Shown here: positions 1 through 29,838 of the stretch, one piece after another
Position numbering within the stretch: position 1 is the stretch's first letter
Layout: each line of letters opens with the position of its first letter
The notes under the pieces: model-generated
Seen by the model: the letters and a program-made list of their open reading frames with translations, nothing else
Database searches by the model: none
What the model was told of the DNA's origin: nothing
Translations under genes and position numbers: made by a program
Source: Nitrospira sp.
Lineage (GTDB): Bacteria > UBA10199 > SBBF01
Reading direction: 5' to 3'
Length of the DNA: 29,838 nucleotides
Assembly: GCA_005240075.1 (NCBI GenBank)
Contig: SBBF01000080.1
Location: forward strand, 1-29,838

Positions 1-97
1 ACAACCGTCATGTAAAAAAGAAATCACAAAAACCAGTCCTGTTGCCTGGGGGAATTTGACATGGCCACGACTGGGGGATTTTCAAGTGGCCACCGGG

Positions 98-180
98 GTC
101 ATCCAGCACTTAAAAGCTTTTGAGTGCTGGATAAACCCCCCGTTGGTTCGTTCGGACTGGCAAAGCCAGATCCTCACTCA
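98..180 (+). repeat. Composite hairpin element, copy A: a 32-nt near-perfect palindrome ATCCAGCACTTAAAAGCTTTTGAGTGCTGGAT at 101-132, followed by the family hairpin CTGGCAAAGCCAG at 157-169
   Basis: The palindrome is self-complementary with one mismatch. A near-identical composite recurs in inverted orientation at 14255-14365. The 13-mer is shared with 6350-6362, 6822-6834, 8432-8444 and 14267-14279. Confidence 0.8.
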
Positions 181-226
181 CAATCCATTTCAAAAATAAA
201 GAAAATATTGCCTCAGAGCATTTTTA

Positions 227-535
227 ATGCCATACTTTAATATGGCTAAAGATATTTACTTTGGTTCTTTTGTATGGAACCAAAATAAGGAGGCCATCAA
301 TTTAAAGACACATCGTCTTGATTTTAAAAAGGCCACTGATGCTTTTTTTGATCCCTATCGCATTATTGCAACGGATGAGGTACATAGCGCGGATGAACCC
401 CGATATTTTTGTATTGGCAAGGTTGGAAAAAAAGTAGCTACAGTCAGATTCACTTACCGAGAAAACAAAATTAGAATCATCGGAGCCGGTTTTTGGCGCA
501 AAGGGAGAAAATTTTATGAGAAAAAAAACAATTAA
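227..535 (+). CDS. brnT: BrnT-like toxin (DUF497 family ribonuclease)
   Basis: A 102-aa ORF carrying the DUF497 pattern: FVWNQNKEAINLKTHRLDF, FFDP, DEVHSADEPRYFCIGK and IRIIGAGF(A)RK...FY. It overlaps the downstream partner by 20 nt. Confidence 0.7.
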   Translation: MPYFNMAKDIYFGSFVWNQNKEAINLKTHRLDFKKATDAFFDPYRIIATDEVHSADEPRYFCIGKVGKKVATVRFTYRENKIRIIGAGFWRKGRKFYEKKNN

Positions 536-758
536 ACGGACCGGTTGGCATGACCAACCGGTAGGATCTCTCAAGGAAATAACCGATTTTCTTCCCCCTC
601 CTGATCAGTTGGTAAGGCCGGAAAAAAGCGTAAAAATTACGCTTTCTCTTGATAAAGAAAGCCTCGGTTTTTTTAAAAGGATGGCTAGGGAGCGGGGAAC
701 AAAATATCAGAGAATGATCCGTGCTGTCATCCGTGGCTATGCCGCTCATTATTCGTAA
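516..758 (+). CDS. brnA: BrnA-like antitoxin (CopG/RHH-type, type II TA)
   Basis: An 80-aa ORF. Its C-terminus KITLSLDKESLGFFKRMARERGTKYQRMIRAVIRGY matches the BrnA ...irlded.l.wfK...GYQt.iN..LR.y pattern. It is translationally coupled to brnT. Confidence 0.65.
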   Translation: MRKKTIKRTGWHDQPVGSLKEITDFLPPPDQLVRPEKSVKITLSLDKESLGFFKRMARERGTKYQRMIRAVIRGYAAHYS

Positions 759-767
759 ATCCTACTC

Positions 768-1184
768 ATGCCCTCATTTCCTGTCTCCCAATCTAAGATA
801 GCGGAACTGATCCGGCTCATGGAAAAATATGGGGTCCAGGAACAGGATTTGGAGGAAAAGTTTGTCCGAGGCTCCGGCGCCGGAGGGCAGAAAATCAACA
901 AAACCTCCTCCTCAGTCTGGCTCCTCCATCGCCCGACCGGTATGCATGTTAAATGTCAGTCATCCCGATCGCAGGCCTTAAACCGCTTTTTGGCGCGCCG
1001 CCTGCTGGTCCAGGAAATAGCGAACCAAATTGAGAGGGCCAAAAGCGCAGAGCAACAGCGGATTGAAAAAATCAGAAGACAAAAAAGAAAAAGATCCAGA
1101 CGCGCCAAAGAAAAAATGCTTGCGGAAAAGAATCAAAACAAGTCAAAACGACAAGAACGACAGATTCCGTGGAAAGAATATTAA
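768..1184 (+). CDS. arfB: ArfB/YaeJ-type ribosome rescue peptidyl-tRNA hydrolase (class I release-factor GGQ domain)
   Basis: A 138-aa protein with the GGQ motif (RGSGAGGQKINKTSS) and a long Lys/Arg-rich C-terminal tail, the size and architecture of ArfB. Its stop overlaps the next start (TAATG). Confidence 0.7.
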   Translation: MPSFPVSQSKIAELIRLMEKYGVQEQDLEEKFVRGSGAGGQKINKTSSSVWLLHRPTGMHVKCQSSRSQALNRFLARRLLVQEIANQIERAKSAEQQRIEKIRRQKRKRSRRAKEKMLAEKNQNKSKRQERQIPWKEY

Positions 1185-1726
1185 TGGAAAAACAAAAACA
1201 GAGATCCAAAAAATTCTTCTGGATCGACATGGAAATGACCGGTCTTAACGAAGCGGTCGATGTGATTTTAGAGGTTGCCTGCGTTGTGACAGATCTTGAT
1301 TTTACTGTGCTTGAAGAATACACAACAGTTGTGTTTCAACCTCCTGAAGCGCTCTCCAGAATGGATGACTGGTGCAAAAAAACGCATGGTGAAAGCGGAT
1401 TAACACTGGAAGTGGCAAAGGGAAAAGCGCTTGGGGAGGTTGAAAAAGATTTAAATGACATCATCGATCGTCATTTTCTGCCAGATGAAAAAATTGTTCT
1501 GGCCGGAAACTCCGTGGGAAACGATAGACGCTTTGTCGACAAATACATGCCGGCATTTGCCAAGCGTCTTCATTACCGTTTGATGGATGTCAGTTCTTTT
1601 AAGGAAGTGTTTCGTGAAAAATACGGGGTTGAAGTGAAAAAAAAGGATGTCCATCGGGCCAGAGCCGATATTGATGAGTCGATTGAAGAGTTGAAGAAAT
1701 ACTTGAGCCTCGTAAGCCCCTCTTAA
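1184..1726 (+). CDS. orn: Oligoribonuclease (DEDDh 3'-5' exonuclease)
   Basis: FFWIDMEMTGL is the Orn N-terminal motif. It also carries ...GNSVGNDRRFVDKYMP...HYRLMDVSS...H...DIDESIEEL. An alternative GTG start at 1169 is in frame. The ATG at 1184 overlaps the arfB stop. Confidence 0.85.
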   Translation: MEKQKQRSKKFFWIDMEMTGLNEAVDVILEVACVVTDLDFTVLEEYTTVVFQPPEALSRMDDWCKKTHGESGLTLEVAKGKALGEVEKDLNDIIDRHFLPDEKIVLAGNSVGNDRRFVDKYMPAFAKRLHYRLMDVSSFKEVFREKYGVEVKKKDVHRARADIDESIEELKKYLSLVSPS

Positions 1727-1825
1727 AAATCCCCTTCCCTTTTTAACCAGATTTTGTAATGTCCCCCCGCAAATGCAAATTTACAGGGTTATCCAATCAT
1801 GAACAAAACAAGAAAGCCCTTGAGC

Positions 1826-1905
1826 GAAGGATCTGGCTTGGCCAGTTCTGAGTTTGGAGGCTCCCTTCATGGGCCGCCGGAGGCGGACCGGAAGGTACAT
1901 AATGG
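1826..1905 (+). repeat. Composite hairpin element, copy H, in the opposite orientation to copies B to F: GAAGGATCTGGCTTGGCCAG...CCCTTCATGG-[GCCGCCGGAGGCGGAC]-CGGAAGGTACATAATG
   Basis: It contains the covarying hairpin CTGGC-TTG-GCCAG (1833-1845) and the CCTTCATGG...CGGAAGG module. It ends with GGAAGGTACATA-ATG (ATG at 1902), 16 nt before the 1918 start. Confidence 0.75.
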
Positions 1906-1917
1906 AGATAAAAACAT

Positions 1918-2448
1918 ATGAGAACAAGCATGACTTTATTCGTGGCAATTTTGGCTTTTACCTTCTCGTACGGCGCGGCGCATGCCGTCAGCCTCGATTG
2001 GGAAGGAAAAAAGTGCGTTATCGTTGACGGATCTTTTAAGGTCTGCAAGCCGGATAGCGAATGGGACACCCAGAAAACTCAGGATAATTCCCGTCCGATC
2101 AAATGGGTCCTCCACAAAAAGGATGTCAACCCGGTCATCTGGCTCCGTTATGACGAAAACGTGAGCGGACAGACAGCGCATGACTACGCGAAAGTGTTGC
2201 GCGGCAGTCTGGAATCCCGCGGAGTTGATGTTCAAAAAACAACAAACCTGGTGATCAAGGGACGAAACGTCTCCATCATCGAAGGCAAAAACAGCAGCAA
2301 CGACCTCAAGTATCTGGTGGGGGTCTGGAGAAACAAGGCCAAAGGGTTTTCCCTGGAATGCACGGCCAATCCGGGTGATTTTGAAGATTACCGGGATGCA
2401 TGCATGACCGCGATTGAATCAGTCAAGATCGTCAGCGAACTGCATTAA
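1918..2448 (+). CDS. Secreted hypothetical protein of 176 aa with an N-terminal signal peptide; four Cys
   Basis: A clean signal peptide MRTSMTLFVAILAFTFSYGAAHA. GGAG lies 10 nt upstream. It is followed by an intrinsic terminator. No family was recognised. Confidence 0.65.
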   Translation: MRTSMTLFVAILAFTFSYGAAHAVSLDWEGKKCVIVDGSFKVCKPDSEWDTQKTQDNSRPIKWVLHKKDVNPVIWLRYDENVSGQTAHDYAKVLRGSLESRGVDVQKTTNLVIKGRNVSIIEGKNSSNDLKYLVGVWRNKAKGFSLECTANPGDFEDYRDACMTAIESVKIVSELH

Positions 2449-2476
2449 CATCGAGAAAGAAAATGGTACACAAAAA

Positions 2477-2513
2477 CCCCTCGTGACTCGCGAGGGGTTT
2501 TTTATTTTTTTTC
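2477..2513. terminator. Bidirectional rho-independent terminator between the convergent 1918-2448 gene and cysA
   Basis: An 8-bp GC stem (CCCCTCGT/GCGAGGGG, 2477-2497) is flanked by an A-tract upstream and TTTTTTATTTTTTTT downstream. Confidence 0.8.
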
Positions 2514-3539
2514 AAACACGTGGGCCGCGGTGACCATCACGTAAACAGTTTTCCCTTTGGTAAATCCGCTTAAACCGGCAACTCCGGTAGGAATATGGGC
2601 GATGACATGTTGACCCGGCTCCATCTCGATATCCAACAGTTCGGTCGCTCCCAGATATTGAAGGGAACGAATGGTTCCCGGCCATCCCCCCCGCTCTTTA
2701 TAGGAGGTTACATAAACATCATTGGGTCTGAACAGAACAGTCGCCTGAGTCCCCTCCTGCAGATGAACCGCTTTAAAGCGAAAATGCCCCCAGGCTACCT
2801 CTCCCGCAGTCACAACGCCATCAATGCGATTGGTCTCCCCGACAAAAGCGGCCACAAATTCGGTGGCCGGGAAATTAAAAATATCCTGCGGGGGGGCGTT
2901 CTGCTCAATTCTGCCTTTGTTAACGACGAGAATGCGGTCCGATACTTCAAACGCTTCATCCTGATCGTGGGTGACCAGAAGAGTGGTTAATTGGACGCGA
3001 TGATGGAGTTCCTTAAGCCAGCTTCGTAATTCTTTTCTCAAGCGGGTGTCCAGCGCCCCGAAAGGTTCATCCAGCAAAAGAAGCTCCGGCTCTGGCGCCA
3101 GTGCCCGCGCCAGTGCCACCCTCTGCCGCTGACCACCGGAGAGTTGGGAGGGCATTCTTTTGTCCAACCCTTCAAGGCCTACCAGACCCAGAAGTTTTCG
3201 AGCCCGATCCAGCCTTTCACCAGTTTTGACTCCCCGGACTTTCAATCCAAAAGCAATGTTATCAATAACCGACAAATGGCGAAAAAGGGCAAAGTGCTGG
3301 AAGACAAAACCGACTTTTCTATTCTGAACCGGCACTTCAGTTACATCTTCTCCCTTCACCTCAATCCGGCCGGCAGTCGGTGTTTCCAGACCGGCAATGC
3401 AACGAAGCACCGTCGATTTTCCGGAACCGGATGGCCCCAGCAGAGTGACAAACTCCCCTTTTTCGACCAGAAAAGAAATGTTATCGACGGCGGTGAATCC
3501 GTTGAATGATTTGACCAGATTTTCTACTCGGATAGACAT
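2502..3539 (-). CDS. cysA: Sulfate/thiosulfate ABC transporter ATP-binding protein with a C-terminal TOBE domain
   Basis: Walker A GPSGSGKST, signature LSGGQRQRVALARAL and Walker B LLLDEP. The C-terminal roughly 110 aa form a MOP/TOBE-like domain. It is the last gene of a cysT-cysW-cysA arrangement. Confidence 0.9.
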   Translation of the reverse strand: MSIRVENLVKSFNGFTAVDNISFLVEKGEFVTLLGPSGSGKSTVLRCIAGLETPTAGRIEVKGEDVTEVPVQNRKVGFVFQHFALFRHLSVIDNIAFGLKVRGVKTGERLDRARKLLGLVGLEGLDKRMPSQLSGGQRQRVALARALAPEPELLLLDEPFGALDTRLRKELRSWLKELHHRVQLTTLLVTHDQDEAFEVSDRILVVNKGRIEQNAPPQDIFNFPATEFVAAFVGETNRIDGVVTAGEVAWGHFRFKAVHLQEGTQATVLFRPNDVYVTSYKERGGWPGTIRSLQYLGATELLDIEMEPGQHVIAHIPTGVAGLSGFTKGKTVYVMVTAAHVFEKK

Positions 3540-3542
3540 TTA

Positions 3543-3668
3543 TATACCTTCCCGCTTCGCGATGAAGGAAGCCCCCAATCTCAGAACTGGCTACTTGTAC
3601 TTCGCAAAGCCGATGGCTTTGCTACGCGGCCAAGCCAAGCTTGGCCTTGTAGCCAGATTCTTCGTCAT
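3543..3668 (+). repeat. Composite hairpin element, copy B, expanded with nested hairpins, occupying the whole cysW-cysA intergenic spacer
   Basis: ATACCTTCCCGCTTCGCGATGAAGGAAGC...CTGGCTAC[GCAAAGCC-ATC-GGCTTTGC][GGCCAAGC-CAA-GCTTGGCC]GTAGCCAGATTCTTC. Read on the minus strand it ends GGAAGGTATATAA-ATG, the cysA start. Confidence 0.8.
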
Positions 3669-3682
3669 ATGGCATCCGTGTA

Positions 3683-4573
3683 TTATTTCGAATGTGTTTT
3701 CCATTCAACTAGTGCCTTTAATACAAGAGTTGCCAGCGCCAGCAACCCCAATAACGAAGCGACAGAAAACGCGCCGATAAAATTATATTCGTTGTAAAGA
3801 ATTTCAACCTGCAACGGCATGGTGGTTGTCAATCCCTGAATATGCCCTGAAACAACGGATACCGCGCCAAACTCCCCCATCGCTCTGGCATTGAGGAGAA
3901 TAACCCCATAAAGCATTCCCCAGCGAATGTTGGGAAGAGTCACCAAAAAAAAAGTTTGCCAACCGCTGGCTCCCAACGTCAACGAGGCTTCTTCCTCCTC
4001 GTTCCCCTGAGCCTGCATGAGAGGGATTAATTCACGCGCTACAAAGGGGAAAGTGACAAAAACGGTCGTGATCACAATCCCCGGAACGGCAAAGATAATT
4101 TTGATGTCGTGCGCGTTCAAAAAAGAACCCAAAAGACCCTGAGATCCAAACAAGAGCACAAAGACCAACCCCGAGACGACGGGGGAAACGCTAAACGGCA
4201 AATCAATGAGGGAAATCAAAAATCGTTTTCCAAAAAATTCGAATTTGGCAATCGCCCAGGCGGCTGAAATCCCAAAAATCACGTTCAAGGGAATTGAAAT
4301 AGCCGCGACGGTCAGAGTCAAGCGGATGGCCGACAGATTTTCAGGCGTGAACAACGATTGAATATATCTGACAAAACCCTCGTTAAAGGCACCCGCAAAA
4401 ACAGTTAGAAGGGGGAGAATCAGCACAAAGAAAACAATTCCCAACGCCAGAAAAGTCAAAATAAGGCGGATTTCTTTCCTTTCCGAAACGACGGATGGAT
4501 AAAGCGAAGTTGGAAAAATATTAAAGTTTTTCCGGATCATGATTCCTTTTCTCTCCCCATCCCTGAAGCCCAT
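3683..4573 (-). CDS. cysW: Sulfate ABC transporter permease CysW
   Basis: A multi-TM ABC permease with an EAA-like loop, sitting between cysT and cysA. The likely true start is the internal Met at 4540 (MIRKNF...). Confidence 0.85.
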   Translation of the reverse strand: MGFRDGERKGIMIRKNFNIFPTSLYPSVVSERKEIRLILTFLALGIVFFVLILPLLTVFAGAFNEGFVRYIQSLFTPENLSAIRLTLTVAAISIPLNVIFGISAAWAIAKFEFFGKRFLISLIDLPFSVSPVVSGLVFVLLFGSQGLLGSFLNAHDIKIIFAVPGIVITTVFVTFPFVARELIPLMQAQGNEEEEASLTLGASGWQTFFLVTLPNIRWGMLYGVILLNARAMGEFGAVSVVSGHIQGLTTTMPLQVEILYNEYNFIGAFSVASLLGLLALATLVLKALVEWKTHSK

Positions 4574-5366
4574 TGATCAAAAACAAAAGTAGAAACGAGC
4601 AAACCAGCATCACAACTCCGATGGCGGTGGCCCCTGCGGTATCGTATTGTTCCAGCTTGGTGATAATCAACAGGGGGACAATTTCGGTTCTCATCGGCAT
4701 GTTGCCGGCAATAAAGACAACCGAGCCGTATTCTCCTAGCGCTCTTGCAAAGGCGAGCGCAAATCCGGTAGTCAAAGCGGGAAAAAGAGCAGGAAGAATG
4801 ATGTAGAAGAATGTTTTGATTCGCCCCGCCCCCATGCAGGCGGCCGCTTCTTCCATGTCGATATCCAGATCCTGCAAAACCGGCTGAACGGTTCTCACCA
4901 CAAACGGAAAGCTGATAAAGGTGAGCGCCAGAACGATTCCCAGCGGCGAAAAAGCGGTTTTGATTCCCAGCGGATCGAACAAGCGCCCCATCAATCCGTC
5001 GGGCGCATAAAGGGTGGTGAGCGCAATGCCGGCCACAGCGGTCGGGAGGGCAAAGGGGAGATCGACCAGAATGTCCACAATTCGTTTCCCCCAAAAATCG
5101 TAGCGTACCAGCACCCAGGCGACCAAAAGACCGCAAAAAAAATTGATGCTGGCTGCTCCCAATGAAGCGCCGAAACTCAACTTGTACGCCGCCATCAGGC
5201 GGGGAGAAGTAGCCGCCTCCAGAAACTCCGGTCCTGTCAGCGTTGTCGATTTGACAAACAACATCGCAAGGGGAATCAAAACAATCAGACTTAAGTAAAA
5301 AAGGGTAAATCCGAGCGATAATCCAAAACCGGGAATGACGCTTTTTTGCTTCCAGAAAATTTTCAT
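4521..5366 (-). CDS. cysT: Sulfate ABC transporter permease CysT
   Basis: MKIFWKQKSVIPGFGLSLGFTLFYLSLIVLIPL... matches the CysT N-terminus. The 38 codons upstream in the track ORF read through the tRNA-Ser gene and are an artefact. GGAGG lies about 15 nt upstream of the ATG at 5366. Confidence 0.85.
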   Translation of the reverse strand: MKIFWKQKSVIPGFGLSLGFTLFYLSLIVLIPLAMLFVKSTTLTGPEFLEAATSPRLMAAYKLSFGASLGAASINFFCGLLVAWVLVRYDFWGKRIVDILVDLPFALPTAVAGIALTTLYAPDGLMGRLFDPLGIKTAFSPLGIVLALTFISFPFVVRTVQPVLQDLDIDMEEAAACMGAGRIKTFFYIILPALFPALTTGFALAFARALGEYGSVVFIAGNMPMRTEIVPLLIITKLEQYDTAGATAIGVVMLVCSFLLLFLINGLQGWGEKRNHDPEKL

Positions 5367-5387
5367 GAAATAAGAAAATATCCTCCG

Positions 5388-5474
5388 CGGAGAGAGTGGG
5401 ATTCGAACCCACGGTACCGGTGAAGGTACACACGCTTTCCAAGCGTGCGCCTTAAGCCGCTCGGCCATCTCTCC
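5388..5474 (-). tRNA. tRNA-Ser (anticodon GGA), type II with a long variable arm
   Basis: Manual fold: acceptor GGAGAGA/TCTCTCC, anticodon stem CACGC/GCGTG with loop TTGGAAA, a 17-nt variable arm, T-arm GTGGG-TTCGAAT-CCCAC. TATAAT lies about 17 nt upstream. Confidence 0.85.
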
Positions 5475-5519
5475 GCGCAAAATACTCAGTTATTATAATT
5501 TTCTATCTTTATTCTTTGA

Positions 5520-6263
5520 TTATTGCAACCGGAAGGAATCAGGGGTGTTTTCAAGAACCATATCGGCCAAAAAAGCTTTTTCTTCGTCAGTTGAAATGGT
5601 GCAGGTTTCTGGATCATCATCCTGCTGCTGCTGAAATTTTCCGTTGGCCTTGAATACGACGGCATTCCCGTCAACTTCAAAATCGTCATCCAGCGTAAAT
5701 ACCGCATACCAGTCTTCTTTGCTATTCGCTTTCATAGTAACCGCCTCAAAAGATCCATTTCTGTTAATGGGTGTCGTGACAATTTCGCCGGTGCTCACAT
5801 TCATGACAATCGCTTCCTTTTCATCTTCTCCTTTATCAAAAGTGGAGGGAGCTCCTCGAAGAGTAATCTGCACGGCCGATGAGTTCGTTTTGCCAAGAGC
5901 CGCCATTCTGGTTCCACTGCTTTTTGTACTGGCTTTCGTCAGAGCAGATGCCGTGGTGTCAGTCGATTTTTCACATTTCCCAATTGTGATTGGAATTGAA
6001 GTGGGATCATCCGATGGAGCAGAATAGGAACCCTCTCCTGTTGTGCCACCATCATCAGCTTCCCCTGTATCGTCACCACCGTCAGTTCCTGTGGCTTTCC
6101 CATCTCCCGTGGCTCCGTTGCTATAATCATAATAAATGTGCCCCCCCGTCACTCCCCCTTCCGTGGAACTGGGAATACCAGCTGTCGTGCCGCCACAATG
6201 GGCAATCAAAATTGTCAGGAGTAAAAGTAGAAAATTCTTCGATTGGATTCTGCCCCACATCAT
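5520..6263 (-). CDS. Putative secreted lipoprotein of 247 aa with a Gly/Thr/Asp-rich low-complexity linker
   Basis: Signal peptide with a Cys (LLLLLTILIAHCGG), a long G/T/D-rich region, then a C-terminal globular part. No family was recognised. Confidence 0.6.
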   Translation of the reverse strand: MMWGRIQSKNFLLLLLTILIAHCGGTTAGIPSSTEGGVTGGHIYYDYSNGATGDGKATGTDGGDDTGEADDGGTTGEGSYSAPSDDPTSIPITIGKCEKSTDTTASALTKASTKSSGTRMAALGKTNSSAVQITLRGAPSTFDKGEDEKEAIVMNVSTGEIVTTPINRNGSFEAVTMKANSKEDWYAVFTLDDDFEVDGNAVVFKANGKFQQQQDDDPETCTISTDEEKAFLADMVLENTPDSFRLQ

Positions 6264-6320
6264 TATTTTTGGGGCCCCTTCGGCCCATTTGTCGCTATTC
6301 GCGTTATTTTATTCCGGGCC

Positions 6321-6375
6321 TCAGATGGTCCCAAACCCCGTGTTCAGGACTGGCAAAGCCAGATCCTTCACTTAC
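6321..6375 (+). repeat. Partial family element, copy G (module 2 only): ...GTTCAGGACTGGCAAAGCCAGATCCTTCACTTAC
   Basis: Exact 13-mer CTGGCAAAGCCAG at 6350-6362, with flanks matching copy A (AAACCCC..GTTC.GGACTGGCAAAGCCAGATCCTCACTCAC). Confidence 0.75.
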
Positions 6376-6518
6376 TTAATATGCAAAGATGATGCCAAAT
6401 TAGTCGAAATTATATATCTATAAACTATTGAAATTATTAATCTAATTTTAATAAAAAAACAACTACGGGGAATGAATCCCCCATCTTATGCTTATTTTGA
6501 GGCATGAAGACAACATCC

Positions 6519-6597
6519 GATACCTTCCCGCTCGCTTTGCTCGCGATGAAGGAAGCCTCCCATCTCAGAACGGGCCAAGCCCGATTCTTCTCTCGTG
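6519..6597 (+). repeat. Composite hairpin element, copy C
   Basis: GATACCTTCCCGCTCGCTTTGCTCGCGATGAAGGAAGCCTCCCATCTCAGAACGGGCCAAGCCCGATTCTTC. The module-2 hairpin is CGGGC-CAA-GCCCG, a compensatory variant of CTGGC-AAA-GCCAG. Confidence 0.8.
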
Positions 6598-6663
6598 GGC
6601 GGTCGTGTTCTGACTGCTGGCAAGATTATCTTGCCAAAATAAATTAAGTGGATAAGTTGCCTG

Positions 6664-6761
6664 TCAGCCGGGCCCCGTGCAAAGGTATAAATACTCAATC
6701 CCGCCAGATCCGGAAGGAAGCAACGGTAGGTTTTTTTCCTTGTGCCGCGGTCAGCCCGGTG
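6664..6761 (+). ncRNA. ffs: Candidate small SRP RNA (4.5S-type ffs) immediately upstream of dnaX
   Basis: AGAUCCGGAAGGAAGCAACGG at 6707-6726 matches the conserved SRP domain-IV motif GGUCCGGAAGGAAGCAGCC (GGAA tetraloop with an asymmetric AGCA internal loop). The 5' CCGGGC pairs with the 3' GCCCGG, and GUGCAAAGG pairs with CCUUGUGC. The ffs-dnaX-ybaB-recR synteny is known, for example in Bacillus. The ends are approximate. Confidence 0.5.
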
Positions 6762-6768
6762 ATTATTT

Positions 6769-6850
6769 GTATACCTTCCCGCTCACTGCGTTCGCGATGA
6801 AGGAGGCTTCCGGGCTCAAAACTGGCAAAGCCAGATTTTTCGTTCGGTAG
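6769..6850 (+). repeat. Composite hairpin element, copy D, ending 9 nt before the dnaX start
   Basis: TATACCTTCCCGCTCACTGCGTTCGCGATGAAGGAGGCTTCCGGGCTCAAAACTGGCAAAGCCAGATTTTTCGTTCGG, with the exact 13-mer at 6822-6834. Confidence 0.8.
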
Positions 6851-6858
6851 CGACAACT

Positions 6859-8421
6859 ATGCCTTATCAAATTTTTGCCAGAAAATACCGGCCGCAATTG
6901 TTTGACGAAGTGTTGGGACAAGAGGTTGTTGTTCAAACGCTCAAGAACACCATTGAACTCAAAAGGGTTCATCAGGCTTACCTTTTCTGCGGCGCACGAG
7001 GGGTTGGCAAAACATCTCTCGCCCGGATTCTGGCCAAATGCTTAAACTGCGAAAAAGGGGCGACCGTTAACGCTTGCCAGACCTGCCCCTCCTGCAGAGG
7101 AATCACCGACGGCTCTTCGCTGGATGTTTTAGAGATTGACGGCGCTTCCAATACCGGTGTCGATGATGTGCGGGAATTGAGGGAGCAGGTCAAATATCTT
7201 CCCGCAACCGGACAGTATAAAATTTACATCATTGACGAAGTGCACATGCTTTCCACCAGCGCTTTTAACGCGCTTCTTAAAACGCTGGAAGAACCCCCTC
7301 CCCATATTCTTTTTATTTTTGCCACCACCGAACCGCACAAAATTCCGATCACCATTCTTTCCCGCTGCCAGCGATTTGATTTCCGCAGAATGTCTGTCAA
7401 CGAGCTGGTTTCCCATCTTCAAAAAATATTGGAACAGGAAAGATTAAAGTTGGAAACCGAAATTTTAAACCTGATTGCCCGATCGGCCGATGGATCGGTG
7501 AGGGATTCGCTCTCGCTCCTGGATCAGATTATCAGTTTCTGCGGTTCAAACCCTTCCCCGGAGCAGGCGAGGGAATTATTGGGGCTGGCCGATCAAAGTC
7601 TTCTTGCAGACATGATGGATGTTCTTCTCAACTCCGACACAAGCGGAGCACTCAAACTGGCCCAGAGAGCCTATGAGAAGGGATGTGATCTTAAAATATT
7701 CTCGGAAGGGGTGCTGGAATCGCTTCACTCTCTTCTTCTCTTCAGCGAAGGAGGAACACTGGATCTCACCGGCAGTGAAAGGGAGCAGTTTGAGAAATGG
7801 AAAACACAAACCGACACGGGGCGTCTGTTGATTCTTTTTCAGATTTTGGCCCGCGGCATTGAAGAGATGGCACGCAGTGAATTCCCCCGGCTTGTTTTTG
7901 ACACGACTCTCATCAAAATGATCCGATCCAAAGAATATTTGTTGATCCCGGAAATTCTGGAAAAGCTAAATGGGGCGGAAAAGGCCCCGAATCAAGAGAA
8001 TTCAAAAAAAAATGTACCCCCCACCAAACAGGAGAACAGTTTGTGGGGAGAATTTGTGAGAAAAGTGTGTGAATCAAAACCGCAGGTCGGCTCCATTTTG
8101 GAGCATGCCGTGCCGATTCAGATGGCCGAGGGGATGATCAAAGTCGGGTTTGAGCCCAAATCACTTTATGCCGATATGCTCAAAGATCGGATCGAATCAT
8201 TAAAACAAGTAGCCAAAGAATACTTTAAAAAAGAAATTCGTTTTGAGATCGAATCAGTATCGGTGCGTGATAGCCAGGGGGTCACAGCCCTGGAAATGAG
8301 GCAGAGAGAAGAAACCAAAAAAACGGAAGAGACTCGTGCAAGGGCAATGGCCCACCCCATGATTCAAAAAGCCCAGGAAATTTTGGGAGCTGTTGTAAAA
8401 GAAGTAAAAGAAATTAAGTAA
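6859..8421 (+). CDS. dnaX: DNA polymerase III subunit gamma/tau
   Basis: AAA+ clamp-loader motifs GARGVGKTS, the Zn module CxxC...CxxC, DEVHML and SRC. 520 aa. Confidence 0.95.
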   Translation: MPYQIFARKYRPQLFDEVLGQEVVVQTLKNTIELKRVHQAYLFCGARGVGKTSLARILAKCLNCEKGATVNACQTCPSCRGITDGSSLDVLEIDGASNTGVDDVRELREQVKYLPATGQYKIYIIDEVHMLSTSAFNALLKTLEEPPPHILFIFATTEPHKIPITILSRCQRFDFRRMSVNELVSHLQKILEQERLKLETEILNLIARSADGSVRDSLSLLDQIISFCGSNPSPEQARELLGLADQSLLADMMDVLLNSDTSGALKLAQRAYEKGCDLKIFSEGVLESLHSLLLFSEGGTLDLTGSEREQFEKWKTQTDTGRLLILFQILARGIEEMARSEFPRLVFDTTLIKMIRSKEYLLIPEILEKLNGAEKAPNQENSKKNVPPTKQENSLWGEFVRKVCESKPQVGSILEHAVPIQMAEGMIKVGFEPKSLYADMLKDRIESLKQVAKEYFKKEIRFEIESVSVRDSQGVTALEMRQREETKKTEETRARAMAHPMIQKAQEILGAVVKEVKEIK

Positions 8422-8423
8422 AG

Positions 8424-8451
8424 CCTTGCATCTGGCTTTGCCAGTGCAAGG
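8424..8451 (+). terminator. Nested hairpin just after the dnaX stop: CCTTGCA-[CTGGCTTTGCCAG]-TGCAAGG, with no U-tract
   Basis: A perfect 7-bp outer stem encloses the family 13-mer in inverse form (CTGGC-TTT-GCCAG, 8432-8444). It is followed by a CAGGGC...GCCCTG hairpin at about 8484-8512. Confidence 0.5.
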
Positions 8452-8537
8452 CGCGGGGGCATGGGGGGTATCAGCAGGGCAAATTGAAATCAAATGAGCC
8501 CTGCGGGCCCCCCATTGTAAATAACCAAGGAGATCAA

Positions 8538-8849
8538 ATGAAGATGAATGATATCATGAAGCAGGCCCAGCAATTGCAAAAAAAATTCCAAAAACAGCAG
8601 GAAGAGCTGGCTTCCAAAGAATTTGAGGCCTCTTCCGGCGGAGGGATGGTGACTGTAAAAGTCAACGGGCGAGGCGAAGTGTTGTCGGTGGTCATGGATC
8701 CCGAAGTGGTCAACAAGGACGACCTGGAAATGCTGCAGGACCTGGTGGTGGCCGCCATCAACGAAGCGCTCAAAAGAATGCAGGAGGCCCAGCAGGATGA
8801 AATGGCCGACATGATGGGGGGGTTGGGGCTTAAACTTCCTGGAATTTAA
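8538..8849 (+). CDS. ybaB: Nucleoid-associated protein YbaB/EbfC
   Basis: MKMNDIMKQAQQLQKKFQKQQEEL...GGGMVTVKVNGRGEV is a typical YbaB sequence. AGGAG lies 7 nt upstream of the ATG at 8538. The track ORF extends upstream to 8484. Confidence 0.85.
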   Translation: MKMNDIMKQAQQLQKKFQKQQEELASKEFEASSGGGMVTVKVNGRGEVLSVVMDPEVVNKDDLEMLQDLVVAAINEALKRMQEAQQDEMADMMGGLGLKLPGI

Positions 8850-8920
8850 AATTCAAAGTTCAAAATTAAAAATTAAGGTACCATAGTTTTAAATTTTTCA
8901 TTTTAAATTTTAAGTTTTTT

Positions 8921-9508
8921 ATGACCCCTTTTGATCGGCTTACCCACGAATTATCGAAACTTCCCGGCATTGGTCAAAAATCAGCCCTCCGGTTGGCTCT
9001 CTTTATTTTGAGGCAGGGACCGGAGTATTCTCAAGCATTGTCCGATTCCCTGCTTGAATTAATCGCTAAAGTCACCTTTTGTTCGCACTGTTTTCATTTT
9101 ACGGATCGGGATCCTTGCGCTACCTGTTCTGATCCCACGCGCGATTCGCGCATGATTTGTGTGGTGGAAGATTCGGCTGATCTGATGGCTTTGGAAAGAA
9201 CCCATATTTACCGCGGCCGGTACCATGTGCTTCAGGGGGCTTTGTCTCCGTTGGACGGAATGGGGCCCGATCAGATCCGTTGCCATGAATTGATCGAACG
9301 AATCAAAAAAGAGGAGATTCGGGAAATTATATTGGCCACCAACCCCAATGTAACGGGAGATGCCACCGCCCTCTACCTTTCCAAATTACTCAAACCCATC
9401 GTACCGAAAATCACCCGCCTCTCCAGCGGCATTCCGGTTGGAGGACAAATTAATTACATCGACCCGATGACCTTATCCAAAGCGCTGGAAACCAGACGCG
9501 AATATTGA
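8921..9508 (+). CDS. recR: Recombination protein RecR
   Basis: Helix-hairpin-helix N-terminus (LPGIGQKSALRLA), a C4 zinc finger (CSHCFHFTDRDPCATC) and a Toprim domain. It sits in the canonical dnaX-ybaB-recR order. Confidence 0.9.
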   Translation: MTPFDRLTHELSKLPGIGQKSALRLALFILRQGPEYSQALSDSLLELIAKVTFCSHCFHFTDRDPCATCSDPTRDSRMICVVEDSADLMALERTHIYRGRYHVLQGALSPLDGMGPDQIRCHELIERIKKEEIREIILATNPNVTGDATALYLSKLLKPIVPKITRLSSGIPVGGQINYIDPMTLSKALETRREY

Positions 9509-9575
9509 ATAAAAAGGCCGAACAAAAATCTTGCCAACCTGTTGCCATTATATTACACTTGTAATAATTTGTATT

Positions 9576-10076
9576 ATGGACGTGATATTTGATGCATCAT
9601 CTCTTATTCTTTTGGCTAAGATCAGTCTATTGCGGCTCGTACTTGAAAATAACAGGAGTTTTATGACGGGGGCGGTGCAGAAGGAAATCGGCAAAAAAGA
9701 TTCTGACGACTCAAGATTAATGAGAGAAATGACAAGGGAGGGGCTTATTGAATTGTGCGATGAGCCGTCGGCAGGAGTCATCGATAAATTCATGAAGGAC
9801 TTTCGATTGGGAAAGGGGGAGGCGTCCACTCTCATAGCAGCGCAAAAAATGAAATCGCTGATTGCAACCGATGATGGTTTGGCCATTAAGACCGCTAAAC
9901 TGTTCAACATCCCTTTTTTAACAGCAATTCATTTTCTGGTCCGGCTGAGAACGCAAAAAGCGATCGACATGGAAGAGTCGGTAATGAAGCTTAAGCTTTT
10001 AGCACACTATGGAAGGTATCAGGCTTTTATTATTCACGATGCCGAAAAGCGTCTGAAAGGGGAGGGAGGAAACTGA
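9576..10076 (+). CDS. PIN-like nuclease of the DUF3368 family (putative toxin)
   Basis: MDVIFDASSLILLAKISLL...GKGEASTLIAAQKMKSLIATDDGLAIKTAKLFNIPFLTAIHFL matches the DUF3368 pattern (v.sDTtpLi.L..i..ldLL ... gEaeaialA.e...d.lllDDr.aR..A...gl.v.gT). The track ORF starts at 9531. The Met at 9576 is the likely start. Confidence 0.65.
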   Translation: MDVIFDASSLILLAKISLLRLVLENNRSFMTGAVQKEIGKKDSDDSRLMREMTREGLIELCDEPSAGVIDKFMKDFRLGKGEASTLIAAQKMKSLIATDDGLAIKTAKLFNIPFLTAIHFLVRLRTQKAIDMEESVMKLKLLAHYGRYQAFIIHDAEKRLKGEGGN

Positions 10077-10079
10077 ATC

Positions 10080-10364
10080 ATGAAAACAATGAGCATCCGG
10101 GTTAGTGATTCGGAATTAAAGCAAATCAGCAAATTGGCCAAAACAACCGGTTTGGACAAATCGGCCGCCGCTCGCGAGCTTTTAAGGGACGGCTGGTTTT
10201 TTTATTGGATACGCCAATACCGGGAAAAGAAGGTTTCACTGGAAAATTTGTCCTCCAATCTCAATCTTTCGCTTTCCGAGACGATTGATCTGCTCTCCGA
10301 GTTGGGTATTGAGGCCCCTATCAGCTACGATGATTATGTTTCCGGTTTTAAATTTTTTGGGTAG
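10080..10364 (+). CDS. Putative antitoxin: RHH-like N-terminus fused to a UPF0175-like C-terminus
   Basis: The N-terminus MSIRVSDSELKQISKLAKTTGLDKSAAARELL is ribbon-helix-helix-like. The C-terminus YREKKVSLENLSSNLNLSLSETIDLLSELGIEAPISYDD matches UPF0175 (yreGkiSlgkaAelagms..ef.dlL.erGIp..yd.ed). It starts 3 nt after the PIN gene. Confidence 0.55.
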   Translation: MKTMSIRVSDSELKQISKLAKTTGLDKSAAARELLRDGWFFYWIRQYREKKVSLENLSSNLNLSLSETIDLLSELGIEAPISYDDYVSGFKFFG

Positions 10365-10412
10365 TAGAAAAAGGATTGGGTATCGCAATACCCTCGGGCT
10401 TGAGTTGAAATA

Positions 10413-11231
10413 TTAAAGGATAAACTGCCGGAAAACTTGTTCATAATTGAGAATCCACTGCTGTTCGGAGGGGTCTTCCAAAAAACGCCCCACATCCTTA
10501 AGGATGTCGGAGGCTCCTGCTTTTTTGACTTGTTGCTCAACAGCTTTCATGACTTGAGGCACATCCTTAAATTTTTTCCCCTTTGTGCCCCGGTTTAAAT
10601 AACTCAAGTTCAGTTCCGTTTTCCGGCTTAAATACCAGATGAGGTCATAATAGTCTCGACCGCGAGAATACGGTCGATGAAGCAGTGCCAAAATTTTTCC
10701 CGCGAACAGGGTGGGGAGGTTGTGTTTTAAGATCGGAAAAATCTCCTGAAAACGGTTGACGAAAAAACTTTCCCGCTCTCCTTTTTTGAGCGGAAGGGGA
10801 TTTACGTCCACTTCCAGTTTTACATGGAGTTTTTGATCCTCCTGGAAGCCCCTGAGGTCAAAGGCCCGTCCAAGGCCGGCAAAACGCAAGAAACCTTTTT
10901 GGACGATTTTGTTTTCCTGAAACGAGGAATCAATGTCAAAACCTCGCAGCTTAAGTTCGCGAGCCAACACATCCATCAGGTTGGCGAACCGGTAAGACTC
11001 TTTTTTGCCGTCCCGGCAGAAATCAAGGTCTTCGGAATAACGCTTGATGCCATGGCAGATGCGCAGGGCCGTTCCCCCCATAAACGACAGGCTCCCCCCA
11101 AAGGGGGACTGAAATACCATCTTGAGCACCAGCGTCTGGAGGTACTCGCGAAGGACATTGAGGACATCCTGATCCGTTGTCGGCAGGTTTCGCCTTCGAA
11201 GTTCTTCAATTATTTTTCTGGCTCTTTCCAT
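10413..11231 (-). CDS. abiEii: AbiEii/AbiGii-family nucleotidyltransferase toxin (type IV TA / abortive infection)
   Basis: Hallmark motif GGTALRICHGIKRYSEDLDF (PF08843-like GGTAL...R.SeDlDf) plus a DUF1814-like C-terminus. It overlaps the upstream abiEi by 26 nt. Confidence 0.75.
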   Translation of the reverse strand: MERARKIIEELRRRNLPTTDQDVLNVLREYLQTLVLKMVFQSPFGGSLSFMGGTALRICHGIKRYSEDLDFCRDGKKESYRFANLMDVLARELKLRGFDIDSSFQENKIVQKGFLRFAGLGRAFDLRGFQEDQKLHVKLEVDVNPLPLKKGERESFFVNRFQEIFPILKHNLPTLFAGKILALLHRPYSRGRDYYDLIWYLSRKTELNLSYLNRGTKGKKFKDVPQVMKAVEQQVKKAGASDILKDVGRFLEDPSEQQWILNYEQVFRQFIL

Positions 11232-11820
11232 AATTTGTTCGGTAATCCAAAAAGGAAGTTAAAAGTCGCCCCACCTTTTCAGGGTATTGCCGGGCATAGA
11301 CTTTAAGTTTCTTCACGTCAAGATCCCCGACATTTTGAAAGCGTTCTTCTCTCCAAAAAAGAGGAGTCGCTTTCAAGTGATGGCGATGGAAGTAGAAATA
11401 ATCCAGAAGAGCCTTCTCCTTTTCGGCCATGAGCGTTTGCGGGTCAAAGCCCCAAAAAAGTTTCTGATGAATCTTGTGATAAAAAAATTCCCCATAGGGG
11501 GTCTGGAACTTCCGGGTAAGTCGGGGGGTGACCAGAGTCATGGAAAAAGGGACATCGGGAATGAACCCATGGGCATGAAGGGCATATTCCAGACTGATAT
11601 AGGAGGGGCCGTACAAGATTTTTGCCACCTCCACTTTGTCCCTGATCCGATCCGGAAAACCATACACCCCTCTTTTGAAGCGGAGCAGCTCCCCCTGCCG
11701 ACACCAGTGGTGAAGCTGGACCTTCAACTGATTCGGGGAGGTTTCCCATCCCACCCGATGGGCCTCCTCCAAGGTAAAACAGGGTTTTTGCATTTTTTTG
11801 ACGAATTCATTAAGTTTCAT
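11206..11820 (-). CDS. abiEi: AbiEi-family antitoxin/transcriptional regulator (N-terminal wHTH)
   Basis: A 204-aa protein with QLHHWCRQGELLRFKRGVYGF, the AbiEi_4 signature l..G.l.ri.rGvY. It lies immediately upstream of, and overlapping, abiEii. Confidence 0.65.
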   Translation of the reverse strand: MKLNEFVKKMQKPCFTLEEAHRVGWETSPNQLKVQLHHWCRQGELLRFKRGVYGFPDRIRDKVEVAKILYGPSYISLEYALHAHGFIPDVPFSMTLVTPRLTRKFQTPYGEFFYHKIHQKLFWGFDPQTLMAEKEKALLDYFYFHRHHLKATPLFWREERFQNVGDLDVKKLKVYARQYPEKVGRLLTSFLDYRTNYGKSQKNN

Positions 11821-11829
11821 TTAATTATA

Positions 11830-11845
11830 TTAAATTATAATTTAA
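11830..11845. promoter_or_regulatory. Perfect 16-nt palindrome TTAAATTATAATTTAA in the abiEi upstream region, a candidate AbiEi autoregulatory operator
   Basis: The sequence is self-complementary and lies 10-25 nt upstream of the abiEi start. AbiEi antitoxins are known to bind inverted repeats in their own promoters. Confidence 0.45.
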
Positions 11846-11908
11846 TAAAATATATAACTCAACTTAAAATAGCGCCCAAGGCAGATCGAAGAAAGACGCG
11901 AATAGTGA

Positions 11909-11937
11909 TTGACAGGAATGAATGCGCTTTTTAGCAT
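11909..11937 (+). promoter_or_regulatory. Sigma70-like promoter for the mglA-like gene: TTGACA-N17-TAGCAT
   Basis: Consensus -35 TTGACA (11909-11914), a 17-nt spacer, -10 TAGCAT (11932-11937), with only 8 nt to the ATG at 11946, implying a leaderless or very short-leader mRNA. Confidence 0.45.
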
Positions 11938-11945
11938 ACTCATTA

Positions 11946-12530
11946 ATGTCAGTAATAAACTCAGCGAAGAAAGAAATCAATTTCAAGGTCATCTACTACG
12001 GCCCGGCGCAATCGGGCAAAACGACGTCGCTCAATCAGCTGAATTTACAAATCGAAGCAAAGAAAAAATCAAAAATAAAAAGAGTTCCCCAAACCGAATC
12101 GACCCTTTTCTTCGATTTTCTTCCGCTGGCCTCCTCCGATATCAACGGATACAAAACCCATTTTCAGGTCTACACAGTTCCGGGACAGGATTTATACGAA
12201 AACTCCCGAAGGATTCTTTTAAAAGGGGTGGATGGGATTATTTTTGTGGCCGACTCCCAGATCGACCGGATTGAAGACAATGTCAAAAGCTTGAAAGAAC
12301 TTGCGGCCCACCTGAAAAACATGGGTTATGCGCTTCAGGAAGTTCCGCTCGTCATTCAGTACAATAAACGGGACCTCGATTCGGCCGTCTCTCTCGACGA
12401 ATTGCGCCGGGTGGTCAACTCCCTCCATGTTCCCGACTTTGAAACAACCGCCATCAAGGGGGAGGGGGTTTTGCCCGCCTTTCAGTGTTGTTTGCGGGAA
12501 GTGGTCTCTTCACTTAAATCCCTGGCCTGA
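11946..12530 (+). CDS. mglA: MglA-like Ras-family small GTPase
   Basis: MSVINSAKKEINFKVIYYGPAQSGKTTSL / TLFFDFLPL / YTVPGQ / LKGVDGIIFVADSQ / VIQYNKRDL. The match to Myxococcus MglA is almost motif-for-motif ([29 protein letters not shown]...). The track ORF starts at 11922. No mglB-like gene is adjacent. Confidence 0.8.
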   Translation: MSVINSAKKEINFKVIYYGPAQSGKTTSLNQLNLQIEAKKKSKIKRVPQTESTLFFDFLPLASSDINGYKTHFQVYTVPGQDLYENSRRILLKGVDGIIFVADSQIDRIEDNVKSLKELAAHLKNMGYALQEVPLVIQYNKRDLDSAVSLDELRRVVNSLHVPDFETTAIKGEGVLPAFQCCLREVVSSLKSLA

Positions 12531-12537
12531 TACGGCT

Positions 12538-13182
12538 TTATTTCGGTATTTTTTCCCAGTCTTTGATGAATTTTTCAATTCCGATATCAGTCAACGGGTG
12601 TTGAGCCAGTTGTTTGATGACGCTGTACGGAATCGTCGCCACATCAGCGCCAATCAACGCCGCATCCCGCACATGAATCGGATGCCGGATCGAAGCAACC
12701 AGAATCTGCGTCTTAAAATCATAGTTGTCGTAAATTGTTCGGATATCCTGAATCAGATCCATCCCCACTTCTGAAATGTCATCCAACCTCCCCACAAACG
12801 GGCTCACATAAGTCGCCCCCGCTTTGGCGGCCAGGAGCGCCTGATTGGCGGAAAAAGTAACCGTGACATTGGTTTTGATCCCTTCAGATGCCAGTTTTTT
12901 TACCCCTTTCATTCCGGTTAAGGTCATCGGAATTTTGATCACAATATTTTTGTGAATCTTGGCGAAATGATACGCCTCCTTCAACATTCCTTCCAGATCA
13001 AGACTGATCGTCTCCGCGCTGATCGGTCCCTCAACAAGCCCCGCAATGTCTTTCAAGATGTCATCGTATTTCCGTCCGGCTTTGGCCGCCAGCGAGGGAT
13101 TGGTGGTCACCCCGTCAATCAACCCCATTTCCCAGCAGTCTTGGATTTCCTTGATGTCAGCCGAATCGATAAAAAATTTCAT
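12538..13182 (-). CDS. tal: Transaldolase of the short Fsa/TalC type
   Basis: [13 protein letters not shown]...GVTTNPSL...KIP.T..G...[23 protein letters not shown], about 215 aa. GGAGG lies 8 nt upstream of the ATG at 13182. Confidence 0.85.
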
Positions 13183-13412
13183 TTTTTTGCCTCCTGGTAG
13201 CATTTCTCACTGCAATAATAATTCCCCCACGCCTGATACGCCGTATTGACGCTATTATATGTTTGACAAGTGGGACAGCAAACCAATTTTTCAGCCTCCC
13301 CTTCCGGCGTCACTCTTTTTTTATTTTGAGCAACAAATTGTTTTTGACGGAAGAAAAGAAGAAGGATCCGAAAAAGAAAAAAGAGAAATAAAAATAAGAG
13401 AAGGGTGCGCAT
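13179..13412 (-). CDS. Small membrane-anchored protein with a C-terminal YHS/TRASH-like zinc ribbon
   Basis: [21 protein letters not shown] is a TM helix. CCPTCQTY...[12 protein letters not shown] resembles the YHS domain (C..C...YYFCSeeC). It overlaps tal by 4 nt and abuts the folK stop. Confidence 0.5.
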
Positions 13413-13413
13413 G

Positions 13414-13887
13414 TCAGACTCTCTGAAGCAGGGAGGATACCGATTCTCCCGTTTGAGGATTGACCCAGTCCGGCGCAATTTCGCGAAGCGGCTCCAAAAC
13501 AAAACGGCGCCTCCCGATTTCGGGATGGGGCAAAATCAAATCATCGGTTTTCAAAATCACTGAGCCGTAAAAAAGAAGATCCAGATCAATCACCCGGGAT
13601 TCCCATTTGACGCGACGGACCCTCCCCATTTTTTGTTCAATGCCCAGCAGTTCCCGGAGCAAAACCTCCGGTTCAAGCGCTGTTTCCACAAGACAAACGG
13701 CATTCACATACCAGTCAACAGATTGAAAGTTTTCTTCATGAGGAGGAAGAAGGGGTTCGTTATGATAAAAAGAGGAACAGGCTATCAGCCGGCTTTCTGG
13801 GAGATTTGTCAGAGCTTTCAACGCCTTTTGACACTGGAGAAAAGGATGATCCAGGTTGCTTCCTATGGCAATACCTGCTTGCATCAT
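13414..13887 (-). CDS. folK: 2-amino-4-hydroxy-6-hydroxymethyldihydropteridine pyrophosphokinase (HPPK)
   Basis: IAIGSNL...YHNEP...W.SR.IDLDLL......DL.LPHPE...R.FVL.PL.EI.P. The start codon directly abuts repeat copy E. Confidence 0.85.
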   Translation of the reverse strand: MMQAGIAIGSNLDHPFLQCQKALKALTNLPESRLIACSSFYHNEPLLPPHEENFQSVDWYVNAVCLVETALEPEVLLRELLGIEQKMGRVRRVKWESRVIDLDLLFYGSVILKTDDLILPHPEIGRRRFVLEPLREIAPDWVNPQTGESVSSLLQRV

Positions 13888-13967
13888 ATACCTTCCCGCT
13901 CGGGCTTTGCCCTCGCGATGAAGGGGGCCCTCGAGTTCAGGAGTGGCAAAGCCACATCCTTCATCAT
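13887..13967 (+). repeat. Composite hairpin element, copy E, abutting the folK start codon
   Basis: ATATACCTTCCCGCTCGGGCTTTGCCCTCGCGATGAAGGGGGCCCTCGAGTTCAGGAGTGGCAAAGCCACATCCTTCATC. Inner hairpin GGGC-TTT-GCCC. Module-2 hairpin GTGGC-AAA-GCCAC, a compensatory variant. Confidence 0.8.
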
Positions 13968-14150
13968 CTGGCGCTCGAGCATTCCGGCTTCGTTTATCTT
14001 TTTTGGAATGGGAAGATCAAGAGATTTTTAAAAAACCTGAACATCCCACAAACCGAAGTGATTGCAAAATAAGGGATTTGACGGTAAGAAAACTTGTCTG
14101 AAAGCAGAGTCAAACACGAACCCCCTCGACCGAAGAATCAGGCTTTGCAT

Positions 14151-14234
14151 TGATATACCTTCCCGTCAGCTTTTGGCTGACGATGAAGGGGGCCTCCGAG
14201 ATCAGAACTGGGAGACCCAGATTCTTCTTCCGGG
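14151..14234 (+). repeat. Composite hairpin element, copy F
   Basis: TGATATACCTTCCCGTCAGCTTTTGGCTGACGATGAAGGGGGCCTCCGAGATCAGAACTGGGAGACCCAGATTCTTCTTCC. Inner hairpin CGTCAGC-TTTT-GGCTGACG. Module-2 hairpin CTGGG-AGA-CCCAG, a compensatory variant. Confidence 0.8.
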
Positions 14235-14254
14235 GGCAGTCGAGTATAATGGAT

Positions 14255-14365
14255 GTGAGTGAGGATCTGGCTTTGCCAGTTATGAGTGAGGATCGAATTT
14301 ACTTCGTCCGAGCGAATACCAAGGGGGTTTATCCAGCACTCAAAAGCTTTTGAGTGCTGGATGAA
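14255..14365 (-). repeat. Inverted copy (A') of the composite element seen at 98-180: CTGGCTTTGCCAG hairpin (14267-14279) plus the perfect 32-nt palindrome ATCCAGCACTCAAAAGCTTTTGAGTGCTGGAT (14331-14362)
   Basis: The reverse complement aligns with 98-180 (CATCCAGCACT.AAAAGCTTTTGAGTGCTGGATAAACCCCC...CTGGCAAAGCCAGATCCTCACTCA) with one internal indel. It is followed by GATGAAGGGGGC and a GGGGGC...GCCCCC hairpin before the tRNA. Confidence 0.8.
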
Positions 14366-14397
14366 GGGGGCGCCAGCGGCAAAGCCCCCATTATAAT

Positions 14398-14487
14398 GGA
14401 GAGGTGGCCGAGTGGTCGAAGGCGCCTGACTCGAAATCAGGTATACCTTTACCGGTATCGTGGGTTCGACTCCCACCCTCTCCGCCA
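14398..14487 (+). tRNA. tRNA-Ser (anticodon CGA), type II, with encoded CCA
   Basis: Manual fold: acceptor GGAGAGG/CCTCTCC, anticodon stem CCTGA/TCAGG with loop CTCGAAA, long variable arm, T-arm GTGGG-TTCGACT-CCCAC, 3' GCCA. Confidence 0.85.
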
Positions 14488-14510
14488 AGAAAGAGCTGAT
14501 TTGTCTCATG

Positions 14511-16841
14511 TACAAATTAGTCGCCATCACACTGATGTTGATGGTTGTCTCCTGCCAATCCAAACTGGAGCTATTTCCCATGGAAGATCATCAATCCAAT
14601 CAAACCGGTTTTTCACAGGATGGTCAACTGCCTGGTGCTCAACCCTTTTCGCCGCCTCTCATAAAACAGTTTGAAGATATGAGAAAGATCCGAGGCGATG
14701 AGTACCAACCACGGACCAGACATCTTCGCCCTGACGGTTGGGCCAAATACACCAATCGTCTTTTTCTTGAATCATCTCCCTATCTGCTCCAGCACGCACA
14801 TAATCCGGTCAATTGGCACCCGTGGGGGGATGAGGCATTCGATGCGGCCAAAAAACTGAATCGCCCCGTGCTGGTCAGCATCGGGTATTCGACCTGCCAC
14901 TGGTGTCATGTCATGGAAGAGGAATCTTTTGAGGACGAAGAAATCGCCCAAACCCTGAACGAAAACTACATTGCCATCAAAGTCGATCGGGAAGAGCGCC
15001 CAGATATCGATGCCATCTACATGAGCGCCGTTCAGGCCATGACAGGGGGAGGAGGCTGGCCGATGAATGTCTGGCTAACCCCCGATCGAAAGCCCTATTT
15101 TGGAGGAACCTATTTTCCCCCCCGTGACGGGGATCGCGGAACACGAACCGGATTCTTGACCCTTCTTTTGCGATTGAAAGAAATCTACCAGAGAGAACCT
15201 GAAAAAGTTGTCGATTCATCAAATCAACTGGCCCAGGCAATCAGCGAAAATCTTGTCCAGGAAGAGATAGGGAGCGGGATTCCCGACGCGCAGATTTTTC
15301 ACAAGGTCGTTTCGGTGTACAAAAATCGCTTCGACGAAAAAGAGGGAGGGCTGGACATTACCCCCAAGTTTCCAAGCCAGACACCGATCCGATTCCTGCT
15401 TCGCTATCATCGCCGCACAGGTGACGAGGAAGTTTTAAGAATCGTCATGCACACCTTGAACAAAATGGCCTCCGGTGGAATTTACGATCATGTTGGAGGA
15501 GGTTTCCACCGCTACTCAACAGACACACATTGGCTCGTCCCCCATTTTGAAAAGATGCTCTACGATCATGCCCTGCTGGTGATGACCTATTTGGAAGCCT
15601 GGCAGGCAACCGACAACCCAGACTATGAGCGGATCGTCAAAGAAACCCTTCGGTACATTGAAAGAGATATGACCTCACCTGAGGGGGCTTTTTATTCGGC
15701 CACAGACGCGGATAGCCTTACCCCCAGTGGTCAGCGGGAGGAGGGATACTTTTTCACCTGGACTCCTTCTGAATTAAAAAAGGTTCTTGGCCCCGAAAGA
15801 ATGAGGGTTTTTGAAAAATATTTTATTCTGACAAACGAAGGCAATTTCGAAGGACGACTCATCCTCCATACCCACACAACAACAGCAGAGGTGGCCAAAG
15901 AACTGGGGCTTCCGGCAGAAAAAGTTCAGATTTTGTTGGATGAGTCTAAAAAACTTCTCTGCCAGGAACGAAACAAACGGCCGCCCCCTCTTCGGGATGA
16001 AAAAATACTCGCCTCCTGGAACGGACTAATGATTTCTGCCCATGCCCAGTCGGGACTTGTTTTGAATGATACCCGCTATACAGAGCGAGCCATCAAGGCA
16101 GCCCGGTTTATCTTTGACAAACTTTATACTGAAGGGAGACTCTTTCGGAGTTATAAGGACGGCAAAGCCAGGCACAACGCCTATCTGGATGACTATGCTT
16201 TTTTAACGGCTGGGCTTTTGGATCTTTATGAAGCAACAACGGACCCGCAATGGCTCAAAAGAGCGATCGAATTGGATAAAACGCTGGAAAAATTTTACGA
16301 GGATAAAAAGAATGGCGGTTTTTTTATGACCAGTTCCGATCATGAAAAACTCCTGGCACGGGAAAAGCCAAATTACGATGGCGCTGAGCCCTCTGGAAAT
16401 TCCATTGTTCTTCTGAATCTCTATCGATTGAATGAATTCACTTCCGATGACAGCTATCGCGAACGTGCCGACAAGACGTTGAAAGCCTTCTCTCAGACCC
16501 TGAATTCCCGTCCGAATTCCCTGACAGAAATGCTCATCGCTCTTGATTTCCGCCTCGACAAGCCCCAAGAGATTGTCATCGTGACTCCTGTGGGAAAAAA
16601 GAGTGATGCCGACATGTTTCTTGCCGAATTCAGAAAGAAATATCTTCCCAACAAAATTCTGGTTGTTTCGGAAGAAGGAGATGACCTTCAAAGACAGGCC
16701 GAAATGATTCCTGTAATCAGATCAAAGATGGCCCAGAATGGGAAAACCACCGCCTATGTTTGTGAAAAAGGTGTGTGTCAATTGCCAACGAGCGATCCGG
16801 CAACATTTGCCAAACAAATCAGCACAACTGAGAAATTGTGA
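14511..16841 (+). CDS. yyaL: Thioredoxin-domain protein of the YyaL/DUF255 family (SSP411-like), predicted lipoprotein
   Basis: Lipobox MLMVVSC. DUF255 core [29 protein letters not shown]...[14 protein letters not shown]...[12 protein letters not shown], then GGGWP...YFPP and a C-terminal six-hairpin glycosidase-like region. The track ORF N-terminus (14460-14510) runs through the tRNA. Confidence 0.8.
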
Positions 16842-17000
16842 AGTGCCCCGGGCTTGCACCGGGGGGGGGTCCGGTGAACTTCACCAAGCCCGGAGGGCAT
16901 TGAGGGGGAGGCAACTATCTTACTTCGCAAACCTAACAGTTTGCTACGCGCCGCGAATGAATCGCGGCTTGTATCCGGCTTCACCGGTGGAGGGGGCAAC
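16842..17000 (+). repeat. GC-rich multi-hairpin segment after yyaL that shares the TACTTCGCAAA...TTTGCTACGCG module with copy B
   Basis: CCCGGGCTTG[CACCGG-GGGGGGT-CCGGTG]AACTTCACCAAGCCCGG. CTTACTTCGCAAAC-CTAACA-GTTTGCTACGCG, to be compared with copy B ACTTCGCAAAGCC-GAT-GGCTTTGCTACGCG. GCCGCGA-ATGAA-TCGCGGC. Long-range CCGGTGAA / TTCACCGG. Confidence 0.6.
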
Positions 17001-17087
17001 ACTAGTCCTTTAAAAATGATTGTACAAAATTCACTGTTCAACGCTATTCATTTTTTTTATAAAAAGGGCTAAAGAGCTCAGTAATTT

Positions 17088-17543
17088 ATGATTAAGCAAA
17101 CCAGTCAACTGATACTTTTGATTTTTGTCATTTCGTGCGGCGCCGAAAGGCCAAAAAAAATCGCCACCTCCCAGAGCGCTTCTCCGTTGGAAAATTTCAC
17201 AAAAGTCGAAACATGCAATCCTCTCCTGGAATGGAACGGAGTCAATCTCCCAAACAGCCCGTTAGTCACCTATGATGTGGCGATCTACAAGGCAAAAAAA
17301 ATAAAAAAATGGTTTGAACGGGATCAAAGAGTGTTCTACAAGGAAAATTATCCGATAACCCAGATAGGAGTCGTCTCCCCTCTGGAGCCCCAAACAGCTT
17401 ATCTCTGGTCGGTCAGAGTGCGGGATCTGGAAGATAAAGTGTCGCAATGGTCAACCAACAGCAAGTCAATCAAGCATCCCCCCCCTGTTGCCAAATACAA
17501 GGGGCAGTGGCATGCTTTTATGACACCGGATCATTGTGAATAA
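17088..17543 (+). CDS. Hypothetical lipoprotein, 151 aa
   Basis: Signal peptide with a lipobox (LLIFVISCGA). No recognisable family. It is followed by two strong hairpins (17568-17597 GAGCCGGA...TCCGGCTC, and 17640-17667 TCAGGGGGAAA-GCGGGA-TTTCCCCCTGA) and a T-rich run. Confidence 0.55.
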   Translation: MIKQTSQLILLIFVISCGAERPKKIATSQSASPLENFTKVETCNPLLEWNGVNLPNSPLVTYDVAIYKAKKIKKWFERDQRVFYKENYPITQIGVVSPLEPQTAYLWSVRVRDLEDKVSQWSTNSKSIKHPPPVAKYKGQWHAFMTPDHCE

Positions 17544-17709
17544 CAGTAGTTGATAGCGAGCGAGTATGAGCCGGATCGGATTTATTCCGTCCGGCTCAAC
17601 GGAGTGAGCGATTGTACCACGGTGAAAAAGATGGGGGTTTCAGGGGGAAAGCGGGATTTCCCCCTGAGTATAAATGAATAATATTACTTTTTTACAAGGA
17701 GGCAAGAAT

Positions 17710-18510
17710 ATGAATCCCAATTACATGAAACAGATTCGGACAGCTTTGATTATTTTTGGTTTGCTTGTGGTCATCATGGGGCTCTCCCCTTTTGTCCAGG
17801 TTGGTTCTGGCGAAAGAGGGGTTGTCACCCGTTTTGGAGCGGTTCAGGACAAGGTGTTGGGAGAAGGGCTTCACTTTAGAATCCCTGTCATGGAAAAAGT
17901 CATCAAGATCGATGTTAAAACCCAAAAAGTGGAGGTGGATGCCCCCTCTTTTTCAAAAGACCTGCAAAATGTGGACACCACCATTGCCCTTAACTTTCAC
18001 CTGGATCCCACCATGGTCCACCGCTTGTGGCAAGAACTGGGAGCGGAGTATGAGTCGCGGATTATCGCGCCGGCCATCCAGGAATCAGTCAAGGCCACTA
18101 CCGCCAAATTCACAGCGGCGGATCTGGTAGCTGAGCGGGCAAAAGTGAAGGATGAAATTACCCATTCACTCGTCGACAGGCTGAAAACCCGCTATATTCT
18201 GGTGGATGATTTTTCCATCGTGAACTTTGATTTTTCCGACGCCTATGAACATGCGGTTGAGGAAAAACAGGTGGCCCAGCAACAGGCTTTGAAGGCGGAA
18301 AATGATTTGCGTCGTATTCAGATCGAAGCTGACCAGAGAGTGGCCCAGGCCAAGGGGGAGGCAGAAGCGATCCGGATTCAGTCGGCCGCCCTGAAGGAAA
18401 ACCAGGATTTGATCAAGCTGGAAGCGGTTAAAAAATGGAACGGCATCCTCCCGCAGTATGTGATGGGAAATTCCATTCCTCTGATTGAACTTCCAAAATC
18501 GAATCCATGA
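17710..18510 (+). CDS. SPFH/band-7 (prohibitin-like) membrane protein
   Basis: N-terminal TM helix, then an SPFH core (VQVGSGERGVVTRFG...F..PV...V..D...Q....) and a coiled-coil Ala/Gln/Glu-rich tail. AGGAGG lies 8 nt upstream of the ATG at 17710. The track ORF starts at 17674. Confidence 0.8.
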   Translation: MNPNYMKQIRTALIIFGLLVVIMGLSPFVQVGSGERGVVTRFGAVQDKVLGEGLHFRIPVMEKVIKIDVKTQKVEVDAPSFSKDLQNVDTTIALNFHLDPTMVHRLWQELGAEYESRIIAPAIQESVKATTAKFTAADLVAERAKVKDEITHSLVDRLKTRYILVDDFSIVNFDFSDAYEHAVEEKQVAQQQALKAENDLRRIQIEADQRVAQAKGEAEAIRIQSAALKENQDLIKLEAVKKWNGILPQYVMGNSIPLIELPKSNP

Positions 18511-18526
18511 TGCCTGTTTCTTATTA

Positions 18527-19210
18527 ATGTTTCTCCTGTTCCGATTTTTTTTGTTTGTTTTTCTTTTTGTCGGGTTTGTTTCATTTTCGACAGACGCACT
18601 TTCTCCGGAAGAATCGCTTCAGAATGTCAGTTCGAATCCCGATTATGTCGATCTCTCCTCCATTCCAGGGGTGATGGTCGATCTTCGTTACGCCACGAAA
18701 AATAATTTTACGGGAGAAAATATCTACGGCCATTTCAACAAGGCCCTGCTTCATCAACAGGCGGCTGAAAAAATCAAGAAAGCGGCCCAGCTTCTGACAC
18801 AACTTAAACCGGGATGGAAACTCCTGATCTTGGACGCCCTCCGTCCCCGGTCAGCCCAGTGGATTCTCTGGAACAGGGTCAAGGGAACTTTTGAGCAGAA
18901 TTATGTGAAAAATCCACAAGAGGGTTCCGTCCACAATTATGGATTGGCCGTTGATATCACCCTGGCTGATGAACAGGGGAGCGAAGTCGATATGGGGACT
19001 GCTTATGATGCTTTCACACAATTGGCCCAACCGCGTCATGAAAAAAAAAAATTAAAAGAGGGAAAATTAACTTCCAGGCAAATTGAAAATCGCAAGCTCC
19101 TTCGTCGCGTCATGCAATCGGCCGGCTTTATTCAGCTCCCCATCGAATGGTGGCACTTTGATGCTTTCCCTCCTTCCGAGGTCAGAAAAAAGTACAAAAT
19201 CGTGGAATGA
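18527..19210 (+). CDS. ddpX: D-alanyl-D-alanine dipeptidase (VanX/DdpX, peptidase M15D), secreted
   Basis: VDLRYATKNNFTGENIY, GSVHNYGLAVDITL and IEWWHF match the VanX zinc-site motifs (SxHxxGxAxD, E[PW]WH). There is an N-terminal hydrophobic signal. The track ORF begins at a TTG at 18485. The ATG at 18527 is preferred. Confidence 0.75.
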   Translation: MFLLFRFFLFVFLFVGFVSFSTDALSPEESLQNVSSNPDYVDLSSIPGVMVDLRYATKNNFTGENIYGHFNKALLHQQAAEKIKKAAQLLTQLKPGWKLLILDALRPRSAQWILWNRVKGTFEQNYVKNPQEGSVHNYGLAVDITLADEQGSEVDMGTAYDAFTQLAQPRHEKKKLKEGKLTSRQIENRKLLRRVMQSAGFIQLPIEWWHFDAFPPSEVRKKYKIVE

Positions 19211-19467
19211 AAAGAAATATTAGCCTGCAGGTTTTTTGTGTGTTATCTTGAAAATAACCAAAACAATGATAAAAAACACGCACGATTATTCCCATTTCGA
19301 CAGGCAGAATAAAATTCTGCAACTCCGTAGGCTTACAAAAAACAAGGGAATCAAACAAATGGAAGACTTGTTGAAACTGCACCATTTTTTTTCTTCCAGG
19401 AAACATCATCAAACTCACCCTGTGGCGTTGGCCAGGCTGTTAAAATCTTAGCCTGCCAACCAATAAA

Positions 19468-20046
19468 ATGTCCCCAAGAAAGTCTGAAACATCCCTGTTT
19501 GAAAAAGCAGTGCGGAAAGTGATCGGATTTTTGGAAGAACAAAAAATTCCCTACTTTGTCCTGGGGGGTCTTGCCGTGGGGGTCATGGGTGAGCCCCGCT
19601 TTACACGCGACATCGATCTCGACATATTTCTCAATACTGATGAAACAGGTCTTCTTTTGAAAAGGCTTAAACAGGCGGGGTTCACATTCAAAGCTAAAGA
19701 GGCCATGGTCACAGCTACCCAATTCGGCACCTTTCGAATATTTTATAAAACGGTTCAAATTGATATGATTATGGCTTCCACTGATCTGGAAAAAGAAGCT
19801 CTGAAAAGAAAAAAACGAGTTTCTTTTTTTAACCAGAAAACATCATTCCCGTCCGCAGAAGATCTGATTCTTCTCAAGTTGATTCCCGGAAGGCCCAAGG
19901 ACCTGCTGGATGCCGAATCAATCATAATCAGACAAAAAGACAAACTCGATCTGTCTTATCTTGAAAAATGGTCTCGTCAAATTTGCGAACTCTCCGAGGA
20001 CTTTCGGGTGATCAATCAATTAAAGAAAATGCTTGAGAAAAACTAG
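19468..20046 (+). CDS. Pol-beta superfamily minimal nucleotidyltransferase (MNT-like, DUF6036-like C-terminus)
   Basis: YFVLGGLAVGVMGEPRFTRDIDLDI has the hG[GS]-x9-13-DhD nucleotidyltransferase signature. The C-terminal LILLKLIPGRPKDLLDAESII motif is shared with the 28100-28591 protein. Confidence 0.55.
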   Translation: MSPRKSETSLFEKAVRKVIGFLEEQKIPYFVLGGLAVGVMGEPRFTRDIDLDIFLNTDETGLLLKRLKQAGFTFKAKEAMVTATQFGTFRIFYKTVQIDMIMASTDLEKEALKRKKRVSFFNQKTSFPSAEDLILLKLIPGRPKDLLDAESIIIRQKDKLDLSYLEKWSRQICELSEDFRVINQLKKMLEKN

Positions 20047-20066
20047 AAAAATTTTAGAGCTCTCTC

Positions 20067-22043
20067 ATGACCGATAAAATAGCTGGATTGAAAGGTTTGA
20101 CGGTGGTTTCGTTCGAAAGCCGGATGAAGCTTCCGATGCAACGGTTAATTGAAAAGTATGGTGGAAAAGCTTTTGTCGCCCCTTCAATGAAAGAAGTGCC
20201 ACTGGCCGAAAATCCAGGAGCGTTTGATTTTTTTGAAAAACTGGAGAGAGATCAGTTTGATCTGGTGATTTTGATGACAGGGGTAGCCACCCGAACGCTG
20301 ATCCAGACTCTAGAAACCCGTTTCCCGAAGGAACGAATACTCGAAGCCCTTTCCACCAAGACAAAAATTGTCGTCCGGGGACCCAAGCCGACAGCGGTCT
20401 GCAAAATGAACCATATTCCGATTGTGGTGACCGCCCCCGAACCGAATACCTGGCGCGAAATTCTGGCCATCCTGAACGAAGAACAATTATTGGCCAATAA
20501 GCGAGTTGCCGTATTGGAATATGGCATATCGAATGTCTCGTTTTTGGAGGAACTGCAATTGGCCGGAGCCCAGGTGACCCCCGTCGCTGTTTATCAATGG
20601 GCCTTGCCTGATGATCTAGGCCCCTTAAATCAGGCTGTTGATTTAATCCTGGCTGGTGAGGCAGATCTGGCGCTGTTTACCACGTCGGTTCAGGTTGATC
20701 ATCTCCTAAAAATAACGCGCGAGAGGAAAAAAGAATTGGCCTTGCGTCGGGCTTTTCACAAAATCGGTGTTTGTTCTATCGGTCCCACCACAAGCGAAAA
20801 ACTGCGCGACCACCAAATTTTTCCTGATCTGGAGGCGAGCCCTAATAAAATGGATGCACTCGTGGAACAGGTCTCAGAAAAAGGAAAAGAGATTGTAGAG
20901 CAAAAAAGAGCGCGCTCAGAGAAGAGCTGGATATGGAAGGATTATCCGAAATTACGTAGGGGCGATCCTTGTGATCGCCCATTTGATCGGGCGAAGACAA
21001 GCTTCGCCCCTACGGATTCTCCCCTGATGCGCGCCTGCCGGCGCCAACCAAACAAGACGATTCCCATTTGGCTGATGCGCCAGGCGGGCCGTTATATGGC
21101 GGAGTATCATATTTCGCGACGGGGTTTGGGCTTTTTGGAATTTTGCAAGCGACCCGAGCTCACTGCCGAAGCCACCATCACAGCTGTTGAGCGATTAGGG
21201 GTGGATGCCGCCATCATTTTTGCCGATATTCTGCTGATTGTTGAACCAATGGGACTTAATCTCACTTATCTGGAAGGGGAAGGACCGGTGATTGCCACTC
21301 CAATTCGTGATGAAGAGAGTGTCGGCAAACTTAAACCGGTCGAGGTACAGGAGTCTCTCTGTTATGTTCTGGAAGCGGTCAAGACCGTTCGGCAATCGAT
21401 GCGCCCCGATATTCCTCTGATCGGTTTTTGCGGCGCCCCTTTTACCGTCGCTTCCTACATGATTGAGGGGAGAGGGACGGTGTCCCAAGGCTCCAAAAAT
21501 TTTATTCCGACAAAGATCCTGATGCACCAGCATCCGCAAACCTGGCATGAATTGATGGAAAAAATTACAATCGCTTCGATCGATTATTTGAACGCCCAAA
21601 TTGAAGCGGGAGCCGATGTAGTGCAGATCTTTGACAGCTGGGTGGGGGTTTTGAGCCCGCAAGAATACGAGGAGTATGTTCTTCCTCATTCCAAAAGACT
21701 CATTGATGGAATCAAAAAAGGGGTTCCCGTTATTCATTTTGGAACACAGACCGCTTCTCTTCTTTCCCTGATGAAAAAAGCAGGGGGGGATGTGATCGGG
21801 ATTGATTCAAGGACCGACATCCAAAAAGCGTGGGATCAACTGGGAGAGGTTGCCATTCAGGGAAATCTTGATCCGGTGATTCTTTTTTCAAAGCCTGAGA
21901 TTATTTGCAGGGAGGCCGAAAAAATACTCAAAGCTGTCGGGCACAAACCGGGATTTATTTTCAATCTGGGGCATGGCATTCTGCCGGAAACCCCTGTCGA
22001 CAACGTCATGGCGCTGGTTGATTTTGTCCATGAGGCAAAGTAA
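20067..22043 (+). CDS. hemD-hemE: Apparent fusion protein: uroporphyrinogen-III synthase (HemD, N-terminal, about 1-290) plus uroporphyrinogen decarboxylase (HemE, C-terminal, about 313-658)
   Basis: The HemD-like N-half has two alpha/beta subdomains. The HemE half carries RQPNKTIPIWLMRQAGRYM...PELTAEATI...DAAIIFADIL......GFCGAPFT.ASYM......NLGHGI. There is no in-frame stop across the junction. The linker is encoded by the palindromic doublet 20956-21013. An internal ATG at 21025 could start a separate hemE. Confidence 0.75.
   Translation: MTDKIAGLKGLTVVSFESRMKLPMQRLIEKYGGKAFVAPSMKEVPLAENPGAFDFFEKLERDQFDLVILMTGVATRTLIQTLETRFPKERILEALSTKTKIVVRGPKPTAVCKMNHIPIVVTAPEPNTWREILAILNEEQLLANKRVAVLEYGISNVSFLEELQLAGAQVTPVAVYQWALPDDLGPLNQAVDLILAGEADLALFTTSVQVDHLLKITRERKKELALRRAFHKIGVCSIGPTTSEKLRDHQIFPDLEASPNKMDALVEQVSEKGKEIVEQKRARSEKSWIWKDYPKLRRGDPCDRPFDRAKTSFAPTDSPLMRACRRQPNKTIPIWLMRQAGRYMAEYHISRRGLGFLEFCKRPELTAEATITAVERLGVDAAIIFADILLIVEPMGLNLTYLEGEGPVIATPIRDEESVGKLKPVEVQESLCYVLEAVKTVRQSMRPDIPLIGFCGAPFTVASYMIEGRGTVSQGSKNFIPTKILMHQHPQTWHELMEKITIASIDYLNAQIEAGADVVQIFDSWVGVLSPQEYEEYVLPHSKRLIDGIKKGVPVIHFGTQTASLLSLMKKAGGDVIGIDSRTDIQKAWDQLGEVAIQGNLDPVILFSKPEIICREAEKILKAVGHKPGFIFNLGHGILPETPVDNVMALVDFVHEAK
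20956..21013. repeat. REPIN-like inverted doublet of 25-nt GTAG-initiated hairpin units, lying inside the hemD-hemE ORF
   Basis: Unit 1 is GTAGGGGCGATCCTTGTGATCGCCC (20956-20980). Unit 2 on the opposite strand is GTAGGGGCGAAGCTTGTCTTCGCCC (21013-20989). The spacer is 8 nt. Each unit folds as a GGGCGA/TCGCCC hairpin. GTAG 5' termini are the hallmark of REP elements. Confidence 0.6.
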
Positions 22044-22090
22044 ACGCATAAATATATTGTAAATATCTAAATTTCCGTTTACTATGTCTT

Positions 22091-23365
22091 ATGGCCCATT
22101 TAAGGGAAAGATTTGTCCAGAATCCACTCCTCAAATCGCTTGCGTGGTCCCCGGTTGTCGGAATTTACGGGTTGAGGCAGGTCGGAAAAAGCACGCTGGT
22201 GGAAACTGTTGTCAAAAAGAAAAACGGACTCTATGAATCGTTTGACCGCAGCGCTACTCTGACATCGTCAGAGAATCTTCCTTACCAGTTTTGTGAAAGA
22301 GATCGACTTCTCTGCATTGACGAGTGCCAGAAAGGGCCATGGGTTTTCCCAGTTATCAAGGATCTGATTGGAACCAGGCGAAGACCAGGCCGTTTTTTGC
22401 TGACCGGATCCATTCGTTTTACCCTCAAAAAAGAAATCCAAGAGGCACTCACAGGGCGCATCATTTTATATGAGCTTTTACCATTCACCCTCGCTGAAGC
22501 GATGCACCGCACTCCATCACTGTTTTTGGAAACCTGCTTTGAAAAAATTTTCAAGGGGGGTCCGGTCCGGCAAAAGGATTGTGAAGACCTGCTGGACTCT
22601 GTTGGAAAAATGTCGGCTTCGAGAAAGACAGGTTTGCAACAAATCCTCCGGCATTTGTCAGTGGGGGGGATGCCGATTCCCTGCTTCAGCCGTGATGAAG
22701 AGCGCCGTAAGCAGTGGACCGAGGGGTTTTTTGAGACCATGATCACGCGGGATTTGCCCCTGGCGGATCCAGGTTTGTCCGGAATTTTGCCTGCACAGGG
22801 GTTGTCATTTCTCAAACGGCTTGCCCTGATGCAGGGGGAGGAACTGAATTATTCGGAACTGGCGGGAAGCGCGGCTCTTGGTTTGGATAAGGCCAAACGG
22901 ATGTTAAAAGCATTGGTCGCGTTATGTTTGATTGACCTGATCGTTCCCGAGGGGCATGCCCGCAAATCCCAGAGAAAAATGCGCGTGGAATGGAAGGATT
23001 CCGGCTTGTGGAATTATTTTAGTCAGACCCCCTTTCACATGCTCGCCGATAATCAGGCGGCTATGTCCCTTTTCTTGTCACAGGAGCTTCGCTTTCAGCA
23101 GAGCATGACCAAAAGAATGACCCAGTGGACTTATTACAAAAGTCACAACGGCGCGAACATTCCGTGGATAGTCAGGCAGGGACGAAATATGCTTGCGCTT
23201 GTTTATTTGCCAACCGAAAGTCCAACCCCTTATCATTATCGTGCACTCAAGCAACTTTTGGCGCGTGAACCTCAGGGATGCGGCATCATTCTGGGGGCTG
23301 AGAAGGCTCCCTGCAGGGCTCTGGATCATCGCATTTTGCTCATGCCTTACACCACGGTGTTGTAA
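22091..23365 (+). CDS. AAA+ ATPase (AAA_14 plus DUF4143 architecture, COG1373-like)
   Basis: P-loop GLRQVGKST near the N-terminus. 424 aa, the typical size for this family. The C-terminal region is DUF4143-like. Confidence 0.65.
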   Translation: MAHLRERFVQNPLLKSLAWSPVVGIYGLRQVGKSTLVETVVKKKNGLYESFDRSATLTSSENLPYQFCERDRLLCIDECQKGPWVFPVIKDLIGTRRRPGRFLLTGSIRFTLKKEIQEALTGRIILYELLPFTLAEAMHRTPSLFLETCFEKIFKGGPVRQKDCEDLLDSVGKMSASRKTGLQQILRHLSVGGMPIPCFSRDEERRKQWTEGFFETMITRDLPLADPGLSGILPAQGLSFLKRLALMQGEELNYSELAGSAALGLDKAKRMLKALVALCLIDLIVPEGHARKSQRKMRVEWKDSGLWNYFSQTPFHMLADNQAAMSLFLSQELRFQQSMTKRMTQWTYYKSHNGANIPWIVRQGRNMLALVYLPTESPTPYHYRALKQLLAREPQGCGIILGAEKAPCRALDHRILLMPYTTVL

Positions 23366-23389
23366 ATATAGTAGAAAGCAAATAGTCAC

Positions 23390-23899
23390 ATGATCATGGG
23401 GTTGGGACAGTCACAAAAATCAGGTCAGTCAGATCGAACCCAATTTGGAGGATCTTTTGGTACGGGAGGAGGGCTGGATACTCTTTTCAGTTCACTGGAT
23501 GCATCGGTGGCCGAAAATCTGGTGATTCTGATTTCCGGTGAGTTTGGGCGTCAGCTGAGCGCGAATGGGGATGGGGGGACAGATCATGGAAGAGGAAACA
23601 GTATGTTGGTGATTGGAGATCCTGTTGTCGGTGGTCTTTACGGCGATCTTTTTCCTGAAAGTGAGCTAGCCCGTTTTGATGAACCGAGTAGTGATATTGA
23701 AGGGCTGACCTCCATGGAACATGTTTTTGGGGCTGTTTGGGGCTGTTTGGGGCTGTTTGTGACTGGATGCAAGCCGGGGCTGGCAGTGTCGTGTTTCCCA
23801 ACCGGTCGGGTGCTGATTTGGAGGAAGGGGTCAGTCTGGAAGGATTGTTGGTTTAAGATTCCCACTCATTTCTTTTTGCCCGCTTCGTTGATCATTTGA
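23390..23899 (+). pseudogene. Truncated fragment of a DUF1501-family gene (C-terminal about 100 aa only), carrying a tandem 11-nt repeat
   Basis: NLVILISGEFGRQLSANGDGGTDHGRGNSMLVIGDPVVGGLYGDLFPE matches the DUF1501 C-terminal signature (l.v..gEFGRtp.....GRDH......l.aGggv.gG.vyG.td). Full-length members are over 400 aa. TTTGGGGCTGT occurs 3 times in tandem at 23726-23758. The 3' end overlaps hemH by 34 nt. Confidence 0.5.
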
Positions 23900-24891
23900 C
23901 AAACCGCTTCAACCCACAGAGGGTTTTCATTCAGGGAGGGAATCAGTTCCAGATGTTCTCCCCCCCTTTTTAAAAAAGAGTCTCTCCCTCGAATCCCTAT
24001 CTCCTCAAGAGTTTCCAGACAATCAGCCACAAACGAAGGACAAAAAACAGCGAGCCATTTGATCCCTTTTTTTGGAAATTCAGTCAGCAAAATATCCGTA
24101 TAAGGTTTGATCCAGGGGGTTCTCCCCAATCGCGATTGAAAGGAGATGGTAAATTGCTTTTCAGTCAACCCCAGTTCTTTGGCAATCAGTTTGGCGGTTT
24201 GAAAACAGTGGGCCCGATAACAAGCCTGGTTGGCGATCTCCATTTTTTCGCAACAATCCCTCACCTGCAAACACCAGGAGCCTGTCTTGTCCAGTTTGGT
24301 TAAATGTCTTTCAGGAAGACCATGAAAGCTGAACAGAACATGATCCGGATTCATGCGATTGATCACCTCCTTTCCCTGTTCGACCCATGCCCGGATAAAA
24401 GAGGGATGATCATAAAAAGGAGGGATGACTTTCAGCGGGGGAACCAGTTTTATTTTTTCAATCACCCGAAACAGTTCGGTCAAACTTGATTCGGTGCTGG
24501 ATGAGGCATACTGGGGGTAGAGGGGAAAAATTCGCAATTCATCGACTGATTTCGAAAGAATTTTTTTTAACCCCTCTTCAATTGAGGGACTTCCATAACG
24601 CATTCCTATCTCTACCGCATAATTTTCTCCCAATTGACTCGCCACTGTTTTGGCTAAGGCTTCTGTGTGAATAATAAGAGGCGAGCCTTGGTCGCCCCAG
24701 ATTTTCTGATAAGCAGCCGCCGATTTTCGGGGACGGAAGGGGAGAATAAACAGATTCAACAATAACCAGCGGGCCAGCGGATGGATGTCGATCACCAGCG
24801 GATCGGACAAGAATTGCCTTAAGAATTTCCGGACAGCCGGCACGGTGGGAGCTTTCGGACTTCCGAGATTGATTAAAAGAATACCCGTCAT
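23866..24891 (-). CDS. hemH: Ferrochelatase
   Basis: MTGILLINLGSPKAPTVPAVRKFLRQFLSDPLVIDI... is the canonical HemH N-terminus. 341 aa. Confidence 0.9.
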   Translation of the reverse strand: MTGILLINLGSPKAPTVPAVRKFLRQFLSDPLVIDIHPLARWLLLNLFILPFRPRKSAAAYQKIWGDQGSPLIIHTEALAKTVASQLGENYAVEIGMRYGSPSIEEGLKKILSKSVDELRIFPLYPQYASSSTESSLTELFRVIEKIKLVPPLKVIPPFYDHPSFIRAWVEQGKEVINRMNPDHVLFSFHGLPERHLTKLDKTGSWCLQVRDCCEKMEIANQACYRAHCFQTAKLIAKELGLTEKQFTISFQSRLGRTPWIKPYTDILLTEFPKKGIKWLAVFCPSFVADCLETLEEIGIRGRDSFLKRGGEHLELIPSLNENPLWVEAVCQMINEAGKKK

Positions 24892-24918
24892 GGCAGAGGG
24901 GCCTTTGTCAACAGCCTG

Positions 24919-25131
24919 CTAGGCGGCCTTTTGGAAGTCTAACATCAAACCTTTATCGGCACATGCCTGCAGATAAAAATTGATCAGATTTTGATAAGGA
25001 ATGCCTGTGCGAAAGGCCATCTTTTTAAAATAGTCAAGGGTAGTCTTATCCAACCTGATCGTGATTTGTCTTTTAAGACGACGTGCGTAGGGATTTTTAA
25101 CCGATTTTGAAAAATCGTATTCTTTTCTCAT
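24919..25131 (-). CDS. brnA: BrnA-like antitoxin (second copy)
   Basis: RQITIRLDKTTLDYFKKMAFRTGIPYQNLINFYLQACA matches the BrnA pattern. It overlaps brnT by 4 nt. Confidence 0.7.
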   Translation of the reverse strand: MRKEYDFSKSVKNPYARRLKRQITIRLDKTTLDYFKKMAFRTGIPYQNLINFYLQACADKGLMLDFQKAA

Positions 25132-25430
25132 GATAGATGCTCCTGGTAAATACGAATCTCCTTTTTTACAGCCTTTCTTGCAGAAATGATTCGTATAACC
25201 GATTCATTTTTACGATAGCAATGGTTAACAACCAATAGACGGAATTTTACGCTCATACCGAGAAGAACATAACGATCTTCTTTCCACGAATGATCCGGAT
25301 CTGCAATGAGTCTGGCACACGGATCAATGAAAACCGTTTTTGCTTCTTCAAAAGAGATGCCATGCTTTTTAAGGTTTAACCGGCTCTTCAAACCACTCCA
25401 TTCGAAGTCAAGGTCAGTTTCCTCAGGCAT
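25128..25430 (-). CDS. brnT: BrnT-like toxin (DUF497, second copy)
   Basis: FEWSGLKSRLNLKKHGISFEEAKTVFIDP....DPDHSWKEDRYVLLGMS...LLVVNHCYR.....IRIISARKA...E...Y is the canonical DUF497 pattern. Confidence 0.75.
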   Translation of the reverse strand: MPEETDLDFEWSGLKSRLNLKKHGISFEEAKTVFIDPCARLIADPDHSWKEDRYVLLGMSVKFRLLVVNHCYRKNESVIRIISARKAVKKEIRIYQEHLS

Positions 25431-25493
25431 CCCAGTAAAATTATACTGTAATTACCAAATAAATCAATAAAAAATGTTGTGTAAAAGAGTTGA

Positions 25494-25916
25494 TTACGGC
25501 TTGACGACTGCAAAAATCACAATCGCAATCAAGAGCACGGTTGGTATTTCATTAATCAACCGGCAAGTTTTTTCGGAGAGGAAAAAATTCCCTTCGGCAA
25601 ACCGCCGACGGGTGACCCCGCAAAAAATTTGATACCCGATCAATAATCCAACGAGTGCCAGCTTGAAAACAATCCACGAATTTCCCAGAAACTCTGGATT
25701 GTAAGCCAGCATCCAAAAACCAGAAAGAAGGGTTAAAACCATCGATGGATGCCCGATAAAATAAATCAGTCGATATTCCATTTTCTCGAAAATCTTCGTC
25801 ACTTCAGTCTTCTCCCTGTTTTGCACATGATAAACAAACAGACGAAAAATGTAGAAGAGCTCTGCAAACCAGCAAATCATGAAGATCAGATGAAAAGCTT
25901 TAAGATAAAGATACAT
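25494..25916 (-). CDS. hemJ: Protoporphyrinogen IX oxidase HemJ (UPF0093/CopD-like)
   Basis: MYLYLKAFHLIFMICWFAELFYIFRLFVYH matches the HemJ N-terminus. 140 aa with 4 TM helices. Its start abuts the hemN stop (TGAATG). Confidence 0.8.
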   Translation of the reverse strand: MYLYLKAFHLIFMICWFAELFYIFRLFVYHVQNREKTEVTKIFEKMEYRLIYFIGHPSMVLTLLSGFWMLAYNPEFLGNSWIVFKLALVGLLIGYQIFCGVTRRRFAEGNFFLSEKTCRLINEIPTVLLIAIVIFAVVKP

Positions 25917-27302
25917 TCAGACCGCCCTCGAAAAGGCCGCTGTTTTTGACCTCTCTTTTATTCCTGCATGATACACATCAAACACCATCGCCATGTTGCG
26001 CAAAAACAAACGCCCCTCATTTTTAACCAAAAATGTGGAAGGGAAAATTTCCAGCAAATCGTCCTCAATAAAAGGAACAAGCCCTCTCTTTTCCTGTTCA
26101 AAATAACTCCAAAAATCAAGCCCCCATTTTTTTTCAAAAGAGGGAATATCCACACAACCGCGGCACATGATCTGGGTGATCAAGTCTCGTCTTACATGAT
26201 CATCTCTTTCGAGTAGAAATCCACGAAAAGTGGCTAACTGTCCGCTTGCAATTTTTTCATTATATTTTTTTAAATCTTTTTGGTTCTGAAAATAATTCCC
26301 GTTCACATACGAAATGGCTGAAACGCCGAAACCGATCTGATGGGCTTCAGCCCGTGTGGAATACCCCATAAAATTTCGGTGAATCGTCCCCTCGTCCAGG
26401 GCATGCGCCAGTTCGTCATCTTCAAGGGCAAAATGATCCAGGCCAATCGATCGATAACCATTTTGAGTCAAAATAGGGTAGGCCGTTTCAAAAAGTTTAA
26501 GCTTGATCTCCGGAGAGGGGAGGTCCGAATCGTTGAAAGTCCTCTGGACCGGGCGGGCCCACGGAACATGAGCATAGCTGTAAACGGCCAGACGATTGGG
26601 CCTCAATTCCAGAATCTGCTCCAACGTTCTGATCCATCCGTCCATCGTTTGGCCCGGAAGGCCATAAACCAAATCAATATTAAAGTGCTGGAATCCCAAA
26701 CCTCGAAGATAAGTGATCATGTCGCGCGTCATTTCATAAGTTTGATGGCGGTTGATCAGTTTTTGAACATGCGGATCAAGATCCTGCACACCCAATGAAA
26801 TACGATTAAACCCGAGCGTCTTTAAATTATCACAAAAGGATTGTGTTGAAGTGCGTGGATGCATCTCAATCGCCATTTCCGCATCGGGCAAAAGAGTAAA
26901 ACGCCGGCTCACCTTTAAAACAATTTCCGTCAATTCTTCCGGTTGAAAAAAGTTAGGGCTGCCCCCTCCAAAATGGAGTTGGGTGACAGGTGGGGCAGGG
27001 CTTGCCCTGCCCTTACACATTTGATTTAATACCAAATCAATTTCTCTCAACAAAATATCCGTATAGTCCCGCGACCGGCTCTGATCTTTGGTGATCACCT
27101 GCATGCATCCACAAAAATGGCAGAGGTTTTCGCAAAAGGGGAGATGGAAATAGAGGGATAATTGTTCCCCCATGTCTTTCAACGCCTTTTCATAATCCCT
27201 TGCTGTCACCTGTTCCGTCCAGGCCAACACCGTCGGATAACTGGTATACCGCGGCGCCGGAATATCGTATTTTTTAAGAAGATCACAAAGAGAGGGGGGC
27301 AT
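25917..27302 (-). CDS. hemN: Oxygen-independent coproporphyrinogen III oxidase (radical SAM)
   Basis: YTSYPTVLAW, radical-SAM CxxxCxxC (CENLCHFC), about 460 aa with a HemN C-terminal domain. Confidence 0.9.
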   Translation of the reverse strand: MPPSLCDLLKKYDIPAPRYTSYPTVLAWTEQVTARDYEKALKDMGEQLSLYFHLPFCENLCHFCGCMQVITKDQSRSRDYTDILLREIDLVLNQMCKGRASPAPPVTQLHFGGGSPNFFQPEELTEIVLKVSRRFTLLPDAEMAIEMHPRTSTQSFCDNLKTLGFNRISLGVQDLDPHVQKLINRHQTYEMTRDMITYLRGLGFQHFNIDLVYGLPGQTMDGWIRTLEQILELRPNRLAVYSYAHVPWARPVQRTFNDSDLPSPEIKLKLFETAYPILTQNGYRSIGLDHFALEDDELAHALDEGTIHRNFMGYSTRAEAHQIGFGVSAISYVNGNYFQNQKDLKKYNEKIASGQLATFRGFLLERDDHVRRDLITQIMCRGCVDIPSFEKKWGLDFWSYFEQEKRGLVPFIEDDLLEIFPSTFLVKNEGRLFLRNMAMVFDVYHAGIKERSKTAAFSRAV

Positions 27303-27354
27303 GCGAAGAGCAATAACTAGGAAACAACTTCAAAGTCAAACAAGCAAATTTTTA

Positions 27355-28110
27355 TCAAAATGGACGGGGTTGAGGTGCGGAATTACCTGCAAACAGGTTT
27401 AACAAAACCTTAAGAAAGGGATAAGGGACCTGAAAAATTCTCTCAGCTCCTACTTTCGTAACTTTGCCCAGGCCGATTTTGCAGAGTGCCATGAGTTCGG
27501 AATAAACGGGCTGATAACTTTGACCGAGGGCAAAAGAGATTTCGAGGGCATTTCCCTCTTTGTTTTTTATAAAATAGCTGAAAATCTCCGCACGCGTCCC
27601 AGCCCCAAAAAGGGCCCTCAGAGCCAAGTTGGGATTATTTCTTAAAACGTAGGGTTTCTCAAGAATAGCTTCCCCCATAGTACTCATTTCCCGAGAGATT
27701 AAATTCCAACGTTTCCAAACGGACAAACATTCTTCCTGGTTCAATTCTGATTCTGTTGGAGATCTTCCAATTCTTCTGAAAAGGAATTCGGGCTTATTCA
27801 ATTTCCGACAATATCTTCGAACGGCCTTTAAAACAGAGCGTGGATTAATCTCAATAACAGAATCGATGACTGCCCCCAACACCGCTGTCTGCTTTTCCTG
27901 TCGGACAAAACGAATGAGCCTGCTTCCATTGACAAGGTCATGGTGTTTTAACAGCCACCCTCGCATCCCAAAAAGCAGACGTGAATCGTCGCGACCCGCT
28001 TGCGATGTTTCAACAAGGATCTTTTCCAAATCAACAAGGTCCTCCACGGAAAATGACTGATCGAAAGCCACTCCCAGCCGGGTCCATAGAGTGTATAAGT
28101 CACTCAACAA
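27355..28110 (-). CDS. Hypothetical 251-aa protein: a possible HEPN-like N-region (RGWLLKH = R-x5-H) with a C-terminal winged-helix. Candidate partner of the upstream nucleotidyltransferase
   Basis: It overlaps the upstream NTase gene by 11 nt, suggesting an operon. The C-terminal LALRALFGAGTRAEIFSYFIKNKEGNALEISFALGQSYQPVYSELMALCKIGL resembles a wHTH. FGMRGWLLKHHDL fits the HEPN Rx4-6H motif. The assignment is inferential. Confidence 0.45.
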   Translation of the reverse strand: MLSDLYTLWTRLGVAFDQSFSVEDLVDLEKILVETSQAGRDDSRLLFGMRGWLLKHHDLVNGSRLIRFVRQEKQTAVLGAVIDSVIEINPRSVLKAVRRYCRKLNKPEFLFRRIGRSPTESELNQEECLSVWKRWNLISREMSTMGEAILEKPYVLRNNPNLALRALFGAGTRAEIFSYFIKNKEGNALEISFALGQSYQPVYSELMALCKIGLGKVTKVGAERIFQVPYPFLKVLLNLFAGNSAPQPRPF

Positions 28111-28591
28111 GGTTCCATTCCTCCAATCGAAGTTTTATATGGAGCGCCGTTTTTGGATCGAATCTGGAAATCCGCTCCAGATTTTTCATGATAATGGCCG
28201 TGTCTTTTTTACCGATCTCCAAAAATTGAATATCTGCCAAATCTCTTTCCCTGGCCGCTTTCAGTTTTAACATCAAAAGATCGGGTTTTCCCAAAGAGCT
28301 TATTTTCAGATTCTTCAATCCAAGCTTCAGCGGTATCAGCCTTTCTGTCCAGCCTTCCGGCAAGTAACTGGCATAGCCTTTACAAGAATCATTGAGCCAC
28401 TCGGTTGAAAGTCCTTCTTCCAGCGCAATCTTCTTTACTTTTTCTCGCAAGGACTCTGAAAGAGGAACGGGTGCGATGACATCGACATCCTGGGTTTGCC
28501 TTTTCCCTTTAAATGCCAGGGCCACAGCCATACCGCCGCAAATAATCAGAGTTTCCTTCTTTTCCAGTTCCGAATTCAATCTCCCAAGCAA
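28100..28591 (-). CDS. Pol-beta superfamily minimal nucleotidyltransferase (MNT-like)
   Basis: LIICGGMAVALAFKGKRQTQDVDVI has the GG...DxD nucleotidyltransferase motif. C-terminal LLMLKLKAARERDLADI is similar to the 19468 protein. The start appears to be a TTG, and no good SD is visible. Confidence 0.55.
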   Translation of the reverse strand: MLGRLNSELEKKETLIICGGMAVALAFKGKRQTQDVDVIAPVPLSESLREKVKKIALEEGLSTEWLNDSCKGYASYLPEGWTERLIPLKLGLKNLKISSLGKPDLLMLKLKAARERDLADIQFLEIGKKDTAIIMKNLERISRFDPKTALHIKLRLEEWNLVE

Positions 28592-28643
28592 TGCGATGAG
28601 ATCCAGGGGTGTCTCCTTTCTCTCAAAGAAATATAATCCAAGT

Positions 28644-28658
28644 TATTGCATTATGCAA
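28644..28658. promoter_or_regulatory. 15-nt palindrome ATTGCATTATGCAAT about 55 nt upstream of the NTase operon start: candidate operator
   Basis: Perfect inverted repeat ATTGCAT-T-ATGCAAT next to a TATAAT-like sequence, in the leader of a TA-like operon. Confidence 0.4.
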
Positions 28659-28961
28659 TAGTTATTTTCTCCAGACAAGATTGAAGTCTTGAATGTCATC
28701 GCCGGCTTCAATTCAATTTTTGATCTCTGCCGCGGATGGGGATAGGCGCCGTAGAGCATGATGCCGGGTCGAACCCATCCATGACCGGAAAGATTCCGGT
28801 CAATAATGGCAGACGAATTGGCGAAGGGACAATGTCATTTTTTAAATCAAGCAAAAATTCAATTTCGGATTAATGATAAATATTAAATAAATTCAATAGT
28901 TTAATAATTTTTACAACTAAAATTTAATTATTTTTTATTTTATCAATCATTATTTTTAATT

Positions 28962-29396
28962 CTAAATTAAAGATTCTGGCAACACGATAAACCCTTCTTG
29001 CATGGCCGCTTCCCGAAGGCGTGTATCCAAACATACAAAGGCATGATTCTTGGGAAAGCCTTGTGCCCAGAGAAGAGCGGCAGCCAATTGGAGTGAATCA
29101 GCGGCTCTCAAGGGATGCAACAAAAGAAGCCTGCCCACCTGATCCCGAATCATTTGACTGGGAAGAATTTCGGTCCAATTTTGGGCCAAAAGATCTACAA
29201 GATGACGAACCATCCGTTCCTGATCAGTTGTTAATACGGCCTCCCGCCTTAAACGAGCAAAAGCCGAATCACACTCGGTCACGGAATTCCACCAAACAAC
29301 AATGGAAGAATCATCTTCAAGAATTTTTTTCACAAGAGGGGTGTTGGATTCTTCACAACAAAGCGGTATGAGGGCGGAGGAATCCCAAAATTTCAC
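28962..29396 (-). CDS. vapC: PIN-domain ribonuclease toxin (VapC-like)
   Basis: MKFWDSSALIPL (first acidic residue), ...ADSLQLAAALLWAQGFPKNHAFVCLDTRLREAA (distal Asp), 144 aa. It overlaps the upstream antitoxin by 4 nt. Confidence 0.7.
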   Translation of the reverse strand: MKFWDSSALIPLCCEESNTPLVKKILEDDSSIVVWWNSVTECDSAFARLRREAVLTTDQERMVRHLVDLLAQNWTEILPSQMIRDQVGRLLLLHPLRAADSLQLAAALLWAQGFPKNHAFVCLDTRLREAAMQEGFIVLPESLI

Positions 29397-29680
29397 CGTT
29401 GGTTCCTCTCTTCCATCAAGGCTGCCATGGCCAGCCCCCTCGGATCAACAGGATGCGGAAGGGACCAAAAAGATGCCGGCACTTTTCCCGAACCAAGCCG
29501 GACAAGCCCTTCTTGAACCATTTCTTTTAAATAAGGGGAGATAGCTGATGGAGAGATAAAAGGAATAATGCGGGCTACCGGTTGACCACGGTCGGTTACA
29601 ATCACTTCTTCCCCTTTTTTAACATGCTGGAGGTGACTGCTTAAACGCGCTTTCAGTTTTGATATGGTTGTGCTTTTCAT
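29393..29680 (-). CDS. Phd/YefM-family antitoxin
   Basis: MKSTTISKLKARLSSHLQHVKKGEEVIVTDRGQPVARIIP is the classic Phd/YefM N-terminus. It is translationally coupled to vapC. Confidence 0.7.
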   Translation of the reverse strand: MKSTTISKLKARLSSHLQHVKKGEEVIVTDRGQPVARIIPFISPSAISPYLKEMVQEGLVRLGSGKVPASFWSLPHPVDPRGLAMAALMEERNQR

Positions 29681-29838
29681 AAAGACTATAAGTATCTTAT
29701 CAAAATGACTAAAATAGTCAAGTAAGTAAATCCCCCCGGAATAATGCCTCAGTTTTTCCTTCCAAGACCGTAAACACCAGTTGCCAAAACATGGCGGATA
29801 TTTGATAAACCTCTGGGGACTTCATCCGCCAGAGGCGG

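Follow-up and report, generated by a model that had tools for sequence, protein, structure and literature searches.

REP and BIME sequences of enterobacteria and pseudomonads are extragenic repeats made up of short hairpin modules, which are assembled into variable mosaics, occur in either orientation, are often intercistronic or placed by gene ends, and have their stems kept by compensatory change. Their roles are played at the level of RNA structure (mRNA stabilisation, processing) or through the binding of architectural proteins. Correia/NEMIS, ERIC, RUP and other MITEs are non-coding repeats of 100-150 nt which lie by genes and form long hairpins when transcribed; the bacterial MITEs are defined by terminal inverted repeats together with a fixed target duplication (TA for Correia), and some of these repeats are RNase III substrates and alter the expression of the neighbour gene. 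Another intergenic inverted repeat is CIRCE, the heat-shock operator of HrcA, with the consensus TTAGCACTC-N9-GAGTGCTAA; the groESL site of Desulfovibrio vulgaris reads cTgGCACTC-N9-GAGTGCcAA, and the delta-proteobacterial sites (Table 8 of the same source) all have N9 spacers and are shown at -49 to -81 (PMC545781). In our study, a palindrome present twice in a stretch of 29,838 nt (the whole of which is called the window) has been compared with these systems. We tentatively regard it as a hairpin module, specific to the lineage, of an intergenic mosaic repeat that resembles REP/BIME and acts through structure, a function that we infer and a reading to which we give a little less than an even chance.

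The copy at 14331-14362 (copy A') is the perfectly self-complementary 32-mer ATCCAGCACTCAAAAGCTTTTGAGTGCTGGAT, and the copy at 101-132 (copy A) is the same 32-mer with T for C at position 111 as the sole difference. Both were reported in a preliminary description of this DNA and were confirmed by the sequence. The description had also placed the palindrome beyond chance expectation, and this agrees with the statistics: a search for the 32-mer with up to three mismatches gave two matches in the window and none in 100 shuffles, the second-longest perfect palindrome of the window has 20 nt, and the longest palindrome in 200 first-order Markov simulations had a mean of 15.3 nt and never exceeded 26 nt. 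RNA folding gives a 14-bp stem for both copies. In copy A the stem is lengthened by 5 bp (GGGGT/ACCCC at 95-99 and 135-139) to 19 bp, and the fold of 40-240, which contains the stem and its extension, has z = -3.8. T111 stands opposite G122 in copy A and would form a G-U wobble if the + strand is the RNA; all the other pairs of the palindrome are Watson-Crick. Self-complementarity ends at 32 nt in both copies and does not include the flanks. These outcomes support a repeated, structure-forming intergenic element and not a chance palindrome.

Each palindrome is joined, as had been described, to a CTGGCAAAGCCAG hairpin, which lies 24 nt away in copy A and 51 nt away in copy A', and the two composites are oppositely oriented (CTGGCAAAGCCAG at 157-169 on the + strand and at 14267-14279 on the - strand). 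The hairpin is not specific to the palindrome: with up to two mismatches, CTGGCAAAGCCAG occurs 8 times in the window, against 0.9 expected. Homology of the composites was likewise found, but it reaches well past the extent of 98-180 first assigned to copy A, to about 72-189, with 14248-14390 as the corresponding span of copy A'. In BLAST alignments, 72-183 is 78% identical over 115 nt to 14280-14390 read on the opposite strand (E=2.6e-18), and 156-189 is 97% identical to 14248-14280. The name P unit is used here for this stretch, which is plausibly, at just under even probability, a modular intergenic repeat carrying the palindrome as its large hairpin module. Copy A of the unit measures ~115 nt and copy A' ~140 nt, and both its boundaries and the comparison of its modules rest on two copies.

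The P unit consists, in order, of one or two 25-nt units, the palindrome, a linker AAACCCCC..TCGG, a small bulged hairpin (GGA-CTGGC-AAA-GCCAG-A-TCC) present once or twice, and the tail ATCCTCACTCA. The hairpin and tail sequence common to both P units is ACTGGCAAAGCCAGATCCTCACTCACA; in copy A its parts are a lower stem GGA/TCC bearing a bulged A, an upper stem CTGGC-AAA-GCCAG and a tail ATCCTCACTCACA. The unit begins with TGGGGG... and ends with ...CTCACTCACAATCC, and these ends are not inverted copies of each other. The conservation is a mosaic, the palindrome (31/32 identical between the copies) and the hairpin with its tail (27/27) being far above the linker (20/25) and the left flank (19/33); past the tail, the identity drops to about 50%. 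The tandem 25-nt units lie directly left of palindrome A, and the palindrome-proximal one is weakly homologous to 14363-14394 (69-100 against the reverse complement, which gives the 19/33 above). The last bases of the stretch 14363-14397 are TATAAT, and the 5' end of tRNA-Ser follows immediately. The 27 extra nucleotides of copy A' are a tandem duplicate of the hairpin-plus-tail unit, in which the upper stem CGAA/TTCG replaces CTGGC/GCCAG, with three pairs changed on both sides and the pairing kept. Such changes on both sides with the stem kept show that selection acts on structure. The coordinates of all features are collected in Table 1.

Table 1. Features of the two palindrome-bearing units, their neighbouring genes and the related structured repeats in the window.
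Feature	Positions	Strand	Basis or remark
Two tandem 25-nt units CTGGGGGAaTTTgACAtGGCCACga	46-93	+	Tandem Repeats Finder: period 25, 1.9 copies, 82% matches
Palindrome, copy A	101-132	.	one mismatch T111/G122; stem extension 95-99/135-139
Linker AAACCCCCCGTTGGTTCGTTCGG, palindrome to small hairpin, copy A	133-155	+	20/25 aligned columns equal to copy A'; two 2-nt indels
Small hairpin and tail, copy A	156-182	+	27/27 identical to 14254-14280 on opposite strand
brnT	227-535	+	Pfam BrnT_toxin, E=6.8e-21
brnA	516-758	+	Pfam BrnA_antitoxin, E=5e-5
Full E copy	1811-1900	-	model R1
Full E copy with inserted extra hairpin	3542-3678	+	model R1
Partial E copy, P-like	6338-6376		
Full E copy	6518-6605		model R1
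Full E copy	6769-6856		model R1
Partial E copy	8418-8473		
Full E copy	13886-13977		model R1
Full E copy, neighbour of copy A'	14153-14242		model R1
9-nt direct repeat TATAATGGA, left copy	14245-14253	+	end of neighbouring E element 14153-14242
Small hairpin and tail, copy A'	14254-14280	-	identical to 156-182
Second, diverged hairpin-plus-tail unit ACGAAGTAAATTCGATCCTCACTCATA	14281-14307	-	27-nt alignment gap; predicted hairpin GGACGAA...UUCGAUCC
Linker AAACCCCCTTGGTATTCGCTCGG, copy A'	14308-14330	-	module alignment
Palindrome, copy A'	14331-14362	.	perfect over 32 nt
Hairpin-forming stretch GAAGGGGGCGCCAGCGGCAAAGCCCCCATTATAAT (GGGGGC...GCCCCC)	14363-14397	+	homologous to 25-nt unit of copy A
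9-nt direct repeat TATAATGGA, right copy	14392-14400	+	overlaps first 3 nt of tRNA-Ser
tRNA-Ser(CGA)	14398-14487	+	ARAGORN; Rfam tRNA, 62.8 bits

The gene placement given earlier, copy A by brnT and copy A' by tRNA-Ser, was borne out by Pfam, ARAGORN and Rfam. The genes on the tail side of copy A are brnT and then brnA, and a second brnTA pair is present at 24919-25430. The palindrome side of copy A runs off the window, where only a weak ATG at 11-9 on the minus strand, without a ribosome-binding site, was found. The palindrome side of copy A' faces tRNA-Ser(CGA) and abuts it, ...ATTATAAT being followed directly by GGAGAGG. The 14 kb between the copies are housekeeping DNA (arfB-like, RNase T, ABC transporter, tRNA-Ser, SRP RNA, dnaX-ybaB-recR, transaldolase and folK). 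Both copies can be read through in one open frame, which the 27-nt indel preserves; a coding sequence was rejected, as there is no Pfam or protein-database match, the open frame at copy A' is antisense to the tRNA, and the linker frameshifts compensate each other. No sigma-70-like site was found at copy A. The sole such site at copy A' lies on the minus strand, uses the palindromic ATTATAAT and has its -35 inside the tRNA gene, and was not accepted as a promoter; the TATAAT abutting tRNA-Ser is too close to be its -10. Avoidance of HindIII sites was also considered and dropped, AAGCTT not being under-represented (13 sites, about 8 expected).

The small hairpin has been found to belong to a wider family. 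We use the name E family for a structured repeat of ~90 nt which was defined by repeat finding, alignment and an 89-position covariance model, R1. Its form is ATATACCTTCCCG - hairpin 1 - CGATGAAGG - ... - hairpin 2 - ATTCTTCGTCA, with the consensus ATATACCTTCCCG - variable hairpin 1 - CGATGAAGGrGCC - ... - CAGAACTGGCAAAGCCAGATTCTTCGTCA - GGGC. Six full copies are present in the first 14.3 kb of the window (each E<=5e-15 with R1), next to the partial copies of Table 1. Compensatory changes were seen in 9/20 consensus pairs, and the variants CGGGC/GCCCG, GTGGC/GCCAC and CTGGG/CCCAG all keep the stem of hairpin 2. Outside the window, a scan of JGI metagenomes with the signature ATACCTTCCCG-N5-25-CGATGAAGG gave mostly chance matches in coding DNA, plus genuine E copies; with R1, E copies having the same hairpin 2 and tail were found in metagenome loci L015, L025/L050, L032, L034, L047, L052 and L062, from several projects. 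The family is kept nearly base-for-base in these contigs, which are unrelated and come from several metagenomes. Rfam 15 gave no match to the E family or to the P units: in the window only the SRP RNA and two tRNAs passed, and on 1-260 and 13860-14400 nothing was better than an E-value of about 1.

Three segments of the E element, called a, b and c, are CCTTC, GATGAAGG and TCTTCGTC. Segment b is invariant and pairs with the upstream CCTTC in the consensus fold; against the downstream tail it pairs in 64/72 cells, compared with at most 45/72 in slid registers. G-U pairs outnumber A-C in the b-c helix (14 vs 3), mostly at two inherited positions, and this count was not relied on for the strand. 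In most E copies a gene or tRNA of the complementary strand begins 0-25 nt from the a end; such neighbours are the ABC ATPase at 3539 and folK at 13887 in the window, nusB in L062 and tRNA-Arg in L025 and L032. There is at least one exception in orientation, the copy at 6769-6856, which abuts the 3' end of the SRP RNA with its tail facing dnaX.

Comparison of the P units with the E family shows that they hold the 3' half of an E element (about positions 42-81: hairpin 2, lower stem, bulged A and tail), with the palindrome standing in place of the 5' half, or first hairpin, of E. R1 matched 154-173 at model positions 52-71 (E=0.017) and 14253-14292 on the minus strand at model positions 42-81 (E=0.18); these matches cover the region of the second hairpin only, and no full-length R1 match was obtained for the P units. 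BLAST also links the hairpin and tail of the P unit to 6342-6375, 1821-1846 and 13935-13960, with 91% identity between 156-182 and 6342-6375. The two have in common the second hairpin with its bulged A, the pyrimidine tail and a middle segment which can pair with either neighbour, and copy A' moreover shares the orientation toward a gene start. On the other hand, the E family 5' half (ATACCTTCCCG - hairpin 1 - CGATGAAGG) is absent from the P units, which have the 25-nt unit, the palindrome and the linker instead. None of the other E-bearing contigs contained the palindrome. Within the window there are 8 occurrences of the motif ATCC-N1-2-CACTYA, in every case in the P units or in the P-like partial copy, at 6363-6374. 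The junction of copy A', ATTATAAT followed by GGAGAGG, recalls GGTATATAATA directly before tRNA-Arg in L025.

The corresponding three segments of the P unit are arm, arm and ATCCTCACTCA. In silico, the hairpin-proximal arm of the palindrome has two possible partners, the other arm and the tail ATCCTCACTCA, the latter of which is a near-copy of a palindrome arm (ATCCAGCACTCA). When the distal arm was deleted, a helix of the proximal arm with the tail was predicted (UGAGUG/CACUCA, plus GGAU/AUCC at copy A'); of 300 arm-shuffled controls, 19 at copy A and 2 at copy A' folded at least as well, for a pairing that was noticed post hoc. This helix is much weaker than the palindrome, the partial fold having about -21 kcal/mol and the full fold -41.5. 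It can be speculated that P units and E family together form a class of cis-acting structured RNA elements which has not been described before and which would be placed directly upstream of the starts of protein and tRNA genes in a Desulfobacterota-like uncultured lineage, in which the middle segment would toggle between its 5' and 3' partners and so control the processing or translation of the downstream gene, with the palindrome as a lineage-specific re-invention of the same switch in new sequence. We consider this wider proposal rather improbable.

Searches for further copies were also carried out outside the window. The collections scanned do not include the source genome. No other copy of the palindrome was found in the 596 Gb of GTDB genomes; the exact palindrome with two free positions gave 0 matches in JGI metagenomes, and IMG/VR viral contigs gave 0 for the palindrome and 0 for the hairpin plus tail. 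A string search of the literature had no match to the palindrome core, and its match to the hairpin string was one irrelevant paper, probably through a primer. The contigs of five homologues (68-79% identity) of a 777-aa protein have neither folK nor tRNA-Ser upstream and carry neither E nor P elements; these relatives are not syntenic with the window, and about 87 kb of sequence of the nearest relatives, picked via the 777-aa protein, contained no E family member. Two Logan contigs of the same organism (SRR6943130; 1.7 kb and 2.6 kb) were reached by exact-protein look-up of BrnT and of the 777-aa thioredoxin-domain protein, and the same look-up with dnaX, folK and transaldolase gave no record. 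They start at window positions 156 and 14370 and reproduce the flanking sequence exactly. Their breaks beside the repeat modules fit a multi-copy or palindromic sequence, which is suggestive only.

Several other explanations have been weighed. The P unit could be a small non-autonomous mobile element, MITE-like or REP/RAYT-like, with the palindrome recognised by an enzyme encoded elsewhere in the genome. The preliminary description had proposed checking the flanks for target-site duplications, and copy A' is flanked by the 9-nt direct repeat TATAATGGA, a possible duplication of this kind, removal of which (one copy) together with the P unit would leave TATAAT directly before tRNA-Ser, as TATAATA stands before tRNA-Arg in L025; copy A, however, has no flanking duplication, and 'AATGGAT' precedes TGTGAGTGAGG in both copies, by which part of the apparent duplication at A' belongs to the unit itself. 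The sequence-level conservation of the P modules, the breaking of the Logan contigs at the repeats and the half-site-like ATCC-N1-2-CACTCA, present three times at copy A and four times at copy A' like the arrays of transposase binding sites, would also suit such an element. Against it, the palindrome is internal to each ~115-140-nt unit and the unit lacks terminal inverted repeats, so that the earlier suggestion of a terminal inverted repeat is not supported, and the two copies do not bound a transposon because the intervening 14 kb are housekeeping DNA. Genes for a transposase, RAYT or integrase are absent from the window, there is no GTAG-type REP head, and the palindrome has no further copy in GTDB, JGI metagenomes or IMG/VR. 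A mobile element is considered unlikely. Alternatively, the palindrome might be a double-stranded DNA operator of a dimeric regulator, for which CIRCE is the nearest look-alike, being also an intergenic inverted repeat with the same core. The arms CCAGCACTC and GAGTGCTGG match CIRCE at 7/9 positions each with an identical core (AGCACTC...GAGTGCT), copy A having T for the last C of the left arm; the palindrome is conserved at 31/32 beside about 58-80% in the flanks, and copy A lies about 90-120 nt from the possible minus-strand ATG. But the spacer has 10 nt (AAAAGCTTTT) against 9 in every listed delta-proteobacterial CIRCE, an odd spacer being impossible because a perfect palindrome is even-length, and the outer arm bases are CC/GG and not TT/AA. 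The palindrome, unlike CIRCE, is embedded in a longer repeat without an adjacent chaperone gene: the window contains no groES, groEL, dnaK, grpE, hrcA or rpoH gene, and copy A' has a tRNA gene on one side and a run of repeats on the other. An arms-only scan of GTDB (ATCCAGCACT-N12-AGTGCTGGAT) gave 8 loci, which belong to unrelated phyla and not to Desulfobacterota relatives, and these were rejected as homologues, their different loops marking them as unrelated long hairpins. An operator of BrnA was rejected as well, since nothing like the palindrome lies upstream of the second brnTA pair. We hold the operator reading to be quite improbable, although a protein-binding role of some kind is conceivable from the strong conservation of the palindrome and of the hairpin with its tail, and from the CIRCE-like core.

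A factor-independent bidirectional transcription stop or insulator, duplicated by chance, would be in keeping with the very stable hairpin, with the location of both copies between transcription units and with the possible end of a + strand reading frame, TAA 13-15, shortly before copy A. It is very unlikely, because neither strand has a T/U tract after the stem (which is flanked by AAACCCC and GAAGGGG), the terminator scan returned nothing at either palindrome, no upstream gene on either strand at copy A' needs terminating, and terminators of separate origin would not be homologous over 115 nt of their flanks. The inverted copies, 14,148 nt apart and with matching arms of 59 nt (86%) and 27 nt (100%), could further be imagined to recombine, homologously or site-specifically, and so to invert the 14.2-kb segment between them. 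Such a role is highly improbable: no invertase or recombinase gene is present in the window, essential genes of both orientations lie in the segment, the tracts of full identity (at most 32 nt) are short for RecA-dependent exchange, and there is no evidence of the alternative arrangement. An assembly artefact, for example a fold-back chimera, can hardly be credited. De Bruijn assemblers are confused by palindromes and the Logan contigs stop beside both copies, but the copies differ by one base and have different, only partly homologous flanks, the self-complementarity does not continue into those flanks, and the Logan contigs match the flanking sequence exactly.

The reading of the palindrome as a hairpin module of a REP/BIME-like mosaic repeat is taken further here. 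The P units and E elements, like REP/BIME sequences, are extragenic hairpin modules which form variable mosaics, occur in both orientations, lie by genes and keep their stems by compensatory change. They differ in that they face gene starts whereas REP/BIME sequences are placed at operon 3' ends, and the P unit has no GTAG head or RAYT in view, with GTAG/GTGG absent at the foot of the palindrome (GGGGTC followed by ATCC, and CCCTTC followed by ATCC) and of the small hairpin (TCGGA followed by CTGGC); its palindrome is perfect and its stem is longer than that of a typical REP. In the size and non-coding nature of the unit, its place by genes and its long hairpin, it also resembles Correia/NEMIS, ERIC, RUP and the other MITEs, from which it is set apart by ends that are not inverted and by a duplication at one copy only. 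The conservation of the palindrome and of the hairpin with its tail beside diverged linkers would also be given by protein recognition or by gene conversion between the copies.

As a hairpin module of this kind, the palindrome would allow the P unit to act through nucleic-acid structure. The unit is most likely transcribed in the leader or intergenic RNA of the gene which its palindrome side faces, which for copy A' would be tRNA-Ser and for copy A a feature beyond the left end of the window. A very stable 14-19-bp hairpin would then be part of the transcript and could serve in RNA processing or stability or as an insulator, and the proximal arm may alternatively pair with the downstream tail, mirroring the a/b/c arrangement of the E family. 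At copy A, the T111-G122 wobble speaks for the + strand, contrary to the leader orientation proposed by analogy with E. Duplication, recombination between repeats or an unseen transposase may be the means by which the units have spread.

The palindromes alone matter little, being a further instance of the hairpin-rich mosaic repeats found between bacterial genes, and they may account for the breaks at these points in short-read assemblies of this organism. The E family, which is absent from Rfam, would be a new RNA should it prove to act in regulation or processing, and the P units would then show diversification by the swap of a hairpin module with the overall pairing scheme kept. The E family is a more interesting by-product of the analysis than the palindromes.

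The E family was found to be a structured intergenic repeat of about 90 nt that has no entry in Rfam. Compensatory changes were observed in 9 of the 20 consensus pairs, and the copies are conserved nearly base for base across contigs of several metagenomes. In its usual orientation, the ATATACCTTCCCG end of the repeat lies 0-25 nt from the start of a gene or tRNA on the opposite strand; read on the strand of that neighbour, this end is GGGAAGGTATATAAT, which from its sequence resembles a ribosome-binding site. For the invariant segment GATGAAGG there are two alternative pairing partners, one upstream and one downstream. An E copy lies on either side of the SRP RNA gene, both in equal orientation (6518-6856), the downstream copy starting 1 base past the SRP RNA and ending 3 nt before dnaX.

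Coordinates of repeats, contig breaks, RNA genes and toxin-antitoxin modules (window positions unless a locus is named)
Feature	Position	Remark
E copy	1811-1900	minus strand
E copies	3542-3678, 6518-6605, 6769-6856, 13886-13977, 14153-14242	
E copies outside the window	metagenome loci L015, L025/L050, L032, L034, L047, L052, L062	
SRP RNA gene	6666-6764	Rfam, 67.6 bits
25-nt tandem repeat	46-93	1.9 copies, 82% matches; directly upstream of palindrome A
Logan contig L009	156-1873	starts at the divergence point of copies A and A' (156)
Logan contig L010	14370-16968	starts 8 nt past palindrome A'
Toxin-antitoxin/nucleotidyltransferase modules	227-758, 10080-11820, 19468-20046, 24919-25430, 28100-29680	
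Second tRNA-Ser(CGA) call	24512-24596	ARAGORN; probable false positive

The tandem repeat next to palindrome A carries TTGACA within its first unit, and its two ends, GGCCAC/GTGGCC, can pair into a hairpin. An open reading frame is shared by both palindrome units (2-197, plus strand, and 14138-14581, minus strand), and its translation through them reads ..IQH[L/S]KAFECWINP..WQSQILTH... These frames were judged to be spurious as genes, because neither has a Pfam match or a database protein and one of them is antisense to the tRNA-Ser gene. Hairpins of 32 nt with identical 14-nt arms, ATCCAGCACTACAC...GTGTAGTGCTGGAT, occur in two MAG contigs, one of them from Candidatus Harrisonbacteria (L005, 3180-3211; L006, 7394-7425), each among runs of other hairpins. 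They are probably unrelated to the window palindrome, judging from the sequences, since only the outer 10 nt are common to both whereas the centre differs.

Toxin-antitoxin and nucleotidyltransferase modules are unusually dense among the housekeeping genes of the window. They comprise two brnT/brnA pairs, abiEi/abiEii, an RHH protein, DUF6036 nucleotidyltransferases and a Phd/YefM antitoxin whose neighbouring ORF is weakly PIN-like (Pfam PIN, E=0.087). The gene abiEi (start 11820, minus strand) and a gene for a Ras-like GTPase (11922) diverge from an intergenic region that holds a perfect 20-nt A+T-rich palindrome, TATTAAATTATAATTTAATA (11828-11847); this palindrome is a plausible candidate for the promoter or operator of the AbiE toxin-antitoxin pair. 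The second tRNA-Ser(CGA) call is probably a false positive, as Rfam gives no such tRNA and the call falls within an ORF for ferrochelatase (minus strand, 23866-24891; Pfam E=1.7e-102).

The two Logan contigs, assembled independently from the same organism (SRR6943130), begin within or beside the palindrome units, and the end of L009 falls within another E copy; such ends would be expected if these repeats occur in multiple copies or vary within the sample. The genes for the ABC permease and ATPase are separated by an E copy in which about 60 nt are inserted in the loop of hairpin 2 (3576-3650), and this insert contains the further hairpins GCAAAGCC/GGCTTTGC along with a palindrome around AAGCTT, CCAAGCTTGG. 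Similar inserted hairpins, including a CTGGCCTTAAGGCAG-like sequence, were found at metagenome locus L052 and in the second E copy at L062. Nested hairpins seem to accumulate in the E family.

Follow-up and report, generated by a model that had tools for sequence, protein, structure and literature searches.

A putatively mobile two-hairpin repeat that probably inserted between cysW and cysA, placing a GGAAGG motif predicted to be hairpin-masked before the cysA start codon

The window, by which we mean the whole stretch of 29,838 nucleotides analysed here, contains the cysT, cysW and cysA genes. The CysW and CysT products match TIGR02140 (388 bits, the cutoff being 329) and TIGR02139 (385 bits); the CysA ATPase scores 340.5 bits with the sulfate-ATPase subfamily model TIGR00968, slightly below the cutoff of 342.75, and its homologues are named sulfate transport ATP-binding protein by JGI. 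A second gene of interest, folK, codes for a product that matches TIGR01498 (116 bits). cysA is still under purifying selection, its first, second and third codon positions being 92, 96 and 61% identical, respectively, to those of a related locus, L121. As originally noted, cysW and cysA are separated by 143 nt (3540-3682, minus strand), and this spacer is indeed a member of a repeat family: the covariance-model match of the copy designated c2 spans 3541-3679, with a few junction bases making up the remainder. The features of the junction are:

3683..3685, minus strand: cysW stop codon TAA (read 3685-3683), which here now lies about 143 nt away from the start of cysA and in relatives abuts or overlaps the cysA ATG
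3540..3682, minus strand: the cysW-cysA spacer, read as an inserted copy (c2) plus junction bases on the basis of the covariance model and its absence in relatives
3571..3673, minus strand: hairpin 1, the long 5′ stem of c2 in minimum free energy folds, GCC..GA-GAAGAAU-CUGGC (apex) GCCAG-UUCU-GAG..GGGGGC
3595..3648, minus strand: 54-nt branched expansion of the hairpin 1 apex, specific to c2 (alignment and fold)
3547..3568, minus strand: hairpin 2 of c2, CCUUC-A-UCGC-GAA-GCGG-GAAGG, predicted at -8.9 kcal/mol at 37 °C
3547..3552, minus strand: GGAAGG, Shine-Dalgarno (SD)-like, 7 nt from the cysA AUG and predicted to be paired
3537..3546, minus strand: UAUAUAA spacer and the cysA AUG (ATG at 3539-3537), an ending shared with an insertion before orn in a relative (see below)

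With a length of about 90-105 nt, the repeat consists of the long 5′ hairpin, a 3′ hairpin with invariant CCUUC and GAAGG arms, and a UAUAU tail. Our statistics on its structure and orientation cover 10 full copies at nine loci, in the window and elsewhere. The inner stem of hairpin 1 is paired in all 10 copies, with compensatory changes in four of its eight pairs; in hairpin 2 the outer arms are constant throughout the family and the inner stem both varies and covaries. The CCUUC that had been noticed upstream of GGAAGG, across a variable inner hairpin, is present in every copy. Double-sided changes occur in 10 pairs, as compared to 4.3 in shuffled alignments (none of 500 shuffles reached 10), and pairing extends to 87% of the cells; sliding the structure along the alignment lowers this to 34-51%. 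The predicted fold of the spacer RNA (-64.1 kcal/mol) lies at z = -4.3 relative to shuffles. Moreover, G.U pairs outnumber A.C mismatches by 18:3 on the strand that carries GGAAGG, and folds of the sense strand exceed those of the antisense strand in stability by a mean of 3.4 kcal/mol (Wilcoxon p = 0.027); folding is thus predicted to favour the GGAAGG strand. The apex expansion of c2 forms, in the predicted fold, two small hairpins resembling duplicated apex sequence, and a different expansion is found at the same position in the copy at locus L127.

A search of the window with the pattern TACCTTCCSG-N5-30-ATGAAGG gave six matches in 29.8 kb, as compared to 0.00 expected from shuffles, and the six full copies score 70-96 bits with the covariance model. 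Apart from c2, the full and partial copies are:

1810..1901, plus strand: copy c1 (89.8 bits), ending 16 nt before the ATG of a gene for a 176-aa secreted protein (p176)
6517..6606, minus strand: copy c3, in the divergent region between the gene for a 247-aa protein and the SRP RNA
6768..6857, minus strand: copy c4, antisense, beginning 4 nt past the SRP RNA 3′ end, upstream of dnaX
13885..13978, minus strand: copy c5, abutting folK (GGAAGG-UAU-AUG-AUG)
14152..14243, minus strand: copy c6, apparently inserted into another, broken copy
14114-14148, plus strand: 5′ half of the broken copy, the apparent host of c6
6341..6372, minus strand: partial copy, hairpin 1 only
154-173 (minus strand), 8427-8448 (plus strand) and 14262-14287 (plus strand): marginal apex-only matches (15-16.5 bits, E about 0.1-0.2)

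At eight of the nine loci the element points towards the downstream gene, and at six its end lies no more than 25 nt from the start of a gene read in the same direction. Not all neighbours are protein-coding genes in need of an initiation site: one copy (L125) ends 3 nt before a tRNA-Arg, where a TATAAT ends 1 nt before the tRNA 5′ end; p176 has its own SD, GGAG, located downstream of c1; the gene downstream of the L127 copy likewise has its own SD, beyond the element; and no credible gene start adjoins c3. Two open reading frames that had been proposed as recipients of the 3′ module fared poorly as genes: that of about 40 codons (14028-14150) reads through the broken copy and is probably spurious, and the 17-codon frame with its ATG at 6516 is not credible. 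The ATGs expected 6-7 nt downstream of the motif are all present (1902, cysA, 6516, folK and 14150), but that at 1902 is flanking DNA and lies outside the element.

Comparison with related loci bears directly on the origin of the spacer. In L121, whose CysA is 92% identical, and in L133 there is no spacer and cysW overlaps cysA by 17 nt; in L119 and L120 the two genes overlap as ATGA, and in L122-124 the junction reads TAA-ATG, again with no spacer. The five relatives without a spacer, in which cysW and cysA overlap or abut, therefore identify it as a lineage-specific insertion. In all, close relatives show filled/empty polymorphism at three loci, cysW|cysA, orn|p176 and arfB-like|orn. The copy upstream of p176 is found in the window and in L121, and the site is empty in L131 and L132; fourfold-degenerate sites place the window as the outgroup (71-74% identity, against 87% between L121 and L132). 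At arfB-like|orn, a copy (418-507 of L132, 85.6 bits) lies between the arfB-like TGA and the orn ATG, and the site is empty in L131 and in the window, which have a TGATG or TAATG overlap. The L132 copy ends in GGGAAGGTATATAA-ATG, exactly as does the cysA copy, and is an independent insertion.

The copy that the window shares with L121 is 87.5% identical (77/88), as compared to 71% at local fourfold-degenerate sites, and all 11 of its substitutions leave the pairs intact, a pattern suggestive of host-level or structural constraint and not of decaying junk. The conserved 3′ part of the element reads ...GGTATAT(N)RAT, to which a G alone need be added to complete an ATG. Wherever filled and empty sites can be compared the ATG is derived from the flank, and we discarded a model in which it belongs to the element, as the c1 ATG at 1902 aligns to flanking AAAGG in L121 and L132.

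Neither databases nor sequence collections returned a described relative of the repeat. Only the SRP RNA and two tRNAs pass the Rfam gathering threshold in the window; no relevant family was found at gathering or permissive thresholds, the best sub-threshold scores over the element being 8-16 bits. Blastn of one copy against plasmids and phages gave no match, nor did a stricter pattern against viral contigs; among metagenome contigs the stricter pattern found three loci only, L125-L127. In genome contigs the original pattern, which is too unspecific for that purpose, gave only single chance matches in unrelated taxa. Some 100 kb of sequence from more distant relatives contained no member of the family; searches for homologues of DnaX and DUF255 gave no close syntenic relative, and the loci retrieved with DUF255 lack the element.

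No terminal inverted repeats (TIR) were found, the 5′ end, (A)ACACG...GCC, not being complementary to the 3′ end, ...GGAAGGTATAT; the left flanks of the copies share no tetranucleotide that could be a conserved target motif; and no transposase domain was found in the 29.8-kb contig. The L121 copy is flanked by AACA, which the empty L132 site contains once, and AAT would fit as a duplication at cysW|cysA if the ancestral junction was TAATG; no target-site duplication (TSD) was consistent across the other copies, and none of the models considered (AAT, AACA or ATG as the duplication, or no duplication with insertion at TRA^TG) fits all of them. Three further candidates were rejected: an internal promoter in the style of REP2 or Correia elements (no copy has a σ70-like site, and the variable hairpin length breaks the -35/-10 spacing), a σ54 site (wrong GG/GC spacing) and an integron attC site (no R′/R″ boxes; the neighbours are housekeeping genes).

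What does the insertion offer to cysA? GGAAGG is, as had been stated, the sole SD-like stretch in the 20 nt before the start codon, and its duplex with the canonical anti-SD is calculated at -7.9 kcal/mol. The 3′ module thus puts GGAAGG and an A/U-rich spacer of 7 nt before the cysA AUG, and does similarly for folK and, in L132, for orn. Masking of the motif by the CCUUC arm is borne out by the fold predictions, in which GGAAGG is paired in every leader and copy. For the cysA leader at 37 °C, the probability of being unpaired stands at 0.16 for the first G and at 0.01-0.05 for the remaining five. Over all leaders folded at 25, 37 and 45 °C it is at most about 0.06 for five of the six bases, with one exception (0.19, at 25 °C, for cysA), the 5′-most G being more open (0.06-0.29). 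Hairpin 2 ranges from -8.9 to -19.6 kcal/mol at 37 °C among the copies, that of c5 being the most stable of the set, and is predicted to be still folded at 60 °C. That translation control is the purpose of the element finds no backing in its distribution: there are copies at the tRNA-Arg, at genes with their own SD and antisense behind the SRP RNA, and SD-like pairing is not enriched at gene starts, the mean anti-SD duplex being -2.9 kcal/mol at the 26 gene starts of the window and -2.8 at random positions.

We consider it probable that the spacer arose by recent, lineage-specific insertion of a two-hairpin repeat that is undescribed, non-autonomous and putatively mobile, and whose supply of an initiation site is a tolerated or exapted by-product. 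In this scenario, the element would have landed in a translationally coupled cysW/cysA stop/start overlap. Its hairpins may be required by a mobilising enzyme or for maintenance of the element, probably on one DNA or RNA strand. Insertions at operon junctions would persist only if the downstream cistron remains translatable, and the 3′ end of the element may qualify because the purine-rich GGAAGG and the A/U-rich tail ending in A/RAT rebuild or directly precede an AUG. The coupling of cysA to cysW would be lost, and cysA would need de novo initiation at an AUG whose GGAAGG, 7 nt upstream, is masked by the -8.9 kcal/mol hairpin, so that, on the predicted fold, cysA translation is probably uncoupled and damped, and not temperature-switched. 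The initiation signals would then be exapted or tolerated, and not the reason for which the element exists. If so, the locus is a natural example of a compact operon surviving the insertion of a mobile element at a translationally coupled junction, in which the element itself restores stop, spacer and initiation-like site, an outcome that arose independently at two junctions, cysW|cysA and arfB-like|orn. Should the masked GGAAGG be functional, small repeats would have the potential to alter both gene dosage and translational coupling in the operons of uncultured bacteria.

Small non-autonomous repeats such as MITEs, PATEs, Correia and ERIC sequences enter transcribed intergenic regions, where they can act as donors of expression signals. 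PATEs, which derive from IS200/IS605 elements, have subterminal hairpins at both ends and no TIR or TSD, and show strand specificity and precise excision. Like MITEs, the element has filled and empty sites, at three loci; unlike them, it has no terminal inverted repeats. Like PATEs, it has a hairpin near either end, hairpin 1 starting about 10 nt inside the 5′ end and hairpin 2 stopping about 6-9 nt short of the 3′ end, it lacks TIR, and its structure is strand-specific (from the G.U:A.C ratio and the more stable sense fold). PATEs, however, have a conserved target of 4-5 nt directly 5′ of the left end and a cognate TnpA, whereas here the left flanks share no tetranucleotide and the contig has no detected transposase. 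Neisseria REP2 is the nearest analogue, above all for the notion that a single repeat supplies unrelated genes with translation signals. REP2 (CREN) and the Borrelia plasmid IR elements are intergenic repeats of about 100-150 bp with two stem-loops and no TIR, which adjoin unrelated ORFs upstream and contribute a ribosome-binding region (PMC3184786). Our element is likewise devoid of TIR, with two internal stem-loops, an RBS-like GGAAGG and a position mostly directly upstream of ORFs. However, REP2 carries a promoter and its own ATG and has been linked to a co-regulated gene set (PMC3184786), whereas here there is no promoter-like site, the ATG is flank-derived where comparable, some copies lie away from genes, and no sequence relationship with REP2 is known. 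On present evidence, the element belongs to a known class of structured intergenic repeats and does not represent a new mechanism. With its covarying and strand-biased structure, it can serve as a model with which to find the enzyme that moves TIR-less hairpin repeats.

An alternative that we regard as unlikely, if worth weighing, is a host cis-regulatory RNA module, resembling a mobile regulon, in which hairpin 2 sequesters GGAAGG and places cysA, folK and orn under common translational control, triggered by a trans-acting factor, by RNA helicase or S1 activity, or by temperature. The pairing of GGAAGG in all predicted leaders, the invariant arms in 10 copies, the sense orientation and closeness to gene starts, the recurrence of GGGAAGGTATATAA-ATG at two junctions, the pair-preserving conservation of the orthologous copy above the neutral rate and the REP2 precedent (PMC3184786) are all in its favour. 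However, no melting is predicted between 25 and 45 °C, and the folK hairpin, at -19.6 kcal/mol, would amount to a near-permanent block. No SD enrichment is seen at the gene starts of the window, and copies are also located ahead of a tRNA or of genes having an SD of their own, antisense behind ffs, and at gene-less positions. Copy presence differs between close relatives and any single copy is therefore dispensable; the genes beside the copies (cysA, folK, orn) have no common functional theme.

It is rather unlikely that the family is a mobile translation-initiation cassette, which would preferentially enter TRA^TG overlaps and leaders in the sense orientation, uncouple the cistrons and provide a shared, masked initiation site opened by a trans-acting factor. 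If this were true, one post-transcriptional control logic would have spread to unrelated housekeeping genes in an uncultured groundwater lineage. As a separate observation, the sense bias and the invariant CCUUC/GAAGG arms are also compatible with a role at the RNA level.

REP/BIME and REPIN sequences lie within operons as well as between genes, have been proposed to influence the fate of mRNAs, and move as single-stranded hairpins with the help of RAYTs, IS200/IS605-like Y1 transposases whose genes are flanked by REPs. REP itself is a single imperfect palindrome of 20-40 nt with a conserved 5′ GTAG/GTGG tetranucleotide. The original comparison to E. coli REP/BIME was apt in kind, the repeat being a structured extragenic sequence within operons and between genes, but the features that define REP are not found: there are two distinct hairpins over about 90-105 nt and no conserved GTAG. 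Correspondingly, it is distinctly unlikely that the hairpins serve as mRNA stabilisers, processing sites or polarity/termination signals, the SD-like motif being merely stem. The intra-operon and 5′-leader positions and the very stable predicted folds would agree with such a role, as would the antisense hairpin 1 with AUUCUUC/AUUUUUC, called terminator-like at four copies including that behind the SRP RNA (on the plus strand, hairpin 1 of c4 reads CTGGCAAAGCCAG-ATTTTTCG). However, the sense bias and the G.U asymmetry point to the strand without the U-tract.

Lastly, the original suggestion of an RNA thermometer for cysA and folK, to which the anti-SD-like arm paired with the SD-like motif and the moderately weak cysA hairpin might have pointed, is highly improbable, as over the range 25-45 °C the hairpins are predicted to stay closed, with GGAAGG accessibility flat, the other copies fold at -11 to -20 kcal/mol, the FourU match lies on the wrong strand and reaches 14.7 bits where the gathering score is 60, and the genes are not of the heat-shock or virulence type. 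Thermometers of the ROSE and fourU type hold the SD in a weak, imperfect stem, which opens within the physiological range of temperatures. A CCUUC arm pairing with a purine-rich motif just upstream of AUG recalls thermometers and the fold-back inhibition of IS10 and IS50; unlike SD-sequestering leaders, the stability predicted here is too high and temperature-insensitive, and the motif belongs to a mobile repeat and not to a single leader; unlike the IS10/IS50 transposase leaders, no transposase ORF follows any copy. Nor does the cysA hairpin appear to have been weakened by selection: its short CGCG-NAG-CGGG variant is shared with the copies of L125, before the tRNA, and L127, before the gene with its own SD.

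On the minus strand, cysT and cysW are followed by a 143-nt spacer and then by a gene for a cysA-like ATPase. NCBIfam models identified CysT (TIGR02139, 385 bits), CysW (TIGR02140, 388 bits; cutoff 329) and FolK (TIGR01498, 116 bits); the ATPase scored 340.5 bits with the sulfate subfamily model TIGR00968, slightly below its cutoff of 342.75, and its homologues carry the JGI name sulfate transport ATP-binding protein. The original prediction, that a repeated element fills the spacer, was confirmed overall: the spacer sequence is as it had been given, ending in GGGAAGG-UAUAUAA-AUG, and GGAAGG is the sole purine-rich motif within 20 nt before cysA. The junction comprises:

3685-3683, minus strand: cysW stop codon (TAA)
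3682-3540, minus strand: cysW-cysA spacer, 143 nt
3539-3537, minus strand: ATG of the cysA-like ATPase gene

Upstream of cysT, the sulfate-binding-protein gene seen in two relatives (L119 and L122) is absent from the window. A tRNA-Ser gene lies on the coding strand between a 247-aa gene and cysT (5387-5474(-)), and forms an inverted, 80%-complementary pair with a second at 14398-14487(+), the two having the anticodons GGA and CGA. A third tRNA-Ser called by ARAGORN (24512-24596(+), within the ferrochelatase ORF 23866-24891(-)) is probably a false positive, since Rfam makes no call there.

The cysW-cysA junction has no spacer in five relatives (L121, L133, L119/L120, L122-124). In L121, whose CysA is 92% identical, and in L133, cysW overlaps cysA by 17 nt; the overlap is ATGA in L119/L120 (83%), and the junction reads TAA-ATG in L122-124 (74%). 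Because these orthologous junctions lack it, the ~145-nt element is specific to the lineage of the window, and it split a translationally coupled cysW/cysA pair. Identity of cysA to L121 is 92, 96 and 61% at codon positions 1, 2 and 3; the gene is still under purifying selection. A different, AT-rich imperfect palindrome of ~75 nt occupies the junction (8850-8920) of ybaB (8484-8849) and recR (8921-9508), genes that overlap by ATGA in the close relative L134, giving this lineage another type of small insertion where a stop and a start codon overlap; similar AT-rich stretches occur at 26250-26282 and 28905-28937. An island of ~2.4 kb (9531-11820), carrying an RHH/DUF6290 gene as well as a type IV toxin-antitoxin pair, AbiEii/AbiEi, parts recR from an Arf/Ras-like GTPase gene, both of which are neighbours in L134.

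The pattern TACCTTCCSG-N5-30-ATGAAGG has six matches in 29.8 kb where 0.00 are expected, so that the repeat family is far above chance expectation. A covariance model (R1) built on nine copies gave the six full copies in the window 70-96 bits. No copy lies beyond the contig's first 14.3 kb; the matches are:

1810-1901, plus strand: full copy (R1)
3541-3679, minus strand: full copy in the cysW-cysA spacer (R1)
6517-6606, minus strand: full copy (R1)
6768-6857, minus strand: full copy adjoining the SRP RNA (R1)
13885-13978, minus strand: full copy (R1)
14152-14243, minus strand: full copy (R1)
6341-6372: partial copy, hairpin 1 alone (26 bits)
14114-14148: 5′ half-copy
154-173, 8427-8448 and 14262-14287: weaker matches, apex only (~15-16.5 bits, E ~0.1-0.2)

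The 14152 copy appears to have interrupted the half-copy at 14114-14148. A second repeat, a hairpin with a 14-bp stem and ATCCAGCACTnAAAAGCTTTTGAGTGCTGGAT with G/C runs on either side, adjoins a hairpin-1 apex module; its two copies (95-182 and 14254-14365; 86% over 59 nt, with a perfect 27-nt core) form an inverted pair 14 kb apart that encloses all full copies of the main element.

Read on the GGAAGG strand, the element opens with (A)ACACGnnn-GCCnnnnGA-GAAGAAU-CUGGC-[apex]-GCCAG-UUCU-GAG-nnGGnGGC, predicted to form hairpin 1, goes on with CCUUC-A-U-[variable inner stem-loop]-G-GAAGG, predicted to form hairpin 2, and has UAUAU(N)RAU as its 3′ terminus. The cysA copy carries a 54-nt branched expansion of the hairpin-1 apex (3595-3648), and in the copy of L127, a metagenome contig, this position holds an expansion of another kind. 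Ten full copies, at nine loci, were compared. Canonical pairs fill 87% of pair cells, versus 34-51% when the structure is slid, and ten pairs show double-sided changes, versus 4.3 in shuffles, a count reached in none of 500. Hairpin 1 has an inner stem with 100% pairing, in which four of eight pairs covary, as do 5 of 13 in hairpin 2; the five outer CCUUC/GAAGG pairs are invariant and hence uninformative on pairing. The predicted structure is strand-biased: G.U to A.C is 18:3 on the GGAAGG strand, which folds better than its complement by a mean of 3.4 kcal/mol (8 of 10 copies, p = 0.027).

The copy upstream of p176, a gene for a 176-aa secreted protein, has a counterpart at the same site in L121; L131 and L132, with p176 proteins of the same 90% cluster, have this site empty. 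Judged by 4-fold sites, the outgroup is the window (71-74% identity, versus 87% between L121 and L132), so a minimum of one clean loss, or of two gains, is required. L132 has a copy of its own (418-507, 85.6 bits), placed exactly where an arfB-like gene ends (TGA) and orn begins (ATG), two genes that overlap as TGATG in L131 and TAATG in the window; this independent insertion terminates in GGGAAGGTATATAA-ATG, just as the cysA copy does. A strict pattern picked out the family on only three other metagenome contigs: in L125/L126 the element ends 3 nt before the 5′ end of a tRNA-Arg on the same strand, and in L127 it stops 14 nt before the start codon (ATG) of a 159-aa ORF with an AAGGA of its own. 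No copy was found in the more distant relatives L119, L122-124 and L128-130 (~100 kb together). The nearest named relatives of the source organism, an uncultured bacterium, are groundwater MAGs labelled Deltaproteobacteria.

Signs of constraint speak most strongly against the element being mere junk. The p176-upstream copies of the window and L121 are identical at 77 of 88 positions (87.5%), compared with 71% at local 4-fold sites (P ~1e-4) and 55% at those of cysA. Six of the 11 differences fall at paired and five at unpaired positions, and pairing is kept at all six, through two double compensations and two G.U/Watson-Crick switches. The element is directed to the nearest downstream gene at eight of nine independent loci, and at six of these a real start, protein-coding in five cases and tRNA in one, lies no more than 25 nt from its end. 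All this is compatible either with a role at the RNA level or with mobilisation that is strand-specific, combined with survivorship. The lone antisense copy (6768-6857) begins 4 nt past the 3′ end of the SRP RNA (6666-6764), and through a compensatory change of G-C to A-U it reads CTGGCAAAGCCAG-ATTTTTCG on the SRP strand; this being terminator-like, the copy may have come to serve ffs as its terminator. Upstream of the p176 element site, a TTTGTAATGTC(A)CCCCCGCAAATG block (1690-1790) is near-invariant in the window, L121, L131 and L132, next to divergent sequence, and is a possible p176 promoter or operator.

The repeats are best explained as a new family of mobile elements that are non-autonomous, lack TIRs and have two hairpins. 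The closest architecture is that of IS200/IS605-derived palindrome-associated elements, which share the hairpin close to either end, the absence of TIRs, the strand-specific folding and the clean loss; a conserved target or TSD could not be demonstrated, nor a transposase on the contig. The proposed REP/BIME analogy was partly right, holding for cysA and folK and, in a relative, orn. Like REP/BIME, ERIC and Correia elements, the element is carried within operon transcripts. Neisseria REP2 and Borrelia IR repeats lie directly before unrelated genes and contribute the ribosome-binding region (PMC3184786), a likeness in that one respect.

Insertion into cysW/cysA would have abolished coupling to cysW, leaving cysA to initiate de novo at an AUG that follows the predicted-masked GGAAGG and an A/U-rich spacer; junction insertions probably persist only because the 3′ end of the element is able to act as an initiation region. 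That one repeat carries the initiation signals of unrelated genes stands in part, for cysA, folK and, in a relative, orn. The ATG at 1902 is flank DNA when relatives are compared, and neither the 17-codon nor the 40-codon ORF that had been proposed is credible, the latter crossing a broken copy; the recurrent ATG at +6/7 arises from the conserved UAUAU(N)RAU end and a following G. Supplying an SD is also weakened as a necessity, since SDs seem not to be generally needed in this organism: assuming a canonical anti-SD, the duplex at the 26 best-supported gene starts averages no better than random positions (-2.9 versus -2.8 kcal/mol). With no such enrichment, and -6 kcal/mol or stronger at only ~6 of the 26, the organism looks a weak SD user.

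The suggested purpose as a control hairpin or RNA thermometer was not supported. The predicted folds of the cysA, folK, p176 and 'ORF40' leaders are closed at 25, 37 and 45 °C, with GGAAGG masked, and hairpin 2 is predicted to stay folded even at 60 °C, behaviour unlike that of a thermometer. Five of the six GGAAGG bases have a predicted P(unpaired) of ~0.06 or less, apart from one value of 0.19 (cysA leader, 25 °C), and the 5′-most G is more open (0.06-0.29). Hairpin 2 alone is predicted at -8.9 kcal/mol for cysA and -19.6 kcal/mol for folK at 37 °C; the short, weaker cysA variant is common to L125 and L127, and is therefore not a cysA-specific adaptation. Elsewhere on the contig, a single ORF (20067-22043(+)) has both a uroporphyrinogen-III synthase (HemD) domain and a uroporphyrinogen decarboxylase (HemE) domain.

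Follow-up and report, generated by a model that had tools for sequence, protein, structure and literature searches.

The window analysed here is an entire contig (29.8 kb) from an uncultured, "Deltaproteobacteria"-like MAG, and it carries a confirmed family of short intergenic repeats. We consider it likely that these repeats are lineage-specific, small, non-coding and non-autonomous mobile elements, served by a trans-acting enzyme encoded outside the window. The element measures approximately 85–90 nt, and we detected 6 full copies and at least 5 fragments of it, all of them intergenic and all in the first 17 kb. The evidence favours mobile elements over a structured RNA, because relatives have empty sites (ffs-dnaX and ribH-nusB), the flanks match in half of the full copies, and the family occurs as nested, truncated and tandem copies besides the full ones.

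Copies of the family in the window

We built a covariance model from 9 full copies and scored the loci with cmsearch. Full-copy matches were obtained at 1803–1902 on the minus strand and at 3540–3686, 6516–6613, 6767–6864, 13884–13985 and 14151–14250 on the plus strand, while partial copies were recovered at 154–173, 6338–6376 and 14253–14292, and weakly at 8410–8519. True copies reached 69–108 bits, compared with at most 27.6 bits for chance loci picked by a 20-nt pattern. The preliminary description of this DNA had reported at least ten copies or fragments of one composite element, and the model recovered them, with the exception of 16842–17000, which is not a family copy and is related only through a second repeat, type C (see below). 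The multi-copy, non-coding element ranges in size from 85 to 135 bp, and the neighbours of the copies are functionally unrelated (dnaX, folK, an ABC ATPase gene, rpmG, nusB, tRNA-Arg and SRP RNA).

The 13-nt hairpin of module 2, CTGGCAAAGCCAG (CTGGC-AAA-GCCAG), had been counted exactly five times; we located the five exact sites at 157, 6350 and 6822 on the plus strand and at 8432 and 14267 on the minus strand. When up to 2 mismatches were allowed, 8 matches were found against 0.92 expected, a number that was reached in 0 out of 100 shuffles. All four copies previously described with compensatory stem changes were located as well: GTGGC/GCCAC at 13943, CGGGC/GCCCG at 6571, CTGGG/CCCAG at 14208, and CTGGCTAC...GTAGCCAG at 3587–3656, the last with a nested insert of about 60 nt. 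Module 1, ATACCTTCCCG...CGATGAAGG, was present 5 times, always on the plus strand (3544, 6520, 6771, 13888 and 14155), and one further diverged reverse-complement copy was found at 1811–1896.

This last one belongs to the most diverged full copy (1811–1896, minus strand, 96.7 bits), located between an RNase T-like gene and ORF 1918 and flanked on both sides by TGT in the element orientation (ACA at 1808–1810 and 1897–1899 on the plus strand). The full copy at 3546–3680 (plus strand) lies between the stop of an ABC permease gene and the start of an ABC ATPase gene, both on the minus strand, with TAT at 3543–3545 and 3681–3683. Nested in the loop of its module-2 hairpin is the 61-nt two-hairpin type C repeat (3594–3654), which has a second copy at 16917–16975 on the plus strand (TACTTCGCAAA..TTTGCTACGCG..); both hairpins differ between these two copies through compensatory changes. 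Another full copy, at 6522–6608 (plus strand, 88.1 bits, module 2 CGGGC-CAA-GCCCG), is found upstream of the SRP RNA gene at 6666–6764, and the copy at 6773–6857 (plus strand, 87.2 bits) occupies the ffs-dnaX spacer, flanked by TAT at 6770–6772 and 6858–6860, the right TAT giving the AT of the dnaX ATG at 6859. The incomplete copies comprised one with domain 2 only at 6338–6376 (plus strand, 28.1 bits, model positions 46–84) and a module-2 hairpin within a longer palindrome, GCCTTGCA...TGCAAGGC, at 8424–8451 (minus strand). The latter lies in a dnaX-ybaB gap of about 62 nt that is missing in relatives, whose dnaX and ybaB overlap. Finally, a composite of direct and inverted repeats that we call type B was found at 95–182 on the plus strand, where a near-perfect palindrome (101–132) is combined with module 2 (157–169).

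The array in the folK/tRNA-Ser spacer

The densest region, 13887–14397, would represent a pile-up of four insertions in the spacer between folK and tRNA-Ser. According to cmsearch (92.8 bits), fold and sequence, a full copy occupies 13890–13979 on the plus strand, 2–5 nt upstream of the start of folK, which is on the minus strand. Its domain 1 is CCTTC...GAAGG with the inner hairpin GGGC-TTT-GCCC, its domain 2 carries GTGGC-AAA-GCCAC, and its flanks differ (TAT at 13887–13889 on the left, CAT at 13980–13982 on the right). A decayed domain-2 fragment in reverse orientation (14131–14148, minus strand; blastn-short, 17/18 identity to the domain-2 consensus, E=0.005) adjoins the next full copy, at 14157–14244 on the plus strand (104 bits; fold -43.6 kcal/mol, z -3.6). 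The latter combines the inner hairpin CGTCAGC-TTTT-GGCTGACG with module 2 CTGGG-AGA-CCCAG and is flanked by TAT at 14154–14156 and 14245–14247.

The third copy, at 14253–14365 on the minus strand, is a type B composite with inverted repeats, the reverse complement of the one at 95–182. Its module-2 hairpin (14267–14279) stands between GAGTGAGGATC direct repeats (14257–14267 and 14284–14294), followed by a spacer and then by a perfect 32-nt palindrome at 14331–14362. At 14360–14389 (plus strand) there are GATGAAGGGGGC, a 12-mer shared with the 3′ side of module 1, a hairpin GGGGGC...GCCCCC and ATTATAAT, which directly adjoins the downstream neighbour of the array, tRNA-Ser(CGA) (14398–14487, plus strand; ARAGORN; Rfam tRNA, 62.8 bits). 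The region had been described as three copies plus a perfect 32-nt palindrome upstream of this tRNA gene; the palindrome is indeed perfect and the tRNA is in place, but the palindrome forms part of the third copy and the decayed fragment has to be added.

Fold and covariation

The element folds into two side-by-side hairpin domains and extends from ACCTTCC... to ...GGGC plus 4–7 variable bases, with a variable 3′ end. Domain 1 consists of an invariant CCTTC/GAAGG stem that encloses a variable inner hairpin, and domain 2 of an irregular outer stem around AGAA-CTGGC-AAA-GCCAG-A-TTCT. The conserved unpaired bases are the AAA loop, the bulged A and GATGAAGG.

The computed compensatory changes bear out the earlier proposal that pairing rather than sequence is conserved. 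In the module-2 stem of 16 copies, 138 out of 144 cells were Watson-Crick pairs, compared with 117±3 in shuffles, and double changes were found at 7 out of 9 positions; the wobbles (0 G:T and 2 A:C among the 144 cells) were too few to tell which strand folds. Over the whole fold, 81.5% of the cells were paired against 74.7% in shuffles (0 out of 500 as high), double changes affected 16 pairs against 5.8 expected, and slid registers were only 33–54% paired, though the copies are paralogues, so that shuffle controls overstate the significance of the covariation. The claim that the inner hairpin is always self-complementary was overstated, since the copies at 6521 and 6772 have a 2x2 TC/TC internal mismatch. 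The stems of the element show true compensatory changes. In 8 out of 11 copies the antisense strand folded slightly better, the mean difference being 2.7 kcal/mol.

Filled and empty sites

In the window, the 94-nt spacer between ffs and dnaX is made of the element, whereas in the related contig L047 it measures 7 nt (ffs at 5816–5914, dnaX ATG at 5922; the two DnaX proteins are 61–63% identical). Removal of 6773–6857 and one TAT leaves the compact junction ATTTGT + ATG. The ribH-nusB spacer gave a similar pattern: in L113/L173, which represent one population, two tandem copies extend it to 327 nt, but it measures only 6 nt (TATTTT) in L172 and 12 nt in L169, while the two genes overlap in L170/L171 (NusB 84%, 76% and 72% identical, respectively). 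Deleting the element together with one TAT likewise gives a compact junction in the tuf-rpmG spacer of L049 and in the ABC permease-ATPase spacer of the window (3546–3680). The relatives with empty sites are only 61–84% identical at the protein level, and insertion is a reading by parsimony.

The same trinucleotide was present at both boundaries in 6 out of 12 full copies (5 TAT and 1 TGT), while the other 6 mismatch and the right boundary is fuzzy; control offsets gave about 0.037 matches per position, corresponding to about 1.8 copies expected. The only copy with a TGT left flank carries this variant on the right as well. On the left, (T)AT was nearly invariant (14 out of 16 copies); TAT is frequent in AT-rich spacers.

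Taken as a mobile element, the repeat would insert at T-A/G-T trinucleotides, mostly TAT, in very short AT-rich spacers before genes, apparently duplicating 3 bp. The mobilising enzyme would work in trans from a gene outside the window, and the hairpins are the features that it most likely recognises. Compensatory substitutions would keep these hairpins paired, and the pairing probably also makes the transcribed element harmless. Fragments and modules are present solo, in tandem and nested, and also recombined into the second composite, type B.

Distribution beyond the window

True copies were present on eight or nine related metagenome contigs, and about 70 kb of other related contigs (L046, L047 and L168–L172) had no copies. 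We retained the copy of L093, whose inner stem matches that of L113b, while module-1-only matches in L102 and L125 had chance-level scores and were left out of the counts. A scan of the GTDB representative genomes, a set that excludes the host genome, for ATACCTTCCCG-N(3-30)-CGATGAAGG gave 45 single matches in unrelated phyla against about 30 expected, which corresponds to chance. In viral contigs, the 16-mer had 28 matches (chance level), the module-1 pattern had none, and no covariance-model match rose above chance. Searching the literature for the motif sequences gave primer matches only, all of them unrelated.

Transposases and repeat ends

The Pfam scan detected no transposase or RAYT gene in the 29.8-kb window, as had been stated before, and neither the window nor the related contigs examined had a Y1/HUH transposase gene. 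REPs are GC-rich imperfect palindromes of about 20–40 nt that follow a conserved GTAG-type tetranucleotide and make no target duplication; REPINs are inverted doublets of them, BIME clusters alternate in orientation, and the gene for the RAYT (a Y1 HUH transposase) is usually flanked by REPs. The module-2 hairpin is a GC-rich palindrome of 13–23 nt, but no conserved GTAG/CTAC was found beside it in 16 copies, GTAG being present only inside the copy with the nested insert, and neighbouring full copies are direct and not inverted (13890 and 14157; L113a and L113b). A REPIN-like GTAG...CTAC doublet is located elsewhere in the window, at 20954–21016. MITEs are defined by terminal inverted repeats, alongside a flanking target duplication and, in the same genome, a parent IS that shares their ends and encodes a transposase. 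In 9 copies of the element, the first 25 nt and the reverse complement of the last 25 nt aligned locally no better than shuffles, and the element has no terminal inverted repeats. The preliminary description had offered a structured RNA family or a mobile REP- or MITE-like element; mobility is supported by the empty sites, the flanks and the nested copies, whereas the element, which lacks GTAG and inverted doublets and apparently duplicates its target, is not a REP and, for want of terminal inverted repeats, not a canonical MITE.

Coding potential and promoter

We also considered products of the element itself. A small protein (MKGAS.LRTGKARFF...) could be read from the ATG in CGATGAAGG, but this sole open reading frame through the element is broken by loops that read TAA in L071 and L049, its C-terminus is not the same between copies, and its residues change with the covarying stems. 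An outward promoter was rejected as well: there is no sigma-70-like -35/-10 pair at constant spacing, since the distance shifts with the variable inner hairpin, and the TATAAT beside the 5′ ends of tRNAs lies too near to drive these tRNA genes. The role of GGAAGG as a supplied Shine-Dalgarno sequence was weakened, given that most window genes have no Shine-Dalgarno and several neighbours on other contigs have their own between the element and the ATG.

Alternative explanations

The same data were weighed against other readings, beginning with the nature of the mobility. IS200/IS605-derived elements have similar subterminal hairpins and insert 3′ of a fixed tetra- or pentanucleotide without target duplication. 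Our repeat could be such a derivative, or REP/REPIN-like, and move as single-stranded DNA through a HUH tyrosine transposase (RAYT/TnpA) that recognises the hairpins and cleaves beside a fixed short sequence, so that the flanking TAT would combine a required target with a conserved element end and would not be a duplication. The lack of terminal inverted repeats, the definition of the element by hairpins with covarying stems and conserved tips, the nearly invariant left flank, which fits a fixed target, and the single orientation of 5 out of the 6 full window copies are all compatible with this, and the doublet at 20954–21016 hints that such systems may exist in the host genome. However, the family hairpins have neither GTAG/CTAC beside them nor inverted doublets, the two hairpin domains are dissimilar whereas IS200/IS605 ends resemble each other, the TGT/TGT copy varies on both sides as a true duplication would, and the corresponding transposase gene was absent from the window and the related contigs examined; we regard this reading as unlikely. 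The compensatory changes, in turn, could be a mutational by-product, if template switching or gene conversion in palindromes copies one arm onto the other. Indeed, the variable parts are hairpin tips and extensions, that is, quasi-palindromes prone to templated mutation, the changes in the module-1 inner stem are replacements of whole hairpins and not of single pairs, and the paralogy of the copies inflates the significance of the shuffle controls. This origin nevertheless seems rather improbable, as single-pair switches are scattered in the module-2 extension (AGAA/TTCT, AGGA/TCCT, AAAA/TTTT and GGGA/TCCC) and adjoin the invariant bulged A and AAA loop, like ordinary compensatory evolution, and conservation extends to the bulge and to the TC/TC internal loop, which templated correction would tend to erase.

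The remaining alternative concerns the RNA. If the repeat were a functional structured RNA, acting as a small RNA or as a cis-regulatory leader, its fold would be the selected function and the copies would reflect recruitment and not selfish spread; for instance, the antisense CCUUC/GAAGG stem could occlude GGAAGG and the AU-rich start region of the downstream gene. Several covarying stems, the conserved loops and bulge, the better antisense folding and the position of the antisense GGAAGG end, 3–20 nt from start codons or tRNA 5′ ends, are in line with such a function. The antisense strand is also the transcribed one in 9 out of 11 assignable loci, but this orientation bias alone is not significant (two-sided p ~0.07) and is explicable by the terminator-like hairpin and U-rich tract of the sense orientation. 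An independent structured-RNA gene family is unsupported because the neighbour genes are functionally unrelated, tRNA and SRP RNA genes among them, both orientations are found and Rfam has no match: in the window, Rfam 15 recognised just the SRP RNA and two tRNAs, no repeat copy overlapped a match at a threshold as loose as E≤1, and the repeat copies on related contigs were likewise without a match. Moreover, copies are truncated, nested and in tandem, the empty sites of relatives, with spacers of 0–12 nt, imply that the genes work without the element, and most window genes lack a Shine-Dalgarno, so supplying or hiding one is not obviously relevant. We give a primary RNA function little chance, although the conserved unpaired bases and the possible orientation bias could indicate an additional role at the RNA level. 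Both aspects would be united in a hairpin-defined transposon without terminal inverted repeats, moved by an undescribed type of transposase that binds two dissimilar stem-loops and duplicates a 3-bp TAT, and doubling in its preferred orientation as a portable 5′-leader, in which the CCUUC/GAAGG stem would gate translation start or RNA processing of the next gene. This combination is speculative and we judge it quite unlikely; if true, it would be a mobile riboregulator rewiring housekeeping operons.

Comparison with known repeat systems

The family is previously undescribed, while small mobile intergenic repeats as a kind are already well known. The partner enzyme could come to light in a complete genome of the lineage; apart from that, the finding is ordinary. 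In practical terms, several spacers between genes consist mostly of copies, which make up 65% of one spacer of 513 nt. The copies create spurious open reading frames and N-terminal extensions, as in the public gene call that stretches NusB to 212 aa through two copies. They are found at start codons and at the 5′ ends of tRNAs, where they can confuse gene callers, the prediction of operons and RNA-motif searches.

The closest analogues are bcr1, Neisseria REP2, the Correia/Chunjie MITEs and REP/BIME sequences. Pneumococcal BOX elements are comparable in that they are modular (boxA-boxB-boxC against domain 1, domain 2 and tail), vary in how many modules they contain, are predicted to fold stably and lie near genes, but they share no sequence similarity with our repeat and their modules are in tandem within one element. 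Mobilisation of BOX has been proposed to depend on an IS with similar ends. With REP/BIME/REPIN sequences, the family shares GC-rich hairpins with conserved tips and covarying stems, a dense intergenic distribution and mosaic modules recombined into composites (type A, type B and solo modules); it differs by the absence of GTAG and inverted doublets, its greater length, the apparent target duplication and the lack of a RAYT in the window.

Correia/NEMIS MITEs have a TA target and terminal inverted repeats of 26 bp, and the Chunjie elements of Geobacter have repeats of 21 bp (PMC3184786). Like the Correia and Chunjie MITEs, our element is short, non-coding and multi-copy, occupies AT-rich intergenic sites with an apparent target duplication and has a stable fold, and its insertion seems tolerated within operons (here ABC permease-ATPase, tuf-rpmG and ribH-nusB; for Chunjie, an ABC transporter operon). 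Unlike them, it has no terminal inverted repeats and forms two hairpins side by side instead of one long hairpin made by its ends. [quoted passage not shown] REP2 and the Borrelia IR-A/IR-B repeats resemble the family in having two internal stem-loops and no terminal inverted repeats, and in often lying directly upstream of open reading frames with a ribosome-binding-site-like motif at the gene-proximal end. In contrast to REP2, our element has no sigma-70-like promoter, most host genes have no Shine-Dalgarno, tRNA and SRP RNA genes are also preceded by copies, and there are apparent flanking duplications.

Finally, bcr1 of the Bacillus cereus group (group A; Okstad 2004, Klevan 2007) measures about 155 bp and has 5-bp direct repeats (PMC3184786). 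This is a likeness of kind only, compared by description (PMC3184786), with no sequence relationship found and no Rfam family match; our element is also shorter (about 85–90 bp), has an apparent 3-bp TAT and belongs to a different host lineage. Both are nevertheless small, non-coding and intergenic, with short flanking direct repeats (apparent ones in our element), positions that are not conserved between relatives, two independent stem-loops with compensatory changes and, presumably for our element too, a location in or near transcripts, and no transposase has been identified for either. The family may be seen, like bcr1, as another mobile repeat without terminal inverted repeats that keeps its hairpins by compensatory change.

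Copies of the element and their genomic setting

The repeat family of the preliminary description was confirmed as real, although its details needed small corrections. We found the 13-mer of module 2 (CTGGCAAAGCCAG) in five exact copies, as had been counted, and in eight matches with up to two mismatches (0.92 expected; eight reached in no shuffle). The module 1 pattern, ATACCTTCCCG...CGATGAAGG, was present in five copies, all on the forward strand, and in one further diverged copy on the reverse strand. A covariance model trained on nine full copies of the two-domain element placed full copies at 1803-1902 on the reverse strand and at 3540-3686, 6516-6613, 6767-6864, 13884-13985 and 14151-14250 on the forward strand, with domain-2-only pieces at 154-173, 6338-6376, 14253-14292 and, weakly, around 8432; blastn added a decayed fragment at 14131-14148. 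All copies were intergenic and lay in the first 17 kb of the window, where they were nested, truncated, in tandem or abutting older fragments. Module 2 was also contained in a second composite, type B (95-182 and 14253-14365), and the 32-nt palindrome at 14331-14362 was indeed perfect.

An insert of about 62 nt between dnaX and ybaB (8422-8483) held a longer palindrome with a module-2 hairpin within it; the two genes overlap (ATGA) in the related contigs L046 and L047. This insert has an imperfect 12-nt direct repeat (GAAATTAAGTAA / GAAATCAAATGA) at its borders, an insertion signature that is unlike the TAT of the full element.

The window, a whole contig of 29,838 nt from a metagenome-assembled genome, had the gene content of an ordinary chromosome: a BrnT toxin, a peptide-release-factor-like protein, an RNase T-like exonuclease, an ABC transporter, tRNA-Ser(GGA), SRP RNA, dnaX-ybaB-recR, an AbiE toxin-antitoxin pair, a Ras-like GTPase, transaldolase, folK, tRNA-Ser(CGA) (start at 14398), a DUF255 thioredoxin-domain protein and haem biosynthesis genes. 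Neither a transposase nor a RAYT gene was found in the window. The closest DnaX relatives were only 61-63% identical to the window DnaX; of the more distant matches, those with a name were 'Deltaproteobacteria bacterium' MAGs. An insert of about 2.4 kb (9531-11820) separated recR from the Ras-like GTPase gene, which are adjacent in L047, and contained an unknown ORF, a ribbon-helix-helix protein and the AbiEii/AbiEi pair. Two BrnT-family ribonuclease toxin genes (227-535 and 25128-25430) shared this 30-kb contig, the first directly downstream of a type B repeat. ARAGORN called a second tRNA-Ser(CGA) at 24512-24596 (+), probably a false positive: Rfam missed it, and the ferrochelatase ORF (23866-24891, -) spans it.

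Distribution beyond the window

A 20-base module-1 pattern gave 45 single hits in GTDB (one genome per species), a chance level given about 30 expected from the collection size, and no hits in viral contigs. Metagenome contigs yielded 92 stretches, mostly chance. All four parts of the composite (module 1, linker, module 2 and tail) were recovered together in L049, L061/L097, L069 (cut by the contig end), L071, L099 and L113 (twice), and module 1 alone in L093. These metagenome copies scored 69-108 bits with the covariance model, and chance loci at most 27.6 bits. A single sample series (Ga0066640, Ga0066649) supplied several of the contigs with copies, and AMFJ01030089 is among the contigs with copies. 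The relatives L046, L047 and L168-L172, about 70 kb in all, contained none. The family therefore extends beyond the window, yet is confined to a narrow lineage.

Fold and covariation

All full copies shared a common fold, on either strand. Domain 1 consisted of an invariant CCTTC/GAAGG stem around a CGC...GCG stem, usually with a TC/TC internal loop, and a variable tip. Domain 2 had an irregular outer stem (e.g. GCCTCCG/CGGGGGC, TGCCCCC/GGGGGCA, CTTCCGGGC/GTTCGGTAG) enclosing AGAA-CTGGC-AAA-GCCAG-A-TTCT, in which both the AAA loop and the bulged A were conserved. Folding energies were modestly to clearly better than those of shuffles (z -0.8 to -3.9).

In the nine-copy alignment 81.5% of the structure cells were paired, whereas column shuffles gave 74.7% (0/500), and in the module-2 stem of 16 copies 138/144 cells were Watson-Crick, against 117±2.9 in shuffles (0/5000), though such controls overstate significance because the copies are paralogues. 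Both sides had changed in 16 pairs of that alignment (5.8 expected), and registers slid by 1-3 columns were only 33-54% paired. The middle of the domain-2 outer stem paired poorly in a fixed register because the register shifts between copies. Double changes affected 7 of the 9 module-2 positions, with variants in the stem extension (AGAA/TTCT, AGGA/TCCT, AAAA/TTTT, GGGA/TCCC) and core (GTGGC/GCCAC, CGGGC/GCCCG, CTGGG/CCCAG, CTGGA/TCCAG). Pair-breaking changes, whose frequency the preliminary description had made decisive for the family, are clearly rarer than pair-preserving ones, the paralogy notwithstanding.

Large inserts were tolerated in the hairpin loops: the copy at 3546 carried a 61-nt two-hairpin type C repeat (3594-3654) nested in the module-2 loop, and the L099 copy a 31-nt insert in the same loop. 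Type C is a second repeat family of two copies (TACTTCGCAAA-hairpin-TTTGCTACGCG-hairpin-CTTGTA); its other copy, at 16917-16975, differed by compensatory changes in both hairpins (full replacement).

Filled and empty sites

In the relative L047 dnaX begins at 5922, behind an SRP RNA gene with its end at 5914; in the window the corresponding positions are 6859 and 6764, and the element takes up the gap, arranged as ATTTG-TAT-[6773-6857]-TAT-G. Without the element and one TAT a 6-nt spacer remains and the ATG is intact; with the element in place, the right-hand TAT supplies the AT of that ATG. In L047 (5816-5924) the 7-nt spacer itself makes an unusually tight junction of an RNA and a protein gene. 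The ribH-nusB spacer of L113 and L173 (identical NusB) measured 327 nt and held two tandem copies; the junction was TAA-TATTTT-ATG in L172 (NusB 84% identical) and a 12-nt spacer in L169 (76%), and the genes overlapped in L170/L171 (72%). The public gene call in L173 (347-985, protein P0121) stretches NusB to 212 aa through the two copies and is an annotation artefact of the element. Removal of the element and one TAT also left compact junctions at tuf-rpmG in L049 (GAG TAA TAGGAGTAAAT ATG) and between ABC permease and ATPase (3546-3680; TAA TATAA ATG). An identical trinucleotide stood at both boundaries in 6 of the 12 full copies (five TAT, one TGT), with about 1.8 predicted from control offsets. 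What gives the TGT copy weight is that its left flank departs from the consensus and its right flank departs identically.

Position and orientation relative to genes

The ACC end lay 3-20 nt from the start codons of folK, the ABC ATPase, ORF 1918, nusB and genes in L093, L099 and L049, and 8 nt from tRNA-Arg in L097/L069. This closeness follows from the ancestral spacers: at only 0-15 nt, they necessarily leave an inserted copy with a gene end on one side and a gene start on the other. The element as written was antisense to transcription at 9 of the 11 assignable loci, the exceptions being the copies on either side of the SRP RNA gene; this bias (two-sided p about 0.07) is suggestive only and is inseparable here from a bias relative to replication. 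A simple cause would be the resemblance of sense-strand module 2 plus ATTCTTC/ATTTTTC to an intrinsic terminator; four copies were flagged as terminator-like.

The gene-proximal GGAAGG was a weak candidate for a Shine-Dalgarno sequence, most window genes having no such sequence. The 25 nt upstream of 25 window start codons were mostly devoid of Shine-Dalgarno-like sequence and AT-rich instead, which suggests Shine-Dalgarno-independent initiation in the host lineage. TATAAT(A) directly preceded the mature 5' ends of tRNA-Ser(CGA) (14392-14397) and tRNA-Arg (L097 496-503), too close to serve as the tRNA's own -10 box; it may simply be the AT-rich TAT target of the repeats.

Nature of the element and comparison with known elements

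The element is best read as mobile but non-autonomous, with TAT in AT-rich spacers as its target and with two hairpins, in place of terminal inverted repeats, as its defining feature; an inverted repeat at the element ends was looked for and not found. Evidence for insertion comes from the filled and empty sites, the flanking trinucleotides and the nested, truncated, tandem or abutting arrangement of copies. The preliminary description had proposed a structured RNA or a REP- or MITE-like element: the evidence favours mobility, although neither REP nor canonical MITE describes the element. One rival, less likely reading is a function at the RNA level. Another is a single-strand mechanism of HUH/RAYT type, which would move the element without true duplication. 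The compensatory changes could also be of mutational rather than selective origin. On the favoured reading the hairpins are preserved by compensatory change, presumably because they are read by a mobilising enzyme, because they render the transcribed element harmless, or for both reasons.

We took the features of known families from Delihas 2011 (PMC3184786). The closest analogue is bcr1 of the Bacillus cereus group. Neisseria REP2 likewise has no terminal inverted repeats, two internal stem-loops and a position just upstream of genes (PMC3184786). Canonical MITEs (Correia, Chunjie) resemble the element in their AT-rich target, in tolerated insertion into operons and in target duplication, which in the element is an apparent one, but they require terminal inverted repeats (PMC3184786), which the element does not have. 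REP/BIME/REPIN sequences share the hairpin logic and mosaic build (PMC3184786), whereas their GTAG motif and doublet organisation are absent from the element, in which a duplication seems present. Separately, the window held a sole REPIN-like inverted doublet with GTAG/CTAC flanks at 20954-21016 (ACGTAG-GGGCGATC-CTTGT-GATCGCCC ... GGGCGAAG-ACAA-GCTTCGCCC-CTACGG), in frame in the HemD-HemE domain linker of the fused ORF 20067-22043. From the comparison with known families, the element family is new in sequence and host, but of a kind already known.

What the first reader, a model, noticed from the sequence alone, without database searches (positions are those of the whole stretch)
20067..22043. 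HemD-HemE fusion ORF whose inter-domain linker is encoded by a REPIN-like GTAG hairpin doublet
The ORF reads through a complete HemD-like N-half and a complete HemE C-half with no in-frame stop, which is not a canonical arrangement. The 19-aa linker LRRGDPCDRPFDRAKTSFAPTD is encoded by 20956-21013. This is two 25-nt hairpin-forming units, each beginning GTAGGGGCGA and ending TCGCCC, in inverted orientation with an 8-nt spacer. That is the architecture of REP doublets (REPINs). It suggests that a REPIN inserted between hemD and hemE, or into a pre-existing fusion, and is now translated. Alternatively the locus is really two genes and a frameshift or sequencing error hides the hemD stop. An internal ATG at 21025 could initiate HemE alone.
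Basis: partly seen in the sequence, partly recalled or inferred. Interest (0 to 1): 0.65.

Follow-up and report, generated by a model that had tools for sequence, protein, structure and literature searches.

The report
Mobile hairpin repeat translated as enzyme linker

Summary
ORF 20067-22043 encodes full-length HemD (HEM4) and HemE (URO-D) domains. Nucleotides 20956-21013 are two 25-nt GTAG-headed hairpins in inverted orientation with an 8-nt spacer.

The fusion is not an artefact. At least 120 protein clusters, down to 49% identity and from several phyla, have the same two-domain architecture.

The hairpins belong to a widespread family. GTAGGGGCGA-NN-CTTGT-NN-TCGCCC gave at least 120 loci in many phyla (chance expectation about 0.3). 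The free stem positions were Watson-Crick complementary in 135 of 142 copies. About 40% of copies are head-to-head dimers, mostly with 6-11-nt spacers. One genome carries a REP-associated tyrosine transposase flanked by the repeat.

The two closest HemDE relatives lack the doublet, so it entered an already fused gene. It encodes residues 297-316, the least confident stretch of an otherwise confident AlphaFold model, ending where canonical HemE begins.

Other HemDE lineages carry different palindromes at the same junction, some visibly decaying. The same repeat family lies in frame in linkers of unrelated fusion genes.

Intragenic GTAG REP dimers encoding 20-30 residues were described in 2013. 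This is therefore a new member of a known kind. I found no evidence for a hidden frameshift or for internal initiation.

The parts
20067..22043 (+). hemDE fusion ORF (658 aa): uroporphyrinogen-III synthase fused to uroporphyrinogen decarboxylase
   Evidence: ORF list. Pfam HEM4 plus URO-D. NCBIfam hemE at 400 bits. At least 120 homologous clusters with both domains.
20136..20867 (+). HemD (HEM4) domain, aa 24-267
   Evidence: Pfam PF02602, E 8e-31, profile 3-231 of 231. AlphaFold pLDDT is mostly above 90.
20850..20927 (+). Long helix (aa 262-287) that ends the HemD half and precedes the variable linker. It includes the conserved K-R-x-R-A-E-x-x-W motif.
   Evidence: DSSP on the AlphaFold model gives H262-287. 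Conservation is seen in alignments A1 and A2.
20955..21014 (+). Codons 297-316 (RRGDPCDRPFDRAKTSFAPT), the peptide encoded by the hairpin doublet. GTAG is read in codon phase 2 (C GTA GGG becomes CGT AGG = R R).
   Evidence: Translation. This is the lowest-confidence internal stretch of the model, with pLDDT block means of 70, 55 and 76 for residues 291-320.
20956..20980 (+). REP unit 1: GTAG head plus an 8-bp stem and 5-nt loop (GTAGGGGCGATCCTTGTGATCGCCC)
   Evidence: RNA fold -13.4 kcal/mol, z = -3.8.
20981..20988 (.). 8-nt spacer (ATTTGATC) between the two inverted units
   Evidence: Spacers of 6-11 nt are the commonest in dimers of this family.
20989..21013 (-). REP unit 2, inverted (GTAGGGGCGAAGCTTGTCTTCGCCC on the - strand). 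With unit 1 it forms a head-to-head heterodimer with the GTAG termini outside.
   Evidence: RNA fold -14.2 kcal/mol, z = -5.2. The whole doublet folds at -39.8 kcal/mol, z = -9.3.
21015..22034 (+). HemE (URO-D) domain, aa 317-656. It begins immediately after the doublet.
   Evidence: Pfam PF01208, E 6e-125. Solved HemE chains align from query residues 315-320; residue 2 of 2eja_A aligns with residue 315.
26989..27016 (-). Second in-frame REP-like palindrome in the same haem cluster: GTAAGGGCAGGGCAAGCCCTGCCCCACC inside hemN (25917-27302, -). It lies in the loop where the closest relative carries a 52-nt GTAG...CTAC doublet.
   Evidence: RNA fold -17.3 kcal/mol.

Best explanation
The gene is a genuine, conserved HemD-HemE fusion, joining two consecutive haem-pathway enzymes in one polypeptide. 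In the lineage of this window, a head-to-head dimer of a GTAG-tagged REP inserted into the short variable linker of the already fused gene. The site lies between the terminal helix of HemD and the first residues of HemE. REPs are REPIN-like miniature mobile elements of the kind thought to be moved by RAYT tyrosine transposases.

The copy survived for three reasons. It is in a stop-free phase (GTAG read as CGT-AGG). It preserves the reading frame. It lands in a segment that needs no defined fold. It is therefore translated as about 20 residues of flexible linker and is most likely a tolerated passenger, not a functional module.

Shown here: the anatomy, family membership of the hairpins, absence of the doublet from the nearest orthologues, the age of the fusion, and the low-confidence structure of the encoded peptide.

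Inferred: the insertion mechanism (RAYT-mediated, single-stranded hairpin) and neutrality.
For: The fusion is real and old:
- At least 120 clusters have both Pfam domains at 49-78% identity, annotated from Deltaproteobacteria-type MAGs, NC10, Dadabacteria, Acidobacteria and Thermodesulfobacteriota.
- Catalytic-region columns are invariant in both halves.
- The AlphaFold model has mean pLDDT 92.6 and pTM 0.87.

The hairpins belong to a real repeat family:
- The free NN/NN stem positions are Watson-Crick complementary in 135 of 142 copies, using 8 different pair combinations.
- 57 of 142 units have an inverted partner with GTAG outside, and 24 of those spacers are 6-11 nt.
- The 6.6-kb contig of one HemDE relative (L205) has three copies, one of them intergenic and one at the contig end.

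The family is linked to a RAYT. In MAG WY4.bin79 (L087, with further copies on L027 and L075), a gene is preceded by a unit at 505-529. After its own REP insert is removed, it matches NCBIfam REP_Tyr_transpos at E 1e-20 and Pfam Y1_Tnp at 25.1 bits.

The doublet is derived:
- P0002 and P0003 lack it.
- Synteny with L001 shows that the alignment breaks exactly at the linker.
- Distant fusions have no linker hairpins.

The site is permissive:
- Residues 297-316 are the low-pLDDT coil.
- The HemE fold begins at about residue 315-318.
- In an unfused relative (L176), the hemE start codon aligns with the codon that follows the doublet.

The element looks like a passenger. In the P0024/P0025/P0027 clade, one shared element is intact in one member and degenerate in the others.

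There is precedent and generality:
- The same family lies in frame in the linkers of FdhD-MobA, TilS-deaminase and TIR/EAD7-FGE-sulfatase proteins, and in a kinase loop.
- Di Nocera et al. 2013 list intragenic GTAG REP dimers that encode 20-30 residues, including one in Geobacter FdhD (PMC3733652).
Against: - The rest of the source genome is not available, so neither copy number nor a cognate RAYT could be checked for this organism.
- No other copy of the family occurs in the 29.8-kb window, even at 3 mismatches, and no Y1 transposase is encoded there. A REP-rich genome would be expected to show intergenic copies.
- Both hairpins are perfect, with intact GTAG heads. That fits a recent insertion but also fits selection on the structure.
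- At least five HemDE lineages carry a palindrome at the same junction, two of them as perfect 12-bp stems. This is more recurrence than a purely random process obviously predicts.
- 58 nt is not a multiple of three, and no clean empty site could be reconstructed from the relatives. The exact insertion event is therefore not resolved.
Confidence: 0.8

Rival explanations
1. The hairpin at the domain boundary is a selected cis-acting element and not a passenger. A very stable mRNA structure placed exactly between the two domains could pause ribosomes so that HemD folds first. It could also act as an RNA processing or stability site that adjusts the relative output of the two halves.
For: - The doublet folds at -39.8 kcal/mol as RNA.
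- It ends within one codon of the canonical HemE N-terminus.
- Palindromes occur at the same junction in at least five HemDE lineages, and their stem sequences are completely different but still perfectly paired.
- Hairpin density in the linker of the close clade is more than tenfold that of the rest of the genes.
- Di Nocera et al. argue that many REPs act as RNA elements.
Against: - The two closest relatives have no hairpin, and none of the 10 scored fusions at 43-48% identity has one.
- Within one clade the element is visibly decaying (L205 versus L210, and P0025).
- The same sequence family is scattered in unrelated intergenic and intragenic places.
- No T-run or terminator-like site lies at the doublet, and no promoter lies downstream.
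- No Rfam family matches.
Confidence: 0.1
2. The junction was colonised once, early in the 59-78% identity clade. The differences now seen come from later loss, decay and overwriting of that one element by gene conversion from whichever REP variants each genome carried. They do not come from independent insertions. On this view the window's doublet is a refreshed copy of an old insert.
For: - In L003, L205, L207 and L210 the GTAG head is in the same codon phase. The element also sits at the same place relative to the conserved W-V-R and (D/E)-S-x-x-R-A-C flanks.
- Several element-free linkers retain P-L-(Q/P)-(D/E)-S. This could be a remnant of CCCCTAC.
- The conserved GTAGGGGC and GCCCCTAC ends would provide homology for conversion.
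Against: - The window's element is in a different phase, and its upstream linker (W-I-W-K-D-Y-P-K-L) differs.
- Two lineages carry unrelated C-rich palindromes without GTAG heads (L208, L209).
- Element-bearing sequences are scattered on the neighbour-joining tree, with element-free sisters.
- The neighbour-joining tree carries no support values, so this rival is weakened but not excluded.
Confidence: 0.15
3. The fusion is an artefact. On this view hemD and hemE are separate genes, and an assembly or sequencing error in the palindromic stretch removed the hemD stop codon or restored the frame.
For: - Palindromic repeats are error-prone in assembly. One relative's contig ends inside a copy of the repeat (L205).
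- Unfused, overlapping hemD/hemE genes do exist in some organisms (L176).
Against: - The same single-ORF architecture is found in at least 120 independent clusters from many assemblies.
- The conserved helix and motif upstream of the linker, and the HemE N-terminus downstream, are in frame with each other, as in all homologues.
- Both Pfam domains are complete.
Confidence: 0.02

Closest known systems
GTAG-tagged REPs and their head-to-head (HH) dimers (Di Nocera, De Gregorio and Rocco 2013, BMC Genomics 14:522, PMC3733652); REPINs (Bertels and Rainey 2011, PMC3116915 and PMC3337134)
   Same: - An unpaired GTAG next to a 6-13-bp stem-loop.
- Sub-families with complementary stem changes.
- Two units in inverted orientation with GTAG outside and a short spacer, able to fold as two hairpins or one long one.
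- Association with RAYT genes flanked by the repeats (seen here in L087).
- Heterodimers with different stems are described in that paper.
   Different: - The copy number and the RAYT of the source genome are unknown.
- The window holds only this one dimer.
- The spacer (8 nt) is shorter than the 20-100 bp said to be usual, although 1-5 bp cases are described.
- I could not establish which, if any, of the 24 published GTAG families this sequence belongs to. The figure is not held, and GTAGGGGCG and GGGCGA are absent from the supplements.
Intragenic REPs of Opitutus terrae, Thauera, Xanthomonas and Geobacter uraniireducens (Additional file 3 of PMC3733652)
   Same: - In-frame REP singletons and dimers inside real genes that encode about 20-30 residues.
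- Gura_3370, an FdhD-family protein of 487 aa, has a GTAG-11 dimer at aa 254-268. This matches the FdhD-MobA linker insertion I found in another Geobacter (L085).
- Different REPs at about the same site in orthologous recB genes of two Xanthomonas species parallel the recurrent HemDE junction.
   Different: - No haem-synthesis gene is in that list.
- The inter-domain linker as a preferred site, and the recurrence across at least five lineages of one gene family, were not described there.
Rickettsia palindromic elements (RPE-1, RPE-4, RPE-6), as summarised in PMC3733652
   Same: Palindromic repeats inserted in frame into protein-coding genes and translated. Some decorated proteins are expressed in vivo.
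   Different: According to Di Nocera et al., the intragenic R. conorii repeats counted there (RPE-4 and RPE-6) are CGTC-type. RPE-1 is a longer insertion. These are a different sequence family, host group and tag, so the window's element is not a member.
Fusions of consecutive haem-pathway enzymes, such as HemH-HemQ (CpfC-ChdC) in Cutibacterium acnes (PMC13564367)
   Same: Two steps of the pathway in one polypeptide, which plausibly favours hand-over of a labile intermediate.
   Different: The partners differ. I found no paper describing a HemD-HemE fusion, and no solved structure covers both domains. NCBI MAG records and JGI call these proteins simply uroporphyrinogen decarboxylase.

Membership tests
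GTAG-tagged REP super-family | Unpaired GTAG tetranucleotide directly next to a short stem-loop (stem 6-13 bp) | tested here: met
   Both units are GTAG plus a perfect 8-bp stem and a 5-nt loop.
GTAG-tagged REP super-family | Family members share the sequence but show complementary (compensated) stem variants | tested here: met
   135 of 142 copies from at least 120 loci have Watson-Crick NN/NN, in 8 combinations. The window's two units are the TC/GA and AG/CT variants.
GTAG-tagged REP super-family | Many dispersed copies within the same genome | not testable with these tools
   Only the 29.8-kb window of the source genome is available, and it holds no further copy. The contig is not on record for look-up. 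In other genomes the family is multi-copy: 3 copies in 6.6 kb of L205, and copies on 3 or more contigs of several MAGs.
GTAG-tagged REP super-family | Predominantly extragenic location | tested here: not met
   This copy is intragenic. At family level, 124 of 142 units are not spanned by an ORF extending at least 80 aa on both sides. Documented intragenic exceptions exist (PMC3733652).
REPIN | [quoted passage not shown] | tested here: met
   Units at 20956-20980 (+) and 20989-21013 (-) with an 8-nt spacer. The single long hairpin folds at -39.8 kcal/mol, with internal loops where the stems differ.
REPIN | Cognate single-copy RAYT in the same genome, typically flanked by the repeat | not testable with these tools
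   No Y1_Tnp was found among 30 window ORFs, and there is no HUH motif in the six-frame translation. The rest of the genome is unavailable. In MAG WY4.bin79 a RAYT is flanked by this family: REP_Tyr_transpos at E 1e-20 and 74 bits, against a cut-off of 80.
REPIN | Population of near-identical dimer copies replicating within the genome | not testable with these tools
   This needs the whole genome. A peptide-level search for other translated copies of this exact dimer found none.
HemD-HemE (HEM4 + URO-D) fusion proteins | Complete HEM4 and URO-D domains in one uninterrupted ORF, in that order | tested here: met
   Pfam coverage is 3-231 of 231 and 3-345 of 346. There is no internal stop.
HemD-HemE (HEM4 + URO-D) fusion proteins | Orthologues with the same architecture and conserved functional columns in both halves | tested here: met
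   All of the best 120 hits carry both Pfam domains. Invariant columns include RQAGR, D387, Y464, the T71-G72 motif and S237-G239-P240. That these are functional residues rests on general knowledge of UROD and HemD and was not tested here.
Rickettsia palindromic elements | Membership of the RPE sequence families of Rickettsia | not tested
   No sequence comparison with RPEs was run. Di Nocera et al. class the intragenic R. conorii repeats (RPE-4 and RPE-6) as CGTC-type, whereas this element is GTAG-headed. The resemblance is in behaviour (in-frame insertion), not in family.

The most novel reading that the evidence does not exclude
Inter-domain linkers of fused enzymes, and the HemD-HemE junction in particular, may be preferred landing or retention sites for GTAG REP dimers across many phyla. 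Head-to-head dimers are stop-free in two of three phases and encode Gly/Pro/Arg-rich peptides. They could therefore act as ready-made linker-coding cassettes. By sitting between co-directional genes, they might even promote gene fusion.

The evidence does not exclude this:
- At least five HemDE lineages carry palindromes at the junction.
- In a sample of 120 unrelated loci, in-frame copies lie in the linkers of FdhD-MobA, TilS-deaminase and TIR/EAD7-FGE-sulfatase fusions and in a kinase loop. A further in-frame dimer lies inside a RAYT gene.

For HemDE itself, however, the fusion clearly came first.
Probability: 0.15. Interest if true: 0.6.

Novelty: new member of a known kind. Interest (0 to 1): 0.33.

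Why it matters
- For annotation: the odd Arg/Gly/Pro-rich linker is repeat-derived. It should not be taken for a frameshift, a pseudogene or a functional motif.
- It documents a widespread HemD-HemE fusion for which I found no published description. The fusion would couple formation of uroporphyrinogen III to its commitment to the haem branch.
- It adds a clean example of selfish palindromic DNA being absorbed into coding sequence at a permissive site. There is a natural series of fresh and decaying copies in orthologous linkers.
- It shows that one near-identical 25-nt GTAG hairpin family, with covarying stem positions, is spread over many bacterial phyla in current MAG collections.
- If linkers prove to be preferred sites, REP dimers would be a recurrent raw material for linker evolution.

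Tried and rejected
- The window's own contig could not be recovered: P0001 is not on record and its cluster has one unnamed member.
- An all-against-all BLAST of 3,921 ORFs from the 120 REP loci found no gene family travelling with the repeat. Only ABC ATPases, short-chain dehydrogenases and response regulators recurred. A RAYT was found only by an HUH-motif scan, in one locus.
- The protein database was searched with the REP-encoded peptide. The duplicated 44-aa query gave 3 word-sharing candidates and no hit.
- Rfam gave nothing at the linker, only SRP RNA and two tRNAs elsewhere.
- The terminator and promoter scan found nothing at the doublet. I therefore rejected an intrinsic terminator or an internal promoter for hemE.
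- The metagenome scan for HemDE relatives returned mostly unfused hemE. Only 12 fusions, at 43-48% identity, were recovered, and none of the 10 scored had a linker hairpin. L176 turned out to be unfused.
- Literature searches for a described HemD-HemE fusion found none.
- The second palindrome family of the window (95-138 and 14328-14365) has no copy in any fetched locus.
- I could not reconstruct a clean empty target site from L001 or L002, because the linkers are too diverged.
- I did not determine the source taxon beyond noting that its relatives are Deltaproteobacteria-type MAGs.
Full report
**1. Observation**

The ORF 20067..22043 (+) is uninterrupted and encodes 658 residues. Pfam places a complete HEM4 domain at residues 24-267 and a complete URO-D domain at residues 317-656. 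NCBIfam's hemE equivalog scores 400 bits against a cut-off of 303.

- 20956-20980 (+): GTAGGGGCGATCCTTGTGATCGCCC
- 20989-21013 (-): GTAGGGGCGAAGCTTGTCTTCGCCC
- They are separated by 8 nt.

Each unit is GTAG followed by a perfect 8-bp stem and a 5-nt loop. The stems differ at two positions, and both differences are compensated. As RNA the units fold at -13.4 and -14.2 kcal/mol. The whole 58-mer folds into one long hairpin at -39.8 kcal/mol (z = -9.3).

Three small corrections apply. The quoted peptide has 22 residues. The doublet lies within codons 297-316 (RRGDPCDRPFDRAKTSFAPT). The in-frame ATG is at 21027, not 21025.

**2. The fusion is real, old and common**

A search of about 5.8 billion proteins returned 120 best hits that all carry both Pfam domains. 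Identities run from 78% to 49%. The hits come from MAGs labelled Deltaproteobacteria, NC10, Dadabacteria, Acidobacteria and Thermodesulfobacteriota.

Alignments of 24 and 82 members show invariant columns across both halves. A hypervariable stretch lies between a conserved K-R-x-R-A-E-x-x-W helix and the conserved (D/E)-S-P-x-x-R-A-C start of HemE.

AlphaFold2 with the 82-sequence alignment gives mean pLDDT 92.6 and pTM 0.87. A long helix spans residues 262-287. The only weak internal stretches are residues 291-320 (block means 70, 55 and 76) and a window-specific 4-residue insertion near 473-475.

Solved HemE structures align from query residues 315-320 onward, and none covers the HemD half. 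In one metagenomic relative (L176), hemD and hemE are separate genes with overlapping stop and start. Its hemE begins M-D-S-V-F-L-K-A-C, which aligns with T317-D-S-P-L-M-R-A-C of the window.

The doublet therefore occupies what was once the inter-gene junction and ends one codon before the ancestral start position. A frameshift or sequencing error is not needed and is very unlikely.

**3. The hairpins belong to a widespread GTAG REP family**

I scanned 596 Gb of species-representative genomes for GTAGGGGCGA-NN-CTTGT-NN-TCGCCC. This pattern has 21 fixed bases, and by my own arithmetic the chance expectation is about 0.3.

The four free positions are Watson-Crick complementary in 135 of 142 copies, where about 9 would be expected by chance. 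Eight different pair combinations are used. That is direct covariation evidence for the hairpin.

Fifty-seven units have an inverted partner within 60 nt with the GTAG termini outside. In 24 of these the spacer is 6-11 nt, and many partners have different stems. The window's 8-nt-spaced heterodimer is thus a typical dimer of this family.

No gene family recurs next to the copies. An HUH-motif scan found one RAYT-like gene, at L087 582-1231 in Deltaproteobacteria MAG WY4.bin79, which also has copies on L027 and L075:
- It is preceded by a unit at 505-529 and followed by a CTAC-tailed hairpin.
- It carries an in-frame dimer of the same family between its HUH and Tyr motifs.
- With that insert removed, it matches NCBIfam REP_Tyr_transpos at E 1e-20 (74 bits, cut-off 80) and Pfam Y1_Tnp at 25.1 bits (cut-off 23).

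**4. The doublet is a derived insertion in this lineage**

The closest homologues, P0002 (76%) and P0003 (72%), have linkers without any palindrome. P0003 has K-S-W-V-W-I-D-Y-P-S-L, then 14 unrelated residues, then S-S-P-L-L-R-A-C. The window has 21 residues (codons 297-317, R-R-G to A-P-T) at that place.

Nucleotide synteny with L001 covers the peptidase gene, both halves of hemDE, hemH, hemJ and hemN. It breaks exactly at the linker (window 20912-21029).

Ten of the fusions at 43-48% identity could be scored, and none has a linker hairpin. By parsimony the fusion preceded the element.

**5. The junction is colonised repeatedly**

Seven of the nine other HemDE genes of the 59-78% clade for which I obtained DNA carry a palindromic element at the same junction:
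- L003: a perfect 28-nt palindrome, GTAGGGGCGTATTGCAATACGCCCCTAC.
- L207: GTAGGGGCAATTCATGAATTGCCCCTAC.
- L205: GTAGGGGAC followed by GGGCGAACACAAGGTTCGCCCCTAC, the AC/GT variant of the window's family.
- L206: an imperfect unit of the same type.
- L210: a degenerate GTAGGGG...CGCCCCTAC.
- L208 and L209: C-rich hairpins of other families.

I had predicted several of these from the peptide signatures alone (VGAYCNTPL, GRTQGSPL, VGAIHELPL) before seeing the DNA.

On a neighbour-joining tree built without the linker columns, element-bearing sequences fall in at least five places with element-free sisters. The tree carries no support values.

Across the 20 scored genes, perfect stems of at least 8 bp number 8 in 1,920 nt of linker. 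The rest of the genes hold 11 in 36,576 nt, about a 14-fold enrichment. All eight linker hairpins are in the close clade.

Within the P0024/P0025/P0027 clade, one shared element is intact in one member and decayed in the others. That argues against selection for the structure.

All in-frame copies use codon phase 1 (GTA GGG, read as V-G) or phase 2 (CGT AGG, read as R-R). Phase 3 would create a TAG stop.

**6. The phenomenon is general and already published**

Among the 142 family units, 18 lie in ORFs that extend at least 80 residues on both sides. Pfam confirms real domains flanking the element in four cases:
- Geobacter FdhD + MobA: a dimer at aa 283-308, between domains at 26-278 and 320-466.
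- Deinococcales TilS + deaminase.
- TIR/EAD7 + FGE-sulfatase.
- A Ser/Thr kinase, where the element lies inside the kinase domain.

All four are GTAG-outside dimers.

In the window's closest relative (L001), a 52-nt GTAG...CTAC doublet is in frame inside hemN. It is read R-R-G...A-P-T, as in the window. At the same hemN loop the window itself has a 28-nt palindrome at 26989-27016.

Di Nocera, De Gregorio and Rocco (2013, PMC3733652) reported the following:
- They defined the GTAG super-family and its HH, TT and HT dimers and heterodimers.
- They reported REPs located inside genes in several species.
- They list Gura_3370, an FdhD-family protein with a GTAG-11 dimer.
- They note different REPs at about the same site in two Xanthomonas recB genes.
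- They equate the intragenic R. conorii repeats with RPE-4 and RPE-6.

No haem gene appears in their list. I found no paper on a HemD-HemE fusion.

**7. Mechanism and its limits**

The best-supported account is a selfish REP dimer that landed in a structurally unconstrained linker of a pre-existing fusion. It persisted because it is stop-free and preserves the frame.

RAYT-mediated mobility through single-stranded hairpins is inferred from the literature and from the L087 association. It was not shown for this genome.

Four points count against a simple passenger story:
- No other copy of the family occurs in the window.
- No RAYT is encoded in the window.
- Both hairpins are perfect.
- The junction recurs in several lineages.

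These points leave room for a functional hairpin, such as a translational pause or an RNA processing site, at about 0.1. They also leave room for a single ancient insertion refreshed by gene conversion, at about 0.15. An artefact is at about 0.02.

**8. Verdict**

The alternatives of a frameshift and of an internal start are not supported.

This is a new member of a known kind, the in-frame GTAG REP dimer. It comes with two modestly new side results. One is a widespread HemD-HemE fusion for which I found no published description. The other is recurrent REP occupancy of its linker.

Noticed in passing
window 26989-27016 (-), inside hemN (25917-27302, -): A 28-nt REP-like palindrome, GTAAGGGCAGGGCAAGCCCTGCCCCACC, is translated in frame (C-K-G-R-A-S-P-A-P-P) in a variable loop of the radical-SAM HemN. 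The closest relative (L001 5531-5582) has a 52-nt GTAG...CTAC doublet in the same loop. This is a second repeatedly occupied site in the same gene cluster.
   Followed up: partly
L087 505-1290 (Deltaproteobacteria MAG WY4.bin79): A RAYT-like gene (582-1231) has a unit of the window's REP family just upstream (505-529) and a CTAC-tailed hairpin downstream. It also carries an in-frame head-to-head dimer of that family (843-949) between its HUH and catalytic Tyr motifs. The presumed transposase has thus been invaded by its own cargo.
   Followed up: partly
L085 2524-2599; L063 5767-5840; L077 7453-7520; L104 2020-2108: In-frame GTAG-outside dimers of the same family lie in other proteins: between FdhD and MobA (Geobacter), between TilS and a deaminase (Deinococcales), between EAD7 and an FGE-sulfatase domain, and in a loop of a Ser/Thr kinase domain.
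   Followed up: partly
L176 about 4045-4067: In an organism where hemD and hemE are separate, overlapping genes, a CTAC-tailed hairpin (GGGGCGCACAGCTGTACGCCCCTAC) is translated inside hemD itself (I-K-A-G-A-H-S-C-T-P-L-L).
   Followed up: no
window 95-138 and 14328-14365: Two copies of an unrelated zero-spacer palindrome of about 40 nt (core ATCCAGCACTCAAAAG|CTTTTGAGTGCTGGAT). The second lies 33 nt upstream of a tRNA gene (14398-14484). No copy occurs in any fetched locus.
   Followed up: partly
window 19468-20046 and 22091-23899: Relative to the syntenic contig L001, the haem cluster of the window has gained three things: a DUF6036 nucleotidyltransferase gene between the M15 peptidase and hemDE, and an AAA_14/DUF4143 ATPase gene plus a DUF1501 fragment between hemDE and hemH. 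An AbiEii/AbiEi pair lies at 10413-11820, and another DUF6036 gene at 28100-28591.
   Followed up: no
window about 21477-21491 (HemE aa 471-475): A window-specific insertion of about 4 residues (T-V-S-Q) in a HemE surface loop, absent from all aligned homologues. pLDDT is below 50 there. The DNA contains a small GGGAC-GGT-GTCCC hairpin.
   Followed up: no
L205 1502-1530 and 6627-6652: The contig of a HemDE relative has, besides its linker element, a GTAGGGGCGAACTTTGGCTTCGCCCCTAC palindrome overlapping the stop codon of the upstream DAHP-synthase gene. Another unit sits at the very end of the contig, suggesting that the repeat breaks assemblies.
   Followed up: no
L060, L021, L048, L039, L046: Exact copies of the 25-nt pattern also occur in MAGs labelled Promethearchaeota (Asgard archaeon), Tannerella, Chryseobacterium, Pseudoflavonifractor and Ruminococcaceae. 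I did not examine whether this reflects true cross-domain spread or bin contamination.
   Followed up: no
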